The translations under genes were made by a program, and so were the position numbers. A stretch of 64,000 nt of DNA from a virus: IMG/VR virus record IMGVR_UViG_3300032323_000630, positions 7,279 to 71,278 of that record; one strand, given 5' to 3'. Below are positions 1 through 64,000 of this stretch, piece by piece (the stretch's first letter is position 1; every line of letters starts with the position of its first letter). The notes under the pieces were generated by a model. The model searched no databases and had not been told where the DNA came from. It worked only from the letters and a program-made list of their open reading frames with translations.

Positions 1-632
1 TCTACTAATTCAGTGTGTTCTTCACCGATTTGACGTATAAAATTTTCTCTAGTAATTCGTTGATCAAATGCACTGGCAACTATAAAATCCCAACCTTGTG
101 CTTTGGCAAACATTGCTGCTTCGCGAATGTTTAACAGTGCTTCAATACAAACAAACTTTTCACTCCATATATCTCGAGCGTATGCTTCCCACAATTGTTT
201 GTGCGTGGCATTTTTATCCCAAGGATTAGGCCACATAGCAAAAAAGTGATAATGTTCTTCAAATTGCCTATTAATAAAATCAAAACGCTCTATACCACTA
301 AGCATTAATACAAGAATCGCTTTATTTGCTTTTTCTATTTTAACCTTAGGATTAATGTATAGCTCTTTTACACTTGCTCTATTTCCCTTGCCGGATGCTC
401 CGAAATTTACCGGAGTAAAATTAGGAAGATGATTTTTACAAATTTGAGATACCCAACTATATTCGTACATTTCAAATTCTAAATCTTTAGGAATCTTCAA
501 TGGATCAACGAACCCGCCATATTCTTTGTAGGTTTCTTTACTCCAACTTCCCACACCTTGTGTAAAGCTATCCCCCAAGCCAATAATTAATTTTGAACTT
601 TCATCTATTGGGGGTATATGGATATCATACAT
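1..632 (-). CDS. SGNH/GDSL-hydrolase-like protein (runs off the window edge)
   Basis: Not in the ORF track. ATG at 632 overlaps the upstream TAA. Translates MYDIHIPPIDESSKLIIGLGDSFTQGVGSW, with a GDSFT block-I motif and later NFGASGKGN (block II). Confidence 0.6.
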   Translation of the reverse strand, partial: MYDIHIPPIDESSKLIIGLGDSFTQGVGSWSKETYKEYGGFVDPLKIPKDLEFEMYEYSWVSQICKNHLPNFTPVNFGASGKGNRASVKELYINPKVKIEKANKAILVLMLSGIERFDFINRQFEEHYHFFAMWPNPWDKNATHKQLWEAYARDIWSEKFVCIEALLNIREAAMFAKAQGWDFIVASAFDQRITRENFIRQIGEEHTELV

Positions 633-1888
633 TATGTTTTTCCTAATTTAAAATAATTGTTATACGCTTGCTGTAATCTAATAAATGCCGGATTTATTTT
701 TGTAGTATTGTTTTTTAAAGTTTCATAATTGTGTTCTAAGATTGGTCGCATAGATTCAAACCAACTTGCTTTATCCTTGATTGCGATTATTTTTTTTATC
801 GATTCTACTATTGCATCATATCTTTCGAATGTTGGCAATTCATCATACCGTTCGTCAATGAATCCTTCAAATGTTTTATATCCCATATCACGTAATTCTT
901 TTAAACTACCCTTGTTGCCCAACACAATAAACGGATGAAAACATACAATCGGTTTAAAAACTTTTTCACTTAAAAATAATTGTTGATCATAATCTGAAAA
1001 AGATGGTTCTGAAATTACAGTGACCCAAGAATCTAAGCACACTTGATCTTGTATTCTTTTTATATAATACAAATCGTCGAATTCATTATTGTTTTTTCCA
1101 TGAACTAATAATGGCAAAATAGAATTTGCTATTTCTGCTCGTTCTTTTGGAACTCCGCGACCTTCGAAATAAACAGTATTTGTATTAAAGGGATTCATAC
1201 TTACTAACCCGTATTTCAATAATTCCTCTTCAAACATTCTGATGTAAAACCAAATCCTATGTCCGCGAAGTCTTTTTTGCAAACAATTAAAATCTTTAAT
1301 TTCATTTATTTGTTTATGTGATATATGCTTATCAACTGATATATCTAAAGACGACCATACAGAATTATTGTAAACATCTGCCTCAAAATGCACATACGGA
1401 ATAGCTGTTATTCTATTTTTAATTGCGTTTTCGGTTGCCCATTTATCGTATTGTTTATCGCATAAGGAATTTCCGGTAACGTAGACTATTGCTTCTGGAG
1501 GAACTTGATAATCCTCACATTCTTTATGAAAAAATTCCCACAACCATTCTGCATGATATCCCTCTAATGATTGATCAAATAACAGCATCGCTTTACCATC
1601 TCGAACATCATTAAGTTGTTTTTTGCCGATATAAGAAAATACCGTTTCTTTATTATTGCCGATCGCCTTTGAATACCCTGTCCAGTCATTAGGGCTATGA
1701 TTAACTCCGGTAGGTATGATGTACGGGCGAGGTTTATTTTTCATAGAGTACGGTTGTGCTATTTGAGTTCTATGTAATATAGTCATAGCCATAGGAGATG
1801 GCGCGAATCTTCTAGCTCCCGATCCAATAATATCGGAACAGTTTGTAAAATTTAAATGATTATCTTTATCTTCAAAAACAAAATCCAT
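632..1888 (-). CDS. Hypothetical protein of a phage glycan-modification cluster, possibly glycosyltransferase-like
   Basis: 418-aa ORF coupled to its neighbours. C-terminal LSEKVFKPI..HPFIVLG..GYKTF..IDERYD block. The function is inferred from context only. Confidence 0.45.
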   Translation of the reverse strand: MDFVFEDKDNHLNFTNCSDIIGSGARRFAPSPMAMTILHRTQIAQPYSMKNKPRPYIIPTGVNHSPNDWTGYSKAIGNNKETVFSYIGKKQLNDVRDGKAMLLFDQSLEGYHAEWLWEFFHKECEDYQVPPEAIVYVTGNSLCDKQYDKWATENAIKNRITAIPYVHFEADVYNNSVWSSLDISVDKHISHKQINEIKDFNCLQKRLRGHRIWFYIRMFEEELLKYGLVSMNPFNTNTVYFEGRGVPKERAEIANSILPLLVHGKNNNEFDDLYYIKRIQDQVCLDSWVTVISEPSFSDYDQQLFLSEKVFKPIVCFHPFIVLGNKGSLKELRDMGYKTFEGFIDERYDELPTFERYDAIVESIKKIIAIKDKASWFESMRPILEHNYETLKNNTTKINPAFIRLQQAYNNYFKLGKT

Positions 1889-2889
1889 TACATTAACCTA
1901 TCTCGCCATGGCTGCGGTGTTTTATCATTTATAATTTCTAAAGGAAAACTGTAATCAAAAGGCTTTGGACCCCGATTCTTAATCCAATCAGCGGTATTTT
2001 TAACTGCCTGTTTCACATCGATCGTAGTTTTATATCCTAAAATTTTTCTAGCTTTATCACTGGAGCAGATGGCATCTTTTACTTCTCGAGGACGTTCAGG
2101 GAAATAAATCGGAGGCTCGGCAAATTTACATTCTTCAGCAACTATCGAAACTATTTCATTAATTGTGATAGTGCCTTCGTCTGGGCCAATATTAATTATT
2201 TCTCCGACAATGGTAGGATCAAGTGCCATTTTTTCTAAACAATAGATACAATCATCAATATAACTAAAACAGCGTGTCTGATTACCATCACCATACACAA
2301 TAGCTGGTTTTCCTTGTAGATTGCGATTTATCATGATACTGATCACATTACGAAAAGGATCATCGTATCGTTGTCTCGGCCCGACAATATTATGAGGAAC
2401 TGCAATATTCCATTCCATTCCATGTGTTTCGCACAGAACCTTAAGTGTTTCCTCTCCGGCAACTTTTGCGATTCCATACGGATCAATTGGCTGTGTCTGT
2501 TGTGATTCTTTGAAAGGGGTTTCTTGATCACCGTATCTTGCCATACTCGAACAATAGACAAATCTTTTTACTCCAACAGCAATAGCTGCACTTATAGTAC
2601 TGACCGATGCTTGATAGATATTCTTAGTAATAAAGTTAGGACTGAACACACTTAATCCTTCGTGTGCGGTGGCAGCGGTATGTATGACAACATCGCTGTT
2701 GTTCATTATTGTTTTTAATTTTTCGTAGTCGCAGCAATCAACAGCATGGAATTCTATTCTAGGATCTAAATTATCTAAATACCCTCCGATCAATGTGTCA
2801 TTACCAGCAACGTTATGTCCAAGAGCCAACATCTTATCTGCTATATGACTACCTAAAAATCCTGCTACGCCTGTAATAAAAATTTTCAT
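1888..2889 (-). CDS. NAD-dependent epimerase/dehydratase (extended SDR, nucleotide-sugar modifying)
   Basis: ITGVAGFLG Rossmann motif, SS and YGIAK (YxxxK), GDGNQTRCF. Start placed at ATG 2889, which forms an ATGA overlap with the upstream stop. Confidence 0.9.
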   Translation of the reverse strand: MKIFITGVAGFLGSHIADKMLALGHNVAGNDTLIGGYLDNLDPRIEFHAVDCCDYEKLKTIMNNSDVVIHTAATAHEGLSVFSPNFITKNIYQASVSTISAAIAVGVKRFVYCSSMARYGDQETPFKESQQTQPIDPYGIAKVAGEETLKVLCETHGMEWNIAVPHNIVGPRQRYDDPFRNVISIMINRNLQGKPAIVYGDGNQTRCFSYIDDCIYCLEKMALDPTIVGEIINIGPDEGTITINEIVSIVAEECKFAEPPIYFPERPREVKDAICSSDKARKILGYKTTIDVKQAVKNTADWIKNRGPKPFDYSFPLEIINDKTPQPWRDRLM

Positions 2890-4250
2890 ACGTTTGCACA
2901 ATCCCAATAAAAATTTATAAGTTCTGGAAAGGTATTTTGGAAATCAGTACCTCGTCTGCGATCATATTCAGTAAACCAATTAAAGAAGTCGCGTTTGCCT
3001 TCTAACAGTCTTTCCTGGGTATATAGAGTCGTTTCCATGTATTTTACAACTCTTAGGAATTTTTCGTACTCTAACTCACTGAATTTACTACGATTTTTAT
3101 CGTCTAAATTGGCTAGAATGAAGTCTAGGTATCTTTGCATGTATGGCATAAATTCTTCTTTAGGCAATATATTCATATCGTACTGTAAAGGCTCTTTTAA
3201 GAACGGTGTGTCAAATCTAATACGCTGCCATTTATTCTGTTCAAATCCATTGTATTTTTCACGCCATTCTAATATTTTTTCTAACAAACTTTGAAAATTT
3301 GTTACTGTTAAGATATTGAATGTTATCATGAATGTGATAGGAAGTTTTGTTTTTGTAAGATAGGTATCTAGATTCTGTTCCCACACTGTTAAATCTAATC
3401 CTGTTCGAATGTATTCGGCAGCAGGGCCCCAAGTATCAACACTGGTGAAAATTTTAAAATCTTTTATAGCACCAATATCTAATAATCGATTTACTTTGTC
3501 TACTAGACGTTGTATTAATATAGGCTTAACACCAAAGTTACTATTGATATTCAATTCTAACTGCGGCTGAGGATTGCGTTCTAGTTCTTCAAATAGTCTC
3601 CAGGTGCTGGACTGTAGCAACGGCTCTCCTCCGGTGATTCGTAAAATGGTCAGTGTCTTGCTGACTTCTGGCCACCAACGCCACCATGCTTCAACATAGG
3701 GGTTATTTTCTTCTTCATGGATCTCAAACCAATCGATATCATTGCGATGATTCTTAACCATGGTATATGGTCCGTGATCTTTGATCTCTTTGTAATAACT
3801 GCTAGAATGTTTAGGATGACAATATCCGCATTTAAAATTGCATTCATTCCCGAATGAGATTTCTATGTATTGAGGATTTACCGGAGCTAGCGGATTGGCT
3901 TTAATAGCTCCGAGCCTTTCTTCAGTATAGATACTTGCGTTACGTTCTTTACGATCGCTGATATAATCTTCTCCCATTGCTTCGATATTCCAGCAATAGT
4001 TACAGCCACTAGGTTTTTGGCCTGCGATCATTTCTGCTCGTTGACTGATCTTTTCTTTGGTGTTATGTAATGCGCTTGGGTCGACCGCTATTTCTTCTAA
4101 AGGAATTTTATGAGGGGCAGGATGATAGCAACTGTGTGTTTCTCCTGTCTGTAGGTAAATGGTCGTGTGGTGCCACTTCGCCAAACAAAAAGTAGGACTA
4201 ATCTCGTTCATTATAGGAATGAACTTTTGTATGCGCTGCTTATCGTCCAC
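2886..4250 (-). CDS. Radical SAM protein with N-terminal twitch/SPASM-like Cys cluster
   Basis: CNFKCGYC (CX3CX2C) and TGGEPLL. N-terminal FCLAKW..SCYH..CNYCW cysteines. Confidence 0.9.
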   Translation of the reverse strand: MDDKQRIQKFIPIMNEISPTFCLAKWHHTTIYLQTGETHSCYHPAPHKIPLEEIAVDPSALHNTKEKISQRAEMIAGQKPSGCNYCWNIEAMGEDYISDRKERNASIYTEERLGAIKANPLAPVNPQYIEISFGNECNFKCGYCHPKHSSSYYKEIKDHGPYTMVKNHRNDIDWFEIHEEENNPYVEAWWRWWPEVSKTLTILRITGGEPLLQSSTWRLFEELERNPQPQLELNINSNFGVKPILIQRLVDKVNRLLDIGAIKDFKIFTSVDTWGPAAEYIRTGLDLTVWEQNLDTYLTKTKLPITFMITFNILTVTNFQSLLEKILEWREKYNGFEQNKWQRIRFDTPFLKEPLQYDMNILPKEEFMPYMQRYLDFILANLDDKNRSKFSELEYEKFLRVVKYMETTLYTQERLLEGKRDFFNWFTEYDRRRGTDFQNTFPELINFYWDCANV

Positions 4251-5739
4251 GGAACTGTTCCTCTGACCATTCAGTTTTATTTAAATAGGTTCTTGTATAT
4301 AAATTTATACGATTTACTTCTTGTATATGATCGATGCCTGTTACTGCCCTGTATTTTTCTACTATATTGTAGTAGTTGTCTAGGACTGTTTGTGCATACG
4401 TAGAATCAATGTTTTTTGTTGCTCCCACTTTGTTTCCTAATGCAATTAACCATGTGGTCCAATTTGCACCTGTAAATAAATGACCAGATTTTTTATGTTC
4501 CGAGTATATTGGTCCTGATTTTATTAATTCTTCTTTTAACTCTATATTATTGGTTTTAACATAATTATTTTTTACGTTTTGCCAAAATGGTTCTGTTCTT
4601 TCGGTATTAGAGTAATGCGAACTTACAAAATCCACAGAACTTTCAAAACTTTCTGTAAATTGATAATTATACAAATTGATACTATCAGTAGTATAAGAAA
4701 AGTCTGCAATCCTGTCAAATAATTGTTTAGTTTGGGAAATAATTAATGCGATTCCTGTGCTTTCTAATGGTTCTATAAATCCTGCACTTAGTCCAATTGA
4801 AACTACATTATTAACCCACGGAGTTTTAGTATACTGTGGCGTCCAATCTAATACACGTATTTTATTTTTGTCTACTCGACCATCCCAAAAATTTACAAAA
4901 AAGTCTTTTGCACTGTCTACACTTGTAATATTTTTATCAAATACTAGTCCAGTACCAATTCTACTGGCTGTAGGAGTTATCCATATCCACCCGTGATCGA
5001 CTGCAACAGCCTTTGTATACGGATGCATTTCATTCTGTTTATCAGTATACTGTACCGGACATGCAAGTGCTGTATTACAAAATAATCTACCGTATAGTGA
5101 TTCGTACTTAACGTCATTGATTATTGATTTCATTCCGGTGCAGTCAATAAACAAATCGCTGACAATCAATCTTTCATCTTTTAACTTTAGCCCTTCTACT
5201 TTATTATTATTATTTCTAATAACAGTTACTACATCAGATTTTATTAATTTACATCGATGCATTATTCTATCTTGTATGTAGGTAACTAACTTTCCTGCAT
5301 CAACATGAAATGCATAAGAATCTATAACACTTCTATCTATCTTATTTTGTTTGGATACTTCGTACATACAAGTACCCCTAGTTTTAAAATCTAAGTTCTG
5401 TGTATGACTCCAAGCATCTTGCATTCTTATATTTGCGTCAACTAATGGACTCAAATAGAATGGCGCCCATACTTCATTGTTTTGAGTTACCCAGCCCGGA
5501 TATAAAATTCCTGCTTTAAACGTTGCATCGCAATTTGTAAACCAATCTTCAAATTCAAATCCGCAATCGTCCATGAAACTAGCAAATCCTAATAACGTAG
5601 CTTCACCTACGCCTATCGGAGTTCCTACTTCTTTATCAATAACCGTTATATTAAATCCACGTTTAGAAAGATATGCTGCTGTTAGCCAAGCAGAAGTTCC
5701 GCCGCCAACAATTGTTATATTATTCACTTTATAATTCAA
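4240..5739 (-). CDS. Flavin-dependent (tryptophan-halogenase family) halogenase
   Basis: VGGGTSAW FAD motif, IGVGEAT, ATFKAGI (catalytic Lys position), FIDCTG, GWIWITP, GFIEPLESTG. TTG start with an AGGAG RBS. Confidence 0.88.
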   Translation of the reverse strand: MNYKVNNITIVGGGTSAWLTAAYLSKRGFNITVIDKEVGTPIGVGEATLLGFASFMDDCGFEFEDWFTNCDATFKAGILYPGWVTQNNEVWAPFYLSPLVDANIRMQDAWSHTQNLDFKTRGTCMYEVSKQNKIDRSVIDSYAFHVDAGKLVTYIQDRIMHRCKLIKSDVVTVIRNNNNKVEGLKLKDERLIVSDLFIDCTGMKSIINDVKYESLYGRLFCNTALACPVQYTDKQNEMHPYTKAVAVDHGWIWITPTASRIGTGLVFDKNITSVDSAKDFFVNFWDGRVDKNKIRVLDWTPQYTKTPWVNNVVSIGLSAGFIEPLESTGIALIISQTKQLFDRIADFSYTTDSINLYNYQFTESFESSVDFVSSHYSNTERTEPFWQNVKNNYVKTNNIELKEELIKSGPIYSEHKKSGHLFTGANWTTWLIALGNKVGATKNIDSTYAQTVLDNYYNIVEKYRAVTGIDHIQEVNRINLYTRTYLNKTEWSEEQFRGR

Positions 5740-5748
5740 TGTGATCTC

Positions 5749-6435
5749 CTAACCCGCTGAACCGTTCATGTATTCATGTAACCAATCAAAATCATTAATC
5801 ATTTTTAACGCTTCGTTGTTATCTTTGTTTTCTAATCCGTACTGCTTACCTTGTACGGCGCCTTCAATGGCTTGTCTGCCAAACGGTCGATCGATACCTC
5901 TAGTACACCAAACATTCAATCTATAGTTTGTATCTACATCATCCTGTCGATCAATAGTTTTGCTGGCTAACTTTACACATTCTCTAAACGCACTTTTCCA
6001 TGTATTAAAAGCATCTACATTGAAAGCGGTAATATTACTGATCTCTGGCATTGCTTTGAACAGTGATGAGATGCTGGTGGTCATGTCTGGCTTAGAAACA
6101 TCCATGTTTTGTGTTAGGCTCTTGGGCAATAGTTTTACACCGCCATACCCATATTCTAGATCATTAATAGGATTAATACTTCTCCAGACATGTACATTTT
6201 CTAAATCATATTCGCTGACCACATGATCGAAATTAAAGGTATCTAATATCTGTGCGTCAGCATCTACTACCCAGAACATTTTTGTAAATGCTTTTTTTGC
6301 AGCCGCAATATGTGCTTGATGTATGCCTTTGATTCCTTGAACTCGTTGAGCATAGGGGAATCTCGCTTTTAGGCGAGAGAAGTTTTCATCTGCTTGCGGT
6401 TCATTATAACTGATAAAGATTATATCGTATCTCAT
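5749..6435 (-). CDS. GT-A fold glycosyltransferase-like protein
   Basis: DIIFISY.EP N-terminus and VVDAD (DXD) motif. Clear paralogue of the adjacent 293-aa ORF. Confidence 0.7.
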   Translation of the reverse strand: MRYDIIFISYNEPQADENFSRLKARFPYAQRVQGIKGIHQAHIAAAKKAFTKMFWVVDADAQILDTFNFDHVVSEYDLENVHVWRSINPINDLEYGYGGVKLLPKSLTQNMDVSKPDMTTSISSLFKAMPEISNITAFNVDAFNTWKSAFRECVKLASKTIDRQDDVDTNYRLNVWCTRGIDRPFGRQAIEGAVQGKQYGLENKDNNEALKMINDFDWLHEYMNGSAG

Positions 6436-7313
6436 TGCTTGTAATAGGTCAATCCTAGGTTAATAGTTTCGTCATATAAATCTAAAATATATTTGCTTTG
6501 TTGCGGCGTGAAGTCTGGCCAATCTAGACCTAGATTCACTTTTATCTTTTCTCCTAGCTCAACAATATCGTGTTCTATATTATCATGATTGATATTCTGT
6601 TCATACATATTTCTTAAGATTTCAAAATCTCTAACATCGATGTAATTCCAATCTGTGCAATTAGTTATCCATGTTCCTAGTCTGGCACCAAGAATAGCAT
6701 ACAGCCCATGTTCTTCATGTGCGCCTACAGTTGACCACATACGCAATCTATGGATATTATGCCACCAAATCCGTTCTTTAATTTCCTGTGGCGGCACACG
6801 AACTCCGTCAAGCAAAGTCATTTTAACCCCTTCTCGGAATCCTGCTCGCCATGCTTGGAATGGTGATCCAGTTATAATGCTGTCGCTGTAGACTCGGGGA
6901 AAATTTCTATAACCTTCTTCCCAACAAAAATCAACCTGTCCGCGATCGCTGTCACTGGCTTCATGTGTACGCATGTTTAACACAAACTCTTTCTTCCAGA
7001 TTTTAAGACCGCCGTTACCATATCTCAATCCGTTGACGCTGTTACGTCCACACCACCCGTAGACCTGTATCTTAGGATCACTCATGTCCAAGTCTAAATC
7101 AAAAAATTCAGTGTGTACGATGTTGTCGGCATCTACAGTGATAAACCACTCAGTGTCTGATAAAGCTGCTGCGGCTTTATGGGCAGCATCTGATCCTTTG
7201 ACTCCATGCACACGTTTGGCCCACGGTGCTTTGGTTAGCAGATCAGCATAATGCACGTCAGCGTTGGGTTCATCGTAACTGAGAAACACTATATCAAATT
7301 CTACTGTTTTCAT
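6432..7313 (-). CDS. GT-A fold glycosyltransferase-like protein (paralogue)
   Basis: DIVFLSYDEP, TVDAD, NGLRYGNGGLK and AWRAGFREGVK match the 228-aa neighbour. Confidence 0.7.
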   Translation of the reverse strand: MKTVEFDIVFLSYDEPNADVHYADLLTKAPWAKRVHGVKGSDAAHKAAAALSDTEWFITVDADNIVHTEFFDLDLDMSDPKIQVYGWCGRNSVNGLRYGNGGLKIWKKEFVLNMRTHEASDSDRGQVDFCWEEGYRNFPRVYSDSIITGSPFQAWRAGFREGVKMTLLDGVRVPPQEIKERIWWHNIHRLRMWSTVGAHEEHGLYAILGARLGTWITNCTDWNYIDVRDFEILRNMYEQNINHDNIEHDIVELGEKIKVNLGLDWPDFTPQQSKYILDLYDETINLGLTYYKQ

Positions 7314-7939
7314 TTTATATCAATTGAATAATTTTTAAAAATTCTTCTTGTGTACACACTAAACTTAGAAGGTAACGACAAGTTAGGAAATTTTTTAGAC
7401 TTTTCTAGTAAATCGGAAATTTTTAACGATATTGTGTCGTGTATGCAATTAGGGTCATTGTAGTCGGTGAGTAAGAATCTCATCTCAGTGTCACCGTCCC
7501 AAGTAATTTTCTTCTTCTTCACTGGTTGAAATTTTTCATGCTGAATATATGTTCCAGTATACTCTTCACTTAATTCAATAGTTAAGGAATTGTCTTCAAT
7601 ATTATATTTCATATAAAGATCAATTTTTTCATCGTTGGCATATTGTTTTTCAATGACTCGATGTAGTACATCATCTATTTTTACGGCAGTTTTAACTTCG
7701 GCTATTTGAAAAGTATTATCTATAACGTCCACAAAACAAGAGCTTATTTTTATCTTTCCCTCAATAATCATTTCGGCTGTTTCTCGATCAACATCTATCG
7801 TATGTTTTTCATTTTCTAAAACAGATTTTGGTCCTATACAATGCAGTGATCCCGACTTAGGATCATATACTGCTGTATATGCTGGTTCAGCCCATACAAT
7901 ATTTTTAAATAGGTCTTCTAAATTTTCTATTTCTTCCAT
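7310..7939 (-). CDS. Hypothetical protein
   Basis: 209-aa ORF overlapping both neighbours in the operon. No motif recognised. Confidence 0.7.
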   Translation of the reverse strand: MEEIENLEDLFKNIVWAEPAYTAVYDPKSGSLHCIGPKSVLENEKHTIDVDRETAEMIIEGKIKISSCFVDVIDNTFQIAEVKTAVKIDDVLHRVIEKQYANDEKIDLYMKYNIEDNSLTIELSEEYTGTYIQHEKFQPVKKKKITWDGDTEMRFLLTDYNDPNCIHDTISLKISDLLEKSKKFPNLSLPSKFSVYTRRIFKNYSIDIK

Positions 7940-8766
7940 ACTAATTCCTCTAAAATGTTGATCATTTCTTTGTTAATTTTATCTTTTTCAACATAATGAA
8001 CAATATCATATTGTTGATAATTTCCTAATTTCAATTGGCCTTTTCTATTAAGATAAAATCCTATATGATCACTCCATGCTGTTGCTGGCCAAGGCCAATT
8101 CTGCAGAGATGGTTTCATATGTACTACTCTTGGAAACTCCAACTCATAACTTATTTCATCTTGTATACCTAGTAATCTTGAACTCAGTGCAAATGCTTCG
8201 TCGGTTCCAACTACCTTGGGCCTATATTCGGATAGAAATACATTTGAAAACTCAGTAGGATTTTTAATTATATACCGACCCAATGTAAAAAATTCTTTAG
8301 ATAATTCGGATTCCTTTTTAAAGAATGTATAGAATGAATATAAATTAGGTAAATTGTTTTTTGTAAATGCTCTACGATATTCATCCGATTCGACTATCTC
8401 GCCTCTGTAATTATAAGACTTATTAGTAACGTACAATTCTGTGTTATCAATAAAATAATCAATCCAATGGCTGTAATCTCGAAGAAATAACATATCAGCA
8501 TCAAGACATACTGTATTGTCAAACGGAGTTAATATATCCATCCAACTTCGCCCATCCCAAAAAGATTCTTTATCCCACTTTATCACATGATCAAATACCC
8601 AAGAAGAATTTAATTCTTTTACAGATTCGATATCATCAATAACTAATGCTACTTGGTCGTATCCTGGCTTTTGTGTATGTTTTATACTTAATGCAAGGCC
8701 GTAGGCTAATTCGAGATAGTCGGCGTTATCAGATGTTGAAACTATAATAAGATATCCAAAACTCAT
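7927..8766 (-). CDS. GT8-like glycosyltransferase
   Basis: LAYGLALSIK, TPFDNTVCLDADM (DXD), TD and VHMK motifs. Confidence 0.7.
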   Translation of the reverse strand: MSFGYLIIVSTSDNADYLELAYGLALSIKHTQKPGYDQVALVIDDIESVKELNSSWVFDHVIKWDKESFWDGRSWMDILTPFDNTVCLDADMLFLRDYSHWIDYFIDNTELYVTNKSYNYRGEIVESDEYRRAFTKNNLPNLYSFYTFFKKESELSKEFFTLGRYIIKNPTEFSNVFLSEYRPKVVGTDEAFALSSRLLGIQDEISYELEFPRVVHMKPSLQNWPWPATAWSDHIGFYLNRKGQLKLGNYQQYDIVHYVEKDKINKEMINILEELVWKK

Positions 8767-9626
8767 TTTATCTCCAACAGTTTATCTGATTGTCTTATTA
8801 GACTTTGTTTATTCATAATGTGAATGTCTAGATTAGTTGCTGCTGCTGCAATATAGTTTGAATCTAAATTCGGAGAAATTAACATCGTTAACTTTCCAGA
8901 TGTAGAAACATCTACAAGAACATCTTTATCTAAAATTGATAGTATCGGTGGGAGTGCGAGAGTAGTATCGGTTTCATAGCCATCTAGGATATGTTTAGCG
9001 ATACTGAACGCAATATCATTTCTATATTGTCTATCATCAAATCTAAATAAATCTGAATAATATTCATAGTTTTCTCTAATTTGATCTACTAAATCAAAAA
9101 ACATTTTTGAATATTCGCTTTTCGAGAACATTACTGTTGTGGCCCAATATAAGTGAATTCCTGTATCAGAAATATATCTATCATGATACCCTAATCTTTT
9201 TTGATCATAGATATCATTTATAGCTGACGATATTAATACATCTGAATCAACGTCCCAATAATTGTTTAGAGTATCAGAGAAAATTAAAAAATCACTGTCT
9301 ATTAACAGAGTTCGATCATAAGGAGTTAATTCATATGCAGAACATCTGTTAGAATTTATAAAAGGAACTAATTTATTTTCAATTCCATCATGCAGGTTTC
9401 TTTGATTATCAGTTATCGGTTTTTCTATTTCAATAATCTTATCAAACAATGTCTTGGCCTTTTGATAGATTTTAGATTCTTTCATCCATTCGATTGTAAA
9501 CTTATCTGTTATCAACGATACCGGAACCTGAAGATATTTTGCGGCCAGCTGACCAGAGACTATTGACATTAACGCATAGTCAACATCTCTATTATTATGA
9601 GCGAAAATTAATACACCACGTGTCAT
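8763..9626 (-). CDS. GT8-like glycosyltransferase (paralogue)
   Basis: TPYDRTLLIDSDF (DXD), RNDIAFSIA and HIMNK. Confidence 0.7.
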   Translation of the reverse strand: MTRGVLIFAHNNRDVDYALMSIVSGQLAAKYLQVPVSLITDKFTIEWMKESKIYQKAKTLFDKIIEIEKPITDNQRNLHDGIENKLVPFINSNRCSAYELTPYDRTLLIDSDFLIFSDTLNNYWDVDSDVLISSAINDIYDQKRLGYHDRYISDTGIHLYWATTVMFSKSEYSKMFFDLVDQIRENYEYYSDLFRFDDRQYRNDIAFSIAKHILDGYETDTTLALPPILSILDKDVLVDVSTSGKLTMLISPNLDSNYIAAAATNLDIHIMNKQSLIRQSDKLLEIK

Positions 9627-9973
9627 AGATCTAATATTTTTTCAACACTTCTACTTTTTTTCAAAAGTTCGTATTGTTCATAATATTCTAGTGTAGTAGT
9701 GAAATATCTATCAAAAATCTCATCTCTAAAAATATTTAGATCTTCGATCATTATTGGATTATTATTAATATCAAGAAGAAGTACACCCGAAATTCTACCT
9801 TGATCGATCAGCATCTGAACAAAGGTAATTAGAGATTGATCGATTTTAAATACGCCGCCGTTATGCCCGTAGGTCAGTTTAGATGCGATCTTTTCTTTGA
9901 GTAATTTTTTTTGAATCGCAAAAGTTTGGCGATAGTTGGCAAATTCTAAAGATTTTTTTAAACGGTCGTCCAT
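9623..9973 (-). CDS. Hypothetical protein, first gene of the modification operon
   Basis: 116-aa ORF with an AGGA RBS and a late-promoter motif upstream. Confidence 0.7.
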   Translation of the reverse strand: MDDRLKKSLEFANYRQTFAIQKKLLKEKIASKLTYGHNGGVFKIDQSLITFVQMLIDQGRISGVLLLDINNNPIMIEDLNIFRDEIFDRYFTTTLEYYEQYELLKKSRSVEKILDL

Positions 9974-9974
9974 G

Positions 9975-10033
9975 TATTTTTTCCTAACAATATAGTAGCA
10001 GTTTATTTATTTGCTATTATCTTAGGAAAAATA
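9975..10033 (-). promoter_or_regulatory. Late promoter (AATAAATA, 10004-10011) in the loop of a hairpin that covers the downstream RBS
   Basis: Minus strand reads TTTTTCCTAA-G-ATAATAGCA-[AATAAATAAAC]-TGCTACTAT-ATTG-TTAGGAAAAA-ATAC-ATG. Confidence 0.65.
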
Positions 10034-10035
10034 TT

Positions 10036-12078
10036 TTATGGAGTTATTGCACCCACTGTGATTGTTGGTGTTTCTACTGAAAAAGTTCCGGTTCCCGAGG
10101 GTCTAAGTGTTCCAGATGCTTCAAGGGTATTCGCTGACAATGTTATTGTTCCGTCAACTGAATCATAGGCAGCCGCTCCAGGATGTGAATCTAACCATTC
10201 CACTAAGAATTCGATAGTATTGGCTGTTCCTGTGCTGTTATCAGACACTGACGGAGTTCTAGCAGCTATTCTATATATATTTGCAGAATAAGGGCTAGTA
10301 GAACTAGCAGTGTAAAAATACTGAAAAGTACTTGAAAGTCTATAATAATTCTGACCATCATTAGGTTCGGTCACTGGGCTTGGTTTTATTCCACCAAATG
10401 CCACTGTGCCAACGCTGTTTAATAATGTATTCCAAGATGCATTTTGTTGTGACGCAGCACCTCCGGATATAGAAGAGATAAAACGTATTTCACTGCCGCT
10501 GTTAAAAAATGCTCGAGCTTTGTTTGCTGTTGTAAATGAAACAGTTACAGTGCTTTGGATCTTAGTGGTCCACGATGCGCCATAAACTCCTGGCCACGTC
10601 TGCTGTGCATTCCAAAAAACGCCTGCAGATGGTCCGGTCCTTGTGATTGCCTGACTAGAATGTACGCCAAATCTATTGGCTACTAACACACTGGCAAAAG
10701 TTCGATATGACGTGTAAGGAGATGTACCGGAATTGGCTTTTACCAATTGACCTTCAACTGCTGTTACCGGAGAAGGCAGTGCCCCGAATTGATGGACCCA
10801 AGCGTTGATAATATCATATCTTAAATTTCCCCACTCGTTCACTGTTACTCTTGTGTTTTCATTTACCTGCGAACTCAATAGTGTTTGACCGTATCCGTAA
10901 TCAGCTGCACCGACCCCCATTACTGAAGCTACATCACTTTGTATCGTGTTGTAATCAACCATCTGTATTTTCTTATCTAAGATAACAGCTGGACCACTGG
11001 TGATTGAGCTATCGCCTACCGTAAAAGTTTTCGAAGCAAATCCATTATTTAAAGATATAACTGCAGTCTCGTTTCCTTCAGTAGTTGAATCTGATGCCAT
11101 TGTTAATGTAACAGATGCAGTTCCGGTGATTCCCCCGTCAATGCTTGAAACTGTAAAATTACCAGTGAGTGAAGCTGGGCTAAAATCTGCTGCTGCAACT
11201 CCAGTAATTGTATAAGGCAGCACTGCGCCGTTAGCAACATTCCTAGTTGATAAAGTTATCGTTATAGGACTGCCTTCTGCCACACCCGGAGCTGAGGTGG
11301 TTATTGTAAAGACAGCTTCGTCATACTGTAGAATGATTAGCCCGGTGCCGCCTGATCCACCACTTTGAGCAGCTAGAGTAAGATTAGGAGCGGCTGGAGA
11401 ATTGTTATATGATTCTAACGTACCTTTTGAAGTTAGGGTTCCACCTGCACTGCCGCCGCCGCCACCACCGCCGGTATTTGGTGAACCGTTGGCTCCCACG
11501 CCCTCGTTTCCGCCTCGGCCACCGCCGCCATCGCCGCCGTATGCAGAAATAACAGGACGGGCAGATCCGGCAGAAAAAGTTGGACCACCGCCTCCACCGC
11601 CACCACCATAGGAAGTTCCATTGAATATGTATCCGTTTCCGCCAAATCCACCAGAAGCACCACCGATGCCATTACTGCCGGACCCGGCGCCACCGCCGCC
11701 AGTACCACTGGCTGTGCCACCAGTGTAATTTGTGGTTGTTGATAGGATTAATGACGAGCTTGCACCACCTGTGCCTGATATCCCTCTATCACCGCCAGCT
11801 ACAGTAGTTGATCCAAATGTAGTAGTTCCACCGGTAACTCCAGCAGCACCGCTAGATCCTACAGTATATGTTACTGTCCCCCCCGGTGTTACAGAAATTC
11901 CCATGACATAACGAACTCTGCCACCGCCACCGCCGCCACCGCCGCTAGTAGTTCCATTACCTGTACCGCCACCACCACCGCCACCTACGAGAAATGCGTT
12001 TACTAAAAAACAATTAGAAGGCACTGTCCAGAGAGATGATGGAACCGTAGAAGTAAGGGTAACTGTTTGTAATGCCAT
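10036..12078 (-). CDS. Gly-rich virion fibre/structural protein with a Calx-beta-like domain
   Basis: Poly-Gly GGGGG tracts and AEG..ITITL..DSTTEGNET segment. The C-terminal ~310 aa are paralogous to the 313-aa neighbour (AR.FFNSG..IRF). Confidence 0.7.
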   Translation of the reverse strand: MALQTVTLTSTVPSSLWTVPSNCFLVNAFLVGGGGGGGTGNGTTSGGGGGGGGRVRYVMGISVTPGGTVTYTVGSSGAAGVTGGTTTFGSTTVAGGDRGISGTGGASSSLILSTTTNYTGGTASGTGGGGAGSGSNGIGGASGGFGGNGYIFNGTSYGGGGGGGGPTFSAGSARPVISAYGGDGGGGRGGNEGVGANGSPNTGGGGGGGSAGGTLTSKGTLESYNNSPAAPNLTLAAQSGGSGGTGLIILQYDEAVFTITTSAPGVAEGSPITITLSTRNVANGAVLPYTITGVAAADFSPASLTGNFTVSSIDGGITGTASVTLTMASDSTTEGNETAVISLNNGFASKTFTVGDSSITSGPAVILDKKIQMVDYNTIQSDVASVMGVGAADYGYGQTLLSSQVNENTRVTVNEWGNLRYDIINAWVHQFGALPSPVTAVEGQLVKANSGTSPYTSYRTFASVLVANRFGVHSSQAITRTGPSAGVFWNAQQTWPGVYGASWTTKIQSTVTVSFTTANKARAFFNSGSEIRFISSISGGAASQQNASWNTLLNSVGTVAFGGIKPSPVTEPNDGQNYYRLSSTFQYFYTASSTSPYSANIYRIAARTPSVSDNSTGTANTIEFLVEWLDSHPGAAAYDSVDGTITLSANTLEASGTLRPSGTGTFSVETPTITVGAITP

Positions 12079-12105
12079 ATCGTAATTATCTTCCTTTTGT
12101 CGTGC

Positions 12106-12112
12106 TATTTAA
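12106..12112 (-). promoter_or_regulatory. Putative late promoter TTAAATA
   Basis: TAAATA core in the intergenic gap upstream of 12078. Confidence 0.45.
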
Positions 12113-12117
12113 CATCA

Positions 12118-13059
12118 TTAAGTAGCAGATATAGCAGATATTGAATATGTTGGGCTGGTAATTGCAAATGACCCGCTAGGTATCAAAGATCCTGCTGCTT
12201 TAAATTCTTGAACTGTAAGACTCAATGTGCCATCTACAGTATCTCCTGGCGGATCAATGTGTGGATCTAAATAGTCGTCTTTCCAAGTAATTCTAAATGT
12301 TACTACACTAGCTGTGCCATTTGTGTTAGTTGGGTCTGTACAATTACATAGTGCTTCTATTCTGTAAAAATTTGAAGAATACGGAGTAGTCGAAGACAAT
12401 GTATACCATTGTTGATAGGATGTAGTCAGATTATAAAAATTAACAAGGGCGGGAGTCTGTGCACCAAAATTTACAGTACCTACTGAAGTACTTAATAAAT
12501 TTGACCATGCATTGTTCTGTGATGTAGATGCGCCACCTGTTCGTGAACTGGTAAATCTTATCTTACCACCGCTGTTGAAAAAATATCTAGCTTCATTAGC
12601 TGTAGAAAATGTCACTGTGAGAGTGCATTGACTCTGTGTACTCCAAGATCCGGTTCTAGATATAACACCAGGAGAAGTTTCACCTGTCATTGATGCAATT
12701 GACAATATAGATTGCCCTGCACCGATATTGAATCTATTAAGTATTGCTTGTTCTGCTAGGAAGTCATAGTTGGTATTGGCATATCCGGCACCGTAACCAA
12801 TAACATCACCACTTGACACTGTTACTACAGGTGGTGTAGTGCCCTCTTGATGTACTAAGGTGTTAACTAAATCATAACGCAACAGATCCCATTGCATTTT
12901 AGTTATATTATTGCCGGCAAATAATGCAGTACTAGATGTAGGTTGACCGTAACCCTGTTGTCCGGAGCCAGTGCCAAGTATGGCTATGATTTTATTTCGT
13001 ATGGCATTATAGTCCGTAGCCGCTATTCTTTGTGGGCTTTGTGTGTCAAACTTAGGCAT
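12118..13059 (-). CDS. Virion structural (tail/fibre-associated) protein
   Basis: Ser/Thr/Gly-rich. GYGQ, W.LLRYD and ARYFFNSGGKIRF are shared with the upstream paralogue. Confidence 0.65.
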   Translation of the reverse strand: MPKFDTQSPQRIAATDYNAIRNKIIAILGTGSGQQGYGQPTSSTALFAGNNITKMQWDLLRYDLVNTLVHQEGTTPPVVTVSSGDVIGYGAGYANTNYDFLAEQAILNRFNIGAGQSILSIASMTGETSPGVISRTGSWSTQSQCTLTVTFSTANEARYFFNSGGKIRFTSSRTGGASTSQNNAWSNLLSTSVGTVNFGAQTPALVNFYNLTTSYQQWYTLSSTTPYSSNFYRIEALCNCTDPTNTNGTASVVTFRITWKDDYLDPHIDPPGDTVDGTLSLTVQEFKAAGSLIPSGSFAITSPTYSISAISAT

Positions 13060-13062
13060 TTT

Positions 13063-14838
13063 TTACAGCACCACTGCTTCGATTAATTTAACTTCAGCAT
13101 CATTGCTGGACTCTAATGCTATAGCAAAGACATCTAACCGATCAGCTGCAACTTGAGCACATCCCCAATCTCCAGCAACTAGTCTGTCTCCTTTTTTAAC
13201 TGCACCATTTACTTTAACAGGTACACGTCCTTTTAAGGCAATATAAGTACCGCCTTCTAAATCTTTGTTCATCATAAATGCCGGATTAGCACTTACTACA
13301 CCTATGGCTAACTCGCCATAACTAGATGCTGTAACTTCTGCTGCGCCACCGACTACAACTACTGTGCCAACTTCGTACTCTTGATCTGCTAGATATTTTT
13401 CAGCTAGGTCAGCATAACGAGCTGCCGTGGCTGTACCTTGGAATAGACTAGCATATATGTCACCGCTTGCATCTCTAGCTGCGATCGTATTAGCTGTAGC
13501 TGTGGTTGCAGATGATCTATATGTTGCACCGACTAATAATTGATCAGCCTTGTCTGTTGTTCCCGAGAATCTCACAGCAGTGATATTACCAGACGCATCT
13601 CTAATTGCAACTGTATTAGCTGTGGCTGTAATCGCTGGAAGTTTAGAATCTAAGGCTGTGGCATTTGATGCTGTTCCTGTAACGTTACCTAAAACGTTAC
13701 CTGTTAACGTTCCTTGTAAATTAGCAGCACTGTATCCAATTTGTTTAGTTGTAGCATTGATTAATACTGTGGAATCAGTTCCGACAACGTTTCCTGTAAG
13801 CGTTCCAGTAAATGCCTTGGTACTAGCATTATAGGCAGTAGTTGAATCATTGGCTAATATATTGCTGTTGATCGATGCAGCATAAACTGTGGCCCACTTG
13901 TTCAATGAAGACCCTAGGTTATAAACATTTGTTACACCAGGAACGATTCCGGTTCTATCAAATACAGCAACATCACGCTCATCAGTGGTGTCTGTTACTG
14001 TGATTCTCATTGTGATTTCGTTACCTAAACGATTTTCAATGATTACTTCATCGGAATTTTCAACACGAATACGGAGATCGTTACCGTCACCCAGATTGAA
14101 TCCTGGATCCTTAAATGCTATTTCACTGTCAAAAATAACACTACCTTTTTGTATATAATCTGAAGCAAGAACACCGCCTAATCTTAGAGCATTTGATGCG
14201 GTTCCCCAATATAAGTAGTCGCCTTGGCTCACACCCGACGTATTAGTAGATGCTAAAGTAATACCTTTCTTAATGACATTTGGACTGGTAAATCCGGAAA
14301 TTGGATTTACTGTAGTGCTTAGATTAAATGCCGGATCATTATTGATAATAGCTACACAATTTCCAGCTGCTAAAAGTTTGAGAATAGTATGACTATTATT
14401 AAGATCATCTTTGACTACCTGAGCTACTACTGAACTAGTACCTAAATCGGGACTAGCTTCAGGGCCTACCAAGATAAATTGTGTGCCATCGTAGGTATAA
14501 AGCTGTTTAGCTGTAGAATCCCACCAAAACTCACCCACTGACAGTCCGCTAGGAGCAGTTATGCTGACTTCTGCACCGCCTGCAACTTTGTATTGGGCAC
14601 CGTTATAAAATTTTAATCTTTTATTGGCGCTGTCATACCAAATCTGACCCAATATTGATTTAGGCGGTTGAGTGGTATTTGCAAAATTTTCTAATAAATG
14701 TAGGAAATTTTCATTCTGTACTTCACCGTATCCTGCGTAGTTTTTACCTACAAAACGCAGATCGGTGGTGCTATCGATTGTTCCGTCTTCTACAGAAGTT
14801 AAAAATGTCCCGTTAAACTTGTCTACTTGGTATGCCAT
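13063..14838 (-). CDS. Tail fibre protein with C-terminal intramolecular-chaperone/autocleavage-like domain
   Basis: Shared N-terminal anchor (LRFVGKNYAGYGE..NENFLHLLENFA). C-terminal ARYADLAEKY..GVVS.NP..IALKGRVPVKV.G..KGDRLV. Confidence 0.75.
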   Translation of the reverse strand: MAYQVDKFNGTFLTSVEDGTIDSTTDLRFVGKNYAGYGEVQNENFLHLLENFANTTQPPKSILGQIWYDSANKRLKFYNGAQYKVAGGAEVSITAPSGLSVGEFWWDSTAKQLYTYDGTQFILVGPEASPDLGTSSVVAQVVKDDLNNSHTILKLLAAGNCVAIINNDPAFNLSTTVNPISGFTSPNVIKKGITLASTNTSGVSQGDYLYWGTASNALRLGGVLASDYIQKGSVIFDSEIAFKDPGFNLGDGNDLRIRVENSDEVIIENRLGNEITMRITVTDTTDERDVAVFDRTGIVPGVTNVYNLGSSLNKWATVYAASINSNILANDSTTAYNASTKAFTGTLTGNVVGTDSTVLINATTKQIGYSAANLQGTLTGNVLGNVTGTASNATALDSKLPAITATANTVAIRDASGNITAVRFSGTTDKADQLLVGATYRSSATTATANTIAARDASGDIYASLFQGTATAARYADLAEKYLADQEYEVGTVVVVGGAAEVTASSYGELAIGVVSANPAFMMNKDLEGGTYIALKGRVPVKVNGAVKKGDRLVAGDWGCAQVAADRLDVFAIALESSNDAEVKLIEAVVL

Positions 14839-14862
14839 GCTTGTTAGCCCCTAATGATAATA

Positions 14863-14870
14863 TATTTATT
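14863..14870 (-). promoter_or_regulatory. Putative late promoter AATAAATA
   Basis: T4 gp55-type TATAAATA-like box 25 nt upstream of the ATG at 14838. Confidence 0.6.
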
Positions 14871-14881
14871 AGTATTTGTTA

Positions 14882-15319
14882 CTATCCCACGCTGACGTCT
14901 GGCTTAGGCCAAAAGGCATAGATATCCGGATTGTCTTTATACACCTGTTTAGCAGAGGAATGATTTTCTACTTTTTGTTTGATAAAATCACGCATTTCTA
15001 CGAATTCAGGTGTTAACGGAATTCCTGCTTTTTCTATGCAGTCGGCAATGATGTTTAATTGTGCATGTACAGGATAGTTAATTAAAATTTCCTTGTTAAC
15101 TACTGTATCGATGGCAATTTCATCGATTAATGGTAATTCGTGTTTATCGACAACTCGTCCTGTGGCATAATCGCCCCAATAGTATTCTTCTGCGCCTATT
15201 TCTAAAACTTTATGTTTTATCGAAGAAGCTGTTAGATTAGCTGCAAACGCAGCAGTATACTCTACTACGGATATTGGGTTTGCACCGTCGTTACTAAAAA
15301 TTATAATTTTTTGTGTCAT
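14882..15319 (-). CDS. Hypothetical protein, possible fibre-assembly chaperone
   Basis: ATG 15319 forms an ATGA overlap with the oxygenase stop. Its position after a fibre gene and the YPVHAQLN motif are suggestive only. Confidence 0.55.
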   Translation of the reverse strand: MTQKIIIFSNDGANPISVVEYTAAFAANLTASSIKHKVLEIGAEEYYWGDYATGRVVDKHELPLIDEIAIDTVVNKEILINYPVHAQLNIIADCIEKAGIPLTPEFVEMRDFIKQKVENHSSAKQVYKDNPDIYAFWPKPDVSVG

Positions 15320-15813
15320 AATATTTTCCCCCAAGTTAATACAAGACTATACTTTGGGTTTTCATCCTGTTCAATTTTTGTTACTTCGTGTTCTAAATTT
15401 ATTGGCATCTCAAGCAGCATGCCTGGTTTTTCTTCTACTAAATGTTGTTCGCCTGTCTTATCATACCATGCGAAATGCGGACGATCGGATCTTAAAAAGA
15501 TTAACTTAAATTTCCAATACCCTCCGGCACTGTCTTTATGCCTTAATAGATAATCACCGGGCTCATATCTATTAATTACAAAACTATCACAGCTACGATC
15601 TCCTGCAGGAAGTGATTCATACACAAGATCTTTTAATTCATCGGGCATGTTCCATCGAAACATACTTTTCATCTGGCTATCACCGTAGTTTGTAGAAAAA
15701 TTATATTCCTCGCCAGTTTTTCTTAAATGGAATTTATCTTGATGTTGTTCTACTAATTCAATAATAGCATCAACATTCTTACAGTAATCCTCCACATAAG
15801 ATACTGCCATCAT
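15316..15813 (-). CDS. 2OG-Fe(II) oxygenase superfamily protein
   Basis: INRYEPGDYLLRHKD (HxD), distal HEVTKI and KYSLV. Start placed at the ATGA overlap with the fibre stop. Confidence 0.8.
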   Translation of the reverse strand: MMAVSYVEDYCKNVDAIIELVEQHQDKFHLRKTGEEYNFSTNYGDSQMKSMFRWNMPDELKDLVYESLPAGDRSCDSFVINRYEPGDYLLRHKDSAGGYWKFKLIFLRSDRPHFAWYDKTGEQHLVEEKPGMLLEMPINLEHEVTKIEQDENPKYSLVLTWGKIL

Positions 15814-18164
15814 ACATAACTCCAAACGCCTGTGTAATTCCAGGTAGTGCCGTTTGATGAATACACTAATTTAAATCCTGTAGAACTATTGTATAATGTT
15901 GTCGTAGCACCAACACTTAATGATCCCCATGCATAGGCATTAATCCATCTGCCGCCTGATACTGATGTATTGGTAGCTGCATATATCACGTTAATGATAA
16001 AATCAAATGTTGTTCCTACTGTTACTGAGTTAGCTGGTAGGTATGCATTGATTAAATCTGCATATTGCGCACTCGGTGATGTTAGATTAGGTTGCGGATC
16101 ACTGATGGCTAATTTGTTTGGAATCTTAGATAACATATTATCTACGTATGCTGTGGTAGCTATTCGTGTGCTGTTATCAAATGCTGTGCGTGTTGTAGAA
16201 AATTGAGCATTTACCGCTGTGGTATTCAATACGTTAGTTGCAGCATTATATGTTAAATTAGTATCTACCTTAGCAGGAAGAGAACCAGTAGATGCAGTAA
16301 CAAATGTTACATACCCTGTGGTTGTTACATTGTCAGCGGTCACTCCAATGTTAGTGGCATTAGTAGCAGCTGATGCCGTACCTGTTAAGTTAGCTGTGAT
16401 CGTACCTGCTGCGAAATTTCCACTAACATCACGTACCACTACTTTGCTGGCTGTGTTTGTAGACACTGCATCAACATAGATTGTAACAGGAACTGAACTT
16501 GACCCATCATAGGTCGCTATCGGTGCATCGGTTATTGTATTTTTTAATGCAAGATGTGTTCCAGGAGTTAATCCTTCAAATGTTGGATTTGCCCATACTA
16601 ATGTATTCCCTGCGGCTGCTTTTAAAATTTGTCCAGGTGTTCCTACTGCTAACATTCCTGTTGTTGATACTGCTGTTTGATAAGGAATAGCACCGGCTCC
16701 CCCACCCACAACATTCGTTGCACGAGTAGCTAATGTAGCTGTATCTGCATTGCCAATTAAATTATTAGCATATATGTTGTTCCATTCGGCCGCAGGATGC
16801 CCTAGATTAGTTACACCTTCTGTGTCTGGAATAAATGCAGGTGCATTTGATCCCCCCAATGCCAATGATTCTGATGCTGGAATAAAACTTAAATCTGTAA
16901 CGGCACCTGGCTGACTAGTATCTGCAATATCAAAATTAATTTTTTTATTAGTTGCTGTTACTCGAATAGTAGGAGTCGCACCATCTATTAACATTTTAAA
17001 TTGACTGCCGACATTAATTCCGGCATCAGCTACGTTGAGATTAGTTAATAATCCCACAGTACTTAAATTAGATTCAGCTACGGATGGGTTGATAAACGTA
17101 CCTGTTAGAGTCTGTGCGCTAGCTGGAACCGTAACGTTAGCAGTACCATCAAATAGCACACCGTTGATTGTTCTGGCTGCAACTAATTTTGTTGCTGAAA
17201 ATGCATTGCCGCTGAGTGTTGGTCCAATGAATTCGTTAGCGACAATTCTGTTGAATGTACTAGTACCTGAAGCGGCTGTAACATTACCTGTTACTGCTCC
17301 AACTAGATCAGCAGTTATAGTACCTGCAGCAAATCCGCCTGAACTATTTCTTACAACAACTTTTCCAATTATATTAGATGAAGTGGCATCTACTGCCCAT
17401 GTTATTTCACCGGATCCATCAAAATCCGATCCTGTTAGATAATCACCCTTAACCAATTTATTGGTAGTGCTGGATTTAACAGTGATATTAGATCCGCCAT
17501 TAAATGACACACCATTAATAGTTCTTGGATTTTCTAGGAATGTAGCACTAGTGGCATTTCCAACCAGACTGCCTTTGACCTTTCTTAAACTTGAAAGAGT
17601 GATCCCTGTTTCGAGATCTAAAAATCCTTCAACTGCATTTGATGCAGCGATAGTAAATGCTATTGAAGAACAGATAGCGATCACAATGCCGTTTACAGTT
17701 AATAAAATTACTGGTCTAGAAGTACCGGTAGTATCTAATAAAGAAGTGCTTCTAGCTCGTGTGGTTCCAAATCCAGCTACAGCTTCTGGCCCAATAAATG
17801 CCCATCCTGCTGCGGTCCAAACATGTAGGGTGTTATCTGTGGTTCTTAACCATAGCTGTCCCACTGATGGTCCTTCTGGAGCTGTTATGGATAATACTGC
17901 TGCTCCTACGATGGCCCATTTTGTGCCATCATAGACATGTAATAAGTTACTTGTAGAATTAAACCAAGTTTGACCTTTTAATGGTCTTGCTGGTGGCGCA
18001 GTGTTGGCAAAATTTTCTAATAGGAAAACAAAATTTTCATTTTGTGTTTCACCGTATCCAACATAATTTCTGCCAACTAATCCTAGACTGGTAGAAGTAT
18101 TGATGGTACCGTCTTCTAGAACTATTAGTTCTGTACCATTAAATTTGTTTATCGTATATGCCAT
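15810..18164 (-). CDS. Tail fibre protein
   Basis: Shared N-terminal anchor. Repeated RTINGV.F.G and SKVVVRD.SG.FAAGTITA.L.G fibre motifs. Confidence 0.8.
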   Translation of the reverse strand: MAYTINKFNGTELIVLEDGTINTSTSLGLVGRNYVGYGETQNENFVFLLENFANTAPPARPLKGQTWFNSTSNLLHVYDGTKWAIVGAAVLSITAPEGPSVGQLWLRTTDNTLHVWTAAGWAFIGPEAVAGFGTTRARSTSLLDTTGTSRPVILLTVNGIVIAICSSIAFTIAASNAVEGFLDLETGITLSSLRKVKGSLVGNATSATFLENPRTINGVSFNGGSNITVKSSTTNKLVKGDYLTGSDFDGSGEITWAVDATSSNIIGKVVVRNSSGGFAAGTITADLVGAVTGNVTAASGTSTFNRIVANEFIGPTLSGNAFSATKLVAARTINGVLFDGTANVTVPASAQTLTGTFINPSVAESNLSTVGLLTNLNVADAGINVGSQFKMLIDGATPTIRVTATNKKINFDIADTSQPGAVTDLSFIPASESLALGGSNAPAFIPDTEGVTNLGHPAAEWNNIYANNLIGNADTATLATRATNVVGGGAGAIPYQTAVSTTGMLAVGTPGQILKAAAGNTLVWANPTFEGLTPGTHLALKNTITDAPIATYDGSSSVPVTIYVDAVSTNTASKVVVRDVSGNFAAGTITANLTGTASAATNATNIGVTADNVTTTGYVTFVTASTGSLPAKVDTNLTYNAATNVLNTTAVNAQFSTTRTAFDNSTRIATTAYVDNMLSKIPNKLAISDPQPNLTSPSAQYADLINAYLPANSVTVGTTFDFIINVIYAATNTSVSGGRWINAYAWGSLSVGATTTLYNSSTGFKLVYSSNGTTWNYTGVWSYV

Positions 18165-18180
18165 TTATTCGCCCCTGGTC

Positions 18181-19995
18181 TTAGAATGTTGCGCTGTCTG
18201 AAATATGTGTCCATGATCCTACTTGAATTTGGAATACTTTAATGAATCTCAATATAGAAATTGGTGCAGCTGGCACAGTGGCCACACTAACTGCAACGTT
18301 AGTCACTGCCGGAGCAGTTCCTGTTGGTGTGTCAAATGTTGCTGTGCTTTGACTTATCAATGGATTGATATCTAATGTTGTGGTAGCGTTGTTTGCGATA
18401 CTACATAAAATTCTACAATATGTCTGATCTCTATAATCCGGTCCTGGTGGTGCCATTACGTTAAGGATATTATTAATAATATAGATATTAGTCTGACCGT
18501 CACTTAGATCCATACTAAGCAATATTGTACGTGTTTCTAACACATTGTCTACGTATTCTTTTGTAGCAGCATCCTGTGAACTTGTAGGATCTGCTAAGCC
18601 TGTGATTTTAGGTAACCCAATCAGTACCACATTACCGGTGCCGTCTGGTTCTAGTTCAATGTCATAGTTGCTAGATATGGTGGAAATTCTATTATTCTCT
18701 AGACGCATCCGTGTAACTGGTGGTGATCCTGGTCCGATGTTCACTGTATTCTGTGTACCAAATGATGTTACACCCGGGATTGCCGTAATTCCAGGTCCTA
18801 GACTAGAACCTGATAATACCGTGATACCGTTAATTTTAAATTCTTTACCTGCAGTTAGATTGATATGCTCAGTACTGTCCCATGAAGTTTGAGGACCGTT
18901 CCACAAAAATTCATGATCTGTAGTTCCTCGCAGTATGATACCGCCACCGTCTGCATTTGCATCAGTTCCTGCGGTGCTGTCACCTGCACTGGCTAATACG
19001 ATATTTTTATCTTCGATAGTTAATACTTCAGTATTAACAGTTGTGGTATTACCTGTAACTGTTAAATCTCCTTGAACTAGGAGGCTTCCACCGATGTTAA
19101 CTTGACTAGTAGCCTGCCCTACATAAAGATCAATAATTCTAGTAGCAGCTTGTATTGATATTGCATTTTCTTGATTGATACCCTTACGAACATTTAAAAT
19201 TAAATTTCTATCTGTAGCAGTATTTTGTAAAAACACATTACCGGTGTTTACGTTAAATGCCCCTTGGCCAGCTGATCCGATAACTAATCCAAGATCTGCT
19301 GTGAGTTGCAACTGTCCGTTAATTGAATTTGAAGTATCTTTTCTTACGTAGGTCGCTGCTGTAACACCGCCTAGGGATTCCGAATTAGTACATGTCACTG
19401 CAAATTTTAATCCGGCAAGATTTCCAGCATTAAATCCAGGAATAATGTTTCCAGTAAATCCCGAAATCGCTACTTTAGGAGTGAAAGAATCTTTAGCAAA
19501 TATACCTAGTAGTATTCCATTGTTATAAAGATATGTAACAACTCGAGTTTGATTCAATGTATCTAAGATGCTAGCTACCTTTAACCCGCTGAGTCCTTGG
19601 CTGGCAGAATACGAAGGTCCTAGAAGTATTACTGTTGTACCATCGTAAAAATATAACTGTCTATCAACATCATTAAACCACAGATCTCCTACTCCTAAAG
19701 ACGGAGGTTGTGTATTGGCAATAGTTGCAGAGCTTACTGGTAGAAATTGTGTACCGCTATAAACTTTTAATTTTAATTCAGAAACATCAAACCATATCTG
19801 GCCACGTGTTGGATGTGTAGGCCTAGTTGTGCTGGCAAAATTTTCTAGAAGCTTAATAAAATTCTCATTTAAAGCTTCGCCGAATCCGCTATAGTTTTTT
19901 CCGATAAGTGTGAGGTCCGTGGATAATATATCAACCTGACCGTCTGCGACGGTTGCTATAACTGTTCCATCTGTTTTGTTTATTTGATATGCCAT
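18181..19995 (-). CDS. Tail fibre/baseplate-associated fibre protein
   Basis: Shared N-terminal anchor, GDLTVTG.TTTVNT..IEDKNIVL and DAATKEYVD fibre motifs. Confidence 0.8.
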   Translation of the reverse strand: MAYQINKTDGTVIATVADGQVDILSTDLTLIGKNYSGFGEALNENFIKLLENFASTTRPTHPTRGQIWFDVSELKLKVYSGTQFLPVSSATIANTQPPSLGVGDLWFNDVDRQLYFYDGTTVILLGPSYSASQGLSGLKVASILDTLNQTRVVTYLYNNGILLGIFAKDSFTPKVAISGFTGNIIPGFNAGNLAGLKFAVTCTNSESLGGVTAATYVRKDTSNSINGQLQLTADLGLVIGSAGQGAFNVNTGNVFLQNTATDRNLILNVRKGINQENAISIQAATRIIDLYVGQATSQVNIGGSLLVQGDLTVTGNTTTVNTEVLTIEDKNIVLASAGDSTAGTDANADGGGIILRGTTDHEFLWNGPQTSWDSTEHINLTAGKEFKINGITVLSGSSLGPGITAIPGVTSFGTQNTVNIGPGSPPVTRMRLENNRISTISSNYDIELEPDGTGNVVLIGLPKITGLADPTSSQDAATKEYVDNVLETRTILLSMDLSDGQTNIYIINNILNVMAPPGPDYRDQTYCRILCSIANNATTTLDINPLISQSTATFDTPTGTAPAVTNVAVSVATVPAAPISILRFIKVFQIQVGSWTHISDSATF

Positions 19996-20009
19996 TTATT
20001 TTTCTCTAA

Positions 20010-22298
20010 TTAAAATACTGGTGGACCAGATCTAATAATATAATTAATTGTTAGATATGGATTCATTATACCTATCGCTTGTCCTAGTAAGAAAGAAGGA
20101 TCTGGTTTCTTTATCGGACCTGAGGTGTTAAGATACTGAGCTTGCCCCGGAGCAGTTGGTCCTAGACCAGTTGTTGCTGGTGGGTTAATTGCGGTATCAA
20201 CGCGGATCGCAGAATATGGTACTCCGGCATTTTGCAATGAATGTTCATGATCTGGAAGATTACTTAATGTCAATGCTACTGCGCTAGACCCTGCACCTTC
20301 GCCTAAGATGTCTGCTTTAGTGTCTGGAACCCTATCTATATTGCCGCCGCCAGCATCGATATACCCGCCAAGCGCATTAGGAACTGTGCCACCGTTATCC
20401 ATGTTATCTTTACCTAGTGCAAATCTACCACGCAGATCCGGTAATCTAAACGTACCAACACCGGTGAGTGTTGCTGCGCCGTTATATAGTGTACCGACGA
20501 TATCGAATAATTCTGGAAATTTTGATTTTTCAACTTCGGAACCGTCACACAATAGGTAACCGTAAGGTGCACTAGCACCAGCATACGGCATGATTGCTCC
20601 CATAGGTACTCCGAGGTCGCCTACAAAAACATTTCGAGTTTCTTTTATAAGTCCCTGAGAAACTGAAGTTGCTGATGCTGTGCCTGTACCGGTACCTGGA
20701 CCGGTAGCAACGAATCCAAGTCCCACTGTATTAGATACTGCTCCAATTGTGGTAAAATTCGTAGTACCAATAAATGTGATAGTATAGGTAGTTCCTATAA
20801 CAAAACTACCTGCTGATATTGTGGCGGTAACTGCAGATGCTGCTGCTAGGCTAGGTCTATAAACTAAAACATAATCTTCTTTATTTGAAAAGTTTGGAAA
20901 CGGTTCATTTTTAGCAGAGATAATATTTGCAGTTAAACTGGTATTGAATACTTTGGAATAACTGCCTACCTGACCGTCAAATGCAATAGCCGTCGACGCC
21001 ACGTCTCCTGATAATTGGAATGTTGTGACATTTTTTAAGTTTGTGGCTGTGTTAGCATTGCCGTTGATATTACCGTTAAGAATACCTTCGATTTCATCTG
21101 CTATGATAGTTTTAGCTCTTATGGTTTTCCATCTTCTTAGACTGGTTCCGTTGTCGTAGGTATCTGTAGATTTAGGTTGTACATTGTTAGTCTGCGTGAT
21201 ACCGGTAATATCTAAGCCTGTACCAATAATTAAATTTTTAGTGATACTCATACCACCGGCTGTTCTAATTGACCCGTTGCTTATATTAGTGCTTTCTGTG
21301 GTATTAGAAACTATTAATGCACCGTTGGTCAAAATATTTCCATCAACATCTAGTGCTTCTGCAGGACTGGCTTTGTTAATACCCACCTTGTTGTCTAATA
21401 TTCTTAAAATGGTACTGGCAATGCCGTTTCTGTTGACCTGTAGATCCAAAGAACTTCCAGCTGCACTGTTATAAATCTTTGCGGCTGTTGATGAAGTTGA
21501 TACATTAAACGTTCCATCGATGCCTACTGTTACTCCTGAATTATTTCTAATATTCAGTCCGTATTCCGTAGTGTTAACTGTATCAGTTCTTAAAAATTTT
21601 GATGCGGCTACTGATGTGCTACCGACATTTAATGCATCAGCACTTAATGCAGTACCATAATATTTAGGTAATAGTCCGCCCACAAATTGTGCGATCTCTG
21701 GTGAAGATACCGGAACATTAATGTTCATACCTGCACGTATTACTGCATAACCAGAAATAGTATTTTTAGGAGTAAAACTATCTTTGCTAAAAATAACTAC
21801 AGGAATGTCTGCGATATAAAACGCTAGAATTGATCTAGTGATGTTATCAGAGTCTGCTATTTGTTCAATCGCTGGTCCATATCGTAACCCGTCAATGGAA
21901 CTTTCTGAAGGGCCCACTAGAATCCAACGTGTGCCTGAATATATGCGTAGTTGCTGATTCGTAGTATCTACCCATAATTCTCCAACCTTTGATGTTTCTA
22001 CACTAGGCGCAGATGCACTTTTTTGTATGTTTGATGCTGATTTCCAATTGGTATTGTCCCATATCATCAGGATACCGTTTTCGCTATCGTACCATAATTG
22101 ACCTTCGGTTGGATTTACTGGTTGTGTAGCACTGGCAAAATTTTCAAGCAGATGTAAAAAGTTCTCTGCAATGATCTGACCATACCCTGTGACGTTTCTA
22201 CCTGGAAATATTAGGCTAGTATCTGTGCTGGAGGTATTATCATACACCGTTATCGGTGTTTTGTTGTCGCTATCTGTAAAATTAACAATATATGGCAT
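20010..22298 (-). CDS. Short-tail-fibre-like protein with phage tail collar domain
   Basis: Shared anchor. PMGAIMPYAG..PYGYLLCDGS..LFDIVG..FRLPDLRGRF collar motif. Ends NPYLTINYIIR. Confidence 0.85.
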   Translation of the reverse strand: MPYIVNFTDSDNKTPITVYDNTSSTDTSLIFPGRNVTGYGQIIAENFLHLLENFASATQPVNPTEGQLWYDSENGILMIWDNTNWKSASNIQKSASAPSVETSKVGELWVDTTNQQLRIYSGTRWILVGPSESSIDGLRYGPAIEQIADSDNITRSILAFYIADIPVVIFSKDSFTPKNTISGYAVIRAGMNINVPVSSPEIAQFVGGLLPKYYGTALSADALNVGSTSVAASKFLRTDTVNTTEYGLNIRNNSGVTVGIDGTFNVSTSSTAAKIYNSAAGSSLDLQVNRNGIASTILRILDNKVGINKASPAEALDVDGNILTNGALIVSNTTESTNISNGSIRTAGGMSITKNLIIGTGLDITGITQTNNVQPKSTDTYDNGTSLRRWKTIRAKTIIADEIEGILNGNINGNANTATNLKNVTTFQLSGDVASTAIAFDGQVGSYSKVFNTSLTANIISAKNEPFPNFSNKEDYVLVYRPSLAAASAVTATISAGSFVIGTTYTITFIGTTNFTTIGAVSNTVGLGFVATGPGTGTGTASATSVSQGLIKETRNVFVGDLGVPMGAIMPYAGASAPYGYLLCDGSEVEKSKFPELFDIVGTLYNGAATLTGVGTFRLPDLRGRFALGKDNMDNGGTVPNALGGYIDAGGGNIDRVPDTKADILGEGAGSSAVALTLSNLPDHEHSLQNAGVPYSAIRVDTAINPPATTGLGPTAPGQAQYLNTSGPIKKPDPSFLLGQAIGIMNPYLTINYIIRSGPPVF

Positions 22299-22301
22299 CT
22301 A

Positions 22302-22970
22302 TTATACCTCTGTGAAACCGGTTAAGCTCTGTACACGGATCGTATAATCGATCTGTAATAGTCTGTTTAGACTTTTTTGTACAGGGTGGAATACCACATG
22401 TGTCAGCAGTTTGCCGTCACCGCTGGGATTGTAACTCTTAAGACCTAATTCGTCAAATACGAAATTACCACTTAGGTCTACTGAATTGTCAAACGCTTCT
22501 TGATCAGTTGGCTCACCATAATCCAGCAAACAGCTAATAATTACATCACTGTAAGTTGCTCCGCTGATGTGTCGAACTTCCATCTTATTTCTTACCGGAT
22601 CTGTATTATTTGGTTGATTTTGGTCAACTATTTTAGCGTATGTTTGATTATATAGGCTGGAATTTACACCCACTGTGTTGGGTGTAAGATATGAAATCAA
22701 CCCAGTTGGATCTACTACTGTACCGCCGGTTCCAAAGGCCATTTGATAAATGGTACCTTGCCCTTGATTACTCAAACTGTTTACCATAGCCACGCTCATG
22801 TTTTCGTAGTGGATGGCATTGCGTTTGTCGATAAAAACTTCTCCGTTTTCCGGATCAAAAATCTTTATGTGTCCTTCAAAATGTACACCGCCTGTTTCAT
22901 TTGGGCGTGTTTGTACCTGTTGATTTTTTTGGTCTATATTTTCTGGCATATTAGTCTCTTGTGATTCCAT
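22302..22970 (-). CDS. Baseplate/fibre-attachment structural protein
   Basis: EGHIKI.D..NAI, MAFGTGGT, FDELGL and LLTHVVFHPVQKS..IDYTIR. Lies between the baseplate and fibre genes. An alternative start is at 22949. Confidence 0.55.
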   Translation of the reverse strand: MESQETNMPENIDQKNQQVQTRPNETGGVHFEGHIKIFDPENGEVFIDKRNAIHYENMSVAMVNSLSNQGQGTIYQMAFGTGGTVVDPTGLISYLTPNTVGVNSSLYNQTYAKIVDQNQPNNTDPVRNKMEVRHISGATYSDVIISCLLDYGEPTDQEAFDNSVDLSGNFVFDELGLKSYNPSGDGKLLTHVVFHPVQKSLNRLLQIDYTIRVQSLTGFTEV

Positions 22971-22975
22971 AGTTG

Positions 22976-22983
22976 TATTTATT
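22976..22983 (-). promoter_or_regulatory. Putative late promoter AATAAATA overlapping the giant gene's stop codon
   Basis: The box ends 5 nt before the ATG at 22970. Confidence 0.55.
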
Positions 22984-25900
22984 CGGGCAATTTAGTAGTA
23001 CGTTTAGCAATGAATTCTGCCATAGGTGTGGCGTTTTCCAACAATGATTCGCCTGAACTAGCTGTGGTTTCGCCGCGATCGTACCACACTTTACCGATCC
23101 TTCTTATCACAGATATCCTAGTTCCTGCTGGGATTGCTGCGGTTAATCTTATATAACTTGCAACACCGTCTACTGCAAATTCAGCTTCTAGCTGTATGTC
23201 TGCGGTAGGACTGCTAGCTCCTAGTGCTTCATCGTATACACTTAACGGGTCTTTGCGTAATCTTCTGCCCGCAGCAAATACTTCTACTTGATCGCATGCA
23301 CTATGTGTGGTCGGAATCGTTGATCGATACCAGGTGGCTCTAGTGCCTTGAGCTGGCACAAAGTCCAACGGTCCTATCAGCAGACTACTTCCGTCTGACA
23401 CAAAATCCTGTCTATCCTGTGTTTCATTGTAGGGCACATTTTCTTGAGGACCTGCATCGGATATAGCACTGCCTGCAGAGTGTACTGCTGCAATAGCAGT
23501 ACCAAAACTTCCTCTACGTAATTTTGATAAAACGTTACCTACTTTGCTGTTATATTCAATGCGTTCATTATTAACTGTGATTACTCCTGGAACATTTCTT
23601 GAAACTATAGGTTCGCCTAATAGACTGCCATCATTGACTGTGATTTCTTGATCGTAATAGTTTAGGTCTTTAGTTAGTTCCACAGCGCCAATAGAATATC
23701 TTTTGAAATGATAGATATTCAACATGTCTTTGTGTATTTCAAATGCACTAGGTAAACGATAAATGTCTGATCCAAATACCACTACTTTGATCAAATCGTT
23801 AGCAGTAGAATCAGCTGTAAGGTACAGAACACTTCTTGGCAGCGACACATAGTAATCCTGATCTTTAGTTAATCGTACTCCATTTTTATAAACCCAAATA
23901 TAGCTAGCAGCCAGGGGTGCTTGTGGTAGATAATAGTTAACTCTACCTCCGGTATATTCGTCTGACACTATGCCCATTGAAGGATATTCGCTGAACCATG
24001 TTACATCTATAATATCATCATAAGTCATAACAACCTCAGGATCGATCACTAGATTATTATCTACTATCGAATACTGTGCTCTAAAATCGTTTTCAATTTT
24101 AACAATATCGCCTTCGGTAAGTATCGCAGAGGAAATAGCCACAGTTTTAGTAGTTCCGTTATAGGTATAATCTTGAATCACTGTTTTTAATTCATCGTTG
24201 ACAAATACCTTGATATTCTGAGATAAGATTGCACCAGCTGGCTCTTCAGGATCAACCCCTAATACAAAATCTTCAGTGATCCCATCATACACTGTGTACA
24301 CTGTGTCTACACCTCTAAGTGCTGTTCCGTTTAATTCTACTATCATAGATGACAGTGCCGATGCGCGAGATAGATTTACAAATGTGTCTAGATCAAAACT
24401 TCGTGTGCTTCCTTCGAATTGTAGAGATTGCCGATTAACACGAACTATTGGCAGTCCTGTTGAGTCTATATCTGCAGCTGAACCTACACAAATTATTTTT
24501 ACTATATCTCTATAACTAGGGGCAGTACCAAATCTAATTAGAGTTTTACCTGCGGTAGTGACAACCCCGGTACTGTCGGTAAATCCAACATCTTGAGATT
24601 CTCCATTAACTGTGACCAGCACCGCAGAAGTATCGCTGTAATTTGCAGATGTTAAGAATAGGCTAGTAGCGCCGTCAGCAATAAATTCTTGATAATCCAA
24701 CAGCGTAATACCCCCTAGACCTACTGCGATTATTTCAATCACTGCTCCCGCTGCCGGGGCAGTTGCAAATTCAATCTGTTTAGTTATAAAATCAATAGTG
24801 TAATTGAGTGTAGAATCTGCACTGTTTTCTTGTTTGATCTTATTAACGTATACTAACAGTGATCGAGATTCTAAAATTTCTAAATCGATATCATAGATTT
24901 TGGTTATTCCGTTTGACACTAGTGTTCTAGATTGTAGTGGTGCTGCACCAGAAAGCGTATTATTAAACACTTTAATACTAACGCTGTCTAACACCTGACC
25001 TGGAATATTTTCTTCTGGTGCTGGAACTTGATCTGGTGAAATAAACTTATCACCGTCTATAGATATTTCTTCTGACAGAGTTCCTCTAGCAATTGCATAC
25101 ATACCGTCTATGGTATTTGGCGCAATTTTAGTTGCCGTAGATCCTGTTGCTGAAAATGTGCCACCACTCAGATATGTATCTAACAGATTATTATCAGTTA
25201 TAGTTACACTGCCGTCACTTTCAACAGGGCGGAATATTAGTATATCTCCGACGTTTGTTTGTATGTAAGGTCCAATCGAGATAGTGTTTGTAACTCCATC
25301 ACCAATAAAGGTAGGCATCTCTGAATTAGGATTTACTGATGTTGACGAATCGTCTCCTAATACAAAATAAGGAGAATCGATTCTCACCGCCGTAGGTGCT
25401 TGTGTAGATTCAGTTAATACTACTGTTGGTGCTGTAGGTGGACCTAGTGTATCTATATCTCTTGCAATTCTAATTCCTGCACGTTTTAGATAGATATTAA
25501 TTTCTTGACCTTCAGCTGGAACAAAAGGTAATGTTACTTCTGTTGTACTTCCGTCGCAGACTACATAGTAATCTGCTGCTGCGTCTACACTGTCCCAATT
25601 ATCTGTGAACCAGGGTAATGCATCCCACCCGCCAGTAACATCAAATGTTGTTCCTTGTATCTGTACACCACCAAAATCTATGCCTGTCATTAATTGTGAT
25701 AATTCTTTGCCTCGCATTCCTGAACTTGGTTCATAGAATTTTTCTATACGATTTATTGCATCTAGCAAGGAATCGTTTTTCTCATAGGTAACTTTAATAA
25801 CACTGCCTGGTTCAGGTACTGTTACGAATATGATTTTACCTTTTAACAGGCTATAGGTATCTGTGGTAGATGTGTATAGATTGATTATATATTCATCATT

Positions 25901-28900
25901 TAATACCACCTGATTATCTTTAGTGATAGTGATTTTACTTTTGTCTCGGGTTGGTGCATAATTTAGATCAAAAACCGCAGTAAATCCTGTGGCAGTAAAT
26001 ACCTGTTCCTGTGACAGATCAATATAGGTACCCTGCTTAGATAATCTATCAAATTTTACTGTGATATCAAATGTTCTAGCTTTGGAATCTCCAAGTATCG
26101 CGATCGCAGATGCCTGCGTAGTACTATTTCCGCCTACTAGTGTTATAGTTGGGGTTTTTGTATATCCGGTTCCTTGATCTACAATTTCAAATCCAGAAAT
26201 CGCGCCATTAGATACAAATGCTCTTGCTGTGGCTCCTGTACCATTACCGGAAATTAACACATTAGGCACTGTGGTGTATCCTGCGCCTGCATTAGATACT
26301 TCAATGGCAGTTATTCCGTAACCCTGATTATCCAACCACCAACGCCAAGGATATGATTGTATTTCTTCGTTGGATTTCGATATAGGAATAATTTTTCCTT
26401 CGGCTGTTGAAAAAGTTGGCGGAAGGTCGAAATCCGTTGTGGCTTGTCCTAATGGTTCCGAAGCTGAGTATCTGCTGAGATATTCTCGTACTGTGGTTCT
26501 ATATGGTTTGACTTCTTGGATATACTCTTGGAAACTTGATAGATTATCGTTTTTATAATTTAATTTCTGTTCAAGAGGACCGACATTATGTGTAGCATTT
26601 AAGAAGCTGGTTTTGAATGCCCAGTCAATATATTGTTGCTCAGCAAATGCATATCTCACAGCGGTAAAGAATAGTGTATTCCATTCAACAGCATACTCGC
26701 CGATAAACAATTTGTTTTTAATATTGTCTAGTATAATACGTAATTCTTTGCTACTGTCAATATCATATAATTTAGTATCAAAGGATGCAGTATTATCAAA
26801 TCCGATCCCTGATAGTTCATTATTCCATAAAGATTCACTTAATTGAAAAGTTCCGGCACCTCTTCCTACTAATTTGTAATTGGCAAAGAAATATGCATTA
26901 GTATCTGCTATTTTCTCAAACACTGCCCAACTACCGCTACCGTATTCTGTGATTCTAATTAGATCGCCAATTGATACTTCTACAGAAGGTATCAATGTAA
27001 AATACGCAACTTCTTTAACGATTCTGCTGGTAGATCCGTATCCACTGGCCCACCAGTCGGCAGAAAATTGATATTTTCTGGTGTCATAGGCCTGTGTTCT
27101 GCTTCTATAAAATGTTTTTCTTGTGTCGTCCCAAGCATAGATAGACCAGAAACCAGTAGTGGTTTCGTCTGCATTAACTAACACAGAAAATTGTCTAACC
27201 ACAGCCGTGGCTGATGTATATTTTCTTCCTTTGTTAATAACGGTTACCGAAGTTATACGTCCTTGATTGTCGACTGTTACACTAGCGGTAGCTCCTGTGC
27301 CGTCTCCTTCGATAACTACTGGAGGAGCTTTTTTATATCCAAATCCACTGTTAACAATTGTGATGTTGTCGACTTGATTATCTACAATATTAACTGATAA
27401 CACAGCCTGGCGTACTCTAGCTGTACCGATAGTAATTAAATCAACCTGATTATCCACTGCTTGATCATATAGATTTAATGCATCTGCTGGCGCTGTTTCA
27501 AAATCATTCAATGCATCATATGGCACAATATCCAAGAACGGTTCTTTCTTTAAGAATGTGTTTATTTTGTCAATGGTGATTTTTAATATACTTCTTCGAT
27601 CTATAAACATTCCCTGACGAGGGCGGAAATTAATTCCGTATTTCTGCTTGGCAGGCAATTTAGGATCAGGGATAACATTTCCAACTATATCGGTACCTAT
27701 TAAACTGTCGATCCATTTAGCTTCTAGACTCGTTGTTGGTAAGCTGTCTGCTAGTCCTTCTGTTAATAATTGATATTCATTATGAATCGCATTCAGTTGT
27801 TTTTTATTTTTTAGATACTGTATGTTCAACACTGCGGTATCTGAAGCAAGTATTGAATTAAAATTATATGTTAAGAATTTGTCAGAATCGATCAGAGCAA
27901 TAAATGCGATTCCTGAGCCCGCTGGGTTTTCAATCGACGAAGATACTTCAGAAGCTGCTATCCTTCTGCTTGGTTTATTTGCAGGAATTATTGTTTTATT
28001 CTTAACCCAATAATAATATAATGTGCTGGTAGCTAGTCCGGTATTAGGATTAATTAATTCTTTTACTGAGTATACTGTGTTATTAGGATACAGAGGTTGT
28101 CCAGAAATTCCCTGAGCAATGCCGTCATTGGTATCAGCAATGGCTGCCCATTCGTTAGGTAACAGTAAAGTTTCAACCCATTCATAAACATCAATGGAGG
28201 CTCCCTCTGCTAGAGAATTCCAATTGCCGGTTCTGTATGCAGCATCTCCCTGTTCATAATATTTCCATTTAGCTGTAGATAGGTTCCACCATAGTTCGCC
28301 AACATATCTTTCAGACCACGCTGTGGTTGTGTCCACTACCTGTTCATCAGTACCGATGGTATAAACTGCTGGATCATAGATTGTTTTAAATTTAATTTCC
28401 TGTTCTGCAACGTTAAGAATTTTTAATTTGGCATTATCAACATAGTCTATGTCTTGTATCTTAACATTGTTAACAGTATCATATAATTCGATACTCCTAA
28501 TCGCTGTTATGTCAACAACAGGATTCTGAGTCTGCAACGTGTTCCAAGAATTCACCGAGGAATCTTTTCTAAATAATCTAACTATACCAGTCTTTGGACC
28601 ATCATATGCTAGAACAGCACCGTGTGTTGCTGGCGCAATATAATCAGGTGATCCGACAGCAATCGCTGATTGCGAACAATCTACACTGAATCCGAATGAT
28701 TCAAATGGTGATAGAGTAGATTCTAATTTTTCAACTAAGAAGTAGTTGTCGTCTTTTTTCTCAAATACGTATACCGCACCAGAATATCCTTTTCTATCAA
28801 CGAATCTAGTTCTGCTTTGATCAAATGTTGTGCCCTCTGTGATATCGAATCTAGTAGGCAACGAGTATGGAGAATTGTTAGCACCTATGGCTATTCTTTC

Positions 28901-31900
28901 TCCAGTATAACTAATCGATCCGCTTTGTCCAAAATATTCATTTGGATACATTTCAAAACTTTCAAGTTTTTGTTTTAATCGATATTCAATGCTAGCAAAA
29001 CTATCTGTACGCAGAATATAGGCGCTGCCCTGATTCTGAAAATTAATATCAGCTTTAGGACTAGTAACCAACAGTGTTGTTCCGGAATAATCTATGTCAA
29101 TGCTCCACCCGAATTGATCACCGGCTGCAATTGGTGTGATACCGGAATCAATATCATTGAGATCGATCATAGATCCTGATGTAATTGTTTGTTTTAATTC
29201 ATATATGCCAGTTTGGGATCTTTGATATATGAAAACTTTTCCTGATGATTCGCCTGTGCTATCACCGACACTGTCCCAAGGTTGGCCAACATCCGGAGCT
29301 TCATTATAACTCCTAGTTGTTGAGTCTAGAGATTCTCCGAATCTCTGCACCAGTCTATGATATCCGTTTTGATATCTGACCACTTCTCCCTCAATATATT
29401 CTCTATCAGGCCTCCAATTTCCTCGGAAGTTAGGAAAATATTGTCCGTCACTGAATGGTGCACCGACTGCTAATACGCTAGCATCTCTATTCATTGCAAT
29501 ACTGGTTCCAAACTTGTCACCAATTTTAATTAGTTCTGCAAGTTGAGAATTTGAAAGTATTCCGACCTGTGTTTCTAATAAGTTACCTAATGTCGAGCCG
29601 TCGTCATCTATAGCAATATTCGTTGGCAATGAGTTATGTGTAGAAATAGGATCCATTCTTTGCCATCCCGAAGATTCCACAGAAATAGTGCTGCCGTCGC
29701 CGTATGTTGAATCTTCTAGACACATCCATAATGCTGAATCATACCATACTATTTCGCCTGCATAGTAGGCAGTGGATACTGGATCATAGATACCTTTGTA
29801 ATTTTGATTTTCTAAATGTGTCCATTCAGTACCATTATAGGTATAAAGATACACACGACCGCGGCCATCTAAGGATTCTACCGCAGATACTGCCATGTAA
29901 TATGTGTTACCGGATTGCCCAATAGTTATATCAGACGCAAATAATTCGTCGTTGTTGGGGCGGGGGCTAACAAACGAGGATTTAAGAGTCCATTGTTGCT
30001 TTTCCCATTCGTATATGGAAATCATACCTTGGTTGGTATATCCTGCCGCGGTTCCTGCTGTGAACGCCGGTATTGATGTTGCTGGGGCCCACCCGTTAGA
30101 GCTAATACTGATCGAGCTACCGTCGCCGGCATTGGTTATTAGTGATTTCCATAGTTTGCCTGCGTATACTACAATGTCATCTGTGAGGTAGGTTGCGGAA
30201 GGATTAAATGTTCCTTTGTAATTACTACGGATACCGCTGGCGTTTGGAGATCCTATAATTAACCATCTATTGTCTGGGCTCACTGCCATAGATCTACCAA
30301 AAGATCCTAGTACTCCTGATTCGAATCCCATTGGTGGTGCTATGATTTGTTTTAATGCTAGGCCAGTCGACGTTTCGATGTAAGCCATCACATATCCAGA
30401 TCCAGGAATGCTAGAAATAGTCTGTTTTATATTGTCAATATATAATACTTTTGATCCAGCGGACAAAGGCGACGTTGTACCGTATTCTGTAATTTGTTTT
30501 GAGACAAATTGTTTTTTCTTTTGAATAACTTCCCAACTATTACTACCATTGTTATCAATCCATAATTTAGAACCATCTTTTAATATTGCAGCATTTTGGA
30601 AATCTAATGCAGTATATGATTCAAATCTAGCCGGTGTTAATGTATAGATGTATGCTATGGTGCTGTTATCAAATAACGGATCCTGTGCCGACGCACTAAC
30701 CGCAATTGTTATTGTAAGCGACCCAACTGCTGTAATTCTGAAGAATCCCTCAAGATTTGTAATTTCTTTAAAACCAACAATGTCATCAATAACGAAATTG
30801 TGTCGTCTATCTAACGTTATGGTAACAGCAGTTCCAGACTTCACAACATCTCTTATTGTTATAATCGGTGATTGATTGTATCTTAATACTGACCAAGTAT
30901 AGTTGTCAAATGTGACCCAGATATGATCGTTTTCGATCATAGCAGCTATATCGATATTTAAAATGTCATCTCTAGATGTAACAACAAAATCTATCTGATC
31001 TGTTTTTACATAGCCTGCAGTTCTAACTGGTTCGGCTTCTAACGATACCGGATTAATATTAGTCGTGAATGGTATCGGTTGAATTGAAAAATCTGTGCCT
31101 AGTATTCTATAATACTGGTCTAATGTATTGTTCGGCAGATTGTTGACCACAAGCATCGGCTGAGGATTAATTTGAAATTTGTCTTTCTCCAACGAGATTT
31201 CTATTTCTTTAAGTTGATCTAGACCGCCCAATCTTCCTACTCTGAAAGCCCATTCTTCATTTAATTCAATCGCATTTCCGGTGCGGCTGAGTTTGTTGAA
31301 TATCTTAGTAACAGCATTAGCTGTGCCTTTTTCACGAATGAATCCTTGATATAATCTAAATTGTGTTACTGGATCTTCAGACAGATTCTGTAGATATTCT
31401 CTAGTTTGATATCCTACAGAATGACGAGCTAATGCTCGTTGGTTTTCTCCGATGCCCGCTGATGCAACATCATAATAGTCTTCAAACTGATTGATTTTGT
31501 AATCAAAGTTTGCTACCAATTGTTTTTCTGGGGTTGAGTCTAGTTTGGTCCAATTAGTCGGATTGAATTCTTCAACGCCTAATTGATTGACAATACTAGT
31601 CCAATTATTGCTTCTATAGGAAACAATATCGCCTAATCTGTAGTCTGTAAATGGTTGCCAGGCTTGTATGTTTACATTATCAAATAGGAATCCCGGGCTG
31701 GTATAATCACCATCCCAATCTACAGTACGGAATCCTTGGGACTTGATACGTTCCTGACGATAGCCTGTGGTCTTGTCATAGAGGATATCGTTGAACACCG
31801 TTCTATCATCAAAGATAGTCACGTGTTCTTTTAAAACATAGTAGAGTTTTAGATAATATATACCTTCTTCTGTATCTGCAGTTTCAACTGTGATGTTTTG

Positions 31901-34900
31901 AAAAGTTCTATTAACATTAATAAGATTAGGGGACAACGGTTTTCCGTCGCCTTTGAGTATCTGGTAGTCGTAGAACCCGTCAAGGATATTATCAGCTACT
32001 CCCACTGGTACGGTGATATCTAATTTCTGTGCAGCAGGACTAAGCGTGATCAACGAACCTACGGCCCAATTTTGTCTAGTCCAGAACATGAATTCTTTAC
32101 AGCTGGTCAGCCAATCCTGCGCCACTTGATTTTCAGGATCGTATCTGTCAAATTTAAATCCTTGAGATTTGAGATACTGTTCGTAGCCCAATAAGAAATC
32201 AACAACTTCCTGTACGGAAATTAATTTAGTTCCATAACTTAATTTTTTAACAGCTCTATTGAAATTTCTTCTTCTAAGTGCTTCGACTGCGCCTATCAAC
32301 GGCAGTTTAGGTAATTTTTTCCATAGGGTGTTATCAAACTCAGTAGTTGATGTATGTGTCTTCAATGCTCTATAGAACGTGTTGTTTAGTCTGCAGATCT
32401 GTCCATTATTGAATTGTTTACCTGCTTCCCAATTAATAAATGTCTCTGATACCCCGCCTACAGATATCAACGGATCCTTTTGATTAGGCGCTACGTCAGT
32501 ATAATTGAAATACGGTATTACATCGTCATAGCCTGTGATTATCCAGCCGCCTGATGTTTTTTCTACAATAACTCCGCTGTATGTTACGTTGGAAATCGGT
32601 GTGCTAACATTGAAAATTATATCATAATTTTCGGGAGGAACAAATACACTGCTGCTGACTGACTTAGGACTCTTAGAATCTAGTAGGTACCTTTGTTGTC
32701 CTTTATCAACGAATCCGCTTAATCGTGTAGTTAATCTAACATCGATGTTTTTTATTTTTCTTGTAACTTCGTCTAGAGATATGCCAATAGACTTTGCATA
32801 ATCTATAAGATAGTTTAATAAGCCAGCAGTTTGGTCGCTGCCCGCCGAAGGCATTACGATATCGTCTAGTGTGATAAAGAGGTCGGTATTTTTATGTACA
32901 GTTTGACCTAACTTGTTTAATTTAACTCTAGACCTGTCAAGACTGTCACTGATGAAATCAAACGGTTTCATCAAGCACATTGCTATAGTAATAGCGAACG
33001 GCCATTCTGAGCTGGCTCGCCAGGCGTATTCAACCGGAGCGATATCTCCGAGAACGAACGATCCTTGATTATTGATTAGTGCGAAGTCTCCAGCGAGATT
33101 TGAATCCAACGGACTTATAAGTTTCCCATCACCGTCAACTGGTATGTGTGTCATCAACGATGGGCGTTTATATCTATCGTAGATACCCTTACGATCGCCT
33201 TGGCGAATAACGCCGTCACGTAGATCTTCCCATAAAATTAAATTGTATTTTGTATAAGGTGCTGGGCCATATTCATCTTCCCACCATGCTGGCATTTCTG
33301 AGAAACCTAACATTTCCCATGGACAGCGATGTGGGCGATCTGTGTCGTAGAACCATTTATAAACTCCTCTCCAATAGCCAGGTAAGCTCTGCAGACCTGT
33401 AGGATCGGTCATGTTGGTATAGGTGTATGTAAAACTGTTTTCTGAATCAAATGTTGTATTAGCAGTATAGCTAATATTTGTGTTCTGTATCCACTTTAAA
33501 AATTCTTGATTTACCACAGCATCAAGTTGTGGCTTGGTATACAACGCATTTCCGTAATATCCGCCAATAACTTTATCAATGTTAAACAAAGACTCGTTAT
33601 ATTCTTGTTTGATATTATTGTAAATTCGATATTCTAATTCTAATAATAACTCGTCTCGGAAATCACCGTAAGCTAGTGTAATACTACCATCATGCCCTTG
33701 AATTACTGTTTTAGGTTCTAGATAAGTATCATCAACAAATTGCATAGGAGTATACTTTTTGTATAATCCGATAGCTGTTGGTGTTGTAGGAATGTAATTT
33801 GTTGCCGTTGATACATATTCTCTAATTTCAATGACGTCACCTACAGCTAAAGATTTTTTAATAATCACAAAACCAAATGTAGAATTAAACTCATAATCTT
33901 TGGTATTCAATAACTGTTGATCGTTTACGTAAACATATACAGCTCGACGACTTAATTCTGTTAATGAAAATTTTGCAGACAATGCAAACGTGTTGATCCC
34001 ATCATCCTCTACAACGTATCTGATATCAGTATGAGCTCCGCTGCCAATCATGTCGCTGTCAGCAAACACACTTTCTATAGTTTTTGTTCTGGTTAGATCT
34101 GCGATGATATCATCTACAAAATCTGCAATATTATCATTGTACTGCAATGCCGTGGCTCTATCTAAGAAATTATTTTTAAAATTAGTATATGATTTCTTAG
34201 CATATTGCAAGGCTTTAATAATATTATTCGTTTTATCACATAGAATGCTTACTGCAATTGGTGCGATGCCCGAATGGTGCATGTATCTGGTGCTGTAGGT
34301 GTTCCAAGACTTTCCAAATTCGTCTAAAGGAATATCTCGCAGGTCGTTGAGACCAGGAACAACTCCTGACCAATTAGGATTAAAATCTAAACCAGAATTT
34401 AGGTGGTCAGCTGCTTGACCTAATGTCCATTCTGCTACCGGTGCGTTGAGAGGATTTTTTTCCAGTCCCATAGGCATTTCATAATATCCAGTATCGGGTG
34501 GAGCATCAGTTACTAGTTTTATAGATACCACATCATTCACAGCAAATGTTTTTTCACTGAAAATAAATTTGTTAAAATCTCGTGTATATGGACTTTTAAA
34601 TATCCCACCGTTGAGATAAAATCTAATTTCGAAATCGCTGTCACTTGCTATTTCGTTCCAATCAATAATAGTAAGCGTGAGAGTATTAGTAGCTTCCGCT
34701 ATTCTTACACTATCAATCAATGGCATTAAATATTTTCGAGAAGTATCAATCCAGCCGTTGCCCCAACCTCCGTAGCCTCCAGAATCATCTAGAAAATAGA
34801 ACCCAGTAGCCACTCGTCGAGTTACTGTGTTAGTACCTTCTTTAAATCTAAAGGTATCAGTGTCCCAGTTAAAATGGAACAGCAAATCTCCGATGTTATT

Positions 34901-36841
34901 AATATTAAGATAGGTTAATGGGAATCCTAATTTAGAATCTACTGGACCTGTTCCAACTTTATATCCTGCAATCTCAGTGCCAGCAAATGTACTTTCTGGA
35001 TATCTGTCTGGGTCGGCAAAACTTATGCCGTCGGCATCGTATACATCAAATAAAGGTGGTTGATTTACTTTAGTCTTAGCTTGGCTCTTGACCCAGGCAG
35101 TTCCGTTAAAATGGAACATTAGCCCTGCATTTTTTGAGCCTCGACGAATTAGTACACATTCGCCTTCTGCAGAATCACTATCTGCAGTTTCTACTAAATG
35201 AATTTGTTTTTTATTATTATGTGTAATAAATTCTATTTGATAAATTTTATTATTTGTTAAGTTGTCTTGGTCGGCGACAACCAGGATTCTCGCACCTTCA
35301 AACAATGTCTCACCATCGATACTGTATCCCGCACTGCCTTCAATGCTAGACAACACATCTATAGTATAATCGTCAATATAGTCAACCGTTTGTTTTGCAA
35401 TACGCCCATGATTGAATAATTGTAGACCAGGAAGGAATTCAAAAATTGGTCTCTTGGCTCTAGCACTTTCGGAAGCTGAAAAATCTTCTCCTCGCAACTG
35501 ATGTGCATATTCTAGAACCTGCCTATGAAACCATCGATTATAACGCGACCACGGATTTAGATCAATACTATCTCTACTAACAACAATGTAATCTTGTTCT
35601 GTGGGGTATGTGCTAGCATCATCGAACGGCTCTGTATCGAATCCCGCATTATCAAAAACTATTTCTGGTACAGTTTTCGATAGTCTAGGAATAACTAAAT
35701 CGTCCCAGTTGACTACGTTAATTTTAACGCCTACGTTTTCAATTACCCAACGTCCTGTTGCATATTTTGCCGGTGTTACATTACCTTTAAATTCTACAAT
35801 TAATCCTGTGGTAAATTTAACACCGTTGCCGCTAGTGTATGTTTCTTTGCCTATGATTTCTTTTTCAACATCGATAAAAGTATTTGATTCGATGTTAGCA
35901 ATCATAATACGACCAAACCGGTCTGGCGTTATTTTACCTTGATAAAATAACACATCTGGAGCATCGTACGGAACATTGAATTCCATAAAACCATTTTCAA
36001 CACCGTTATTAGTTACACCGATGTTATAATCAAGAGCTGTTCCTGTAGATATATTTTCTATATATTCCCAATTACCATTTTCTGTAGATATAGTGCTGTC
36101 GTCACCTTGTAAAATATCAACTGTGGCTTTCCATAATTTACCATCGTAAACTGCAAATTGTCCTGCGGCATAGGCTTTGTTAGGATTGAATAGCAAGGAA
36201 CCAGTGTCATAGTTGGATCTAATCGTAAATCCCTCTTGTGGGCAATTAACTCTAAACTTATAAGTCTGACCTCTGTATAAAGTCAGTGTAGGATTATTAG
36301 TGTAGCCGTCTGGGCTTAGAATAAATGAATTTACTCCTAACTTAACACCGTATTGGCTTCCAGCGACACGAGGTTGGCCGAAGACATCAACCGGTGGTGG
36401 CCCCTCTGGTACCCAATAGCACTCGAGGAAGTTTACATATTTGTCGCAGTGCTTAGGAGGATTCCAACTGTAGTGGTCCTGCGATGTTATTAGATTATCA
36501 CGTTCGTCATTGTTGCCAAAGAATTTTAATTGATTTTTAAAATCAATAAAATCATAAAATTTTTCTACAGATCCATCGTCTTTTTTAACAACGACTCCTG
36601 GTTCTAATTGGTATCGACTTCTTAGTGTGTTGTCAGAATCTAGATAAACATCTGGGCTAAGATATGTTTTTCCGTATCTACGACCAATGTATCCTACTAA
36701 TTTTTCTAATGATCCCGGCTGAACCAACGGATCAACTACCGCAGACATAAACTTGTCATTGGTGTCTGATCTAAATATCGATGGTAACAGTTCTACTGTT
36801 TTTCTAATCGGTAAACCGCTTTTTGGAAATTTATCTGCCAT
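22979..36841 (-). CDS. Giant (4620 aa) baseplate wedge/structural protein, in the gp7 position
   Basis: Uninterrupted ORF directly after the gp6 homologue. N-terminal ELLPSIFRSD, FG-GAP-like repeats, aromatic CBM5/12-like modules, G.GY..P.V.I.G.GTGA.A repeats and EVKPYRT. Confidence 0.75.
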   Translation of the reverse strand: MADKFPKSGLPIRKTVELLPSIFRSDTNDKFMSAVVDPLVQPGSLEKLVGYIGRRYGKTYLSPDVYLDSDNTLRSRYQLEPGVVVKKDDGSVEKFYDFIDFKNQLKFFGNNDERDNLITSQDHYSWNPPKHCDKYVNFLECYWVPEGPPPVDVFGQPRVAGSQYGVKLGVNSFILSPDGYTNNPTLTLYRGQTYKFRVNCPQEGFTIRSNYDTGSLLFNPNKAYAAGQFAVYDGKLWKATVDILQGDDSTISTENGNWEYIENISTGTALDYNIGVTNNGVENGFMEFNVPYDAPDVLFYQGKITPDRFGRIMIANIESNTFIDVEKEIIGKETYTSGNGVKFTTGLIVEFKGNVTPAKYATGRWVIENVGVKINVVNWDDLVIPRLSKTVPEIVFDNAGFDTEPFDDASTYPTEQDYIVVSRDSIDLNPWSRYNRWFHRQVLEYAHQLRGEDFSASESARAKRPIFEFLPGLQLFNHGRIAKQTVDYIDDYTIDVLSSIEGSAGYSIDGETLFEGARILVVADQDNLTNNKIYQIEFITHNNKKQIHLVETADSDSAEGECVLIRRGSKNAGLMFHFNGTAWVKSQAKTKVNQPPLFDVYDADGISFADPDRYPESTFAGTEIAGYKVGTGPVDSKLGFPLTYLNINNIGDLLFHFNWDTDTFRFKEGTNTVTRRVATGFYFLDDSGGYGGWGNGWIDTSRKYLMPLIDSVRIAEATNTLTLTIIDWNEIASDSDFEIRFYLNGGIFKSPYTRDFNKFIFSEKTFAVNDVVSIKLVTDAPPDTGYYEMPMGLEKNPLNAPVAEWTLGQAADHLNSGLDFNPNWSGVVPGLNDLRDIPLDEFGKSWNTYSTRYMHHSGIAPIAVSILCDKTNNIIKALQYAKKSYTNFKNNFLDRATALQYNDNIADFVDDIIADLTRTKTIESVFADSDMIGSGAHTDIRYVVEDDGINTFALSAKFSLTELSRRAVYVYVNDQQLLNTKDYEFNSTFGFVIIKKSLAVGDVIEIREYVSTATNYIPTTPTAIGLYKKYTPMQFVDDTYLEPKTVIQGHDGSITLAYGDFRDELLLELEYRIYNNIKQEYNESLFNIDKVIGGYYGNALYTKPQLDAVVNQEFLKWIQNTNISYTANTTFDSENSFTYTYTNMTDPTGLQSLPGYWRGVYKWFYDTDRPHRCPWEMLGFSEMPAWWEDEYGPAPYTKYNLILWEDLRDGVIRQGDRKGIYDRYKRPSLMTHIPVDGDGKLISPLDSNLAGDFALINNQGSFVLGDIAPVEYAWRASSEWPFAITIAMCLMKPFDFISDSLDRSRVKLNKLGQTVHKNTDLFITLDDIVMPSAGSDQTAGLLNYLIDYAKSIGISLDEVTRKIKNIDVRLTTRLSGFVDKGQQRYLLDSKSPKSVSSSVFVPPENYDIIFNVSTPISNVTYSGVIVEKTSGGWIITGYDDVIPYFNYTDVAPNQKDPLISVGGVSETFINWEAGKQFNNGQICRLNNTFYRALKTHTSTTEFDNTLWKKLPKLPLIGAVEALRRRNFNRAVKKLSYGTKLISVQEVVDFLLGYEQYLKSQGFKFDRYDPENQVAQDWLTSCKEFMFWTRQNWAVGSLITLSPAAQKLDITVPVGVADNILDGFYDYQILKGDGKPLSPNLINVNRTFQNITVETADTEEGIYYLKLYYVLKEHVTIFDDRTVFNDILYDKTTGYRQERIKSQGFRTVDWDGDYTSPGFLFDNVNIQAWQPFTDYRLGDIVSYRSNNWTSIVNQLGVEEFNPTNWTKLDSTPEKQLVANFDYKINQFEDYYDVASAGIGENQRALARHSVGYQTREYLQNLSEDPVTQFRLYQGFIREKGTANAVTKIFNKLSRTGNAIELNEEWAFRVGRLGGLDQLKEIEISLEKDKFQINPQPMLVVNNLPNNTLDQYYRILGTDFSIQPIPFTTNINPVSLEAEPVRTAGYVKTDQIDFVVTSRDDILNIDIAAMIENDHIWVTFDNYTWSVLRYNQSPIITIRDVVKSGTAVTITLDRRHNFVIDDIVGFKEITNLEGFFRITAVGSLTITIAVSASAQDPLFDNSTIAYIYTLTPARFESYTALDFQNAAILKDGSKLWIDNNGSNSWEVIQKKKQFVSKQITEYGTTSPLSAGSKVLYIDNIKQTISSIPGSGYVMAYIETSTGLALKQIIAPPMGFESGVLGSFGRSMAVSPDNRWLIIGSPNASGIRSNYKGTFNPSATYLTDDIVVYAGKLWKSLITNAGDGSSISISSNGWAPATSIPAFTAGTAAGYTNQGMISIYEWEKQQWTLKSSFVSPRPNNDELFASDITIGQSGNTYYMAVSAVESLDGRGRVYLYTYNGTEWTHLENQNYKGIYDPVSTAYYAGEIVWYDSALWMCLEDSTYGDGSTISVESSGWQRMDPISTHNSLPTNIAIDDDGSTLGNLLETQVGILSNSQLAELIKIGDKFGTSIAMNRDASVLAVGAPFSDGQYFPNFRGNWRPDREYIEGEVVRYQNGYHRLVQRFGESLDSTTRSYNEAPDVGQPWDSVGDSTGESSGKVFIYQRSQTGIYELKQTITSGSMIDLNDIDSGITPIAAGDQFGWSIDIDYSGTTLLVTSPKADINFQNQGSAYILRTDSFASIEYRLKQKLESFEMYPNEYFGQSGSISYTGERIAIGANNSPYSLPTRFDITEGTTFDQSRTRFVDRKGYSGAVYVFEKKDDNYFLVEKLESTLSPFESFGFSVDCSQSAIAVGSPDYIAPATHGAVLAYDGPKTGIVRLFRKDSSVNSWNTLQTQNPVVDITAIRSIELYDTVNNVKIQDIDYVDNAKLKILNVAEQEIKFKTIYDPAVYTIGTDEQVVDTTTAWSERYVGELWWNLSTAKWKYYEQGDAAYRTGNWNSLAEGASIDVYEWVETLLLPNEWAAIADTNDGIAQGISGQPLYPNNTVYSVKELINPNTGLATSTLYYYWVKNKTIIPANKPSRRIAASEVSSSIENPAGSGIAFIALIDSDKFLTYNFNSILASDTAVLNIQYLKNKKQLNAIHNEYQLLTEGLADSLPTTSLEAKWIDSLIGTDIVGNVIPDPKLPAKQKYGINFRPRQGMFIDRRSILKITIDKINTFLKKEPFLDIVPYDALNDFETAPADALNLYDQAVDNQVDLITIGTARVRQAVLSVNIVDNQVDNITIVNSGFGYKKAPPVVIEGDGTGATASVTVDNQGRITSVTVINKGRKYTSATAVVRQFSVLVNADETTTGFWSIYAWDDTRKTFYRSRTQAYDTRKYQFSADWWASGYGSTSRIVKEVAYFTLIPSVEVSIGDLIRITEYGSGSWAVFEKIADTNAYFFANYKLVGRGAGTFQLSESLWNNELSGIGFDNTASFDTKLYDIDSSKELRIILDNIKNKLFIGEYAVEWNTLFFTAVRYAFAEQQYIDWAFKTSFLNATHNVGPLEQKLNYKNDNLSSFQEYIQEVKPYRTTVREYLSRYSASEPLGQATTDFDLPPTFSTAEGKIIPISKSNEEIQSYPWRWWLDNQGYGITAIEVSNAGAGYTTVPNVLISGNGTGATARAFVSNGAISGFEIVDQGTGYTKTPTITLVGGNSTTQASAIAILGDSKARTFDITVKFDRLSKQGTYIDLSQEQVFTATGFTAVFDLNYAPTRDKSKITITKDNQVVLNDEYIINLYTSTTDTYSLLKGKIIFVTVPEPGSVIKVTYEKNDSLLDAINRIEKFYEPSSGMRGKELSQLMTGIDFGGVQIQGTTFDVTGGWDALPWFTDNWDSVDAAADYYVVCDGSTTEVTLPFVPAEGQEINIYLKRAGIRIARDIDTLGPPTAPTVVLTESTQAPTAVRIDSPYFVLGDDSSTSVNPNSEMPTFIGDGVTNTISIGPYIQTNVGDILIFRPVESDGSVTITDNNLLDTYLSGGTFSATGSTATKIAPNTIDGMYAIARGTLSEEISIDGDKFISPDQVPAPEENIPGQVLDSVSIKVFNNTLSGAAPLQSRTLVSNGITKIYDIDLEILESRSLLVYVNKIKQENSADSTLNYTIDFITKQIEFATAPAAGAVIEIIAVGLGGITLLDYQEFIADGATSLFLTSANYSDTSAVLVTVNGESQDVGFTDSTGVVTTAGKTLIRFGTAPSYRDIVKIICVGSAADIDSTGLPIVRVNRQSLQFEGSTRSFDLDTFVNLSRASALSSMIVELNGTALRGVDTVYTVYDGITEDFVLGVDPEEPAGAILSQNIKVFVNDELKTVIQDYTYNGTTKTVAISSAILTEGDIVKIENDFRAQYSIVDNNLVIDPEVVMTYDDIIDVTWFSEYPSMGIVSDEYTGGRVNYYLPQAPLAASYIWVYKNGVRLTKDQDYYVSLPRSVLYLTADSTANDLIKVVVFGSDIYRLPSAFEIHKDMLNIYHFKRYSIGAVELTKDLNYYDQEITVNDGSLLGEPIVSRNVPGVITVNNERIEYNSKVGNVLSKLRRGSFGTAIAAVHSAGSAISDAGPQENVPYNETQDRQDFVSDGSSLLIGPLDFVPAQGTRATWYRSTIPTTHSACDQVEVFAAGRRLRKDPLSVYDEALGASSPTADIQLEAEFAVDGVASYIRLTAAIPAGTRISVIRRIGKVWYDRGETTASSGESLLENATPMAEFIAKRTTKLPE

Positions 36842-36842
36842 A

Positions 36843-39800
36843 TTATGTTGTCGTTACAATGCTCGCAATGGGTGCTCTAACCTCGGATGCGGTTATCGCA
36901 GAAACTATTACTATGTCGTCTACTGTGGCGCCGTTGACAAAAATTTCATCTGGGGCACTCTGTATTTCAAACAGGCTGCCAAATGATTGGCTGGTCTGTC
37001 TTGGAACTATTATTATGTTGCTGATATCAGGAGACACTTGATTTAACACGTAGGTAACTAATTCGCTGAGATAGAATCTGTCACCGAAATCCCAGTTTGC
37101 GATATCAAAAAATTCATTGATAGCAGTGACTATTCTAACTTTTAATTCGTTGTCATTGATTGCTTGGCTGGGGTTTTTAACTACTTTAAATTGAGCTTGT
37201 AATTTTGTCGCTGCTTTGGTCCCAAATAATACCTTGTATTTCACAGGATGATAAATGATATCGTCGCTGATAGCTTTAATGGTATCTAGTTTAGAACCGA
37301 AACTGATTTTCAAGCTGTCAGTGTTAGGTGATTCTGGTTCTGTATCTGAGCCACCGGTTAAGTAGGTTCTAAATGCAGAGTCATAGCTTCTGGTCAATAA
37401 GAAAATATCAACAATGTTACTTACACTAGGATCGATTCTTCTATCAACGCTGGCATTATGAACATATTGAAATTTAATTTTGTCTCGGCCAATCACTCCT
37501 TTATATGCACTTTCTAATATCAATGTATTAGTTGTTCTATCAACACGCTTAACTTGATCTTCTGCGGTATCATAAAAATATATCAATTGTCCATCATTGT
37601 AGTTGGCGATCGCAATCAGTGATTCTCTTTCAACTATTAATATTAGGTTGTCTGAATTATCTATTAATTGATACGCTTGCGAGCCAGCCTCGTCAATTAT
37701 TTCTTTAAAAAATAGATAATTTAATTGTGTATCAACTCCTACTATTTGTTCAAATGATTCAGGGTTATCTACAACACCATCGTCGTCTCGATCAGAAAAT
37801 CCTATTTTAATTTCTATAGAACTTTCATATCCGTCGTCAAATTTAATTGTATCATCGATTTCAAATGTAAAATCGTTGCCAATAGGTACTGCCGAGCCTG
37901 TGCTAGATTTATTAATTCCTAGAACTTTCACTTGATCTTTAACTACTCGTCCTAGGTTATCATTGTATTGTTTTTCATTAGAATCAAAATAAAATCTGTT
38001 TTGCTCTACGCTGCCGAATACATAATTCATTCCACGAATTCTTATCACATATTGGTCTACATCTTTTACGAATGCTAATATCCAGGATGCATCTAAATTA
38101 CTATTTGTAGTATCGCCTGACTTACCTAGACTAAAATTAGATACTAGATCTAAATTGCTGGCTGAGATTATTTTCCATGTGGATGTAGGTACATCAAATC
38201 TTAAACCAAAGTTTAATCCCTGGAATGTTTGGTTAACAATTTCTGTTTCTAGTGCTGTGGGCAAATCGTTGACAAATTTAGGAATAATTCTAGTTGCTAT
38301 CGCGCCGGTCGGCACAGGGTCGTTAAATACCACCGGTCCTAGACCTGTAGTTAGTACTCCTCTACCAGCATTAGTTCCATCGCCGACTATTCTAATAGTC
38401 TTGACCCATAATCTATCTGTCTGTTCTGAATCGTTAGCGTCAATCAATACTAGTTCACCTTTCTTAAATGCATATCCAGCAGGCGGAACAAATTTAATTA
38501 ATGCGCCAGGAGCAAGATATTTCAAGCTACTAGTGGAGTACACTCCAACTTTTAACAGAGAATTATCAACCACGTTCTTAAAATATCCTGTGGCCATATT
38601 AACGTCTGACGTAACACGTTGCCAAAGACTATTTGCATCAGTAAAAAGGATCTTATCAAATTTTGTAATGTAAAAATTGTACACATCTGTGTTAGTAAAA
38701 ATAGTTTCAACATTACGTCTAATAAAATTTAATATATCGATTCTACTGGAGAATTTAAAATTTAATTGGTTTTCTATTTGTTCTTTGTAAATAAATCCAT
38801 CGTCAGCAAATACATTTATGCTGCTGTATTTTCCGCTAGCGTCAAGTATGTCAAAATTTCTGCTAATACCGCTGGATGTTCTGTTTATAGATTTGATTTT
38901 TAAAATATCTTGAGAACTAGATAGAGGTGCAAGATTATAATCTTCACCTGTGATCATTCTATTCTGTGTGTAATACACAGCAGGAGCATTAGATCTAATC
39001 GAATCAATGTCTTCTGATGCGGCACTAGATGATACTGAATATTGCAGCGCCAACCCCACAGTTAATGTTTGTGCCTGGCCGTTTTTACTAACGTACGGGA
39101 TCGAAATATTAATTCCTCGCAGTTCTGCAGGAGAAATCGTGTAACTTAATCCGTTACTGACTCTATAATAAACACGAAATGCACCTTGGGGCAAATTGCC
39201 GTATACCCCATCAGCAAATACTAAATCAACTCTATCTTCTTCTTTGGTTTCAACAGCATAGATATTTCTAATATCTTGTGTGAGGCTGTTGTAAGCAATG
39301 TTGTTACCAATCAAACTGGAAACTCGAGTCCATTGGTCTAATTGGTTACTATTGCTGCCTAGGCTAAACAACCATAGGTCGTCATTGTTGATGTTTACGC
39401 TGTCAACCGCAACTGTTTCATTAGTTGTTGGAACATCTATAGAAAAATCTGCAAGCTCTAGGCTACCCTGTTTAAACAATAGATAGAATCCGGTGTTCTG
39501 GCTTCCTGGTCCTTTGCCGTCATTACGATATATAAATCCTAATTGATTTCCTGGTACTGGTGGCTCTTCATACACTGTGTCGCTGTCTTTGAATGCTGTA
39601 CTAACTATTTCAAAGGTCATAGCTCTCGCTGCCACTGTTTTATTAAATGTGTAAATCGGAACGTCCGCGCCGGTTGTCTTGAATCTGTACTGCTCTGTGG
39701 GAATTCCTTGTACTGTTCCAGCACCTTGGCTACGACCAAATTCTGTGTTGTCTGCCATGGCTGCATTGAGAATGGTAATAAATTGTTCTGACCAGTTGGT

Positions 39801-40247
39801 GTTGGTCGGGTCGTTCCATGACACTATTTGATTAGCTAAATTTTTACCGTTTGAATCTAATAATTCTTCTGTGGTTGTTACACTAGAAAATTTAATTAAT
39901 CCGTTAGCCGCTATGTTTCTTTTAGCATTATAGCTGAGCATGCGAGCTAGACGTAACACACTTTCTTTACGTTCAGCTAATTCAATGAAATTTTCTCTTG
40001 ATGCTAGATCAATACGGAAAGCTAGACTTTGTCCTAAGAATGCTACAGCATCAATAAGAGCCATATACTCAGACGACTCAATGTAATCATTGAAATCTTC
40101 TGGATAATTTTCTCTTAGATATGTAATAATAACCCTACGTAGATTTTCAAAGTCGTATGATTTAAAATCAGCATTCTTAAATGTCTGATAGACTCTGGTC
40201 CAATCTTCGTTGAGTATTAGGTTATTTTGTCTGCTAGTCGTTGTCAT
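36843..40247 (-). CDS. gp6: Baseplate wedge subunit (T4 gp6-like)
   Basis: YDFENLR..YL..FNDY.ESS..LID, ENFIELAE..SV.RLA.ML.Y, F.DGVYG.LP and EDIDSIR.NAP..Y.QNRMIT.EDY. Confidence 0.85.
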   Translation of the reverse strand: MTTTSRQNNLILNEDWTRVYQTFKNADFKSYDFENLRRVIITYLRENYPEDFNDYIESSEYMALIDAVAFLGQSLAFRIDLASRENFIELAERKESVLRLARMLSYNAKRNIAANGLIKFSSVTTTEELLDSNGKNLANQIVSWNDPTNTNWSEQFITILNAAMADNTEFGRSQGAGTVQGIPTEQYRFKTTGADVPIYTFNKTVAARAMTFEIVSTAFKDSDTVYEEPPVPGNQLGFIYRNDGKGPGSQNTGFYLLFKQGSLELADFSIDVPTTNETVAVDSVNINNDDLWLFSLGSNSNQLDQWTRVSSLIGNNIAYNSLTQDIRNIYAVETKEEDRVDLVFADGVYGNLPQGAFRVYYRVSNGLSYTISPAELRGINISIPYVSKNGQAQTLTVGLALQYSVSSSAASEDIDSIRSNAPAVYYTQNRMITGEDYNLAPLSSSQDILKIKSINRTSSGISRNFDILDASGKYSSINVFADDGFIYKEQIENQLNFKFSSRIDILNFIRRNVETIFTNTDVYNFYITKFDKILFTDANSLWQRVTSDVNMATGYFKNVVDNSLLKVGVYSTSSLKYLAPGALIKFVPPAGYAFKKGELVLIDANDSEQTDRLWVKTIRIVGDGTNAGRGVLTTGLGPVVFNDPVPTGAIATRIIPKFVNDLPTALETEIVNQTFQGLNFGLRFDVPTSTWKIISASNLDLVSNFSLGKSGDTTNSNLDASWILAFVKDVDQYVIRIRGMNYVFGSVEQNRFYFDSNEKQYNDNLGRVVKDQVKVLGINKSSTGSAVPIGNDFTFEIDDTIKFDDGYESSIEIKIGFSDRDDDGVVDNPESFEQIVGVDTQLNYLFFKEIIDEAGSQAYQLIDNSDNLILIVERESLIAIANYNDGQLIYFYDTAEDQVKRVDRTTNTLILESAYKGVIGRDKIKFQYVHNASVDRRIDPSVSNIVDIFLLTRSYDSAFRTYLTGGSDTEPESPNTDSLKISFGSKLDTIKAISDDIIYHPVKYKVLFGTKAATKLQAQFKVVKNPSQAINDNELKVRIVTAINEFFDIANWDFGDRFYLSELVTYVLNQVSPDISNIIIVPRQTSQSFGSLFEIQSAPDEIFVNGATVDDIVIVSAITASEVRAPIASIVTTT

Positions 40248-40264
40248 TTATAGTCCCTATATCA

Positions 40265-40271
40265 TATTTAC
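40265..40271 (-). promoter_or_regulatory. Putative late promoter GTAAATA
   Basis: TAAATA core in the gp25-gp6 gap. Confidence 0.45.
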
Positions 40272-40288
40272 CAAACAAAATAAACTGC

Positions 40289-40726
40289 TTAGTTAATGAT
40301 AGCATTATTCTTATCAAAATCAAATGTCATGCGTTCATTGATGTTGAACGGTATGTATGTTATATCTGCCTGTATACGTATTCCTATATCTGTGCTGTCG
40401 ATTAACACTTCATTTACCACGATTCTCGGATCATAGTTTATGATAGTTTCAACATCTTTGGCTATCATTTCTTTAACATCTTCGGTAAATTGTTCAAACA
40501 ACATATCCCAAATAATAGTTCCGAAATCTGGATTTTCTAATTTTTCACCTTTACGAATATAAAAATGATTGATTAAATCCTGTTTAACAAGATCAATGTC
40601 GTAGATTTTATAATTCTTAGATGCTTCTTTAGAATTAAATCCTTTGTAAGTAAATGTGCCGCCCTTATCTCCTACAGAAGCTGTGTTAGTTGCGACAGTT
40701 TTTTGATTGTATAATGTATTTGCCAT
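40289..40726 (-). CDS. gp25: Baseplate wedge subunit GPW/gp25 family
   Basis: LVKQDLINHF..RKGEKL.NPDFG..IWDMLFE and YDPRI. Confidence 0.88.
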   Translation of the reverse strand: MANTLYNQKTVATNTASVGDKGGTFTYKGFNSKEASKNYKIYDIDLVKQDLINHFYIRKGEKLENPDFGTIIWDMLFEQFTEDVKEMIAKDVETIINYDPRIVVNEVLIDSTDIGIRIQADITYIPFNINERMTFDFDKNNAIIN

Positions 40727-40734
40727 AATATCTC

Positions 40735-42411
40735 CTAGGTATCCCTATCCGTATTTGTTGGCGTTAGGAACTGCGGCACTTGATTTTCATGCAAGGGCCA
40801 AGGTTCGTGCATGGGAATTCTTTTCATAATACTAGCTATTGTTCCTGACTGGTATTTTGTTGTTGCCCAGTCCGCAGAAGTGGAAGTTGCTGGATTAGCA
40901 TGTGTTGTTAACGGTATCACTTGTTCTGCTACATCTGCTACATCTGCTAATACGCCATTCATATGTATTGAGCTAGCACTTTCTCTAAGCTCTCCTACTG
41001 CTGCTATGTGTGTGCTTCCTGCCGAAGTAAATCTACTATTTGCTGCTGTTATTACATTGATATTACCGGTGGATGCTATTTTTGTTGTTCCACCTATTTT
41101 TTGATCCCAGTTTGATCCCACAGTGATTTTACCGTTCGCTCCTACCAGCAGTTCCATGTTGGATCCGATGTCTGCCTTGAGTCTGCCACCGGACTTCATA
41201 TTGATATTTCTACCAGCTTCTAGATTAATATCTCTATTTGCAAACACATTGAGATCGGTTTCTGTATGAACACTGACACTATCTTGAGCATAGATATCAA
41301 TCTTGCCGTTTGACGTTAATTCGATCCATGTTGTTCCTCTGGAGTTTCCAATATAAATCAAATCTTCTGAATTGTGCATCAATATCTGATGTCCGGTTCT
41401 AGTTCTTAACCGGAAGTATTCATTGTAAGGGATTGTAGCTTCGCCGGCGGTGTTTGCTGTTTCGCCCGTGCCCACAACTTTCTTTTCAAGGAGGTCAATA
41501 TATTTTACCGGACCTGAAGCAGCAGAAGTTGCTCGATGATATCTATCATCCCCGTCATCCATGACGAATTGCGTTCCGCCTAATCTGCTTATAGGTACCG
41601 GTGAACTTGTTTGTCCGTTTATTGATCCTATGTTTGCTCGTTTAGCATTTTCTCTGCGATCTACTGGGCCGGGAGAAGATATACCAAATACCATACTTGG
41701 AGCTTCTCTTCTACTAGACGTTGTTGTAACTCCCCTAACATCGTCTTCTAATAATCCCTGTTCTAAAAATCTATCAGCAATAGGATGCACTGCCTTTGGA
41801 ATTTTTTCTACATCAATAGTTTGATCTTTAGAATTTAACTTTCTATTAACTTCTGCTACTGGTAGCGGTGTTCTTTTAGTGACATCTTGATTTACCCCGT
41901 ACTTTCTCTTGTCAGCAGCATCTATATCAAGTTCAGTAGATCCTGCAATCGCTGGTACCATGTGATTTGCAAATCTACTAGGCACGCAGCCTATCCAGTA
42001 GCCCTGTGACGGATCACCGTCAATGAAAACTACCAGCACTGTAACTCCGACATCTGGTGGTACGAACCACATACCGTAAGATTTTTGTGTATCGTTATAG
42101 GCTTCTGCTGTGGTAGATCCTTGAGCACTGGCTCGCTGTCCTAGCGCCTGTTCTCCTTGTGTCTGTTTTTCTAGGGCTGAATTCTGCCCCATAAACTCAA
42201 ATCCGGTATATCCAAAGAACGGTTGTGCGCAACTTACAACATAAGTCTGAGTATCTTGTCCTATGGTGTTGCCTTGGTCTCTAAGCAGAGTCACTTCGAG
42301 ACTGCCCATGAAACTCGGATCAAGATGACTGATTATCCTTGCAAGATAAGGACCGTTGCCTATTCCTCTAGAGTTGGTTAATTCCGCCGACGAGCGTTTA
42401 TCTTCTGCCAT
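40735..42411 (-). CDS. gp5: Baseplate central spike (gp5/VgrG-like OB fold plus beta-helix), no lysozyme domain
   Basis: D.SFMGSLEV, YGMWFVPPDVG..VLV.F..GD..YWIG and RTRTGHQILM, followed by beta-helical repeats. Confidence 0.8.
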   Translation of the reverse strand: MAEDKRSSAELTNSRGIGNGPYLARIISHLDPSFMGSLEVTLLRDQGNTIGQDTQTYVVSCAQPFFGYTGFEFMGQNSALEKQTQGEQALGQRASAQGSTTAEAYNDTQKSYGMWFVPPDVGVTVLVVFIDGDPSQGYWIGCVPSRFANHMVPAIAGSTELDIDAADKRKYGVNQDVTKRTPLPVAEVNRKLNSKDQTIDVEKIPKAVHPIADRFLEQGLLEDDVRGVTTTSSRREAPSMVFGISSPGPVDRRENAKRANIGSINGQTSSPVPISRLGGTQFVMDDGDDRYHRATSAASGPVKYIDLLEKKVVGTGETANTAGEATIPYNEYFRLRTRTGHQILMHNSEDLIYIGNSRGTTWIELTSNGKIDIYAQDSVSVHTETDLNVFANRDINLEAGRNINMKSGGRLKADIGSNMELLVGANGKITVGSNWDQKIGGTTKIASTGNINVITAANSRFTSAGSTHIAAVGELRESASSIHMNGVLADVADVAEQVIPLTTHANPATSTSADWATTKYQSGTIASIMKRIPMHEPWPLHENQVPQFLTPTNTDRDT

Positions 42412-42414
42412 GTG

Positions 42415-44787
42415 TTATCCTATTCTACCTGTTGCTGCCGCTCTTCGTGCCGCATCTTCGCTCGTTGTTACCGCGTATCCTGATCTTATTTTTGTAGCAG
42501 TATCTGCTACACTGTTTCGATCAGGTACAACAGTTCCAAATTCATACGCTCCTTCGTCTCCGTTCTGTGATCTAATAGTTTGACCTGCTTCCGGTGGTAA
42601 TTCTTTAAATTCTTCGGCTTGGCTAGGCATTCTCATACAAGAAAGTTTTTGTCTAAACATACCCTCTGAGAATGTACTCTCGCACTGATTAACTTTGTAG
42701 ATACCACTGAAAGGACTTTCTTTGCCACCATATGAAAATTCATAGGTTCCTTTCGCTTCGTTAATATCTGATGGTGTTCTAAATGTTAGGTATATGTATA
42801 CGTCGCTGCCTTCATAATTCATTGTACCATCTTCGGTTACTTGGGAATTGTTTTCTACGGCTGGTGCAAAATAATTAGCAAATCCACTGTCCACTATCCA
42901 ATAAGGATCGCCTAGAATTTCTATATTAATAGTGACCATTTCTGTCTGATTCTGTGTAAATGCTTTATGAAAAGATTCTGCCACAGATTGCTCAACGTCT
43001 TGTTGTCTTGACCCGCCTTTGATCTTTTCGTCTATGGCGGTTGGGTCTCTGCGATTTCTCTTTCTTCCGCCTGTAGCCAGCGCAGCAGCTACCGCAGCAC
43101 CTTGACCGGATTTGACTTCTTTGTTTTGTTGGGGCGCCGGGCCTCCGCTGGTATTCGGATCAGAAGCCTTGCCGCTGTCAACTGGGTTTCCTGGCTGTGT
43201 TCCTGTAAAGAATGAGTTTTTAATTTCAATATCAAATTTTAAAACATCAACATTTTGTCCGGTATAGATATAATTATATGCCTTGGTAATTTTTTTCTTT
43301 ATCGGGGCATAGTTAGGTACAGAAGTTGGATTTGAAAATATCGATTCATGCACTAGAAACGGAACAACTCGGTATGTAAACCTCTTGGCAAAATCCCCTG
43401 TGAGTATATCATATTCTAAAAGCTCTATTTGAACATCTAATCTGAACCACTTGATAAATCCGTCTGAAGTACGACCTGTTCTTGAGTTAGGATTGATAGC
43501 TTCTTTGGCATACTCAGAGCTTAAGATAACCTGATTTATAATTGATGTCAGCGACTGTCCTTGTGCAAATTGAAAAGTGCGATCTTTGGGATTAATGGTC
43601 ATGTTATCTCTTCTAACAATCCCATCCTTGCTGACCTGATCACCGTGCTTAGGCATTACAAAATTTCCGCCTTTGTTTTGACCGAATCCGAAGGTAGATT
43701 TACCTATATCGTTTGTGTCAAAACTTGTTTGTACATTGACATTCGACTTTCCTTTTACCGTTAGTGCTGCTGTATCATTGGGGTTGACTGTGGCAGTTTT
43801 ATCAACACTTTTAATATCTTTCATTGCATTAAATGTAGACGATGATGTTGGAAAATCTATTATATATTCGTCTTTGATTCCAATTTGATTATCTTCAAAC
43901 AACCTCTGTTCAATGTCGTTTAACACCCGTTGAAGGCTTTCGCTTTCGCCTGATAGTGCTGATTCTACTGTTCCAGCAGTACCGGCAGTGATCTTTACAT
44001 CGTTATACGCTACATTAATCGCATCGCTGAAGCCCTGATGGTTGTAAGGTATGGCTTCCATTTTATAGGTGCTGCCGCTTTCGTTGACTTGAAATTTAAC
44101 ATTAATCAATTTCATTACAAAAAACTTTGGCTTTACTGTTTTATATTGTTTTCCTAGTTCATCGTAGCCAAGAAAATCTAATCTTAAAACATAGGGAGCA
44201 TTGTCTAGATAGTTGGCGTAGCCGGCACTTTTTGCAGCGACCTGTAAACTCTGTAACAGAGTGCCCATAGAATATGGTTCGTATATATCCCATTCAAATT
44301 TAAATGCGTTGGTGTTTCCTGTTTTAGCACTACCGCCTGCAACCAATCCCTTCATCGTAAAATTGTTGATAAAAAACTCTGGAGTGCCGTGAGCGGTGTT
44401 GACTCGCTGGCTGTCAAATCTTCCGCCAGAGCTCATGATAACAAATTCAAGATCGGCTGGGCTGTTTCTATACGACGGCGGATTATTAAATTGTTTTTTA
44501 GTCAAACACGCCATGGTCCACATGGGTGAATAAGAAGCAAACTGTTCCAACGGATTTAAAATCACTGATGGTAGATTGCTGCTGGTTGATAACTGTTTGT
44601 TGGGATTTGAAGCTGTGGTACTAGAACCTCTGATTATAGGATCTATTGATCGCGCTGGATTTAATCCTGTTACTCTTTCCGCTAGTCCTTCCCCTATGCC
44701 CACAGAAGAAAGTCCAAGATCTAAAAGTTTTCCACCATCGGGCCTAGTGATTTCAGATACTGCTCTACCTATGTCTCTAATAGCCAT
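42415..44787 (-). CDS. Baseplate hub protein (gp27/GpD-like)
   Basis: Position between gp53 and gp5. C-terminal IEILGDPYW and FSGIYKV..ESTFSEG.F.Q.L..R. Confidence 0.65.
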   Translation of the reverse strand: MAIRDIGRAVSEITRPDGGKLLDLGLSSVGIGEGLAERVTGLNPARSIDPIIRGSSTTASNPNKQLSTSSNLPSVILNPLEQFASYSPMWTMACLTKKQFNNPPSYRNSPADLEFVIMSSGGRFDSQRVNTAHGTPEFFINNFTMKGLVAGGSAKTGNTNAFKFEWDIYEPYSMGTLLQSLQVAAKSAGYANYLDNAPYVLRLDFLGYDELGKQYKTVKPKFFVMKLINVKFQVNESGSTYKMEAIPYNHQGFSDAINVAYNDVKITAGTAGTVESALSGESESLQRVLNDIEQRLFEDNQIGIKDEYIIDFPTSSSTFNAMKDIKSVDKTATVNPNDTAALTVKGKSNVNVQTSFDTNDIGKSTFGFGQNKGGNFVMPKHGDQVSKDGIVRRDNMTINPKDRTFQFAQGQSLTSIINQVILSSEYAKEAINPNSRTGRTSDGFIKWFRLDVQIELLEYDILTGDFAKRFTYRVVPFLVHESIFSNPTSVPNYAPIKKKITKAYNYIYTGQNVDVLKFDIEIKNSFFTGTQPGNPVDSGKASDPNTSGGPAPQQNKEVKSGQGAAVAAALATGGRKRNRRDPTAIDEKIKGGSRQQDVEQSVAESFHKAFTQNQTEMVTINIEILGDPYWIVDSGFANYFAPAVENNSQVTEDGTMNYEGSDVYIYLTFRTPSDINEAKGTYEFSYGGKESPFSGIYKVNQCESTFSEGMFRQKLSCMRMPSQAEEFKELPPEAGQTIRSQNGDEGAYEFGTVVPDRNSVADTATKIRSGYAVTTSEDAARRAAATGRIG

Positions 44788-44788
44788 C

Positions 44789-45088
44789 CTAGACTCCTAA
44801 GAATTTTTCTAGGTTTGATCTTTTGGGAAGATAGATAGATGTTCCTGGTTCAAAATCGTAGATAGGATCTTTAAGCACGCTCATATTACGCTGTACAAAT
44901 ACCCACCATAATTTGGGATTGCCATATAGATCATAGGCTAGCAGATCCGGTCTGTGCTTGTATTGATTTTCAATTACATATCTAAAATCTTCTGATTCCG
45001 CAGGCACTGGTCTAATTTCTAAAAGTTCTAGATAAAGATTATTTTGTTGTGTTGTTGTCCAGGGACTTGATTTAGTGTATGCTGCCAT
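44789..45088 (-). CDS. gp53: Baseplate wedge subunit, gp53/LysM-like
   Basis: RPDLLAYDLYG..LWWVF..N..DPI.DF.PG..I.LP. Confidence 0.8.
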   Translation of the reverse strand: MAAYTKSSPWTTTQQNNLYLELLEIRPVPAESEDFRYVIENQYKHRPDLLAYDLYGNPKLWWVFVQRNMSVLKDPIYDFEPGTSIYLPKRSNLEKFLGV

Positions 45089-45089
45089 A

Positions 45090-46214
45090 TTAGATGTATC
45101 CCACGCTGTCTGCGGCTTTGCCTCTTGAATAATCTTGCAGACTGAATTTTCTTAATCGTCTTCTGTTGTATACTGGTGATACTGTCACTGATATAGTACT
45201 GAGCACCGGAACCCATGTGTCGGTTCCAAATGTATTACATTTTATATAGTTAACATCATCTTTGAGATCCACAGAGAAGGATTTAATTACCACTGGTACT
45301 TTGTCAAATACACTAGACCCGTAACCTGACAGATTGCAGATGATTGGCGGATTGCCTGCATTTTCTCCTTGGCCGAAAAACATTTTAGTAGCGGTCTTGA
45401 AGAACGTAGTAGCAGCTATCCAATAGGCGGCATCGGTTTCGGTTTCACAACTGAATTCTCCGCTGATTTGAATATCCTCCACAACGCTGTTCTTGTATGC
45501 TTGGAACTGATAATTGCTGTGTGTGGCATCTATGGTTTGATAATTTGCTTTTGTTGATACTGTGATGTTTGGAGTATAGGGCCAAACAACTCCTCCGGTA
45601 TTTTTTAAAAGGGCAAATAATGGACTGTTAAACAAGTTCCATTCTGCATTAATTCTTACACGCCAGTCATTTTTAGCATTGGATTGCAACTGGATTTGAC
45701 TGCCTTGGCTCATGAATAATTCGGCCCCGCCGGGAAGATTTGCTCCTCGTTTAAGGCTTAGAAAATTATTCAACATGCCTGCTGCTGAAGAAATCTGTCC
45801 TGCTAGCCCTTGTACTCCGCCTGCAAGATTTCCGCCTGTTAACTTGTTCAATGTACCTGATATGTCTGCTGTGATATTACTGGTAGATCCTGCTACTGAT
45901 TGCAGTGAGGATATTCCGCCAGATACTGTGCTTTGTATTGTATTACCAATGCCACCTAGTGCTGTTCCGGCTCCCGCAACAAAATTGCTAGCACCACTTT
46001 TGAGTGTGCCAAATGTACTGCCAGTACCTGCAGTTAACCCATTAAGGCCGCTGCCAATTCCTCCACTTAGTCTAGAAATAGTTGCATCTAGATTGGCTTT
46101 GGATAATGCATCTCCGACTTGCGGAAGAGCAGCTTGGGCTTCGTTGGTGGCGTTTGCTATGGCCTGCGTTGAAGCAGTGATCAATTGTGCTAAAGGATTT
46201 ATAGATAATGCCAT
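45090..46214 (-). CDS. Tail tube initiator/baseplate-tube junction protein (gp48/gp54-like)
   Basis: Gly/Ala-rich N-terminus. GVVWPYTP.I and PPIIC.L.GYG..FDKVPVVIKSFSV tube-fold signature. Confidence 0.6.
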   Translation of the reverse strand: MALSINPLAQLITASTQAIANATNEAQAALPQVGDALSKANLDATISRLSGGIGSGLNGLTAGTGSTFGTLKSGASNFVAGAGTALGGIGNTIQSTVSGGISSLQSVAGSTSNITADISGTLNKLTGGNLAGGVQGLAGQISSAAGMLNNFLSLKRGANLPGGAELFMSQGSQIQLQSNAKNDWRVRINAEWNLFNSPLFALLKNTGGVVWPYTPNITVSTKANYQTIDATHSNYQFQAYKNSVVEDIQISGEFSCETETDAAYWIAATTFFKTATKMFFGQGENAGNPPIICNLSGYGSSVFDKVPVVIKSFSVDLKDDVNYIKCNTFGTDTWVPVLSTISVTVSPVYNRRRLRKFSLQDYSRGKAADSVGYI

Positions 46215-46241
46215 TTTGAGTAAATATTCTCCGTTATACTC

Positions 46242-46249
46242 TATTTATT
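46242..46249 (-). promoter_or_regulatory. Putative late promoter AATAAATA for the baseplate operon
   Basis: Upstream of the GGAG RBS and the ATG at 46214. Confidence 0.6.
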
Positions 46250-46261
46250 CTTTGCAAAATG

Positions 46262-46270
46262 TGCTATTAT
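46262..46270 (+). promoter_or_regulatory. Possible extended -10 promoter (TGcTATTAT) for gp55
   Basis: TGn plus TATTAT lies 10 nt before the AGGAG RBS. No good -35 element. Confidence 0.35.
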
Positions 46271-46295
46271 ATAAGTAATAGGAGAATCATATCTA

Positions 46296-47141
46296 ATGAC
46301 ACTGATACCAAAAATAAAGTACCTAACCAACAAAGACCTACTAAAAGAGATCCATCGCAGCAAAAACACATACTGTACATACACAGACAAGGCCTACAGT
46401 GACTACGATCTAATCGTAAGCAGCCTAGACAAACTCAATATCAGAACCATCGCAGAAGCCAAAAGAAACCGTGCATCAAGGATGAGCAAGATCGCACACG
46501 AAGCCGGAATGATTGCAGCCGGTAAAAAATTACCTGCCAAAGAATTTGAAGTAGACTATAAAAAAATTACCAAGGAAGAGCTGGTTTTCCGTATCATGAC
46601 TTTTGAACATATACCACTAGCTCCGGGTCGTAAAAAGACACTAAAAAATACTGCTGATAGTCATGACAAGGTAAACTTTCCTCCGTTCCAACATTGGAAG
46701 TTTGATGATAAAGGTAACCTAATATGCGTAGGAAAAAGTCATTGGAAGGGTCCGCTAGACACCGGTGAGTTCAATAAAGAACATGGGCAGATGACTGACA
46801 ACCTAGCTCGTATGTTTTTAAAATTATGTGAGAGATATGCAACTAGAGGCAATGTCCGTGGATACACCTACAATGATGAAATGCGTGGACAGGCCATACT
46901 TCAACTAACCCAAATAGGACTACAATTTGATGAAAGTAAATCTGATAATCCTTTTGCTTACTATACTGCTGCTGTTACCAATAGTTTCGTACGTATCATC
47001 AACATTGAAAAACGTAACCAAAATATTAGAGACGACATCCTCGAAATGAATGGTATGAATCCAAGTTGGACTCGTCAAAATAGTGGCAGTGGTCCAGCTG
47101 TTGGGCCGGTAACTGTAACTACTGGCGGCGAAGAAGATTGA
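46296..47141 (+). CDS. gp55: Late-transcription sigma factor (T4 gp55-like)
   Basis: YLTNKDLL.EI, N.RGYTYNDEM, FDESKS.NPFAYYT..NSFVRII..EKR. Synteny with gp47/gp46. Confidence 0.88.
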   Translation: MTLIPKIKYLTNKDLLKEIHRSKNTYCTYTDKAYSDYDLIVSSLDKLNIRTIAEAKRNRASRMSKIAHEAGMIAAGKKLPAKEFEVDYKKITKEELVFRIMTFEHIPLAPGRKKTLKNTADSHDKVNFPPFQHWKFDDKGNLICVGKSHWKGPLDTGEFNKEHGQMTDNLARMFLKLCERYATRGNVRGYTYNDEMRGQAILQLTQIGLQFDESKSDNPFAYYTAAVTNSFVRIINIEKRNQNIRDDILEMNGMNPSWTRQNSGSGPAVGPVTVTTGGEED

Positions 47142-47166
47142 CCTTTATAATAAAAGAGTTTAAAAT
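47138..47166 (+). promoter_or_regulatory. Sigma70-type promoter TTGACC-N17-TAAAAT
   Basis: -35 at 47138-47143, 17-nt spacer, -10 at 47161-47166. The ATG follows 6 nt later with no SD. Confidence 0.7.
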
Positions 47167-47172
47167 ATATCT

Positions 47173-48183
47173 ATGAGTCTATTTAAAAAGGTAGCCTGTT
47201 TCACTGACATTCACTTTGGGCTAAAGAGCGGTAGTAGAGTCCATAATCAAGATTGCGAAGATTTCGTCACTTGGTTTTGCGAAACCGCGAAGCGGGAAAA
47301 TTGCGAAACAGCAATTTTCTTAGGGGATTGGCATCACAATCGATCTACCACTGATGTCAGCACAATGAACTATACCGTTTCAAACCTTGAACGGTTAAGT
47401 CAGAGCTTTGAAAAAGTCTATTTCATTCTAGGCAATCACGATTTGTTCTACAAAGACAAACGTGAAATCAACTCTATTGAGTTCATGCGGTTGTTTCCAA
47501 ATGTGATTCCAATTAAAGAAACACTTACCGAAGGCGATGTAACTATCATGCCTTGGTTAGTTGGTGAAGAATGGCGCAACGTACCTAAGATTAAAAGTCG
47601 ATATGTGTTTGGACATTTAGAATTACCCCTGTTCTATATGAACGCTATGGTACAGATGCCGGATCATGGTCAGTTACAGGGCAATCACTTTGTGAATCAA
47701 GAGTATGTGTTCAGTGGGCACTTTCACAAACGTCAAAGCAAAGGCAACATCACGTATATCGGCAATGCTTTTCCGCACAACTATGCAGATGCAGGCGACG
47801 ATGAACGTGGTATGATGATACTAGAGTGGGGTGGGAAACCAGAGTACTTAACTTGGCCCGGACAACCGATATATAGAACATACAAATTAAGTCAGATCAT
47901 CGACACACCAGATAAACTTCTGCGTGAGAAGATGCATTGTCGTGTTACTATCGATTTACCAATTAGTTTCGAAGAAGCCAACTTTATCAAAGAACAATTT
48001 ATTCCGCAGTACAATCTGCGTGAGTTAATGTTAATCCCTGAAAAAGTTCAAGTAGAATCTAATGCTACTCCTATCGACATCAACTTTGAATCAGTTGATA
48101 CGATCGTTATGAATCAGATCAATGCCATTGAAAGCGATACCTACGACAAAGCACTACTATTGAATATCTATAACGACCTATGA
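47173..48183 (+). CDS. gp47: Recombination endonuclease subunit (Mre11/SbcD-like)
   Basis: DIHFG, GDWHH, GNHD, FGHLE and SGHFH metallophosphoesterase motifs. Confidence 0.92.
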   Translation: MSLFKKVACFTDIHFGLKSGSRVHNQDCEDFVTWFCETAKRENCETAIFLGDWHHNRSTTDVSTMNYTVSNLERLSQSFEKVYFILGNHDLFYKDKREINSIEFMRLFPNVIPIKETLTEGDVTIMPWLVGEEWRNVPKIKSRYVFGHLELPLFYMNAMVQMPDHGQLQGNHFVNQEYVFSGHFHKRQSKGNITYIGNAFPHNYADAGDDERGMMILEWGGKPEYLTWPGQPIYRTYKLSQIIDTPDKLLREKMHCRVTIDLPISFEEANFIKEQFIPQYNLRELMLIPEKVQVESNATPIDINFESVDTIVMNQINAIESDTYDKALLLNIYNDL

Positions 48184-49958
48184 TAAAAATTAAAAATCTA
48201 ACAGTACGCAATTTTATGAGCGTGGGCAATCAAACCCAGGCCATAGACTTTGACAAGGGTCAGTTAACTTTGGTCTTAGGTGAGAACCTGGATCTAGGCG
48301 GTGATGACAGTGGTGCTCGTAACGGCACAGGTAAAACCACAATCATTAATGGTTTGAGTTATGGTATCTATGGCCAGGCCCTGACTAATATCAAACGTGA
48401 TAATTTAATCAATAAGATCAATTCAAAAGGTATGTTATGTACCGTTACATTCGAGAAGGATGGCGTTGAATATCATATTGAACGTGGTCGCAAACCTAAC
48501 TTATTGAAATTTAGTATTAATGGGCAAGAACAAGACCTAGAAGACCTAGATGAATCGCAAGGTGACAGCCGAGAAACACAAAAGTCTATTGAAGAAATGA
48601 TCGGAATGAGTCACGAGATGTTTAAGCATCTGGTAGCACTTAATACCTATACTGAACCGTTCTTGGCATTGAAGCCTAATGATCAACGAAGCATTATCGA
48701 ACAGTTGTTAGGTATTACCTTGTTAAGCGAAAAAGCAGAGAATCTCAAGGAGCAACTACGTCTGACCAAGGATGCTATTTCTACAGAAAACACACGCATT
48801 GAGACTGTGAAGGCTTCCAACGAACGAATTCAGCAGAGCATAGACTCTCTAGAGCGCAAACAGAAGCTATGGGACGAACAAAAAGAAACTAGTATAGAGA
48901 ACCTTAGAAAAAGCATCGATAGACTCAGTACGATTGATATTGATGTTGAGATTGCCGCACAAAAATCTCTAGTTGAGTGGACTGCTAACAAAAAAGAACG
49001 TGATAACTTAGTTTCGTTGATAGCAAAGCAAACAGCTACCTTAGAAAAAGAACAAAAGTTATTAGACAAATTAGAAACAGAATTAACTGCACTGGCTGAT
49101 CACAAGTGTCACAGTTGTGGACAGGATCTACATGATTCTAAACATGAAGACATGGTCACTGCTAAAAACAAACAGGCTGAAGAAAGCCGCACCAGTCTCG
49201 CAGAACATCAAACAGAATTATCAGCATTTAACGAAGCATTAGAGCTTGTAGGCGAATTAGGTGCGTGTCCGCAGGTACACTATGACAGTTTAGAGCAGGC
49301 GTTGAATCATAAAAACAGTTTAGCGGTATTAGAAAAAGATGTTGAAACAAAACAAGCAGAAACTAATCCCTATCTAGAGCAAATTGAAGAACTTAAAAAT
49401 ACTGCGGTACAGGAAATCAGTTGGGATCATGCCAATGACTTGGTGCGTGTCAAAGAACATCAAGAATTCTTATACAAACTGTTGACCAACAAAGACAGTT
49501 TTGTACGTAAACGTATTATTGATCAGAACTTGGCATTCTTGAATCAACGGTTGACCTATTATTTGGACAAGATTGGGTTGCCGCACATTGTAGAATTCCA
49601 AAACGATCTATCAGTTATCATTACACAACTAGGACAAGATCTAGACTTTGATAACTTGTCACGTGGAGAACGTAATAGGTTGATATTATCTATGTCGTGG
49701 GCATTCCGAGATGTATGGGAGAACCTATATCACAGCATCAACTTATTGTTTATTGATGAGTTAGTAGACTCAGGCATGGACAGTAGCGGTGTTGAATCCA
49801 GTATCGCTGTGTTAAAACGCATGACACGTGAGCGTGATAAGAATGTATTCTTAATTTCGCACAGAGATGACTTGACCAGTCGTGTGAATCATGTGCTTAA
49901 AGTCATTAAAGAGAATGGCTTTACCAGTTACAGTAACGATATTGACATTGTAGAATGA
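48180..49958 (+). CDS. gp46: Recombination ATPase subunit (Rad50/SbcC-like)
   Basis: NFMSVGN, NGTGKTT Walker A, coiled coil with CHSCGQ zinc hook, LSRGE signature, LFIDE and ISH. Confidence 0.92.
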   Translation: MIKIKNLTVRNFMSVGNQTQAIDFDKGQLTLVLGENLDLGGDDSGARNGTGKTTIINGLSYGIYGQALTNIKRDNLINKINSKGMLCTVTFEKDGVEYHIERGRKPNLLKFSINGQEQDLEDLDESQGDSRETQKSIEEMIGMSHEMFKHLVALNTYTEPFLALKPNDQRSIIEQLLGITLLSEKAENLKEQLRLTKDAISTENTRIETVKASNERIQQSIDSLERKQKLWDEQKETSIENLRKSIDRLSTIDIDVEIAAQKSLVEWTANKKERDNLVSLIAKQTATLEKEQKLLDKLETELTALADHKCHSCGQDLHDSKHEDMVTAKNKQAEESRTSLAEHQTELSAFNEALELVGELGACPQVHYDSLEQALNHKNSLAVLEKDVETKQAETNPYLEQIEELKNTAVQEISWDHANDLVRVKEHQEFLYKLLTNKDSFVRKRIIDQNLAFLNQRLTYYLDKIGLPHIVEFQNDLSVIITQLGQDLDFDNLSRGERNRLILSMSWAFRDVWENLYHSINLLFIDELVDSGMDSSGVESSIAVLKRMTRERDKNVFLISHRDDLTSRVNHVLKVIKENGFTSYSNDIDIVE

Positions 49959-50185
49959 CAACAGAAAGCCACGACAAGATGATTGCTGCTTTTCAGGAAT
50001 ATTTTAAGTGGCAGGAACGATTTGAATACAAAGGCTCAGACGAAGCAGGCATCAAGGCACGCTATTGGCTATCAGAAATACGCAACGAGGCAAGTAAAAG
50101 GCGAATGGAAATACAAGAAAAACGAGAGGCTCGTAAGAAAACCAGAAAAGGCCAGCTAGGCAGACCTCCTAAACTAACTAAATGA
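49955..50185 (+). CDS. Small basic protein resembling histone-H1-like Hc1 family DNA-binding proteins
   Basis: KG..AG.KAR..L.EI......RR.EIQE pattern and a Lys/Arg-rich tail (GRPPK). Recognised by pattern only. Confidence 0.5.
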   Translation: MTTESHDKMIAAFQEYFKWQERFEYKGSDEAGIKARYWLSEIRNEASKRRMEIQEKREARKKTRKGQLGRPPKLTK

Positions 50186-50620
50186 GTGCAATGGACGTAT
50201 CAAAATCAACTAGTAGAAGAAATACCTGAAGGCTATATTGGCTTTGTTTATATCATCACGAATCTACAATCCGGGCAGAAGTACATAGGCAAGAAATTAG
50301 CACAATTCAAACGCACTAAACCACCACTCAAAGGCAAAAAACTTAAAAGAAGAAGCACAGTAGAAAGCGATTGGCGCGAATACTGGGGTTCATCTGATAG
50401 GTTAAACGCAGACGTCCAAACATTAGGTCCGGAAAACTTCACAAGAGAAATACTATATCTTTGCAAATCCAAGGCAGAACTAAGTTATTTAGAAGCAAGA
50501 GAGCAATTTGAACGTAGAGTTTTAGAAACTGACGACTATTATAATGGCATTATAAACGTTAGAGTAGGCGGTTCAAATATACTTAGACAGCGTCTTTTAG
50601 AACAATCAAAGGCAAAATAA
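50186..50620 (+). CDS. Free-standing GIY-YIG nuclease (Seg-like catalytic domain only)
   Basis: GFVYIITN....KYIGKK, YWGSS, F.REIL, catalytic-type E (YLEA) and YYN. GTG start directly after the upstream stop. Confidence 0.85.
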   Translation: MQWTYQNQLVEEIPEGYIGFVYIITNLQSGQKYIGKKLAQFKRTKPPLKGKKLKRRSTVESDWREYWGSSDRLNADVQTLGPENFTREILYLCKSKAELSYLEAREQFERRVLETDDYYNGIINVRVGGSNILRQRLLEQSKAK

Positions 50621-51000
50621 AGCGGTTTTTTGGCTGGCGCAGGCCCAAGTTCGTGCGCTCTATACCTGGTCTACGTGTACTCAGGGACGGAAATCCATGC
50701 CGCAATGGTACTCAGCAACTACCCATTTGGATGAAGATCACTTATAAGACCTGTGATTTTGCTGTTTGAAAAGGAATAAAAGGGCAAAAAGAAGGGAGAG
50801 AAACCCTTAGGTTATTGCGTATGTTAGCGTATGCGTAATAATCCACCGTCATATTGACTGAGCTCGTGGTACCGGATGACCGCCACTGTAATGCTTTAAC
50901 GCTAGGTGTACTGTGCAACTCGCATAATGTTACATTCTTAACCCGTGTCTGGGTTAAGTGTGACTGAACAATCTGCATAATGCTAAAATGCTTCGCATTT
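50618..51000 (+). ncRNA. Candidate large structured non-coding RNA, family not recognised
   Basis: Only long ORF-free gap in the window. At least eight stem-loops, several of which depend on G-U pairs on the + strand (e.g. the 15-bp stem 50810-50843 and the stem 50929-50964). Confidence 0.55.
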
Positions 51001-51065
51001 ATAGTTCTTCACAACTTCGATATAATCCTAAGAAAGAAAAATGCTTTGAGCGATAGCGAAAAAGC

Positions 51066-51087
51066 AAATGAGCGTAAGCTCATTTTT
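51066..51087 (+). terminator. Intrinsic terminator-like hairpin AAATGAGC-GTAA-GCTCATTT followed by TT
   Basis: Perfect 8-bp stem with a GNRA loop and a T-run at the end of the non-coding region. Confidence 0.55.
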
Positions 51088-51095
51088 AATAAATA
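51088..51095 (+). promoter_or_regulatory. Putative late promoter AATAAATA
   Basis: 24 nt upstream of the ATG at 51120. Confidence 0.6.
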
Positions 51096-51119
51096 ACACA
51101 ATACATCATCGGGTCACAA

Positions 51120-52538
51120 ATGCGCATCGAACAATTATTAGAACAAAACAAATATAATTCACAAATGATCCTTAAAGAGTCTTGTGATGGGCTCACTACT
51201 GAACAACGAGTTATCGTAGAAGGCATTCATAATGAGTTATCACCTTTGTTAGAAGTGGCTCTAAGTGCTGATCAAATTAAAAACATCTTTCAATCTGTTG
51301 AAAAGAATGCTACCGCAGCTGGTGGTAATAGGACAGGATTAGGCCAAGGTGTAGATACAGTTCGACAAGTTGATACTGCGCTGAATAAGCTGGGCAAATG
51401 GCTGCAAGATACTTCTCCAGTTAAATCATTCGACACCAAGTTTGCACAATTAAAATCCAAAGTAGGTAAAAAGTTTCCGGAACTAGATAAAAAGCTCACA
51501 GGTATGGGCACATGGGCCAAGTCTAATCCAGGTAAGACCGCAGCAGTTATCGGTATACTTACTACACTGGCAGCTCTAGCAGGCGGTCCAGTTGGTGGTG
51601 CTATTGCTGGTCAGATTCTAAAAGGTTCCACAGAACTACTCAAAGGTGAAAAATTATCCACAGCAGTGGGCAAGGGTATGAAAGCTGCTGCCTACGGTTT
51701 CCTTGCAGGTAAATCACTGGAAGCCATTGGCGATATATTCAAAAGCGGACTAGAGTTTGTGGCAAATAAAATGTATCCAGGAGTAGTTAACTCAACCATG
51801 ATACACAACAATCAAGTGTTATGGAATGTTGACCTAGCTGCGCCGGATGCTGAAAAATTAAAAGTGTTGACGGATGCTTCTTCTAAAGCAATGTTTAACA
51901 ATGATCCCGATTATATAAACTTACTGAACAAAGCTTCAAAATTTGTCAGTGACACAGTAAACAAACCGGGCTACTATGATAAACTGGTCACTGACACTGC
52001 CGCAGCAGAAAAATTACTGTCAGCAGGTAATGCTGCTGCCACAGCCATACAGGGCTTTGGTGCTGCTGCTCAAGGAGCAGTTACAGCCAAGACTGGTGAG
52101 AAAAAAGAAAGTTATTATGTACAGGCTCGTTCACTAAGTGAAGGGCAGGTCTACATGTTGTTTAACAGAATTGAACAACTGAACGAAGGACCCGTGTGGG
52201 ACAAAGTTAAATCAGGTGCAGGTAAATTGGCTGCTGCTGCTAGTCAAAAGATTAGCACTGTGGGCACTAACCTAACAACAAAAATAACTGCTGATAAATT
52301 AAACTCAGCGTGGTCTAAAGCTGGAAGTCCTACAGATTCAGCAGCACTGGCTAAGTTTTTAAAAAGCCAAGGGGTTGACGATGCTGTGATATCGCAGACA
52401 TTCAAAGCAATGAAATTGAAAGTAGGTGACGCTGCTCAAACGGGCTATGCACAGGTAAGGTCACAACTGACACAGTTAAATACAAAACAGAAAAGACAAT
52501 TGGCAGCATATTTGCAAAAACAATTAGGAACCGCATAA
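51120..52538 (+). CDS. Putative internal head/ejection protein
   Basis: Late promoter, N-terminal MRIEQLLE, Ala/Gly/Lys-rich helices, hydrophobic segment AAVIGILTTLAALAGG and internal L.E sites. Confidence 0.5.
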   Translation: MRIEQLLEQNKYNSQMILKESCDGLTTEQRVIVEGIHNELSPLLEVALSADQIKNIFQSVEKNATAAGGNRTGLGQGVDTVRQVDTALNKLGKWLQDTSPVKSFDTKFAQLKSKVGKKFPELDKKLTGMGTWAKSNPGKTAAVIGILTTLAALAGGPVGGAIAGQILKGSTELLKGEKLSTAVGKGMKAAAYGFLAGKSLEAIGDIFKSGLEFVANKMYPGVVNSTMIHNNQVLWNVDLAAPDAEKLKVLTDASSKAMFNNDPDYINLLNKASKFVSDTVNKPGYYDKLVTDTAAAEKLLSAGNAAATAIQGFGAAAQGAVTAKTGEKKESYYVQARSLSEGQVYMLFNRIEQLNEGPVWDKVKSGAGKLAAAASQKISTVGTNLTTKITADKLNSAWSKAGSPTDSAALAKFLKSQGVDDAVISQTFKAMKLKVGDAAQTGYAQVRSQLTQLNTKQKRQLAAYLQKQLGTA

Positions 52539-53470
52539 TGAGAATTAATGAAATACTGGTAGAGTCAACCTTAGAAGAAGGCCCAATCTTAAACAAAATT
52601 GGCTCAGGCATTGGCAAAGCAGCAGGTACTGTGGCCAAGGGGGTTGGCGCGGTTGCAGGCGGTATTGCAGGTATACCTGGAGCAGTTAAAAAAGGATTTC
52701 AAGCAGGTAAGTCTACTGTAGCAGGCGGAGGTGACACAGATGCAGGCGGACAAGCAGCGCCAGCAGCATCGGGCGGAGCAGCGCCAGCAGCAGGAACTCA
52801 AGCTGCACCAGCTGCTAAACAACCAGGACTGTTGCAAAAAATTGGACAGGCTGCAGGCGATTTCAAAAAAGGATTCCAACAAGGGTCAGGTCAACCAGCT
52901 GAGCCGGCGGCACAAGCTCCAGCTGCAAATACCCAGGCTCCTACAGCAAATACCCAAGCACCGGCCCAGGCTCCGGCAGCAGGTGCACAACAACCAGCAG
53001 CAGCACCAACAGGTACTGCGTATGCCCAAGTTAAAGCCGGCGTCGACAAGTTAGATAAAAAAGGTAAGCAACGCATTCTTCAAGCATTGCAAAAAGAAGT
53101 AGGAACTCCGGCAGCAGCCGCACCTGCTGCCGCACCTGCAACTACTCCTAACCCAGCAGGACTTCAAGCTGGCGGTTCCGCACAAGGACAATCAACTGCA
53201 CCTGCAGATCCTAACGCAAATGCAGCACCTCCTGAGCCCGGTGATCAACGTTGGTACAATGACAGAGTTGGGCAATGGGGTTGGAAAGGCGCTAGCGGTG
53301 GATGGTCAGGCGATGAACAAGATATAGCACCAGCGGTTAAACCTAGAACTAAAAAATCAGTAAACATTTCGGGTAGCAAGAAAACTGTGCAACCGCAACA
53401 ACAAGTGGCTAGCAAAGAACCTAAAGGTAATATGGTAGCTGAAAGTTTTAGTATTTTTAGAAAACGATAA
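52538..53470 (+). CDS. Putative internal head protein, Ala/Pro/Gln-rich
   Basis: N-terminal MRINEILVE..LEEG, low-complexity linkers, and modules shared with the upstream ORF. Confidence 0.5.
   Translation: MRINEILVESTLEEGPILNKIGSGIGKAAGTVAKGVGAVAGGIAGIPGAVKKGFQAGKSTVAGGGDTDAGGQAAPAASGGAAPAAGTQAAPAAKQPGLLQKIGQAAGDFKKGFQQGSGQPAEPAAQAPAANTQAPTANTQAPAQAPAAGAQQPAAAPTGTAYAQVKAGVDKLDKKGKQRILQALQKEVGTPAAAAPAAAPATTPNPAGLQAGGSAQGQSTAPADPNANAAPPEPGDQRWYNDRVGQWGWKGASGGWSGDEQDIAPAVKPRTKKSVNISGSKKTVQPQQQVASKEPKGNMVAESFSIFRKR
52916..52960 (+). repeat. 21-nt imperfect tandem repeat encoding APAANTQ/APTANTQ
   Basis: gctccagctgcaaatacccag followed by gctcctacagcaaatacccaa. Confidence 0.6.
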
Positions 53471-53898
53471 TGAAAATTCGTGACATCATTTTTGAAGCAC
53501 CTGGAAGTTATCAGCAGGCATACGATGCTGCTAAAAATATATTTTCACCTGCTAAAGCAATGACCAACGATCCAGCGTATCAAGCAGGCTATGCTAAAAC
53601 AAAAAACATATTTTCACCTACCAAATGGGGCAAGTCTGCAGCACCAGCAGCAGGTGCAACCGCAACTATGCCAAAGAATTTTGAAATCAAAGATTCTTTA
53701 AATAATGCCGCAGCTGGGAAAGTATATCAAGATGATGTAGCTGTACTACAACAAGTTTATTCTGGAGTTAAATCTGGAAAAATAAAATCAAATGTTGATG
53801 CTGCTACACTGTTACCAGCATTGAAAGCTGCCTATCAAGCACAGCCAATTTCAGACAATTCAAAAAAACTGTTAGCACAGTTTGCACAACAGTTCTAA
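53470..53898 (+). CDS. Putative internal head protein
   Basis: N-terminal MKIRDIIFE and an internal duplication YQ..Y...KNIFSP.K. Confidence 0.5.
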   Translation: MKIRDIIFEAPGSYQQAYDAAKNIFSPAKAMTNDPAYQAGYAKTKNIFSPTKWGKSAAPAAGATATMPKNFEIKDSLNNAAAGKVYQDDVAVLQQVYSGVKSGKIKSNVDAATLLPALKAAYQAQPISDNSKKLLAQFAQQF

Positions 53899-54122
53899 AA
53901 GAAAGGTAATCCGGTTTTCTTAGTGGTTTCGAGATTTTCTTTAACAATCTCGCCGATAATTTCTCGTTCTTCCCAACTTAGATTCATAGCTTCACTGTAA
54001 GAAAGACCTCTCATATACCAACATAATTTCAAAGCATCTTTCTTTATAGCCCTTGCCTCTTTATCCAAGCTATTGGACCACTGTAAGATCTCCGGCAAAG
54101 GTAAATTTAAGATCTTACTGCG
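53895..54122 (-). CDS. C-terminal extension of the tail-assembly chaperone reached by -1 frameshift (or a short stand-alone ORF from TTG 54098)
   Basis: The frame is open back to the slippery site at 54128-54122. No SD precedes the TTG. WYMRGLSYSEAMNL..EER resembles short hub-assembly peptides. Confidence 0.65.
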   Translation of the reverse strand, partial: RSKILNLPLPEILQWSNSLDKEARAIKKDALKLCWYMRGLSYSEAMNLSWEEREIIGEIVKENLETTKKTGLPFF

Positions 54123-54988
54123 AAAAAATTTGATTGGTCCATTGTAACAGGTAAAGAAAATTCTTTTTCACACTCACCACATTTAACATCCTTGGCTCTA
54201 AGTTCTATCTGTTCTCTTAGACCGGTGATGTGTTGTTGGATCTTTTCAAATACATCTTTGGAACAGTTATTGATAAAGTCTTTGATCTGAGCTTTATCTG
54301 TAGAAGCTCCGTTGGGCGTTTCAATTTGTGTGATACAATCTGCAATAATATCTACAGTAAGTTCTGTGATTTTAACAAAGCTCTTGCCAAATCTGTCTAA
54401 TTTCTCTTCATCGCTGATCTGTTCATCATTGATAACTGCAAACAGTCTCTGTTGTTCTAGAGTCTTGATAGAAGTTTTAGTAATTTCTTTATAGTTATAC
54501 GGTCTAATATGTACTGTTAATGGATCAATATCAATGGTGTCAACAAAAGTAAAATTATTAAACAACTGCATCCACTCTAATAAATTGATGTCATAGCTGT
54601 TAGATGCGTTACAATGAGGGCAGTCTGTGCCTACTTCCATGCTTTCACCATATGTAGCTACTCTGATAGCGATTAGACAAAAATCTAGATCGATACTGGG
54701 CATTGCCCATGGATCTTGCATTGCAGGAATACAGCTTTTGATCACTTCAACTGTGCTCTGTCCTGACAGCAACGCATCTGGAGTCTTAAACATGAGCTCA
54801 TCTTTAGCGGTCATTGCATACACAGGATATTCTTCGTTGGCGCTGATGTCTAGTGCGCCTGTTTTGTAAAATTTGCCTTTGGAAGGCAGTTTAACATAAA
54901 TCTTGGGCTGTCTATACCAATTGGCTAATGGATTTTTTTTGGCTGGATTTTGATCCTCTAATCGCAGCTCATTCAAATTTTCACTCAT
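54107..54988 (-). CDS. Baseplate hub/tail assembly chaperone (T4 gp26/gp51-like)
   Basis: VKLPSKG, MTAKDEL, IDLDF.L.AIR..TYGE and two CxxC pairs (CPHC, CGEC). Divergent from the tape measure gene. Confidence 0.75.
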   Translation of the reverse strand: MSENLNELRLEDQNPAKKNPLANWYRQPKIYVKLPSKGKFYKTGALDISANEEYPVYAMTAKDELMFKTPDALLSGQSTVEVIKSCIPAMQDPWAMPSIDLDFCLIAIRVATYGESMEVGTDCPHCNASNSYDINLLEWMQLFNNFTFVDTIDIDPLTVHIRPYNYKEITKTSIKTLEQQRLFAVINDEQISDEEKLDRFGKSFVKITELTVDIIADCITQIETPNGASTDKAQIKDFINNCSKDVFEKIQQHITGLREQIELRAKDVKCGECEKEFSLPVTMDQSNFFAVRS

Positions 54989-54997
54989 TTTTTCTCC

Positions 54998-55028
54998 AAT
55001 AAATACTATTAGTGTAAAAGTATTTATA
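54998..55028. promoter_or_regulatory. Face-to-face late promoters: AATAAATA (+, 54998-55005) and TATAAATA (-, 55021-55028)
   Basis: Both boxes lie in the 65-nt divergent gap and form the inverted repeat TAAATACT/AGTATTTA. Confidence 0.65.
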
Positions 55029-55053
55029 TGCGCATTTTACCAGGAAAAAATTA

Positions 55054-57672
55054 ATGGCATCAGTATTCATAGACATTCCCGGCGTCGGTAACGTAGAAGC
55101 TAAAAACGCAGCTACAGAATCTACTCTTAGAGAACTAGTTAACATCATGAAAGGTGTTCAACAAAACACCAAAAATAAATCAGGCCCAGGTCCTGGTGGG
55201 GCGGGTGGTTCCGCTGATGATGCCAAAGGTCCGGCACAAAAACTAACATCAATGGCAGGGCGTGCCGGAGACAGTCTAGGAAAATTTTACAAATCAGTTA
55301 CGCCTGCAATTGGTGCAGTAGCAGGATTTACTGATGGGTTAGTTAACACCATACAGGCATTCTCTAATGTAGGCGACAGTGTAGAACGAGCTGCTAGTAT
55401 ATTCAGTGGTATCCCAATAGTAGGTACTATATTCACAGCAGTAGCAGGTGCAGCACAAAAAGTCACAGATTCGTATCTTTCAGTTACAAAGTCAGGTGCT
55501 ACTTTTGGCGGTAGTATAAACAATTTTGCTGCATCAGCTAGTGCTGCCGGTATGACTATGGACAAGTTTGGCGCTATGATATCTCGCAATGGCGCAGGTA
55601 TGTTAGGGCTAGCATCTAATACAGAAGAAGGTGCTAAAAGATTTGCGCAGATTTCAAAGGCATTAAGAACTTCTAGTGGTGATCTATATGCCTTGGGATA
55701 TTCAACTGAAGACATCAATCAAGGATTGGCCACATACAGTGCTAATCTTAGACAACAAGGACTCCAAGGTAAAAAATCAAATGCTGAACTGGCCGCTGGT
55801 GCAAAAAGTTATCTAAAAGAAATAGACATGTTAGCTAAGATTACTGGTGAAGAACGATCAGCCAAAGAATCACAGATGAAAGCACTGCTAGCAGATGCAC
55901 AGTTTAACGCAGCGATGGCTGGTAAAGATGAACTTGTTCGTAAAGATTTTGCAAACTTTGTAGGCGGCTTTGGTCCTAAGATGGGAGGGTTTGTAAAAGA
56001 TTTTATTGCCACAGGAACCACAACCACTGAAGCTAATGCTAAAATAGCTGCAATGTTAGGTACCGATGTGATGAATCAACTTACAGGCATCAGACAGAAG
56101 ATGTTGCGTAACGAAAGGCTAACAGATGAAGAACAAGATCTCATAAAGAAAACAGCTAAAAAGGTATCTGAAACACAGATGATACAGTCAGGCGGTGCAC
56201 TAGCAGCAAGTCGAGACATGGACGATGCTACTGGCGCGATGGTAGAAAACATGGGTTACACTGACGATGCACATGCAGAAGCTAGAAAATCTCAAGACAA
56301 AGCCACGGCTGGTACTGATTTGATGAATGAAAAAATGCAGAAGGCGCAGCAGATGCTAGCAGGCTTCAGTAACAGTTTCCAAATGGCTTTAGCCAACAGT
56401 GGTATGTTAGATCTAATGTTGAAAGCATTCCAGTTTGTAGCAGGCTTTGTACAGACGTTCCTAGTACCAGCATTTCAAATATTGTCAACTATTATCACAG
56501 GTATTAGCAGCATAGTTACAGAATATCTGTATCCTGCATTTGTACATATTGCAGATTATATAGCACAATCAGTTCAGCCGATATTCCAAGCTATGGGTGA
56601 GTTTATTGATACTTCGGTAACTCCTGTATTTAAATCCATGGGGGAATTTGTTGATGCTGAACTAATGCCAATATTCCGAGCTATGGGAGAGTTCATAGAT
56701 AAAAATCTTTCTACTATCCTGGACGGACTAGGCATAGCACTGGCAGTGTTAGCAGGTCGGTATCTCATACAAAACGGACTTGAATTAGTCAGAACTGGAA
56801 TCACAGTTGCAGGTAACATCGCAATGGGACTCTGGAATCTTGCAGTAGGGGCAGGAGCAGCCGCAATGGCTCTGTTAACTAGTCCTGTATTCTTAGTCAT
56901 AGCAGGAATCACAGCACTATGGTTGATCTTTAAGAAACTGGGCGGCGATACAAAGATTGTTGGAGACATGTTCTCATGGATGGGTCTCAAAATGAAGGAT
57001 TGGTGGCTACAATTAAAAGAAGGTTTATTCTCACTGCTGAATAAGATACCAGGCATGCGTGGTGATTTTGATGAAGACCTAAAAGAAATAGCAACCGAAA
57101 GAGAAAAAAATGCAGAAGAACGCAGTCAACTTGAACAGGGTATTGTAAAACGAGCTGCTGAAAATCGAGCAGAATTAGACAAAAAGCAAACACTTGAGCA
57201 AGCAGCTAGACATCAGCGTGTAGATAAAAAACTATTAGATCAAAAAGAATCTGCTAACGCTCAACAGAAGGCAGCACTAGATGCCAAACGTAATCTTGAT
57301 GATTCAGAAACAAATCTGCTGGTAGATGAAGCTACACGTCAAAAGAGCGCATACATCAAAGACAAGCCGTCAACATCAGTGGCCACTGCTGAAGCAACCA
57401 AAGCCAGCATAGTTACAGAAGCTGAACAAAAACGAGCAGCCGCAGAAGCTCCAGCCAAAAAAACAGAAGAAGAAAAGAAAGCTGAAGAATCCAAAAAAGA
57501 AAGCGGAAAAGGACCAGGCCCGTCTACTCAAGATTCCCCTGCAACATTGCTCGCCAGCTTAAATACTAAGATGGATCAATTGATAAAACATGCAGCCGTA
57601 ACGCAATCAAATACATATGAAACATATAGAGCAACAAATGGGTTGTCAGGCAATCTTTATAAGTCTGTTTAA
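55054..57672 (+). CDS. Tail tape measure protein (gp29-like)
   Basis: 872-aa Ala/Gly-rich helical protein with amphipathic repeats, hydrophobic segments and C-terminal LASLNTKMDQLI. Adjacent to the chaperone gene. Confidence 0.75.
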   Translation: MASVFIDIPGVGNVEAKNAATESTLRELVNIMKGVQQNTKNKSGPGPGGAGGSADDAKGPAQKLTSMAGRAGDSLGKFYKSVTPAIGAVAGFTDGLVNTIQAFSNVGDSVERAASIFSGIPIVGTIFTAVAGAAQKVTDSYLSVTKSGATFGGSINNFAASASAAGMTMDKFGAMISRNGAGMLGLASNTEEGAKRFAQISKALRTSSGDLYALGYSTEDINQGLATYSANLRQQGLQGKKSNAELAAGAKSYLKEIDMLAKITGEERSAKESQMKALLADAQFNAAMAGKDELVRKDFANFVGGFGPKMGGFVKDFIATGTTTTEANAKIAAMLGTDVMNQLTGIRQKMLRNERLTDEEQDLIKKTAKKVSETQMIQSGGALAASRDMDDATGAMVENMGYTDDAHAEARKSQDKATAGTDLMNEKMQKAQQMLAGFSNSFQMALANSGMLDLMLKAFQFVAGFVQTFLVPAFQILSTIITGISSIVTEYLYPAFVHIADYIAQSVQPIFQAMGEFIDTSVTPVFKSMGEFVDAELMPIFRAMGEFIDKNLSTILDGLGIALAVLAGRYLIQNGLELVRTGITVAGNIAMGLWNLAVGAGAAAMALLTSPVFLVIAGITALWLIFKKLGGDTKIVGDMFSWMGLKMKDWWLQLKEGLFSLLNKIPGMRGDFDEDLKEIATEREKNAEERSQLEQGIVKRAAENRAELDKKQTLEQAARHQRVDKKLLDQKESANAQQKAALDAKRNLDDSETNLLVDEATRQKSAYIKDKPSTSVATAEATKASIVTEAEQKRAAAEAPAKKTEEEKKAEESKKESGKGPGPSTQDSPATLLASLNTKMDQLIKHAAVTQSNTYETYRATNGLSGNLYKSV
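56527..56706 (+). repeat. Four 45-nt (15-aa) degenerate repeats within the tape measure gene
   Basis: LYPAFVHIADYIAQS / VQPIFQAMGEFIDTS / VTPVFKSMGEFVDAE / LMPIFRAMGEFIDKN. Confidence 0.75.
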
Positions 57673-57685
57673 TTAGGATAACAGG

Positions 57686-59404
57686 ATGAGTTGGAAAAAA
57701 TATTTCACACCAGTGAGCGTTAACAATAGGGATACTGGATACAGTCCAATATCAGGAGGCGGTGGCCGACCAGGTCCTGCACGTTCTAATTATTCCAGCT
57801 ACCTGCCAGATGTATATGCAGGAGCTCCAAATAGAATTGAACGCTACATGCAGTATGATACTATGGATATGGACTCAGAAGTCAATGCTGCTCTAGATAT
57901 TCTAGCAGAATTCTGTACACAAAAAGACAAAGAAAATACCACTCCATTCCATACACACTATCGCGGGCAGGCAACATCAACAGAAGTCAAGTTGATCAAA
58001 GACGCACTGCAAAAATGGACTAAACAACAACAATTTGAAACTAGGATTTTCCGTATTGTACGAAATGCTTTCAAATACGGAGATTGCTTTTTTGTTAGAG
58101 ATCCACAGACTAAAAAATGGTTGTTCGTGGATGCTGCTAAAGTAACCAAAATTATTGTCAACGAATCAGAAGGCAAAGTTCCAGAACAGTATGTGATCAA
58201 AGATATCAATTTCAATTTTAAAGAAATGATCGCAGTAACTCCACATGGTACTACAAACACAGCACCAAGCGGCACAAGTTCCTATACCACAGGTGGCGGA
58301 TTTGGTCGTGGCATGGTGGGCGCAGCAGCACAAACACCTGGTACAAGATTTCAAAATGCCACTAACGAAGTTACCATAGATGCTAAAAACGTTGTGCATA
58401 TTTCACTGTCAGAAGGCTTAGACAACAACTATCCTTTTGGTAATTCATTACTAGAAAGTGTTTTCAAAGTATACAAACAAAAAGAATTGCTTGAAGATGC
58501 TATCATTATCTATCGTATACAACGTGCTCCAGAAAGACGCATTTTCTACGTTGACGTAGGTAACATGCCGGCACACATGGCCATGGCGTTTGTGGAAAGA
58601 GTTAAGAATGAAATACAACAACGTCGTATTCCGTCAGCCACAGGTGGTGGTGCTAATGTACTTGATGCATCATACAATCCTTTAAGTGTAAATGAAGATT
58701 ACTTCTTTCCGCAGACAGCAGAAGGTCGCGGTTCAAAAGTTGAAACACTGCCAGGTGGTACTAACCTAGGTGAAATCACAGACCTACGTTACTTTACCAA
58801 CAAACTATTCCGTGCATTAAGAATACCAAGTTCATACTTACCAACTTCAGTAGATGATGCTTCAAACACAGTAGCAGATGGTAAAGTAGGCACAGCTTAT
58901 ATTCAAGAACTGCGCTTCAACAAATACTGCGAACGCTTACAGTCTATGATCGTTGAAACATTTGATCTAGAATTTAAACTATGGCTGCAATCAGAAGGCA
59001 TCAACATTGACAGCGGAATATTTGAATTGAAATTCAATGCACCGCAGAATTTTGCTGCGTATCGTCAATCAGAACTAGACACAGCTCGTGCAGCTACGTT
59101 CGCACAGCTACAAGAAATTCCACACATGAGCAAACGCTTTGCTATGAAACGATTCCTAGGTATGTCACAGGAAGAGATCACAGAAAACGAAAGAATGTGG
59201 AGAGAAGAACAAGGTGCTAGACTTACACCAACAACAGATTCTGCTGCAGAAATGAGATCAGCAGGCATTACCCCAGGCGGCATGGCTGCAGATTTAGGGG
59301 CCCAAACAGCAGAAGCGCCGGAGGGCATGGCCGCTGCAGCCGAGGCAGGTGCCACAGGCGCAGAAGGTGACACAGCATCTGCAGAAGCACCAGCTCAAAT
59401 ATAA
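57686..59404 (+). CDS. gp20: Portal vertex protein
   Basis: EDAIIIYRIQRAPERRIFYVDVGNMP, EDYFFP..EGRGS.VETLPGG.NLGEI.D..YF..KLFRALRIP.S and ELRF.K. Confidence 0.95.
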   Translation: MSWKKYFTPVSVNNRDTGYSPISGGGGRPGPARSNYSSYLPDVYAGAPNRIERYMQYDTMDMDSEVNAALDILAEFCTQKDKENTTPFHTHYRGQATSTEVKLIKDALQKWTKQQQFETRIFRIVRNAFKYGDCFFVRDPQTKKWLFVDAAKVTKIIVNESEGKVPEQYVIKDINFNFKEMIAVTPHGTTNTAPSGTSSYTTGGGFGRGMVGAAAQTPGTRFQNATNEVTIDAKNVVHISLSEGLDNNYPFGNSLLESVFKVYKQKELLEDAIIIYRIQRAPERRIFYVDVGNMPAHMAMAFVERVKNEIQQRRIPSATGGGANVLDASYNPLSVNEDYFFPQTAEGRGSKVETLPGGTNLGEITDLRYFTNKLFRALRIPSSYLPTSVDDASNTVADGKVGTAYIQELRFNKYCERLQSMIVETFDLEFKLWLQSEGINIDSGIFELKFNAPQNFAAYRQSELDTARAATFAQLQEIPHMSKRFAMKRFLGMSQEEITENERMWREEQGARLTPTTDSAAEMRSAGITPGGMAADLGAQTAEAPEGMAAAAEAGATGAEGDTASAEAPAQI

Positions 59405-59407
59405 ATA
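59400..59407 (+). promoter_or_regulatory. Late promoter TATAAATA (exact T4 consensus)
   Basis: Overlaps the portal stop codon. ATG at 59412. Confidence 0.7.
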
Positions 59408-59411
59408 CATT

Positions 59412-59660
59412 ATGCTTCTAAGAGAATTCATTTATTTCAACGACAACACAAACGACTTTGCAGTTGATCGTCGCTACGACAACAGCAAAGATTCATCAGT
59501 GGTTAAAAAAGGTGATACTCGTAAAATACGCTTAACGCTACGTCAGATCAATCAATTGAGACTGCAGGCAGAAGCACACGAAGCAGAATCTCAATCTGAG
59601 CTGGGTTTTATACAACAAATGTACGGAACCCCAATTGAACCTACAGAAGCAGCAGCGTAA
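59412..59660 (+). CDS. Small head-cluster protein (82 aa)
   Basis: ATG 59412 gives MLLREF..DTRK.RLTL.QIN.LR..MYG. The track's earlier start overlaps the portal and is unlikely. Confidence 0.65.
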   Translation: MLLREFIYFNDNTNDFAVDRRYDNSKDSSVVKKGDTRKIRLTLRQINQLRLQAEAHEAESQSELGFIQQMYGTPIEPTEAAA

Positions 59661-60423
59661 AGCTGAAAAAGCCCTAGCCAAGGCGCTAAAAGCTCAAAGA
59701 AAAAATCCCGAAGAGGTAATACCGTTACCTAGAGTTCAGCCGCCACCCTTAAGCCTAGCACCCAAACCTAGAACAGATGTAGTTAAAAGACCTAAAAATT
59801 CCTCACCAGTGTCTTTTGTACTGGGCAATGGTAGAAGTAGACTGAATATAGACTGTGAACGATTAATGTCTATAGGCACAATGTATGGCTGCAACGCTCA
59901 GTATAGAGAGTTTGCACCACATTATCTCGTAGCTGTAGACGTTAAAATGGTCAATGAAATCATAGCTGCGGGCTACCATAAACAGCACGAAGTATGGACT
60001 AATCCTAACAAAGGTATAGTTACCAAAGACAGAATTAATTTTTTTAGTCCGCATAAAGGTTGGAGCTCAGGACCAACAGCACTGTGGTTCGCAGCCAGTC
60101 AAGGAGCCAGCGAAATATACATACTAGGTTTTGATTATCAAGGGTTAAACGGTAAATTCAACAATGTATATGCAGATACATTCAACTACAAAAAATCAAC
60201 AGATTCAGCAACTTATCACGGCAATTGGCTGAGTCAAACCGAAAAGGTAATCAAAGAATTTAGACATATTAAATTCTTTAGAGTAATAGAACCTGGAGCA
60301 TTTATTCCAGACAAGCTAGGTCCGACTCTAGCTAACCTAAGCCATATCAGTGTGGAAGACTTTGGAAAAAGATTTCCGGACACTATATATTCCGATCAAA
60401 ATGCTCAAAAAAGTACCATTTAA
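59635..60423 (+). CDS. Sialyltransferase/Maf (GT42/MptE-like) fold protein
   Basis: FVLGNGRSR, YGCNA, LVAVD, WSSGPTA and EIYILGFD motif series. Confidence 0.6.
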   Translation: MNLQKQQRKAEKALAKALKAQRKNPEEVIPLPRVQPPPLSLAPKPRTDVVKRPKNSSPVSFVLGNGRSRLNIDCERLMSIGTMYGCNAQYREFAPHYLVAVDVKMVNEIIAAGYHKQHEVWTNPNKGIVTKDRINFFSPHKGWSSGPTALWFAASQGASEIYILGFDYQGLNGKFNNVYADTFNYKKSTDSATYHGNWLSQTEKVIKEFRHIKFFRVIEPGAFIPDKLGPTLANLSHISVEDFGKRFPDTIYSDQNAQKSTI

Positions 60424-60444
60424 CGGAGTTTTTTAATCTACGTA

Positions 60445-60451
60445 GTAAATA
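60445..60451 (+). promoter_or_regulatory. Putative late promoter GTAAATA, flanked by the GTAGT/ACTAC inverted repeat
   Basis: Upstream of the AAGGAG RBS for 60492. Confidence 0.5.
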
Positions 60452-60491
60452 ACACTACAGCCTAATACCATAATCTTAAGGAGAACATAAC

Positions 60492-61343
60492 ATGGCAGAT
60501 AACAAATTACTAAGCCAAATGCTAGAGCATTTGGTAAATGAAGATTCAGCAAAAGCTGAAGAACTTTTCCACGAATACGTAGTAGCTAAATCACGCGAAA
60601 TCTACGAAAATCTAATCGAAACAGAAATTTCTGAAGAAGAAAAAGACGAAGACGACGAAGTTGACGAAGCTGCTAAAGATGAAGATGCAGAAGACGACAA
60701 AGTTGACGAAGCTTCAGACGAAGACAAAGACGATGAAAAAATGGACGAAGAGTTTGAAGACATCGCAATCGAAGCAGATGACGAAATGGGCGGAGACGCT
60801 ACAGACGACCTAGAAGCAGAACTTGGCGACGAGCCAGCAGATGCAGAAGGTGAAGCATCTGAAGAAGAAATTATGCAAGACCTAGGTGATATCATCGATG
60901 AGCTACAAGCTAAATTTGATGCACTACAAGGTGAGGAAGAAGAACAAGGTGAGTTTGGTGACGATGAAGGTGACATAGGCGGTGAAGAGCCAAAAATGGA
61001 CGCTTTTGAACCTGAACTCGAAACAGTACGCGAATACGTAGAAAAAGTTGCTACACCAAAAGGTGGAGACAATGGTGCTAACGCTAAATCAATCGTAGCC
61101 GGTAAGAACGATATGGGCGGTACAACTGCTAATATTGCTAAAGGTGGCGAATCTAAAGGCGAAGGCTCAAAAGGCGGATTGTTAAATCCAGCAGCTAAAG
61201 AAGATAACGCAGGTAATATCAATGTTCCAGGTGGCAAAGCAGGATCTGCTTTTAACAAAAAAGAACCAGGACATGGCGCTGAGAAAAAAGGCGCAGCTGA
61301 ATCAGCTGATAACAAGCAAAGTCTTTTCCGTGGCCGTAGATAA
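60492..61343 (+). CDS. Acidic prohead core protein
   Basis: Very Asp/Glu-rich. Lies between the portal and prohead protease genes, as gp67/gp68 do in T4. Confidence 0.65.
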   Translation: MADNKLLSQMLEHLVNEDSAKAEELFHEYVVAKSREIYENLIETEISEEEKDEDDEVDEAAKDEDAEDDKVDEASDEDKDDEKMDEEFEDIAIEADDEMGGDATDDLEAELGDEPADAEGEASEEEIMQDLGDIIDELQAKFDALQGEEEEQGEFGDDEGDIGGEEPKMDAFEPELETVREYVEKVATPKGGDNGANAKSIVAGKNDMGGTTANIAKGGESKGEGSKGGLLNPAAKEDNAGNINVPGGKAGSAFNKKEPGHGAEKKGAAESADNKQSLFRGRR

Positions 61344-61358
61344 TAGAGGATTAAACAG

Positions 61359-61991
61359 GTGAAAAGATTATCACTAGCAGAACATTTGAGTTATGACCAG
61401 GCTAAGATTGTCTTAGAGAGCGAAGAAGGTAGCGACGGTAAAAAGTCGCTACACTTAAACGGTATTTGCATTCAGGGCGACATTCGCAATGCAAACCAAC
61501 GTGTTTATTCTTCTCAAGAAATTGGCAAGGCTGTCAAAACGCTCAACGAGCAGATCGCTGGAGGTTACTCTGTGCTAGGAGAAGTCGATCACCCGGCAGA
61601 TTTACGCATCAACCTCGACCGTGTAAGTCACATGATTACAAAGATGTGGATGGACGGTCCTAACGGTTACGGAAAACTAAAACTACTGCCAACGCCAATG
61701 GGTCAATTAATTGAAACCATGCTGACGTCGGGAGTAAAATTAGGAGTTTCGAGTAGGGGTAGCGGTGAAGTAGATGGTGGCGGCAACGTTCAAGGTTTTG
61801 AAATTATCACTGTTGACGTAGTTGCACAACCCAGTGCCCCGGGAGCATATCCAACTCCAGTTTATGAACATTTAATGAATAACACAGGCGGCTATCAGGC
61901 ATTTAGGATAGCACAAGAAGTCCAAGGCAATCCACAGGCACAGCAATACATAGCAGAGAGCTTGAAAAGAATTATTTCAAGACTCAACTAA
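61359..61991 (+). CDS. gp21: Prohead core protease
   Basis: GICIQGD.RNAN.RVY, LGEVDHP, LDRVSH, TPMG, GVSSRG.G and DVVA.PSAPGA. Confidence 0.95.
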   Translation: MKRLSLAEHLSYDQAKIVLESEEGSDGKKSLHLNGICIQGDIRNANQRVYSSQEIGKAVKTLNEQIAGGYSVLGEVDHPADLRINLDRVSHMITKMWMDGPNGYGKLKLLPTPMGQLIETMLTSGVKLGVSSRGSGEVDGGGNVQGFEIITVDVVAQPSAPGAYPTPVYEHLMNNTGGYQAFRIAQEVQGNPQAQQYIAESLKRIISRLN

Positions 61992-62004
61992 CTAGGAGAA
62001 TCAC

Positions 62005-63099
62005 ATGCTAGACATCGTTAAGCAATTATTTGAAAACAATGTGATTTCCGAGGAAATTAAATCGGAGATTGAATCAAGCTGGCAAGGCAAAATTCAAGAA
62101 AACCGTGACCAAGTTACTGCTGAACTACGTGAAGAATTTGCACAAAAGTATGAACACGACAAAGACGCAATGGTAGAAGCTGTTGAAGCTATGCTATCGG
62201 ATCGTCTTCAAGCTGAACTAGGTGAACTTGCAGAAGATCGCCAAGGACTAATTGATGCTCGTGCAAAATACGCAGCTAAAATGACGCAAGATGCGCAAGC
62301 AATGGAGTCATTTGTTCTACAAAACCTTAAAAAAGAATTGTCAGAACTACACGAAGATCGCAAAGCAGTTGCAGGCAATGTTGCAAAATTAGAATCTTTT
62401 ATTGTGGATGCACTAGCGAAAGAAATCGCAGAATTCCATGCTGATAAAAAAGACCTAGCTGAAACTAAAGTTAAATTAGTTCGCGAAAGCAAAGCTAAGT
62501 TTGAAGCAATTAAGAAAGACTTTATTGCTAAGTCAGCAAAGATCATTGAAGAAACAGTCGCAAAAGGACTGAAATCTGAAATGTCTCAATTAAAAGAAGA
62601 TATTGATGCAGCTCGCAGAAATGACTTTGGTCGCAGAATTTTTGAAAGCTTCGCAAGCGAGTACGCTGCAAGTCATCTCAATGAAAAATCTGAGACAGCT
62701 AAACTTCTAAAGGTTGTTGATCAAAAAACTCAAGAACTAGAAGAAGCAGCAAAAATTGTTGCAGAAACACAAACACTAGTAACAAGCAAAGAAAAAGAAA
62801 TCGCAATCATCAAAGAATCAGCAAAACGCAGAGATGTAATGGGCGAGTTGTTAGGTCCTTTATCAGGTGACAAGAAATCTGTAATGGGCGAGTTATTAGA
62901 ATCAGTTCAAACTGATAAATTATACAGTGCTTTTGACAAGTATCTACCAGCAGTAATGAACGGTGGAACACCTTCTAAGAAAGCATTAACAGAGGCTAAA
63001 GAAATAACAGGCGACAAACAACAGGCACAAACTTTCAGTAGTGAAGAAAAAACTGCTGAAATATTTGACATCCGCAGGCTTGCGGGACTAAAAGTTTAA
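62005..63099 (+). CDS. gp22: Prohead scaffold protein
   Basis: Coiled-coil acidic protein between gp21 and gp23. GRRIFESF and C-terminal RRLAGL. Confidence 0.8.
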   Translation: MLDIVKQLFENNVISEEIKSEIESSWQGKIQENRDQVTAELREEFAQKYEHDKDAMVEAVEAMLSDRLQAELGELAEDRQGLIDARAKYAAKMTQDAQAMESFVLQNLKKELSELHEDRKAVAGNVAKLESFIVDALAKEIAEFHADKKDLAETKVKLVRESKAKFEAIKKDFIAKSAKIIEETVAKGLKSEMSQLKEDIDAARRNDFGRRIFESFASEYAASHLNEKSETAKLLKVVDQKTQELEEAAKIVAETQTLVTSKEKEIAIIKESAKRRDVMGELLGPLSGDKKSVMGELLESVQTDKLYSAFDKYLPAVMNGGTPSKKALTEAKEITGDKQQAQTFSSEEKTAEIFDIRRLAGLKV

Positions 63100-63110
63100 G
63101 GAGAACTATA

Positions 63111-64000
63111 ATGTCACAATTACTCGAGTCACGCTGGTCGGAAACCAAAGACGCCCTTTTAGAAGGTCTTCAAGGTAACAAGCGCACAGTAATGGCAACA
63201 ACTCTTGAGAATACCCGCAAGTATTTGTCTGAGTCTGCCACAGCTGGTGCTACATCCGCTGGCAACGTAGCAACACTAAATCGTGTGATCCTTCCAGTGA
63301 TCAGACGTGTAATGCCAACCGTTATTGCTAACGAATTAGTTGGTGTACAACCAATGACTGGCCCAGTTGGTCAGATCCATACTCTACGTGTACGTTACAG
63401 CGATACATTCGCAGGTAGTGTAGGTGGAGCAACAACAGCTGGTGAAGAAGCGTTAAGCCCATTCAAGATTGCTGAAGGGTATTCTGGTACAACAGTTGGT
63501 AAACCAGCTTCAACAGCAGCATTAGAAGGCGTTGCTGGTAACAAGTTAAGCATTCAAATCTTGAAACAAACAGTTGAAGCTAAAACACGTAAGCTATCAG
63601 CTCGTTGGACATTCGAAGCAGCACAAGATGCACAAGCCCAACAAGGTATTGACATCGAAGCTGAGATCATGGCAGCTCTTGCACAAGAGATTACTGCTGA
63701 GATCGACCAAGAAGTTCTACGTAGCCTAGCTACATTGTCTTCAACAGTATTAACATACGACCAAGCTGCTGTTTCAGGTACAGCTACATTCGTTGGTGAC
63801 GAGCATGCTGCTTTAGCTGTTCAAATCAACCGTGCTGCTAACTTGATCGCTCAGCGTACACGTCGTGGTGCAGGTAATTGGGCTGTTGTTTCCCCAACTA
63901 CATTGACACTACTACAATCTGCTACTACAAGCGCATTTGCTCGTACAACAGAAGGTACATTCGAAGCTCCTACAAACACTAAGTTTGTTGGTACATTGAA
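63111..64000 (+). CDS. gp23: Major capsid protein (partial, runs off the window)
   Basis: Not in the ORF track. AAGGAG RBS, then MSQLLESRW..LPVIRRVMP.VIANELVGVQPMTGPVGQI..LR, KTRKLSARWTFEAAQD and EITAEIDQE. Confidence 0.95.
   Translation, partial: MSQLLESRWSETKDALLEGLQGNKRTVMATTLENTRKYLSESATAGATSAGNVATLNRVILPVIRRVMPTVIANELVGVQPMTGPVGQIHTLRVRYSDTFAGSVGGATTAGEEALSPFKIAEGYSGTTVGKPASTAALEGVAGNKLSIQILKQTVEAKTRKLSARWTFEAAQDAQAQQGIDIEAEIMAALAQEITAEIDQEVLRSLATLSSTVLTYDQAAVSGTATFVGDEHAALAVQINRAANLIAQRTRRGAGNWAVVSPTTLTLLQSATTSAFARTTEGTFEAPTNTKFVGTL

What the first reader, a model, noticed from the sequence alone, without database searches (positions are those of the whole stretch)
50186..51000. Minimal GIY-YIG nuclease immediately followed by a ~380-nt densely base-paired, strand-specific non-coding element: candidate nuclease-RNA system
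Seen: this is the only ~500-nt ORF-free gap in an otherwise packed genome, and it starts at the nuclease stop codon. It carries consecutive stems: GGCGCA/UGCGCU (50636-50659), CCUG/CAGG (50665-50685), CCAU/AUGG (50695-50708), CAGCA/UGCUG enclosing AGAUCAC/GUGAUUU (50713-50764), AAGGG/CCCUU (50792-50808), a 15-bp stem with five G-U pairs (50810-50843), GUCA/UGAC, GUGG/CCAC (50866-50886), and GUUACA..CUUAACCC/GGGUUAAG.UGUGAC (50929-50964). UAAAGCG (50618) may pair with UGCUUUA (50892) to close the domain. The G-U pairs would be A-C mismatches on the other strand, which argues for a + strand RNA co-transcribed with the nuclease. Known: phage GIY-YIG homing endonucleases (I-TevI, Seg) normally carry a C-terminal DNA-binding region, and this 144-aa protein is essentially the catalytic domain alone. 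Inference: the RNA may supply specificity or scaffolding, by analogy with HEARO/omega RNAs, or it may be an unrelated phage ncRNA or replication-origin transcript.
Basis: partly seen in the sequence, partly recalled or inferred. Interest (0 to 1): 0.85.

Follow-up and report, generated by a model that had tools for sequence, protein, structure and literature searches.

The report
Extended Polynucleobacter-1 twin-box phage RNA
The gene-free stretch behind a small nuclease gene of this uncultured freshwater T4-like phage encodes a real, doubly knotted non-coding RNA of about 460 bases whose first third is an orphan motif catalogued in 2010; the nuclease looks like an exchangeable neighbour rather than the RNA's partner, and the RNA's job is still unknown.

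Summary
Window 50621-51119 is non-coding and folds on the + strand only (z -3.0 against 0.0).

It is only partly new. Window 50632-50767 is Rfam RF01718, the Polynucleobacter-1 RNA (94.9 bits, cut-off 37). The following ~320 nt match no Rfam family. They are conserved and covary in over 100 viral contigs, and they contain two pseudoknots plus two always-identical 7-nt "twin boxes".

A nuclease gene lies upstream in every testable phage locus:
- GIY-YIG directly upstream in 165 loci.
- An unrelated PD-(D/E)xK nuclease in 8.
- GIY-YIG separated from the RNA by one extra gene in 1.

Four results argue against a nuclease-RNA system:
- The nuclease ORF is swapped as a cassette with breakpoints at its own ends.
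- The same small GIY-YIG family occurs in 784 phage records. Two cyanophage loci and phage Melnitz (66% identical) were inspected, and none carries the RNA.
- Full-length RNA homologues sit in bacterial genomic islands with no nuclease upstream.
- RNA divergence and box words track the nuclease no better than gp46.

Best reading: an autonomous structured RNA beside a homing-endonuclease-like slot. Its function is unknown. This scan has found the same RNA before on other DNA.

The parts
47173..48183 (+). gp47-like (Mre11/SbcD-type) phosphoesterase, first gene of the operon context
   Evidence: Pfam Metallophos E 1.6e-08. Homologue upstream of the RNA in 81 of 120 pattern-chosen loci.
48180..49958 (+). 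gp46-like (Rad50/SbcC-type) ATPase
   Evidence: Pfam AAA_23 and SMC_N. Best cultured-phage relatives are annotated as recombination endonuclease subunit or SbcC-like. Present upstream in 105 of 120 loci.
49955..50185 (+). 76-aa ORF of unknown function
   Evidence: No Pfam or PHROG hit. Conserved as a protein in 62 of 120 loci.
50186..50620 (+). 144-aa GIY-YIG nuclease, catalytic domain only; behaves as an exchangeable cassette
   Evidence: PF19835 SegE_GIY-YIG E 5e-36, residues 3-123. phrog_447 E 3.3e-39. Nucleotide identity to 7 other phages rises to 77-91% over the ORF only. A metatranscriptome contig diverges exactly at 50620.
50632..50767 (+). RNA domain 1, equal to Rfam RF01718 Polynucleobacter-1
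   Evidence: cmscan 94.9 bits (cut-off 37), model positions 1-141 of 141. Helices 1-6 are 96.7-100% paired with compensatory changes.
50792..50808 (+). Short hairpin AAGGG/CCCUU after an A-rich linker
   Evidence: Helix 7: 80.8% paired, 4 of 5 pairs with changes on both sides.
50811..50842 (+). Long hairpin; its loop (50824-50829) forms pseudoknot 1
   Evidence: Helix 8: 12 of 12 pairs compensated, 96.0% paired.
50900..50905 (+). 3' strand of pseudoknot 1, pairing with loop 50824-50829
   Evidence: Helix 9: 6 of 6 pairs compensated, 98.4% paired. Found by a helix scan.
50848..50896 (+). Junction core: pseudoknot 2 (50848-52 with 50876-80) crossing helices 50860-63/50893-96 and 50866-70/50882-86
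   Evidence: Helices 10, 11 and 12 are 95.6%, 98.0% and 100% paired, with 3 of 5, 4 of 4 and 2 of 5 pairs compensated.
50922..50928 (+). Twin box 1 (GCAUAAU)
   Evidence: Identical to box 2 in all 116 distinct full-length RNAs. Mutual information equals the full column entropy.
50937..50958 (+). Hairpin between the boxes (CUUAACCC/GGGUUAAG)
   Evidence: 87.7% paired in 116 sequences with several pair types. Helix 14 is 88.2% paired.
50975..50981 (+). Twin box 2 (GCAUAAU)
50986..51000 (+). Small hairpin with a CUUCG loop
   Evidence: 84.5% paired with AU, GC, CG and UA types. Absent (gapped) in about a fifth of sequences.
51042..51087 (+). 3' module: hairpin X (51042-47/51061-66) and terminal GNRA-loop hairpin (51066-73/51078-85) with a U run
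   Evidence: Hairpin X is 83.5% paired. The terminal hairpin is 72% paired with compensations. 87 of 116 sequences pass my hairpin-plus-T test. The consensus scan called this hairpin as a terminator on the - strand only, so + strand termination is inferred.
51088..51096 (+). AAUAAAUA, similar to the T4 late promoter word (consensus recalled), ahead of the next gene (ATG at 51120)
   Evidence: ATAAATA lies within 80 nt of the RNA end in 68 of 110 distinct loci. The promoter role is inferred; the T4 consensus is recalled, not tested.

Best explanation
Window 50621-51087 is the gene of an autonomous, highly structured non-coding RNA of about 460 nt. It is a full-length form of the orphan Rfam motif Polynucleobacter-1.

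Transcription and structure:
- It is made on the + strand, at least partly by read-through from the upstream gp47-gp46-orf76-nuclease genes, and it ends at a terminal hairpin.
- It folds into a catalogued 5' domain and an uncatalogued core held together by two pseudoknots.
- The core displays two identical 7-nt words on either side of a hairpin.
- I infer that these words are read by an outside partner, either two copies of a complementary heptamer or a two-site protein, and that the RNA acts in trans.

The nuclease: the GIY-YIG gene in front of the RNA is not its partner. It is a free-standing, homing-endonuclease-like cassette, replaceable by other alleles or by a PD-(D/E)xK nuclease. It occupies the slot next to the most conserved DNA of the neighbourhood, and the RNA gene may be the conserved flank or target of that slot.

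Shown: the RNA, its structure, its distribution and the mosaic behaviour of the nuclease. Inferred: trans action, the reading of the boxes, and homing.
For: RNA identity and strand.

Conservation of all ~460 nt: blastn finds the 3' two-thirds at 66-86% identity, colinear, in over 100 of 120 loci. See also alignment A1.

Structure: 72 of 98 pairs have changes on both sides, and 0 of 500 shuffles reach the observed scores.

Twin boxes: 116 of 116 distinct RNAs carry identical cores. In the regex count, 156 of 159 true instances are identical and 3 differ in the last letter only.

Independence from the nuclease:
- Cassette-like identity profile. A contig keeps the nuclease but switches to another RNA variant at 50620.
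- A PD-(D/E)xK nuclease (PF24608, E 1.1e-27) fills the slot in 7 of 114 testable pattern-chosen loci and 1 of 60 testable gp46-chosen loci.
- Melnitz has a nuclease at 66.4% identity, but no RNA in the locus (nhmmer, E up to 10) or in the 141-kb genome (RF01718, E up to 1).
- Cyanophage homologues lie in varied contexts with no RNA-sized gap.
- 4 of 151 bacterial genomes of one order carry RF01718. The 3 with readable context share the layout DUF6641 gene, then a ~500-nt RNA with twin boxes AGCGAAA or GGCGAAA; in 2 of the 3 a small tyrosine recombinase follows, and the third locus ends before one could appear. None has a nuclease upstream.
- Partial correlation of RNA distance with nuclease distance is 0.14-0.18, against 0.15-0.19 with gp46.
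- Box words change at least 25 times on the nuclease tree and at least 24 on the gp46 tree.

Not a 5' leader: the nearest downstream ORF is on the opposite strand in 13 of 110 loci and absent in 16 of 110.

Transcription: RNA-library contigs from 4 studies cover the region, and 3 bridge the stop codon.
Against: - Occupancy of the slot is total: 174 of 174 testable phage loci have a nuclease gene upstream, and 173 have it directly adjacent. This is unusual for a selfish homing gene, which should be patchy. It would also fit a needed nuclease or a functional tie to the RNA.
- The partial correlation between RNA and nuclease distances, though small, exceeds all 500 permutations. Linkage alone could produce this.
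- In the islands the RNA again lies near a small catalytic-domain-only DNA enzyme (212-221-aa tyrosine recombinase). A recurrent link with DNA-cutting or DNA-joining enzymes is therefore not excluded.
- No partner for the boxes was found.
- No discrete RNA ends are known, because contigs cannot show them.
- No cleavage or homing has been shown.
- The nuclease lacks the DNA-binding domain that is typical of characterised Seg and I-TevI enzymes (typical architecture recalled).
Confidence: 0.6

Rival explanations
1. Nuclease-RNA system. The RNA binds the minimal GIY-YIG nuclease and gives it target specificity or a scaffold, or regulates it.
For: - Direct adjacency in 173 of 174 testable phage loci, with the RNA starting about 10-15 nt after the stop codon.
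- The nuclease is a catalytic domain only.
- Contigs bridge gene and RNA.
- Twin 7-nt words could act as guides.
Against: - The nuclease is exchanged independently of the RNA.
- An unrelated fold fills the same slot.
- The nuclease family is widespread, and the three members inspected lack the RNA.
- The RNA occurs without the nuclease in bacterial islands.
- Box words are not tied to nuclease alleles. For example, the window and L010/L053 share the 92% allele but carry GCAUAAU and AGAUAAU.
- One phage has a 279-aa gene between nuclease and RNA.
Confidence: 0.1
2. Cis-acting operon-end element. The structured RNA is a 3' UTR that stabilises or regulates the gp47-gp46-nuclease transcript, for example by blocking 3' exonucleases or controlling nuclease translation.
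For: - It lies at the 3' end of a same-strand gene row and ends in a hairpin.
- Read-through contigs exist.
- The upstream position is fixed, while insertions occur elsewhere in the row.
Against: - About 460 nt with two pseudoknots and co-varying twin words is far more than a stabiliser needs.
- In bacterial islands the upstream gene is divergent, so there the RNA is at the 5' end of its transcript.
- The upstream gene is exchangeable.
Confidence: 0.12
3. 5' leader or riboswitch of the downstream gene. This is the 'cis-reg: probably' entry for Polynucleobacter-1 in the table of Weinberg et al. 2010.
For: - The table of PMC2864571 marks the motif as a likely cis-regulator (passages read).
- A same-strand ORF follows in 81 of 110 loci, at a median of 34 nt.
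Against: - A terminal hairpin and a late-promoter-like word lie between the RNA and the next ATG.
- Downstream genes are variable: homologues of the 472-aa protein occur in only 7 of 120 loci.
- The nearest downstream ORF is convergent in 13 of 110 loci and absent in 16 of 110.
Confidence: 0.05
4. The nuclease is not selfish. It is a needed structure-specific recombination nuclease of the gp46/47 operon, displaced non-orthologously by a PD-(D/E)xK resolvase-like enzyme, and the RNA is merely the next gene.
For: - Total occupancy.
- The PD-(D/E)xK alternative matches phrog_244, labelled RusA-like Holliday junction resolvase.
- It sits in a recombination operon.
Against: - Cassette-like recent exchange confined to the ORF.
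- Homologues in cyanophages and Melnitz sit in unrelated, hyperplastic contexts.
- PHROG labels are annotations, not tests.
Confidence: 0.13

Closest known systems
Polynucleobacter-1 RNA motif (Rfam RF01718; Weinberg et al. 2010, Genome Biol 11:R31, PMC2864571)
   Same: Window 50632-50767 matches the whole model (94.9 bits). It has the same helices and the same habitat: Burkholderiales and fresh water in the paper's table, and lake metatranscriptomes here.
   Different: The catalogued motif is 141 positions long. Here it is the 5' third of a ~460-nt RNA, and the rest (two pseudoknots, twin boxes, 3' hairpins) matches no Rfam family at E up to 10. The paper gives no function. Only its table and passages were read, and its supplements were not available. 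A search for the name found that paper alone.
HEARO / omega RNAs of IscB and TnpB (RNA-guided nucleases)
   Same: A structured RNA lies next to a small nuclease gene on a mobile genome.
   Different: The nuclease here is GIY-YIG or PD-(D/E)xK, not a RuvC/HNH enzyme. There is no obligatory co-occurrence and no Rfam HEARO match in the evalue scan. No guide-target match was found. The IscB/TnpB biology is recalled from knowledge, not tested here.
Free-standing homing endonuclease genes of T4-like phages (seg, mob; different HEG families replacing each other at one locus, as I recall from Sandegren, Nord and Sjoberg 2005; paper not read here)
   Same: GIY-YIG domain of the SegE family. ORF-sized mosaic identity. 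An unrelated nuclease in the same slot. Family members in varied intergenic contexts.
   Different: No DNA-binding domain. The slot is never empty in 174 testable loci. Cleavage and homing are untested.
Large ornate phage-associated RNAs (GOLLD, ROOL; recalled)
   Same: Large, multi-pseudoknot, phage-borne RNA with unknown function.
   Different: No sequence or structure match (Rfam gathering scan of the whole window). It is smaller, and the twin-box feature is, as far as I recall, not described for those RNAs.

Membership tests
Rfam RF01718 Polynucleobacter-1 | Covariance-model score at or above the gathering cut-off (37 bits) over the full model | tested here: met
   94.9 bits, model 1-141 of 141, + strand.
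Rfam RF01718 Polynucleobacter-1 | Model helices kept by compensatory changes in relatives | tested here: met
   Helices 1-6 are 96.7-100% paired, and 19 of 29 pairs have changes on both sides.
RNA-guided nuclease systems (IscB/TnpB with omega/HEARO RNA) | Nuclease of the RuvC (with or without HNH) IscB/TnpB family | tested here: not met
   Pfam gives only PF19835 GIY-YIG. The alternative occupant is PF24608 PD-(D/E)xK.
RNA-guided nuclease systems (IscB/TnpB with omega/HEARO RNA) | Nuclease and RNA always occur together | tested here: not met
   Nuclease without RNA: Melnitz whole genome and cyanophages. RNA without nuclease: 3 bacterial islands.
RNA-guided nuclease systems (IscB/TnpB with omega/HEARO RNA) | A variable guide segment that matches a target | tested here: inconclusive
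   The twin boxes are variable, but no complement is enriched within +-3 kb (40 own hits against 47.75 for control words) or in the 64-kb window. About 80% of the phage genome is not available (CheckV 20%).
Free-standing GIY-YIG homing endonuclease (Seg-like) | GIY-YIG catalytic domain | tested here: met
   PF19835, E 5e-36.
Free-standing GIY-YIG homing endonuclease (Seg-like) | C-terminal DNA-binding domain | tested here: not met
   144 aa, with the domain over residues 3-123. No PDB relative at E up to 1.
Free-standing GIY-YIG homing endonuclease (Seg-like) | Mobile, patchy distribution with ORF-sized mosaic boundaries | tested here: inconclusive
   Mosaic boundaries are present and contexts vary in other phages. 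Patchiness is absent, since the slot is filled in 174 of 174 loci.
Free-standing GIY-YIG homing endonuclease (Seg-like) | Site-specific cleavage of nuclease-less alleles and gene conversion | not testable with these tools
   Needs mixed-infection or in vitro assays.
Group I intron carrying a homing endonuclease ORF | Rfam group I intron match and a split host gene | tested here: not met
   No intron family at E up to 10 in 50400-51300. gp46 is full length, and the RNA is followed by a hairpin and a new gene start.

The most novel reading that the evidence does not exclude
The twin-box RNA is a guide or bridge for small DNA enzymes that lack their own DNA-binding domains. In phages these are GIY-YIG or PD-(D/E)xK nucleases, and in bacterial islands a 212-221-aa catalytic-domain-only tyrosine recombinase. 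Its two identical 7-nt words would pair with the same short core in two DNA partners and so programme cutting or joining. This would be a new class of RNA-programmed recombination or homing.
Probability: 0.04. Interest if true: 0.95.

Novelty: new variant of a known kind. Interest (0 to 1): 0.55.

Why it matters
The orphan 141-nt Rfam motif, listed in 2010 as a probable cis-regulator, is in fact the head of a ~460-nt, doubly pseudoknotted RNA.

- The RNA is a fixed feature of a large clade of uncultured freshwater and estuarine T4-like phages.
- It is also present on bacterial genomic islands.
- RNAs of this size and structural complexity are few, and most proved to be ribozymes or large machines.
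- Two words that always change together within one RNA point to a specific but unknown reader.

The finding also gives a clean natural example of nuclease-cassette exchange next to a conserved RNA gene. A cultured host-phage pair would make the function directly testable.

Tried and rejected
- tRNA or tmRNA: none in the window.
- Other Rfam families in 50400-51300 at E up to 10: only two chance-level hits, Bp1_162 at 18.7 bits and SNORD58 at 14.3 bits, both far below their cut-offs.
- Cultured phages: blastn (distant mode) with window 50186-51119 and with the divergent RNA of L195 found no match in 50,697 phage records.
- PDB relatives of the nuclease: none at E up to 1.
- Partner for the twin boxes. 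No third covarying column lies inside the RNA; the next best mutual information is 0.29-0.57, against 0.98 and 1.07 for the two most variable twin positions. There is no enrichment of the own-word complement within +-3 kb. The word or the complement of its 12-nt context is not enriched in the window: 5 hits against 4.0 expected, 11 against 12.3, and 25 against 33.4.
- Genome contigs pattern scan: 8 hits, of which 7 were chance matches; only L127 reached the RF01718 cut-off.
- Inserts between gp46 and the nuclease in other loci: by the look of their sequences they are accessory genes (oxygenase-like, hydrolase-like and others), not further nucleases. I did not run them through Pfam.
- Metatranscriptome depth was higher over the nuclease gene than over the RNA. 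Contig depth cannot rank genes, so I draw nothing from it. Uncovered parts likewise say nothing.
- Sigma-70-like sites at 50960-50989 and 50998-51026 lie in a stretch that is gapped in most relatives, so I do not count them as conserved promoters.
- The first RNAalifold run on A1 missed the pseudoknots and the 3' hairpins. My helix scan with loose criteria gave many chance helices, and only those with long runs and several pair types were kept.
- Literature: 'Polynucleobacter-1' finds only the 2010 paper. 'structured RNA' + 'GIY-YIG' + 'phage' + 'covariation' finds none. The Melnitz papers were seen as a search listing only. Supplements of the 2010 paper, which hold the motif's alignment and gene contexts, could not be seen and may already mention phage-like neighbours.
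Full report
WHAT IS THERE. The window is part of a 71-kb IMG/VR viral contig (CheckV completeness 20%). It comes from a T4-like phage. On the + strand it carries:
- a gp47-like phosphoesterase (47173-48183)
- a gp46-like ATPase (48180-49958)
- a 76-aa ORF (49955-50185)
- a 144-aa GIY-YIG nuclease (50186-50620; PF19835, E 5e-36, domain over residues 3-123)

The next real gene starts at 51120. The 499 nt between are the largest ORF-poor stretch of the window. Other gaps are 348, 295 and 230 nt. A 78-aa minus-strand ORF at 50742-50978 is the only long frame inside the stretch. I regard it as spurious but did not test it formally.

The + strand folds better than its shuffles (z -3.01; 0 of 100 as good). 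The - strand does not (z 0.02; 53 of 100).

I aligned the window with 64 non-redundant relatives, all under 92% identical (A1). I then counted a structure of 98 pairs in 19 helices on that alignment:
- 88.3% of cells are paired, against 75.7% in shuffles.
- 72 pairs have changes on both sides.
- The covariation score is 0.374, against 0.152 in shuffles (0 of 500 reach it) and 0.055-0.101 when partners are slid by 1-3 columns.

Two are not:
- The proposed closing helix UAAAGCG/UGCUUUA is paired in 60.7% of cells, and its 3' strand belongs to a well-supported helix.
- The outer GUUACA/UGUGAC stem holds in only 69.3% of cells.

Helices 18 and 19 were one base out of register, which was my slip. 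In the right register the terminal hairpin (51066-73 with 51078-85) is 72% paired with compensations such as GC 55 / AU 44.

IT IS PARTLY KNOWN. Rfam release 15 places 50632-50767 (+) in RF01718, the Polynucleobacter-1 RNA. The match scores 94.9 bits against a cut-off of 37 and covers the whole 141-position model.
- The family comes from Weinberg et al. 2010 (PMC2864571).
- Its table lists the motif as a probable RNA, a probable cis-regulator, switch unknown, from Burkholderiales and fresh water or estuary. I read the table and passages but not the supplements.
- A full-text search for the name finds that paper alone.

WHAT IS NOT CATALOGUED. The next ~320 nt match no Rfam family at E up to 10. 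They are nevertheless conserved, colinear, at 66-86% identity in over 100 of 120 viral loci. They contain:
- a short hairpin (50792-50808)
- a 12-bp hairpin (50811-50842; all 12 pairs compensated)
- pseudoknot 1, between that hairpin's loop and 50900-50905 (6 of 6 pairs compensated; 98.4% paired)
- a junction of two helices crossed by pseudoknot 2 (50848-52 with 50876-80; 95.6% paired)
- a hairpin (50937-50958) flanked by two identical 7-nt words
- a small CUUCG-loop hairpin
- a variable A-rich spacer
- two 3' hairpins

The last hairpin is followed by a U run in the window. 87 of 116 relatives pass my hairpin-plus-T test. The consensus scan lists this hairpin as a terminator on the minus strand only, so termination on the + strand is an inference.

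THE TWIN BOXES. Box 1 (50922-50928) and box 2 (50975-50981) both read GCAUAAU.
- In 116 distinct full-length RNAs the two cores are identical within each RNA. The words differ between RNAs: AGAUAAU, GCAUAAU, GGAUAAU, GAAUAAU, AGAUGAU and GGAUGAU.
- Mutual information between twin positions equals the full column entropy (0.98, 1.07, 0.26 bits).
- A regex count over all loci gives 156 of 162 identical. Of the 6 others, 3 lie outside the RNA and 3 differ only in the seventh letter.
- The words change at least 24 times on a gp46 tree of 91 phages (shuffled mean 46.8; the minimum possible is 5).
- I noted the boxes from the alignment (note) before reading earlier notes of this scan, which name the same feature.

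I found no reader for the boxes:
- No third covarying column exists inside the RNA.
- The own-word complement is not enriched within +-3 kb (40 hits against 47.75 for other words).
- Nothing above chance appears in the window.

THE NUCLEASE LINK.
- 106 have a GIY-YIG homologue ending about 60-80 nt before the pattern, which places the RNA start about 10-15 nt after the stop codon.
- 7 have instead a 171-172-aa PD-(D/E)xK nuclease (PF24608, E 1.1e-27; phrog_244).
- 1 (L060) has the GIY-YIG gene followed by an extra 279-aa ORF and then the RNA.
- 6 have under 110 nt of upstream sequence and cannot be judged.

gp46-chosen set (78 further loci, picked by gp46 similarity alone at 62-94% identity):
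- 60 reach far enough, and all 60 have a nuclease followed by the RNA (59 GIY-YIG, 1 PD-(D/E)xK).
- The other 18 end within 141 nt of the nuclease gene.
- In 7 of the 60 only the 3' half of the RNA is recognised. RF01718 was not found at its cut-off in the 6 of these that were scanned (L204 was not). The uncatalogued part therefore reaches further than the catalogued one.

WHY I DO NOT READ THIS AS A NUCLEASE-RNA MACHINE.
1. Cassette behaviour.
   - Against seven phages whose gp46, orf76 and RNA are 30-72% identical to the window, identity jumps to 77-91% exactly over the nuclease ORF.
   - L024 shares flanks and RNA domain 1 at 83-85% but has a 53-74% nuclease.
   - One lake metatranscriptome contig follows the nuclease to 50620 and then continues into a different RNA variant.
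2. An unrelated nuclease fold fills the same slot.
3. The nuclease family stands alone elsewhere.
   - tblastn finds it in 784 of 50,697 phage records, and its PHROG profile is 148 long.
   - The best cultured relative is Methylophilales phage Melnitz (66.4% identity). Its nuclease gene lies behind a ribonucleotide reductase gene with a 148-nt gap downstream.
   - Melnitz has no nhmmer hit in the locus and no RF01718 hit in its 141-kb genome.
   - Homologues in P-HM1 and S-SRM01 sit in other, varied contexts.
4. The RNA stands alone elsewhere.
   - 4 of 151 bacterial genomes of one order (drawn around the genome titled Oxalobacteraceae bacterium MsE-6) carry RF01718 above cut-off.
   - The three with readable context share a layout: a divergent DUF6641 gene, then a ~500-nt ORF-free RNA with domain 1, the 3' hairpins and twin boxes reading AGCGAAA or GGCGAAA. 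In two of them a 212-221-aa tyrosine recombinase follows. The third locus ends before one could appear.
   - None has a nuclease upstream.
5. RNA divergence correlates with nuclease divergence no better than with gp46 (partial r 0.14-0.18 against 0.15-0.19). Box words fit the nuclease tree no better than the gp46 tree (25 against 24 changes).

WHAT SPEAKS THE OTHER WAY.
- The slot is never empty, which is odd for a purely selfish gene.
- The small partial correlation with the nuclease exceeds all 500 permutations, though physical linkage may explain that.
- In the islands the RNA is again near a small, catalytic-domain-only DNA enzyme.

I therefore keep a 10% rival for a functional nuclease tie and a 4% bold reading in which the RNA guides or bridges such enzymes.

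NOT A 5' LEADER.
- The downstream gene is variable: homologues of the 472-aa protein occur in 7 of 120 loci.
- The nearest downstream ORF is on the same strand in 81 of 110 distinct loci, on the opposite strand in 13, and absent in 16.
- A late-promoter-like ATAAATA lies between the RNA and the next gene in 68 of 110 loci. The T4 consensus is recalled.

TRANSCRIPTION.
- 19 RNA-library runs from 13 studies hold part of the stretch.
- I laid four of them, from four studies, as contigs. They cover the nuclease gene and the RNA.
- Contigs from three studies bridge the stop codon: 50507-50969, 50613-50870 and 50591-50737.
- This fits read-through transcription. Contigs give no ends, no strand and no levels, and DNA in the libraries is not excluded.

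VERDICT.
- The RNA is real and it is an extended form of a known orphan motif, so I class it as a new variant of a known kind.
- The nuclease is best read as a homing-endonuclease-like, exchangeable neighbour.
- Earlier follow-ups of this scan reached the same reading on other genomes. I tested the main points myself.

Noticed in passing
window 22979-36841 (- strand): A single ORF of 4,620 aa, followed by ORFs of 1,134 and 790 aa on the same strand. Probably giant structural proteins of a large phage.
   Followed up: no
window 52538-53470 (+): A 310-aa protein that is mostly Ala/Pro/Gln/Gly low-complexity repeats, directly after the 472-aa protein of unknown function. Neither has a known family; Pfam and PHROGs were tried for the 472-aa protein only.
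   Followed up: partly
L218 (G152:C1:24000-36000), upstream of its RNA: The gp46-like gene is interrupted after about residue 57 by some 1.4 kb, including a 352-aa ORF. The gene then resumes at residue 53 inside a 664-aa ORF. This looks like an intein or another mobile insertion in the ATPase gene.
   Followed up: no
L154:6007-6444: Natural deletion variant. The GIY-YIG ORF loses its last ~35 codons and runs straight into the 3' half of RNA domain 1, so both the nuclease end and the first ~90 nt of the RNA are missing. It could be a defective genome or an assembly artefact.
   Followed up: partly
L062:11183-11682: The RNA has an internal deletion from the 3' half of the long hairpin to the hairpin between the boxes, so box 1 is missing.
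   Followed up: no
L131, L215, L216 (bacterial genomes G001, G050, G003): The island version of the RNA always has a divergent DUF6641 gene upstream. In two of three cases it has a 212-221-aa tyrosine recombinase downstream that consists of little more than the catalytic domain. In G001 the island follows tolB-pal-ybgF and begins with a 460-aa integrase.
   Followed up: partly
L140, L189, L201, L206 between gp46 and orf76; L005, L034, L045, L064 between orf76 and the nuclease: The stretch between gp46 and the nuclease is a hot spot for inserted accessory genes (182-184-aa oxygenase-like ORFs, a 254-258-aa GDS-motif ORF, and radical-SAM-like ORFs). The nuclease-RNA junction stays intact. The family names are my reading of the sequences, not Pfam results.
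   Followed up: no
window 284-631, 59405-59634, 63100-63394: Three further ORF-poor gaps of 230-348 nt. The Rfam gathering scan of the whole window found nothing in them.
   Followed up: no
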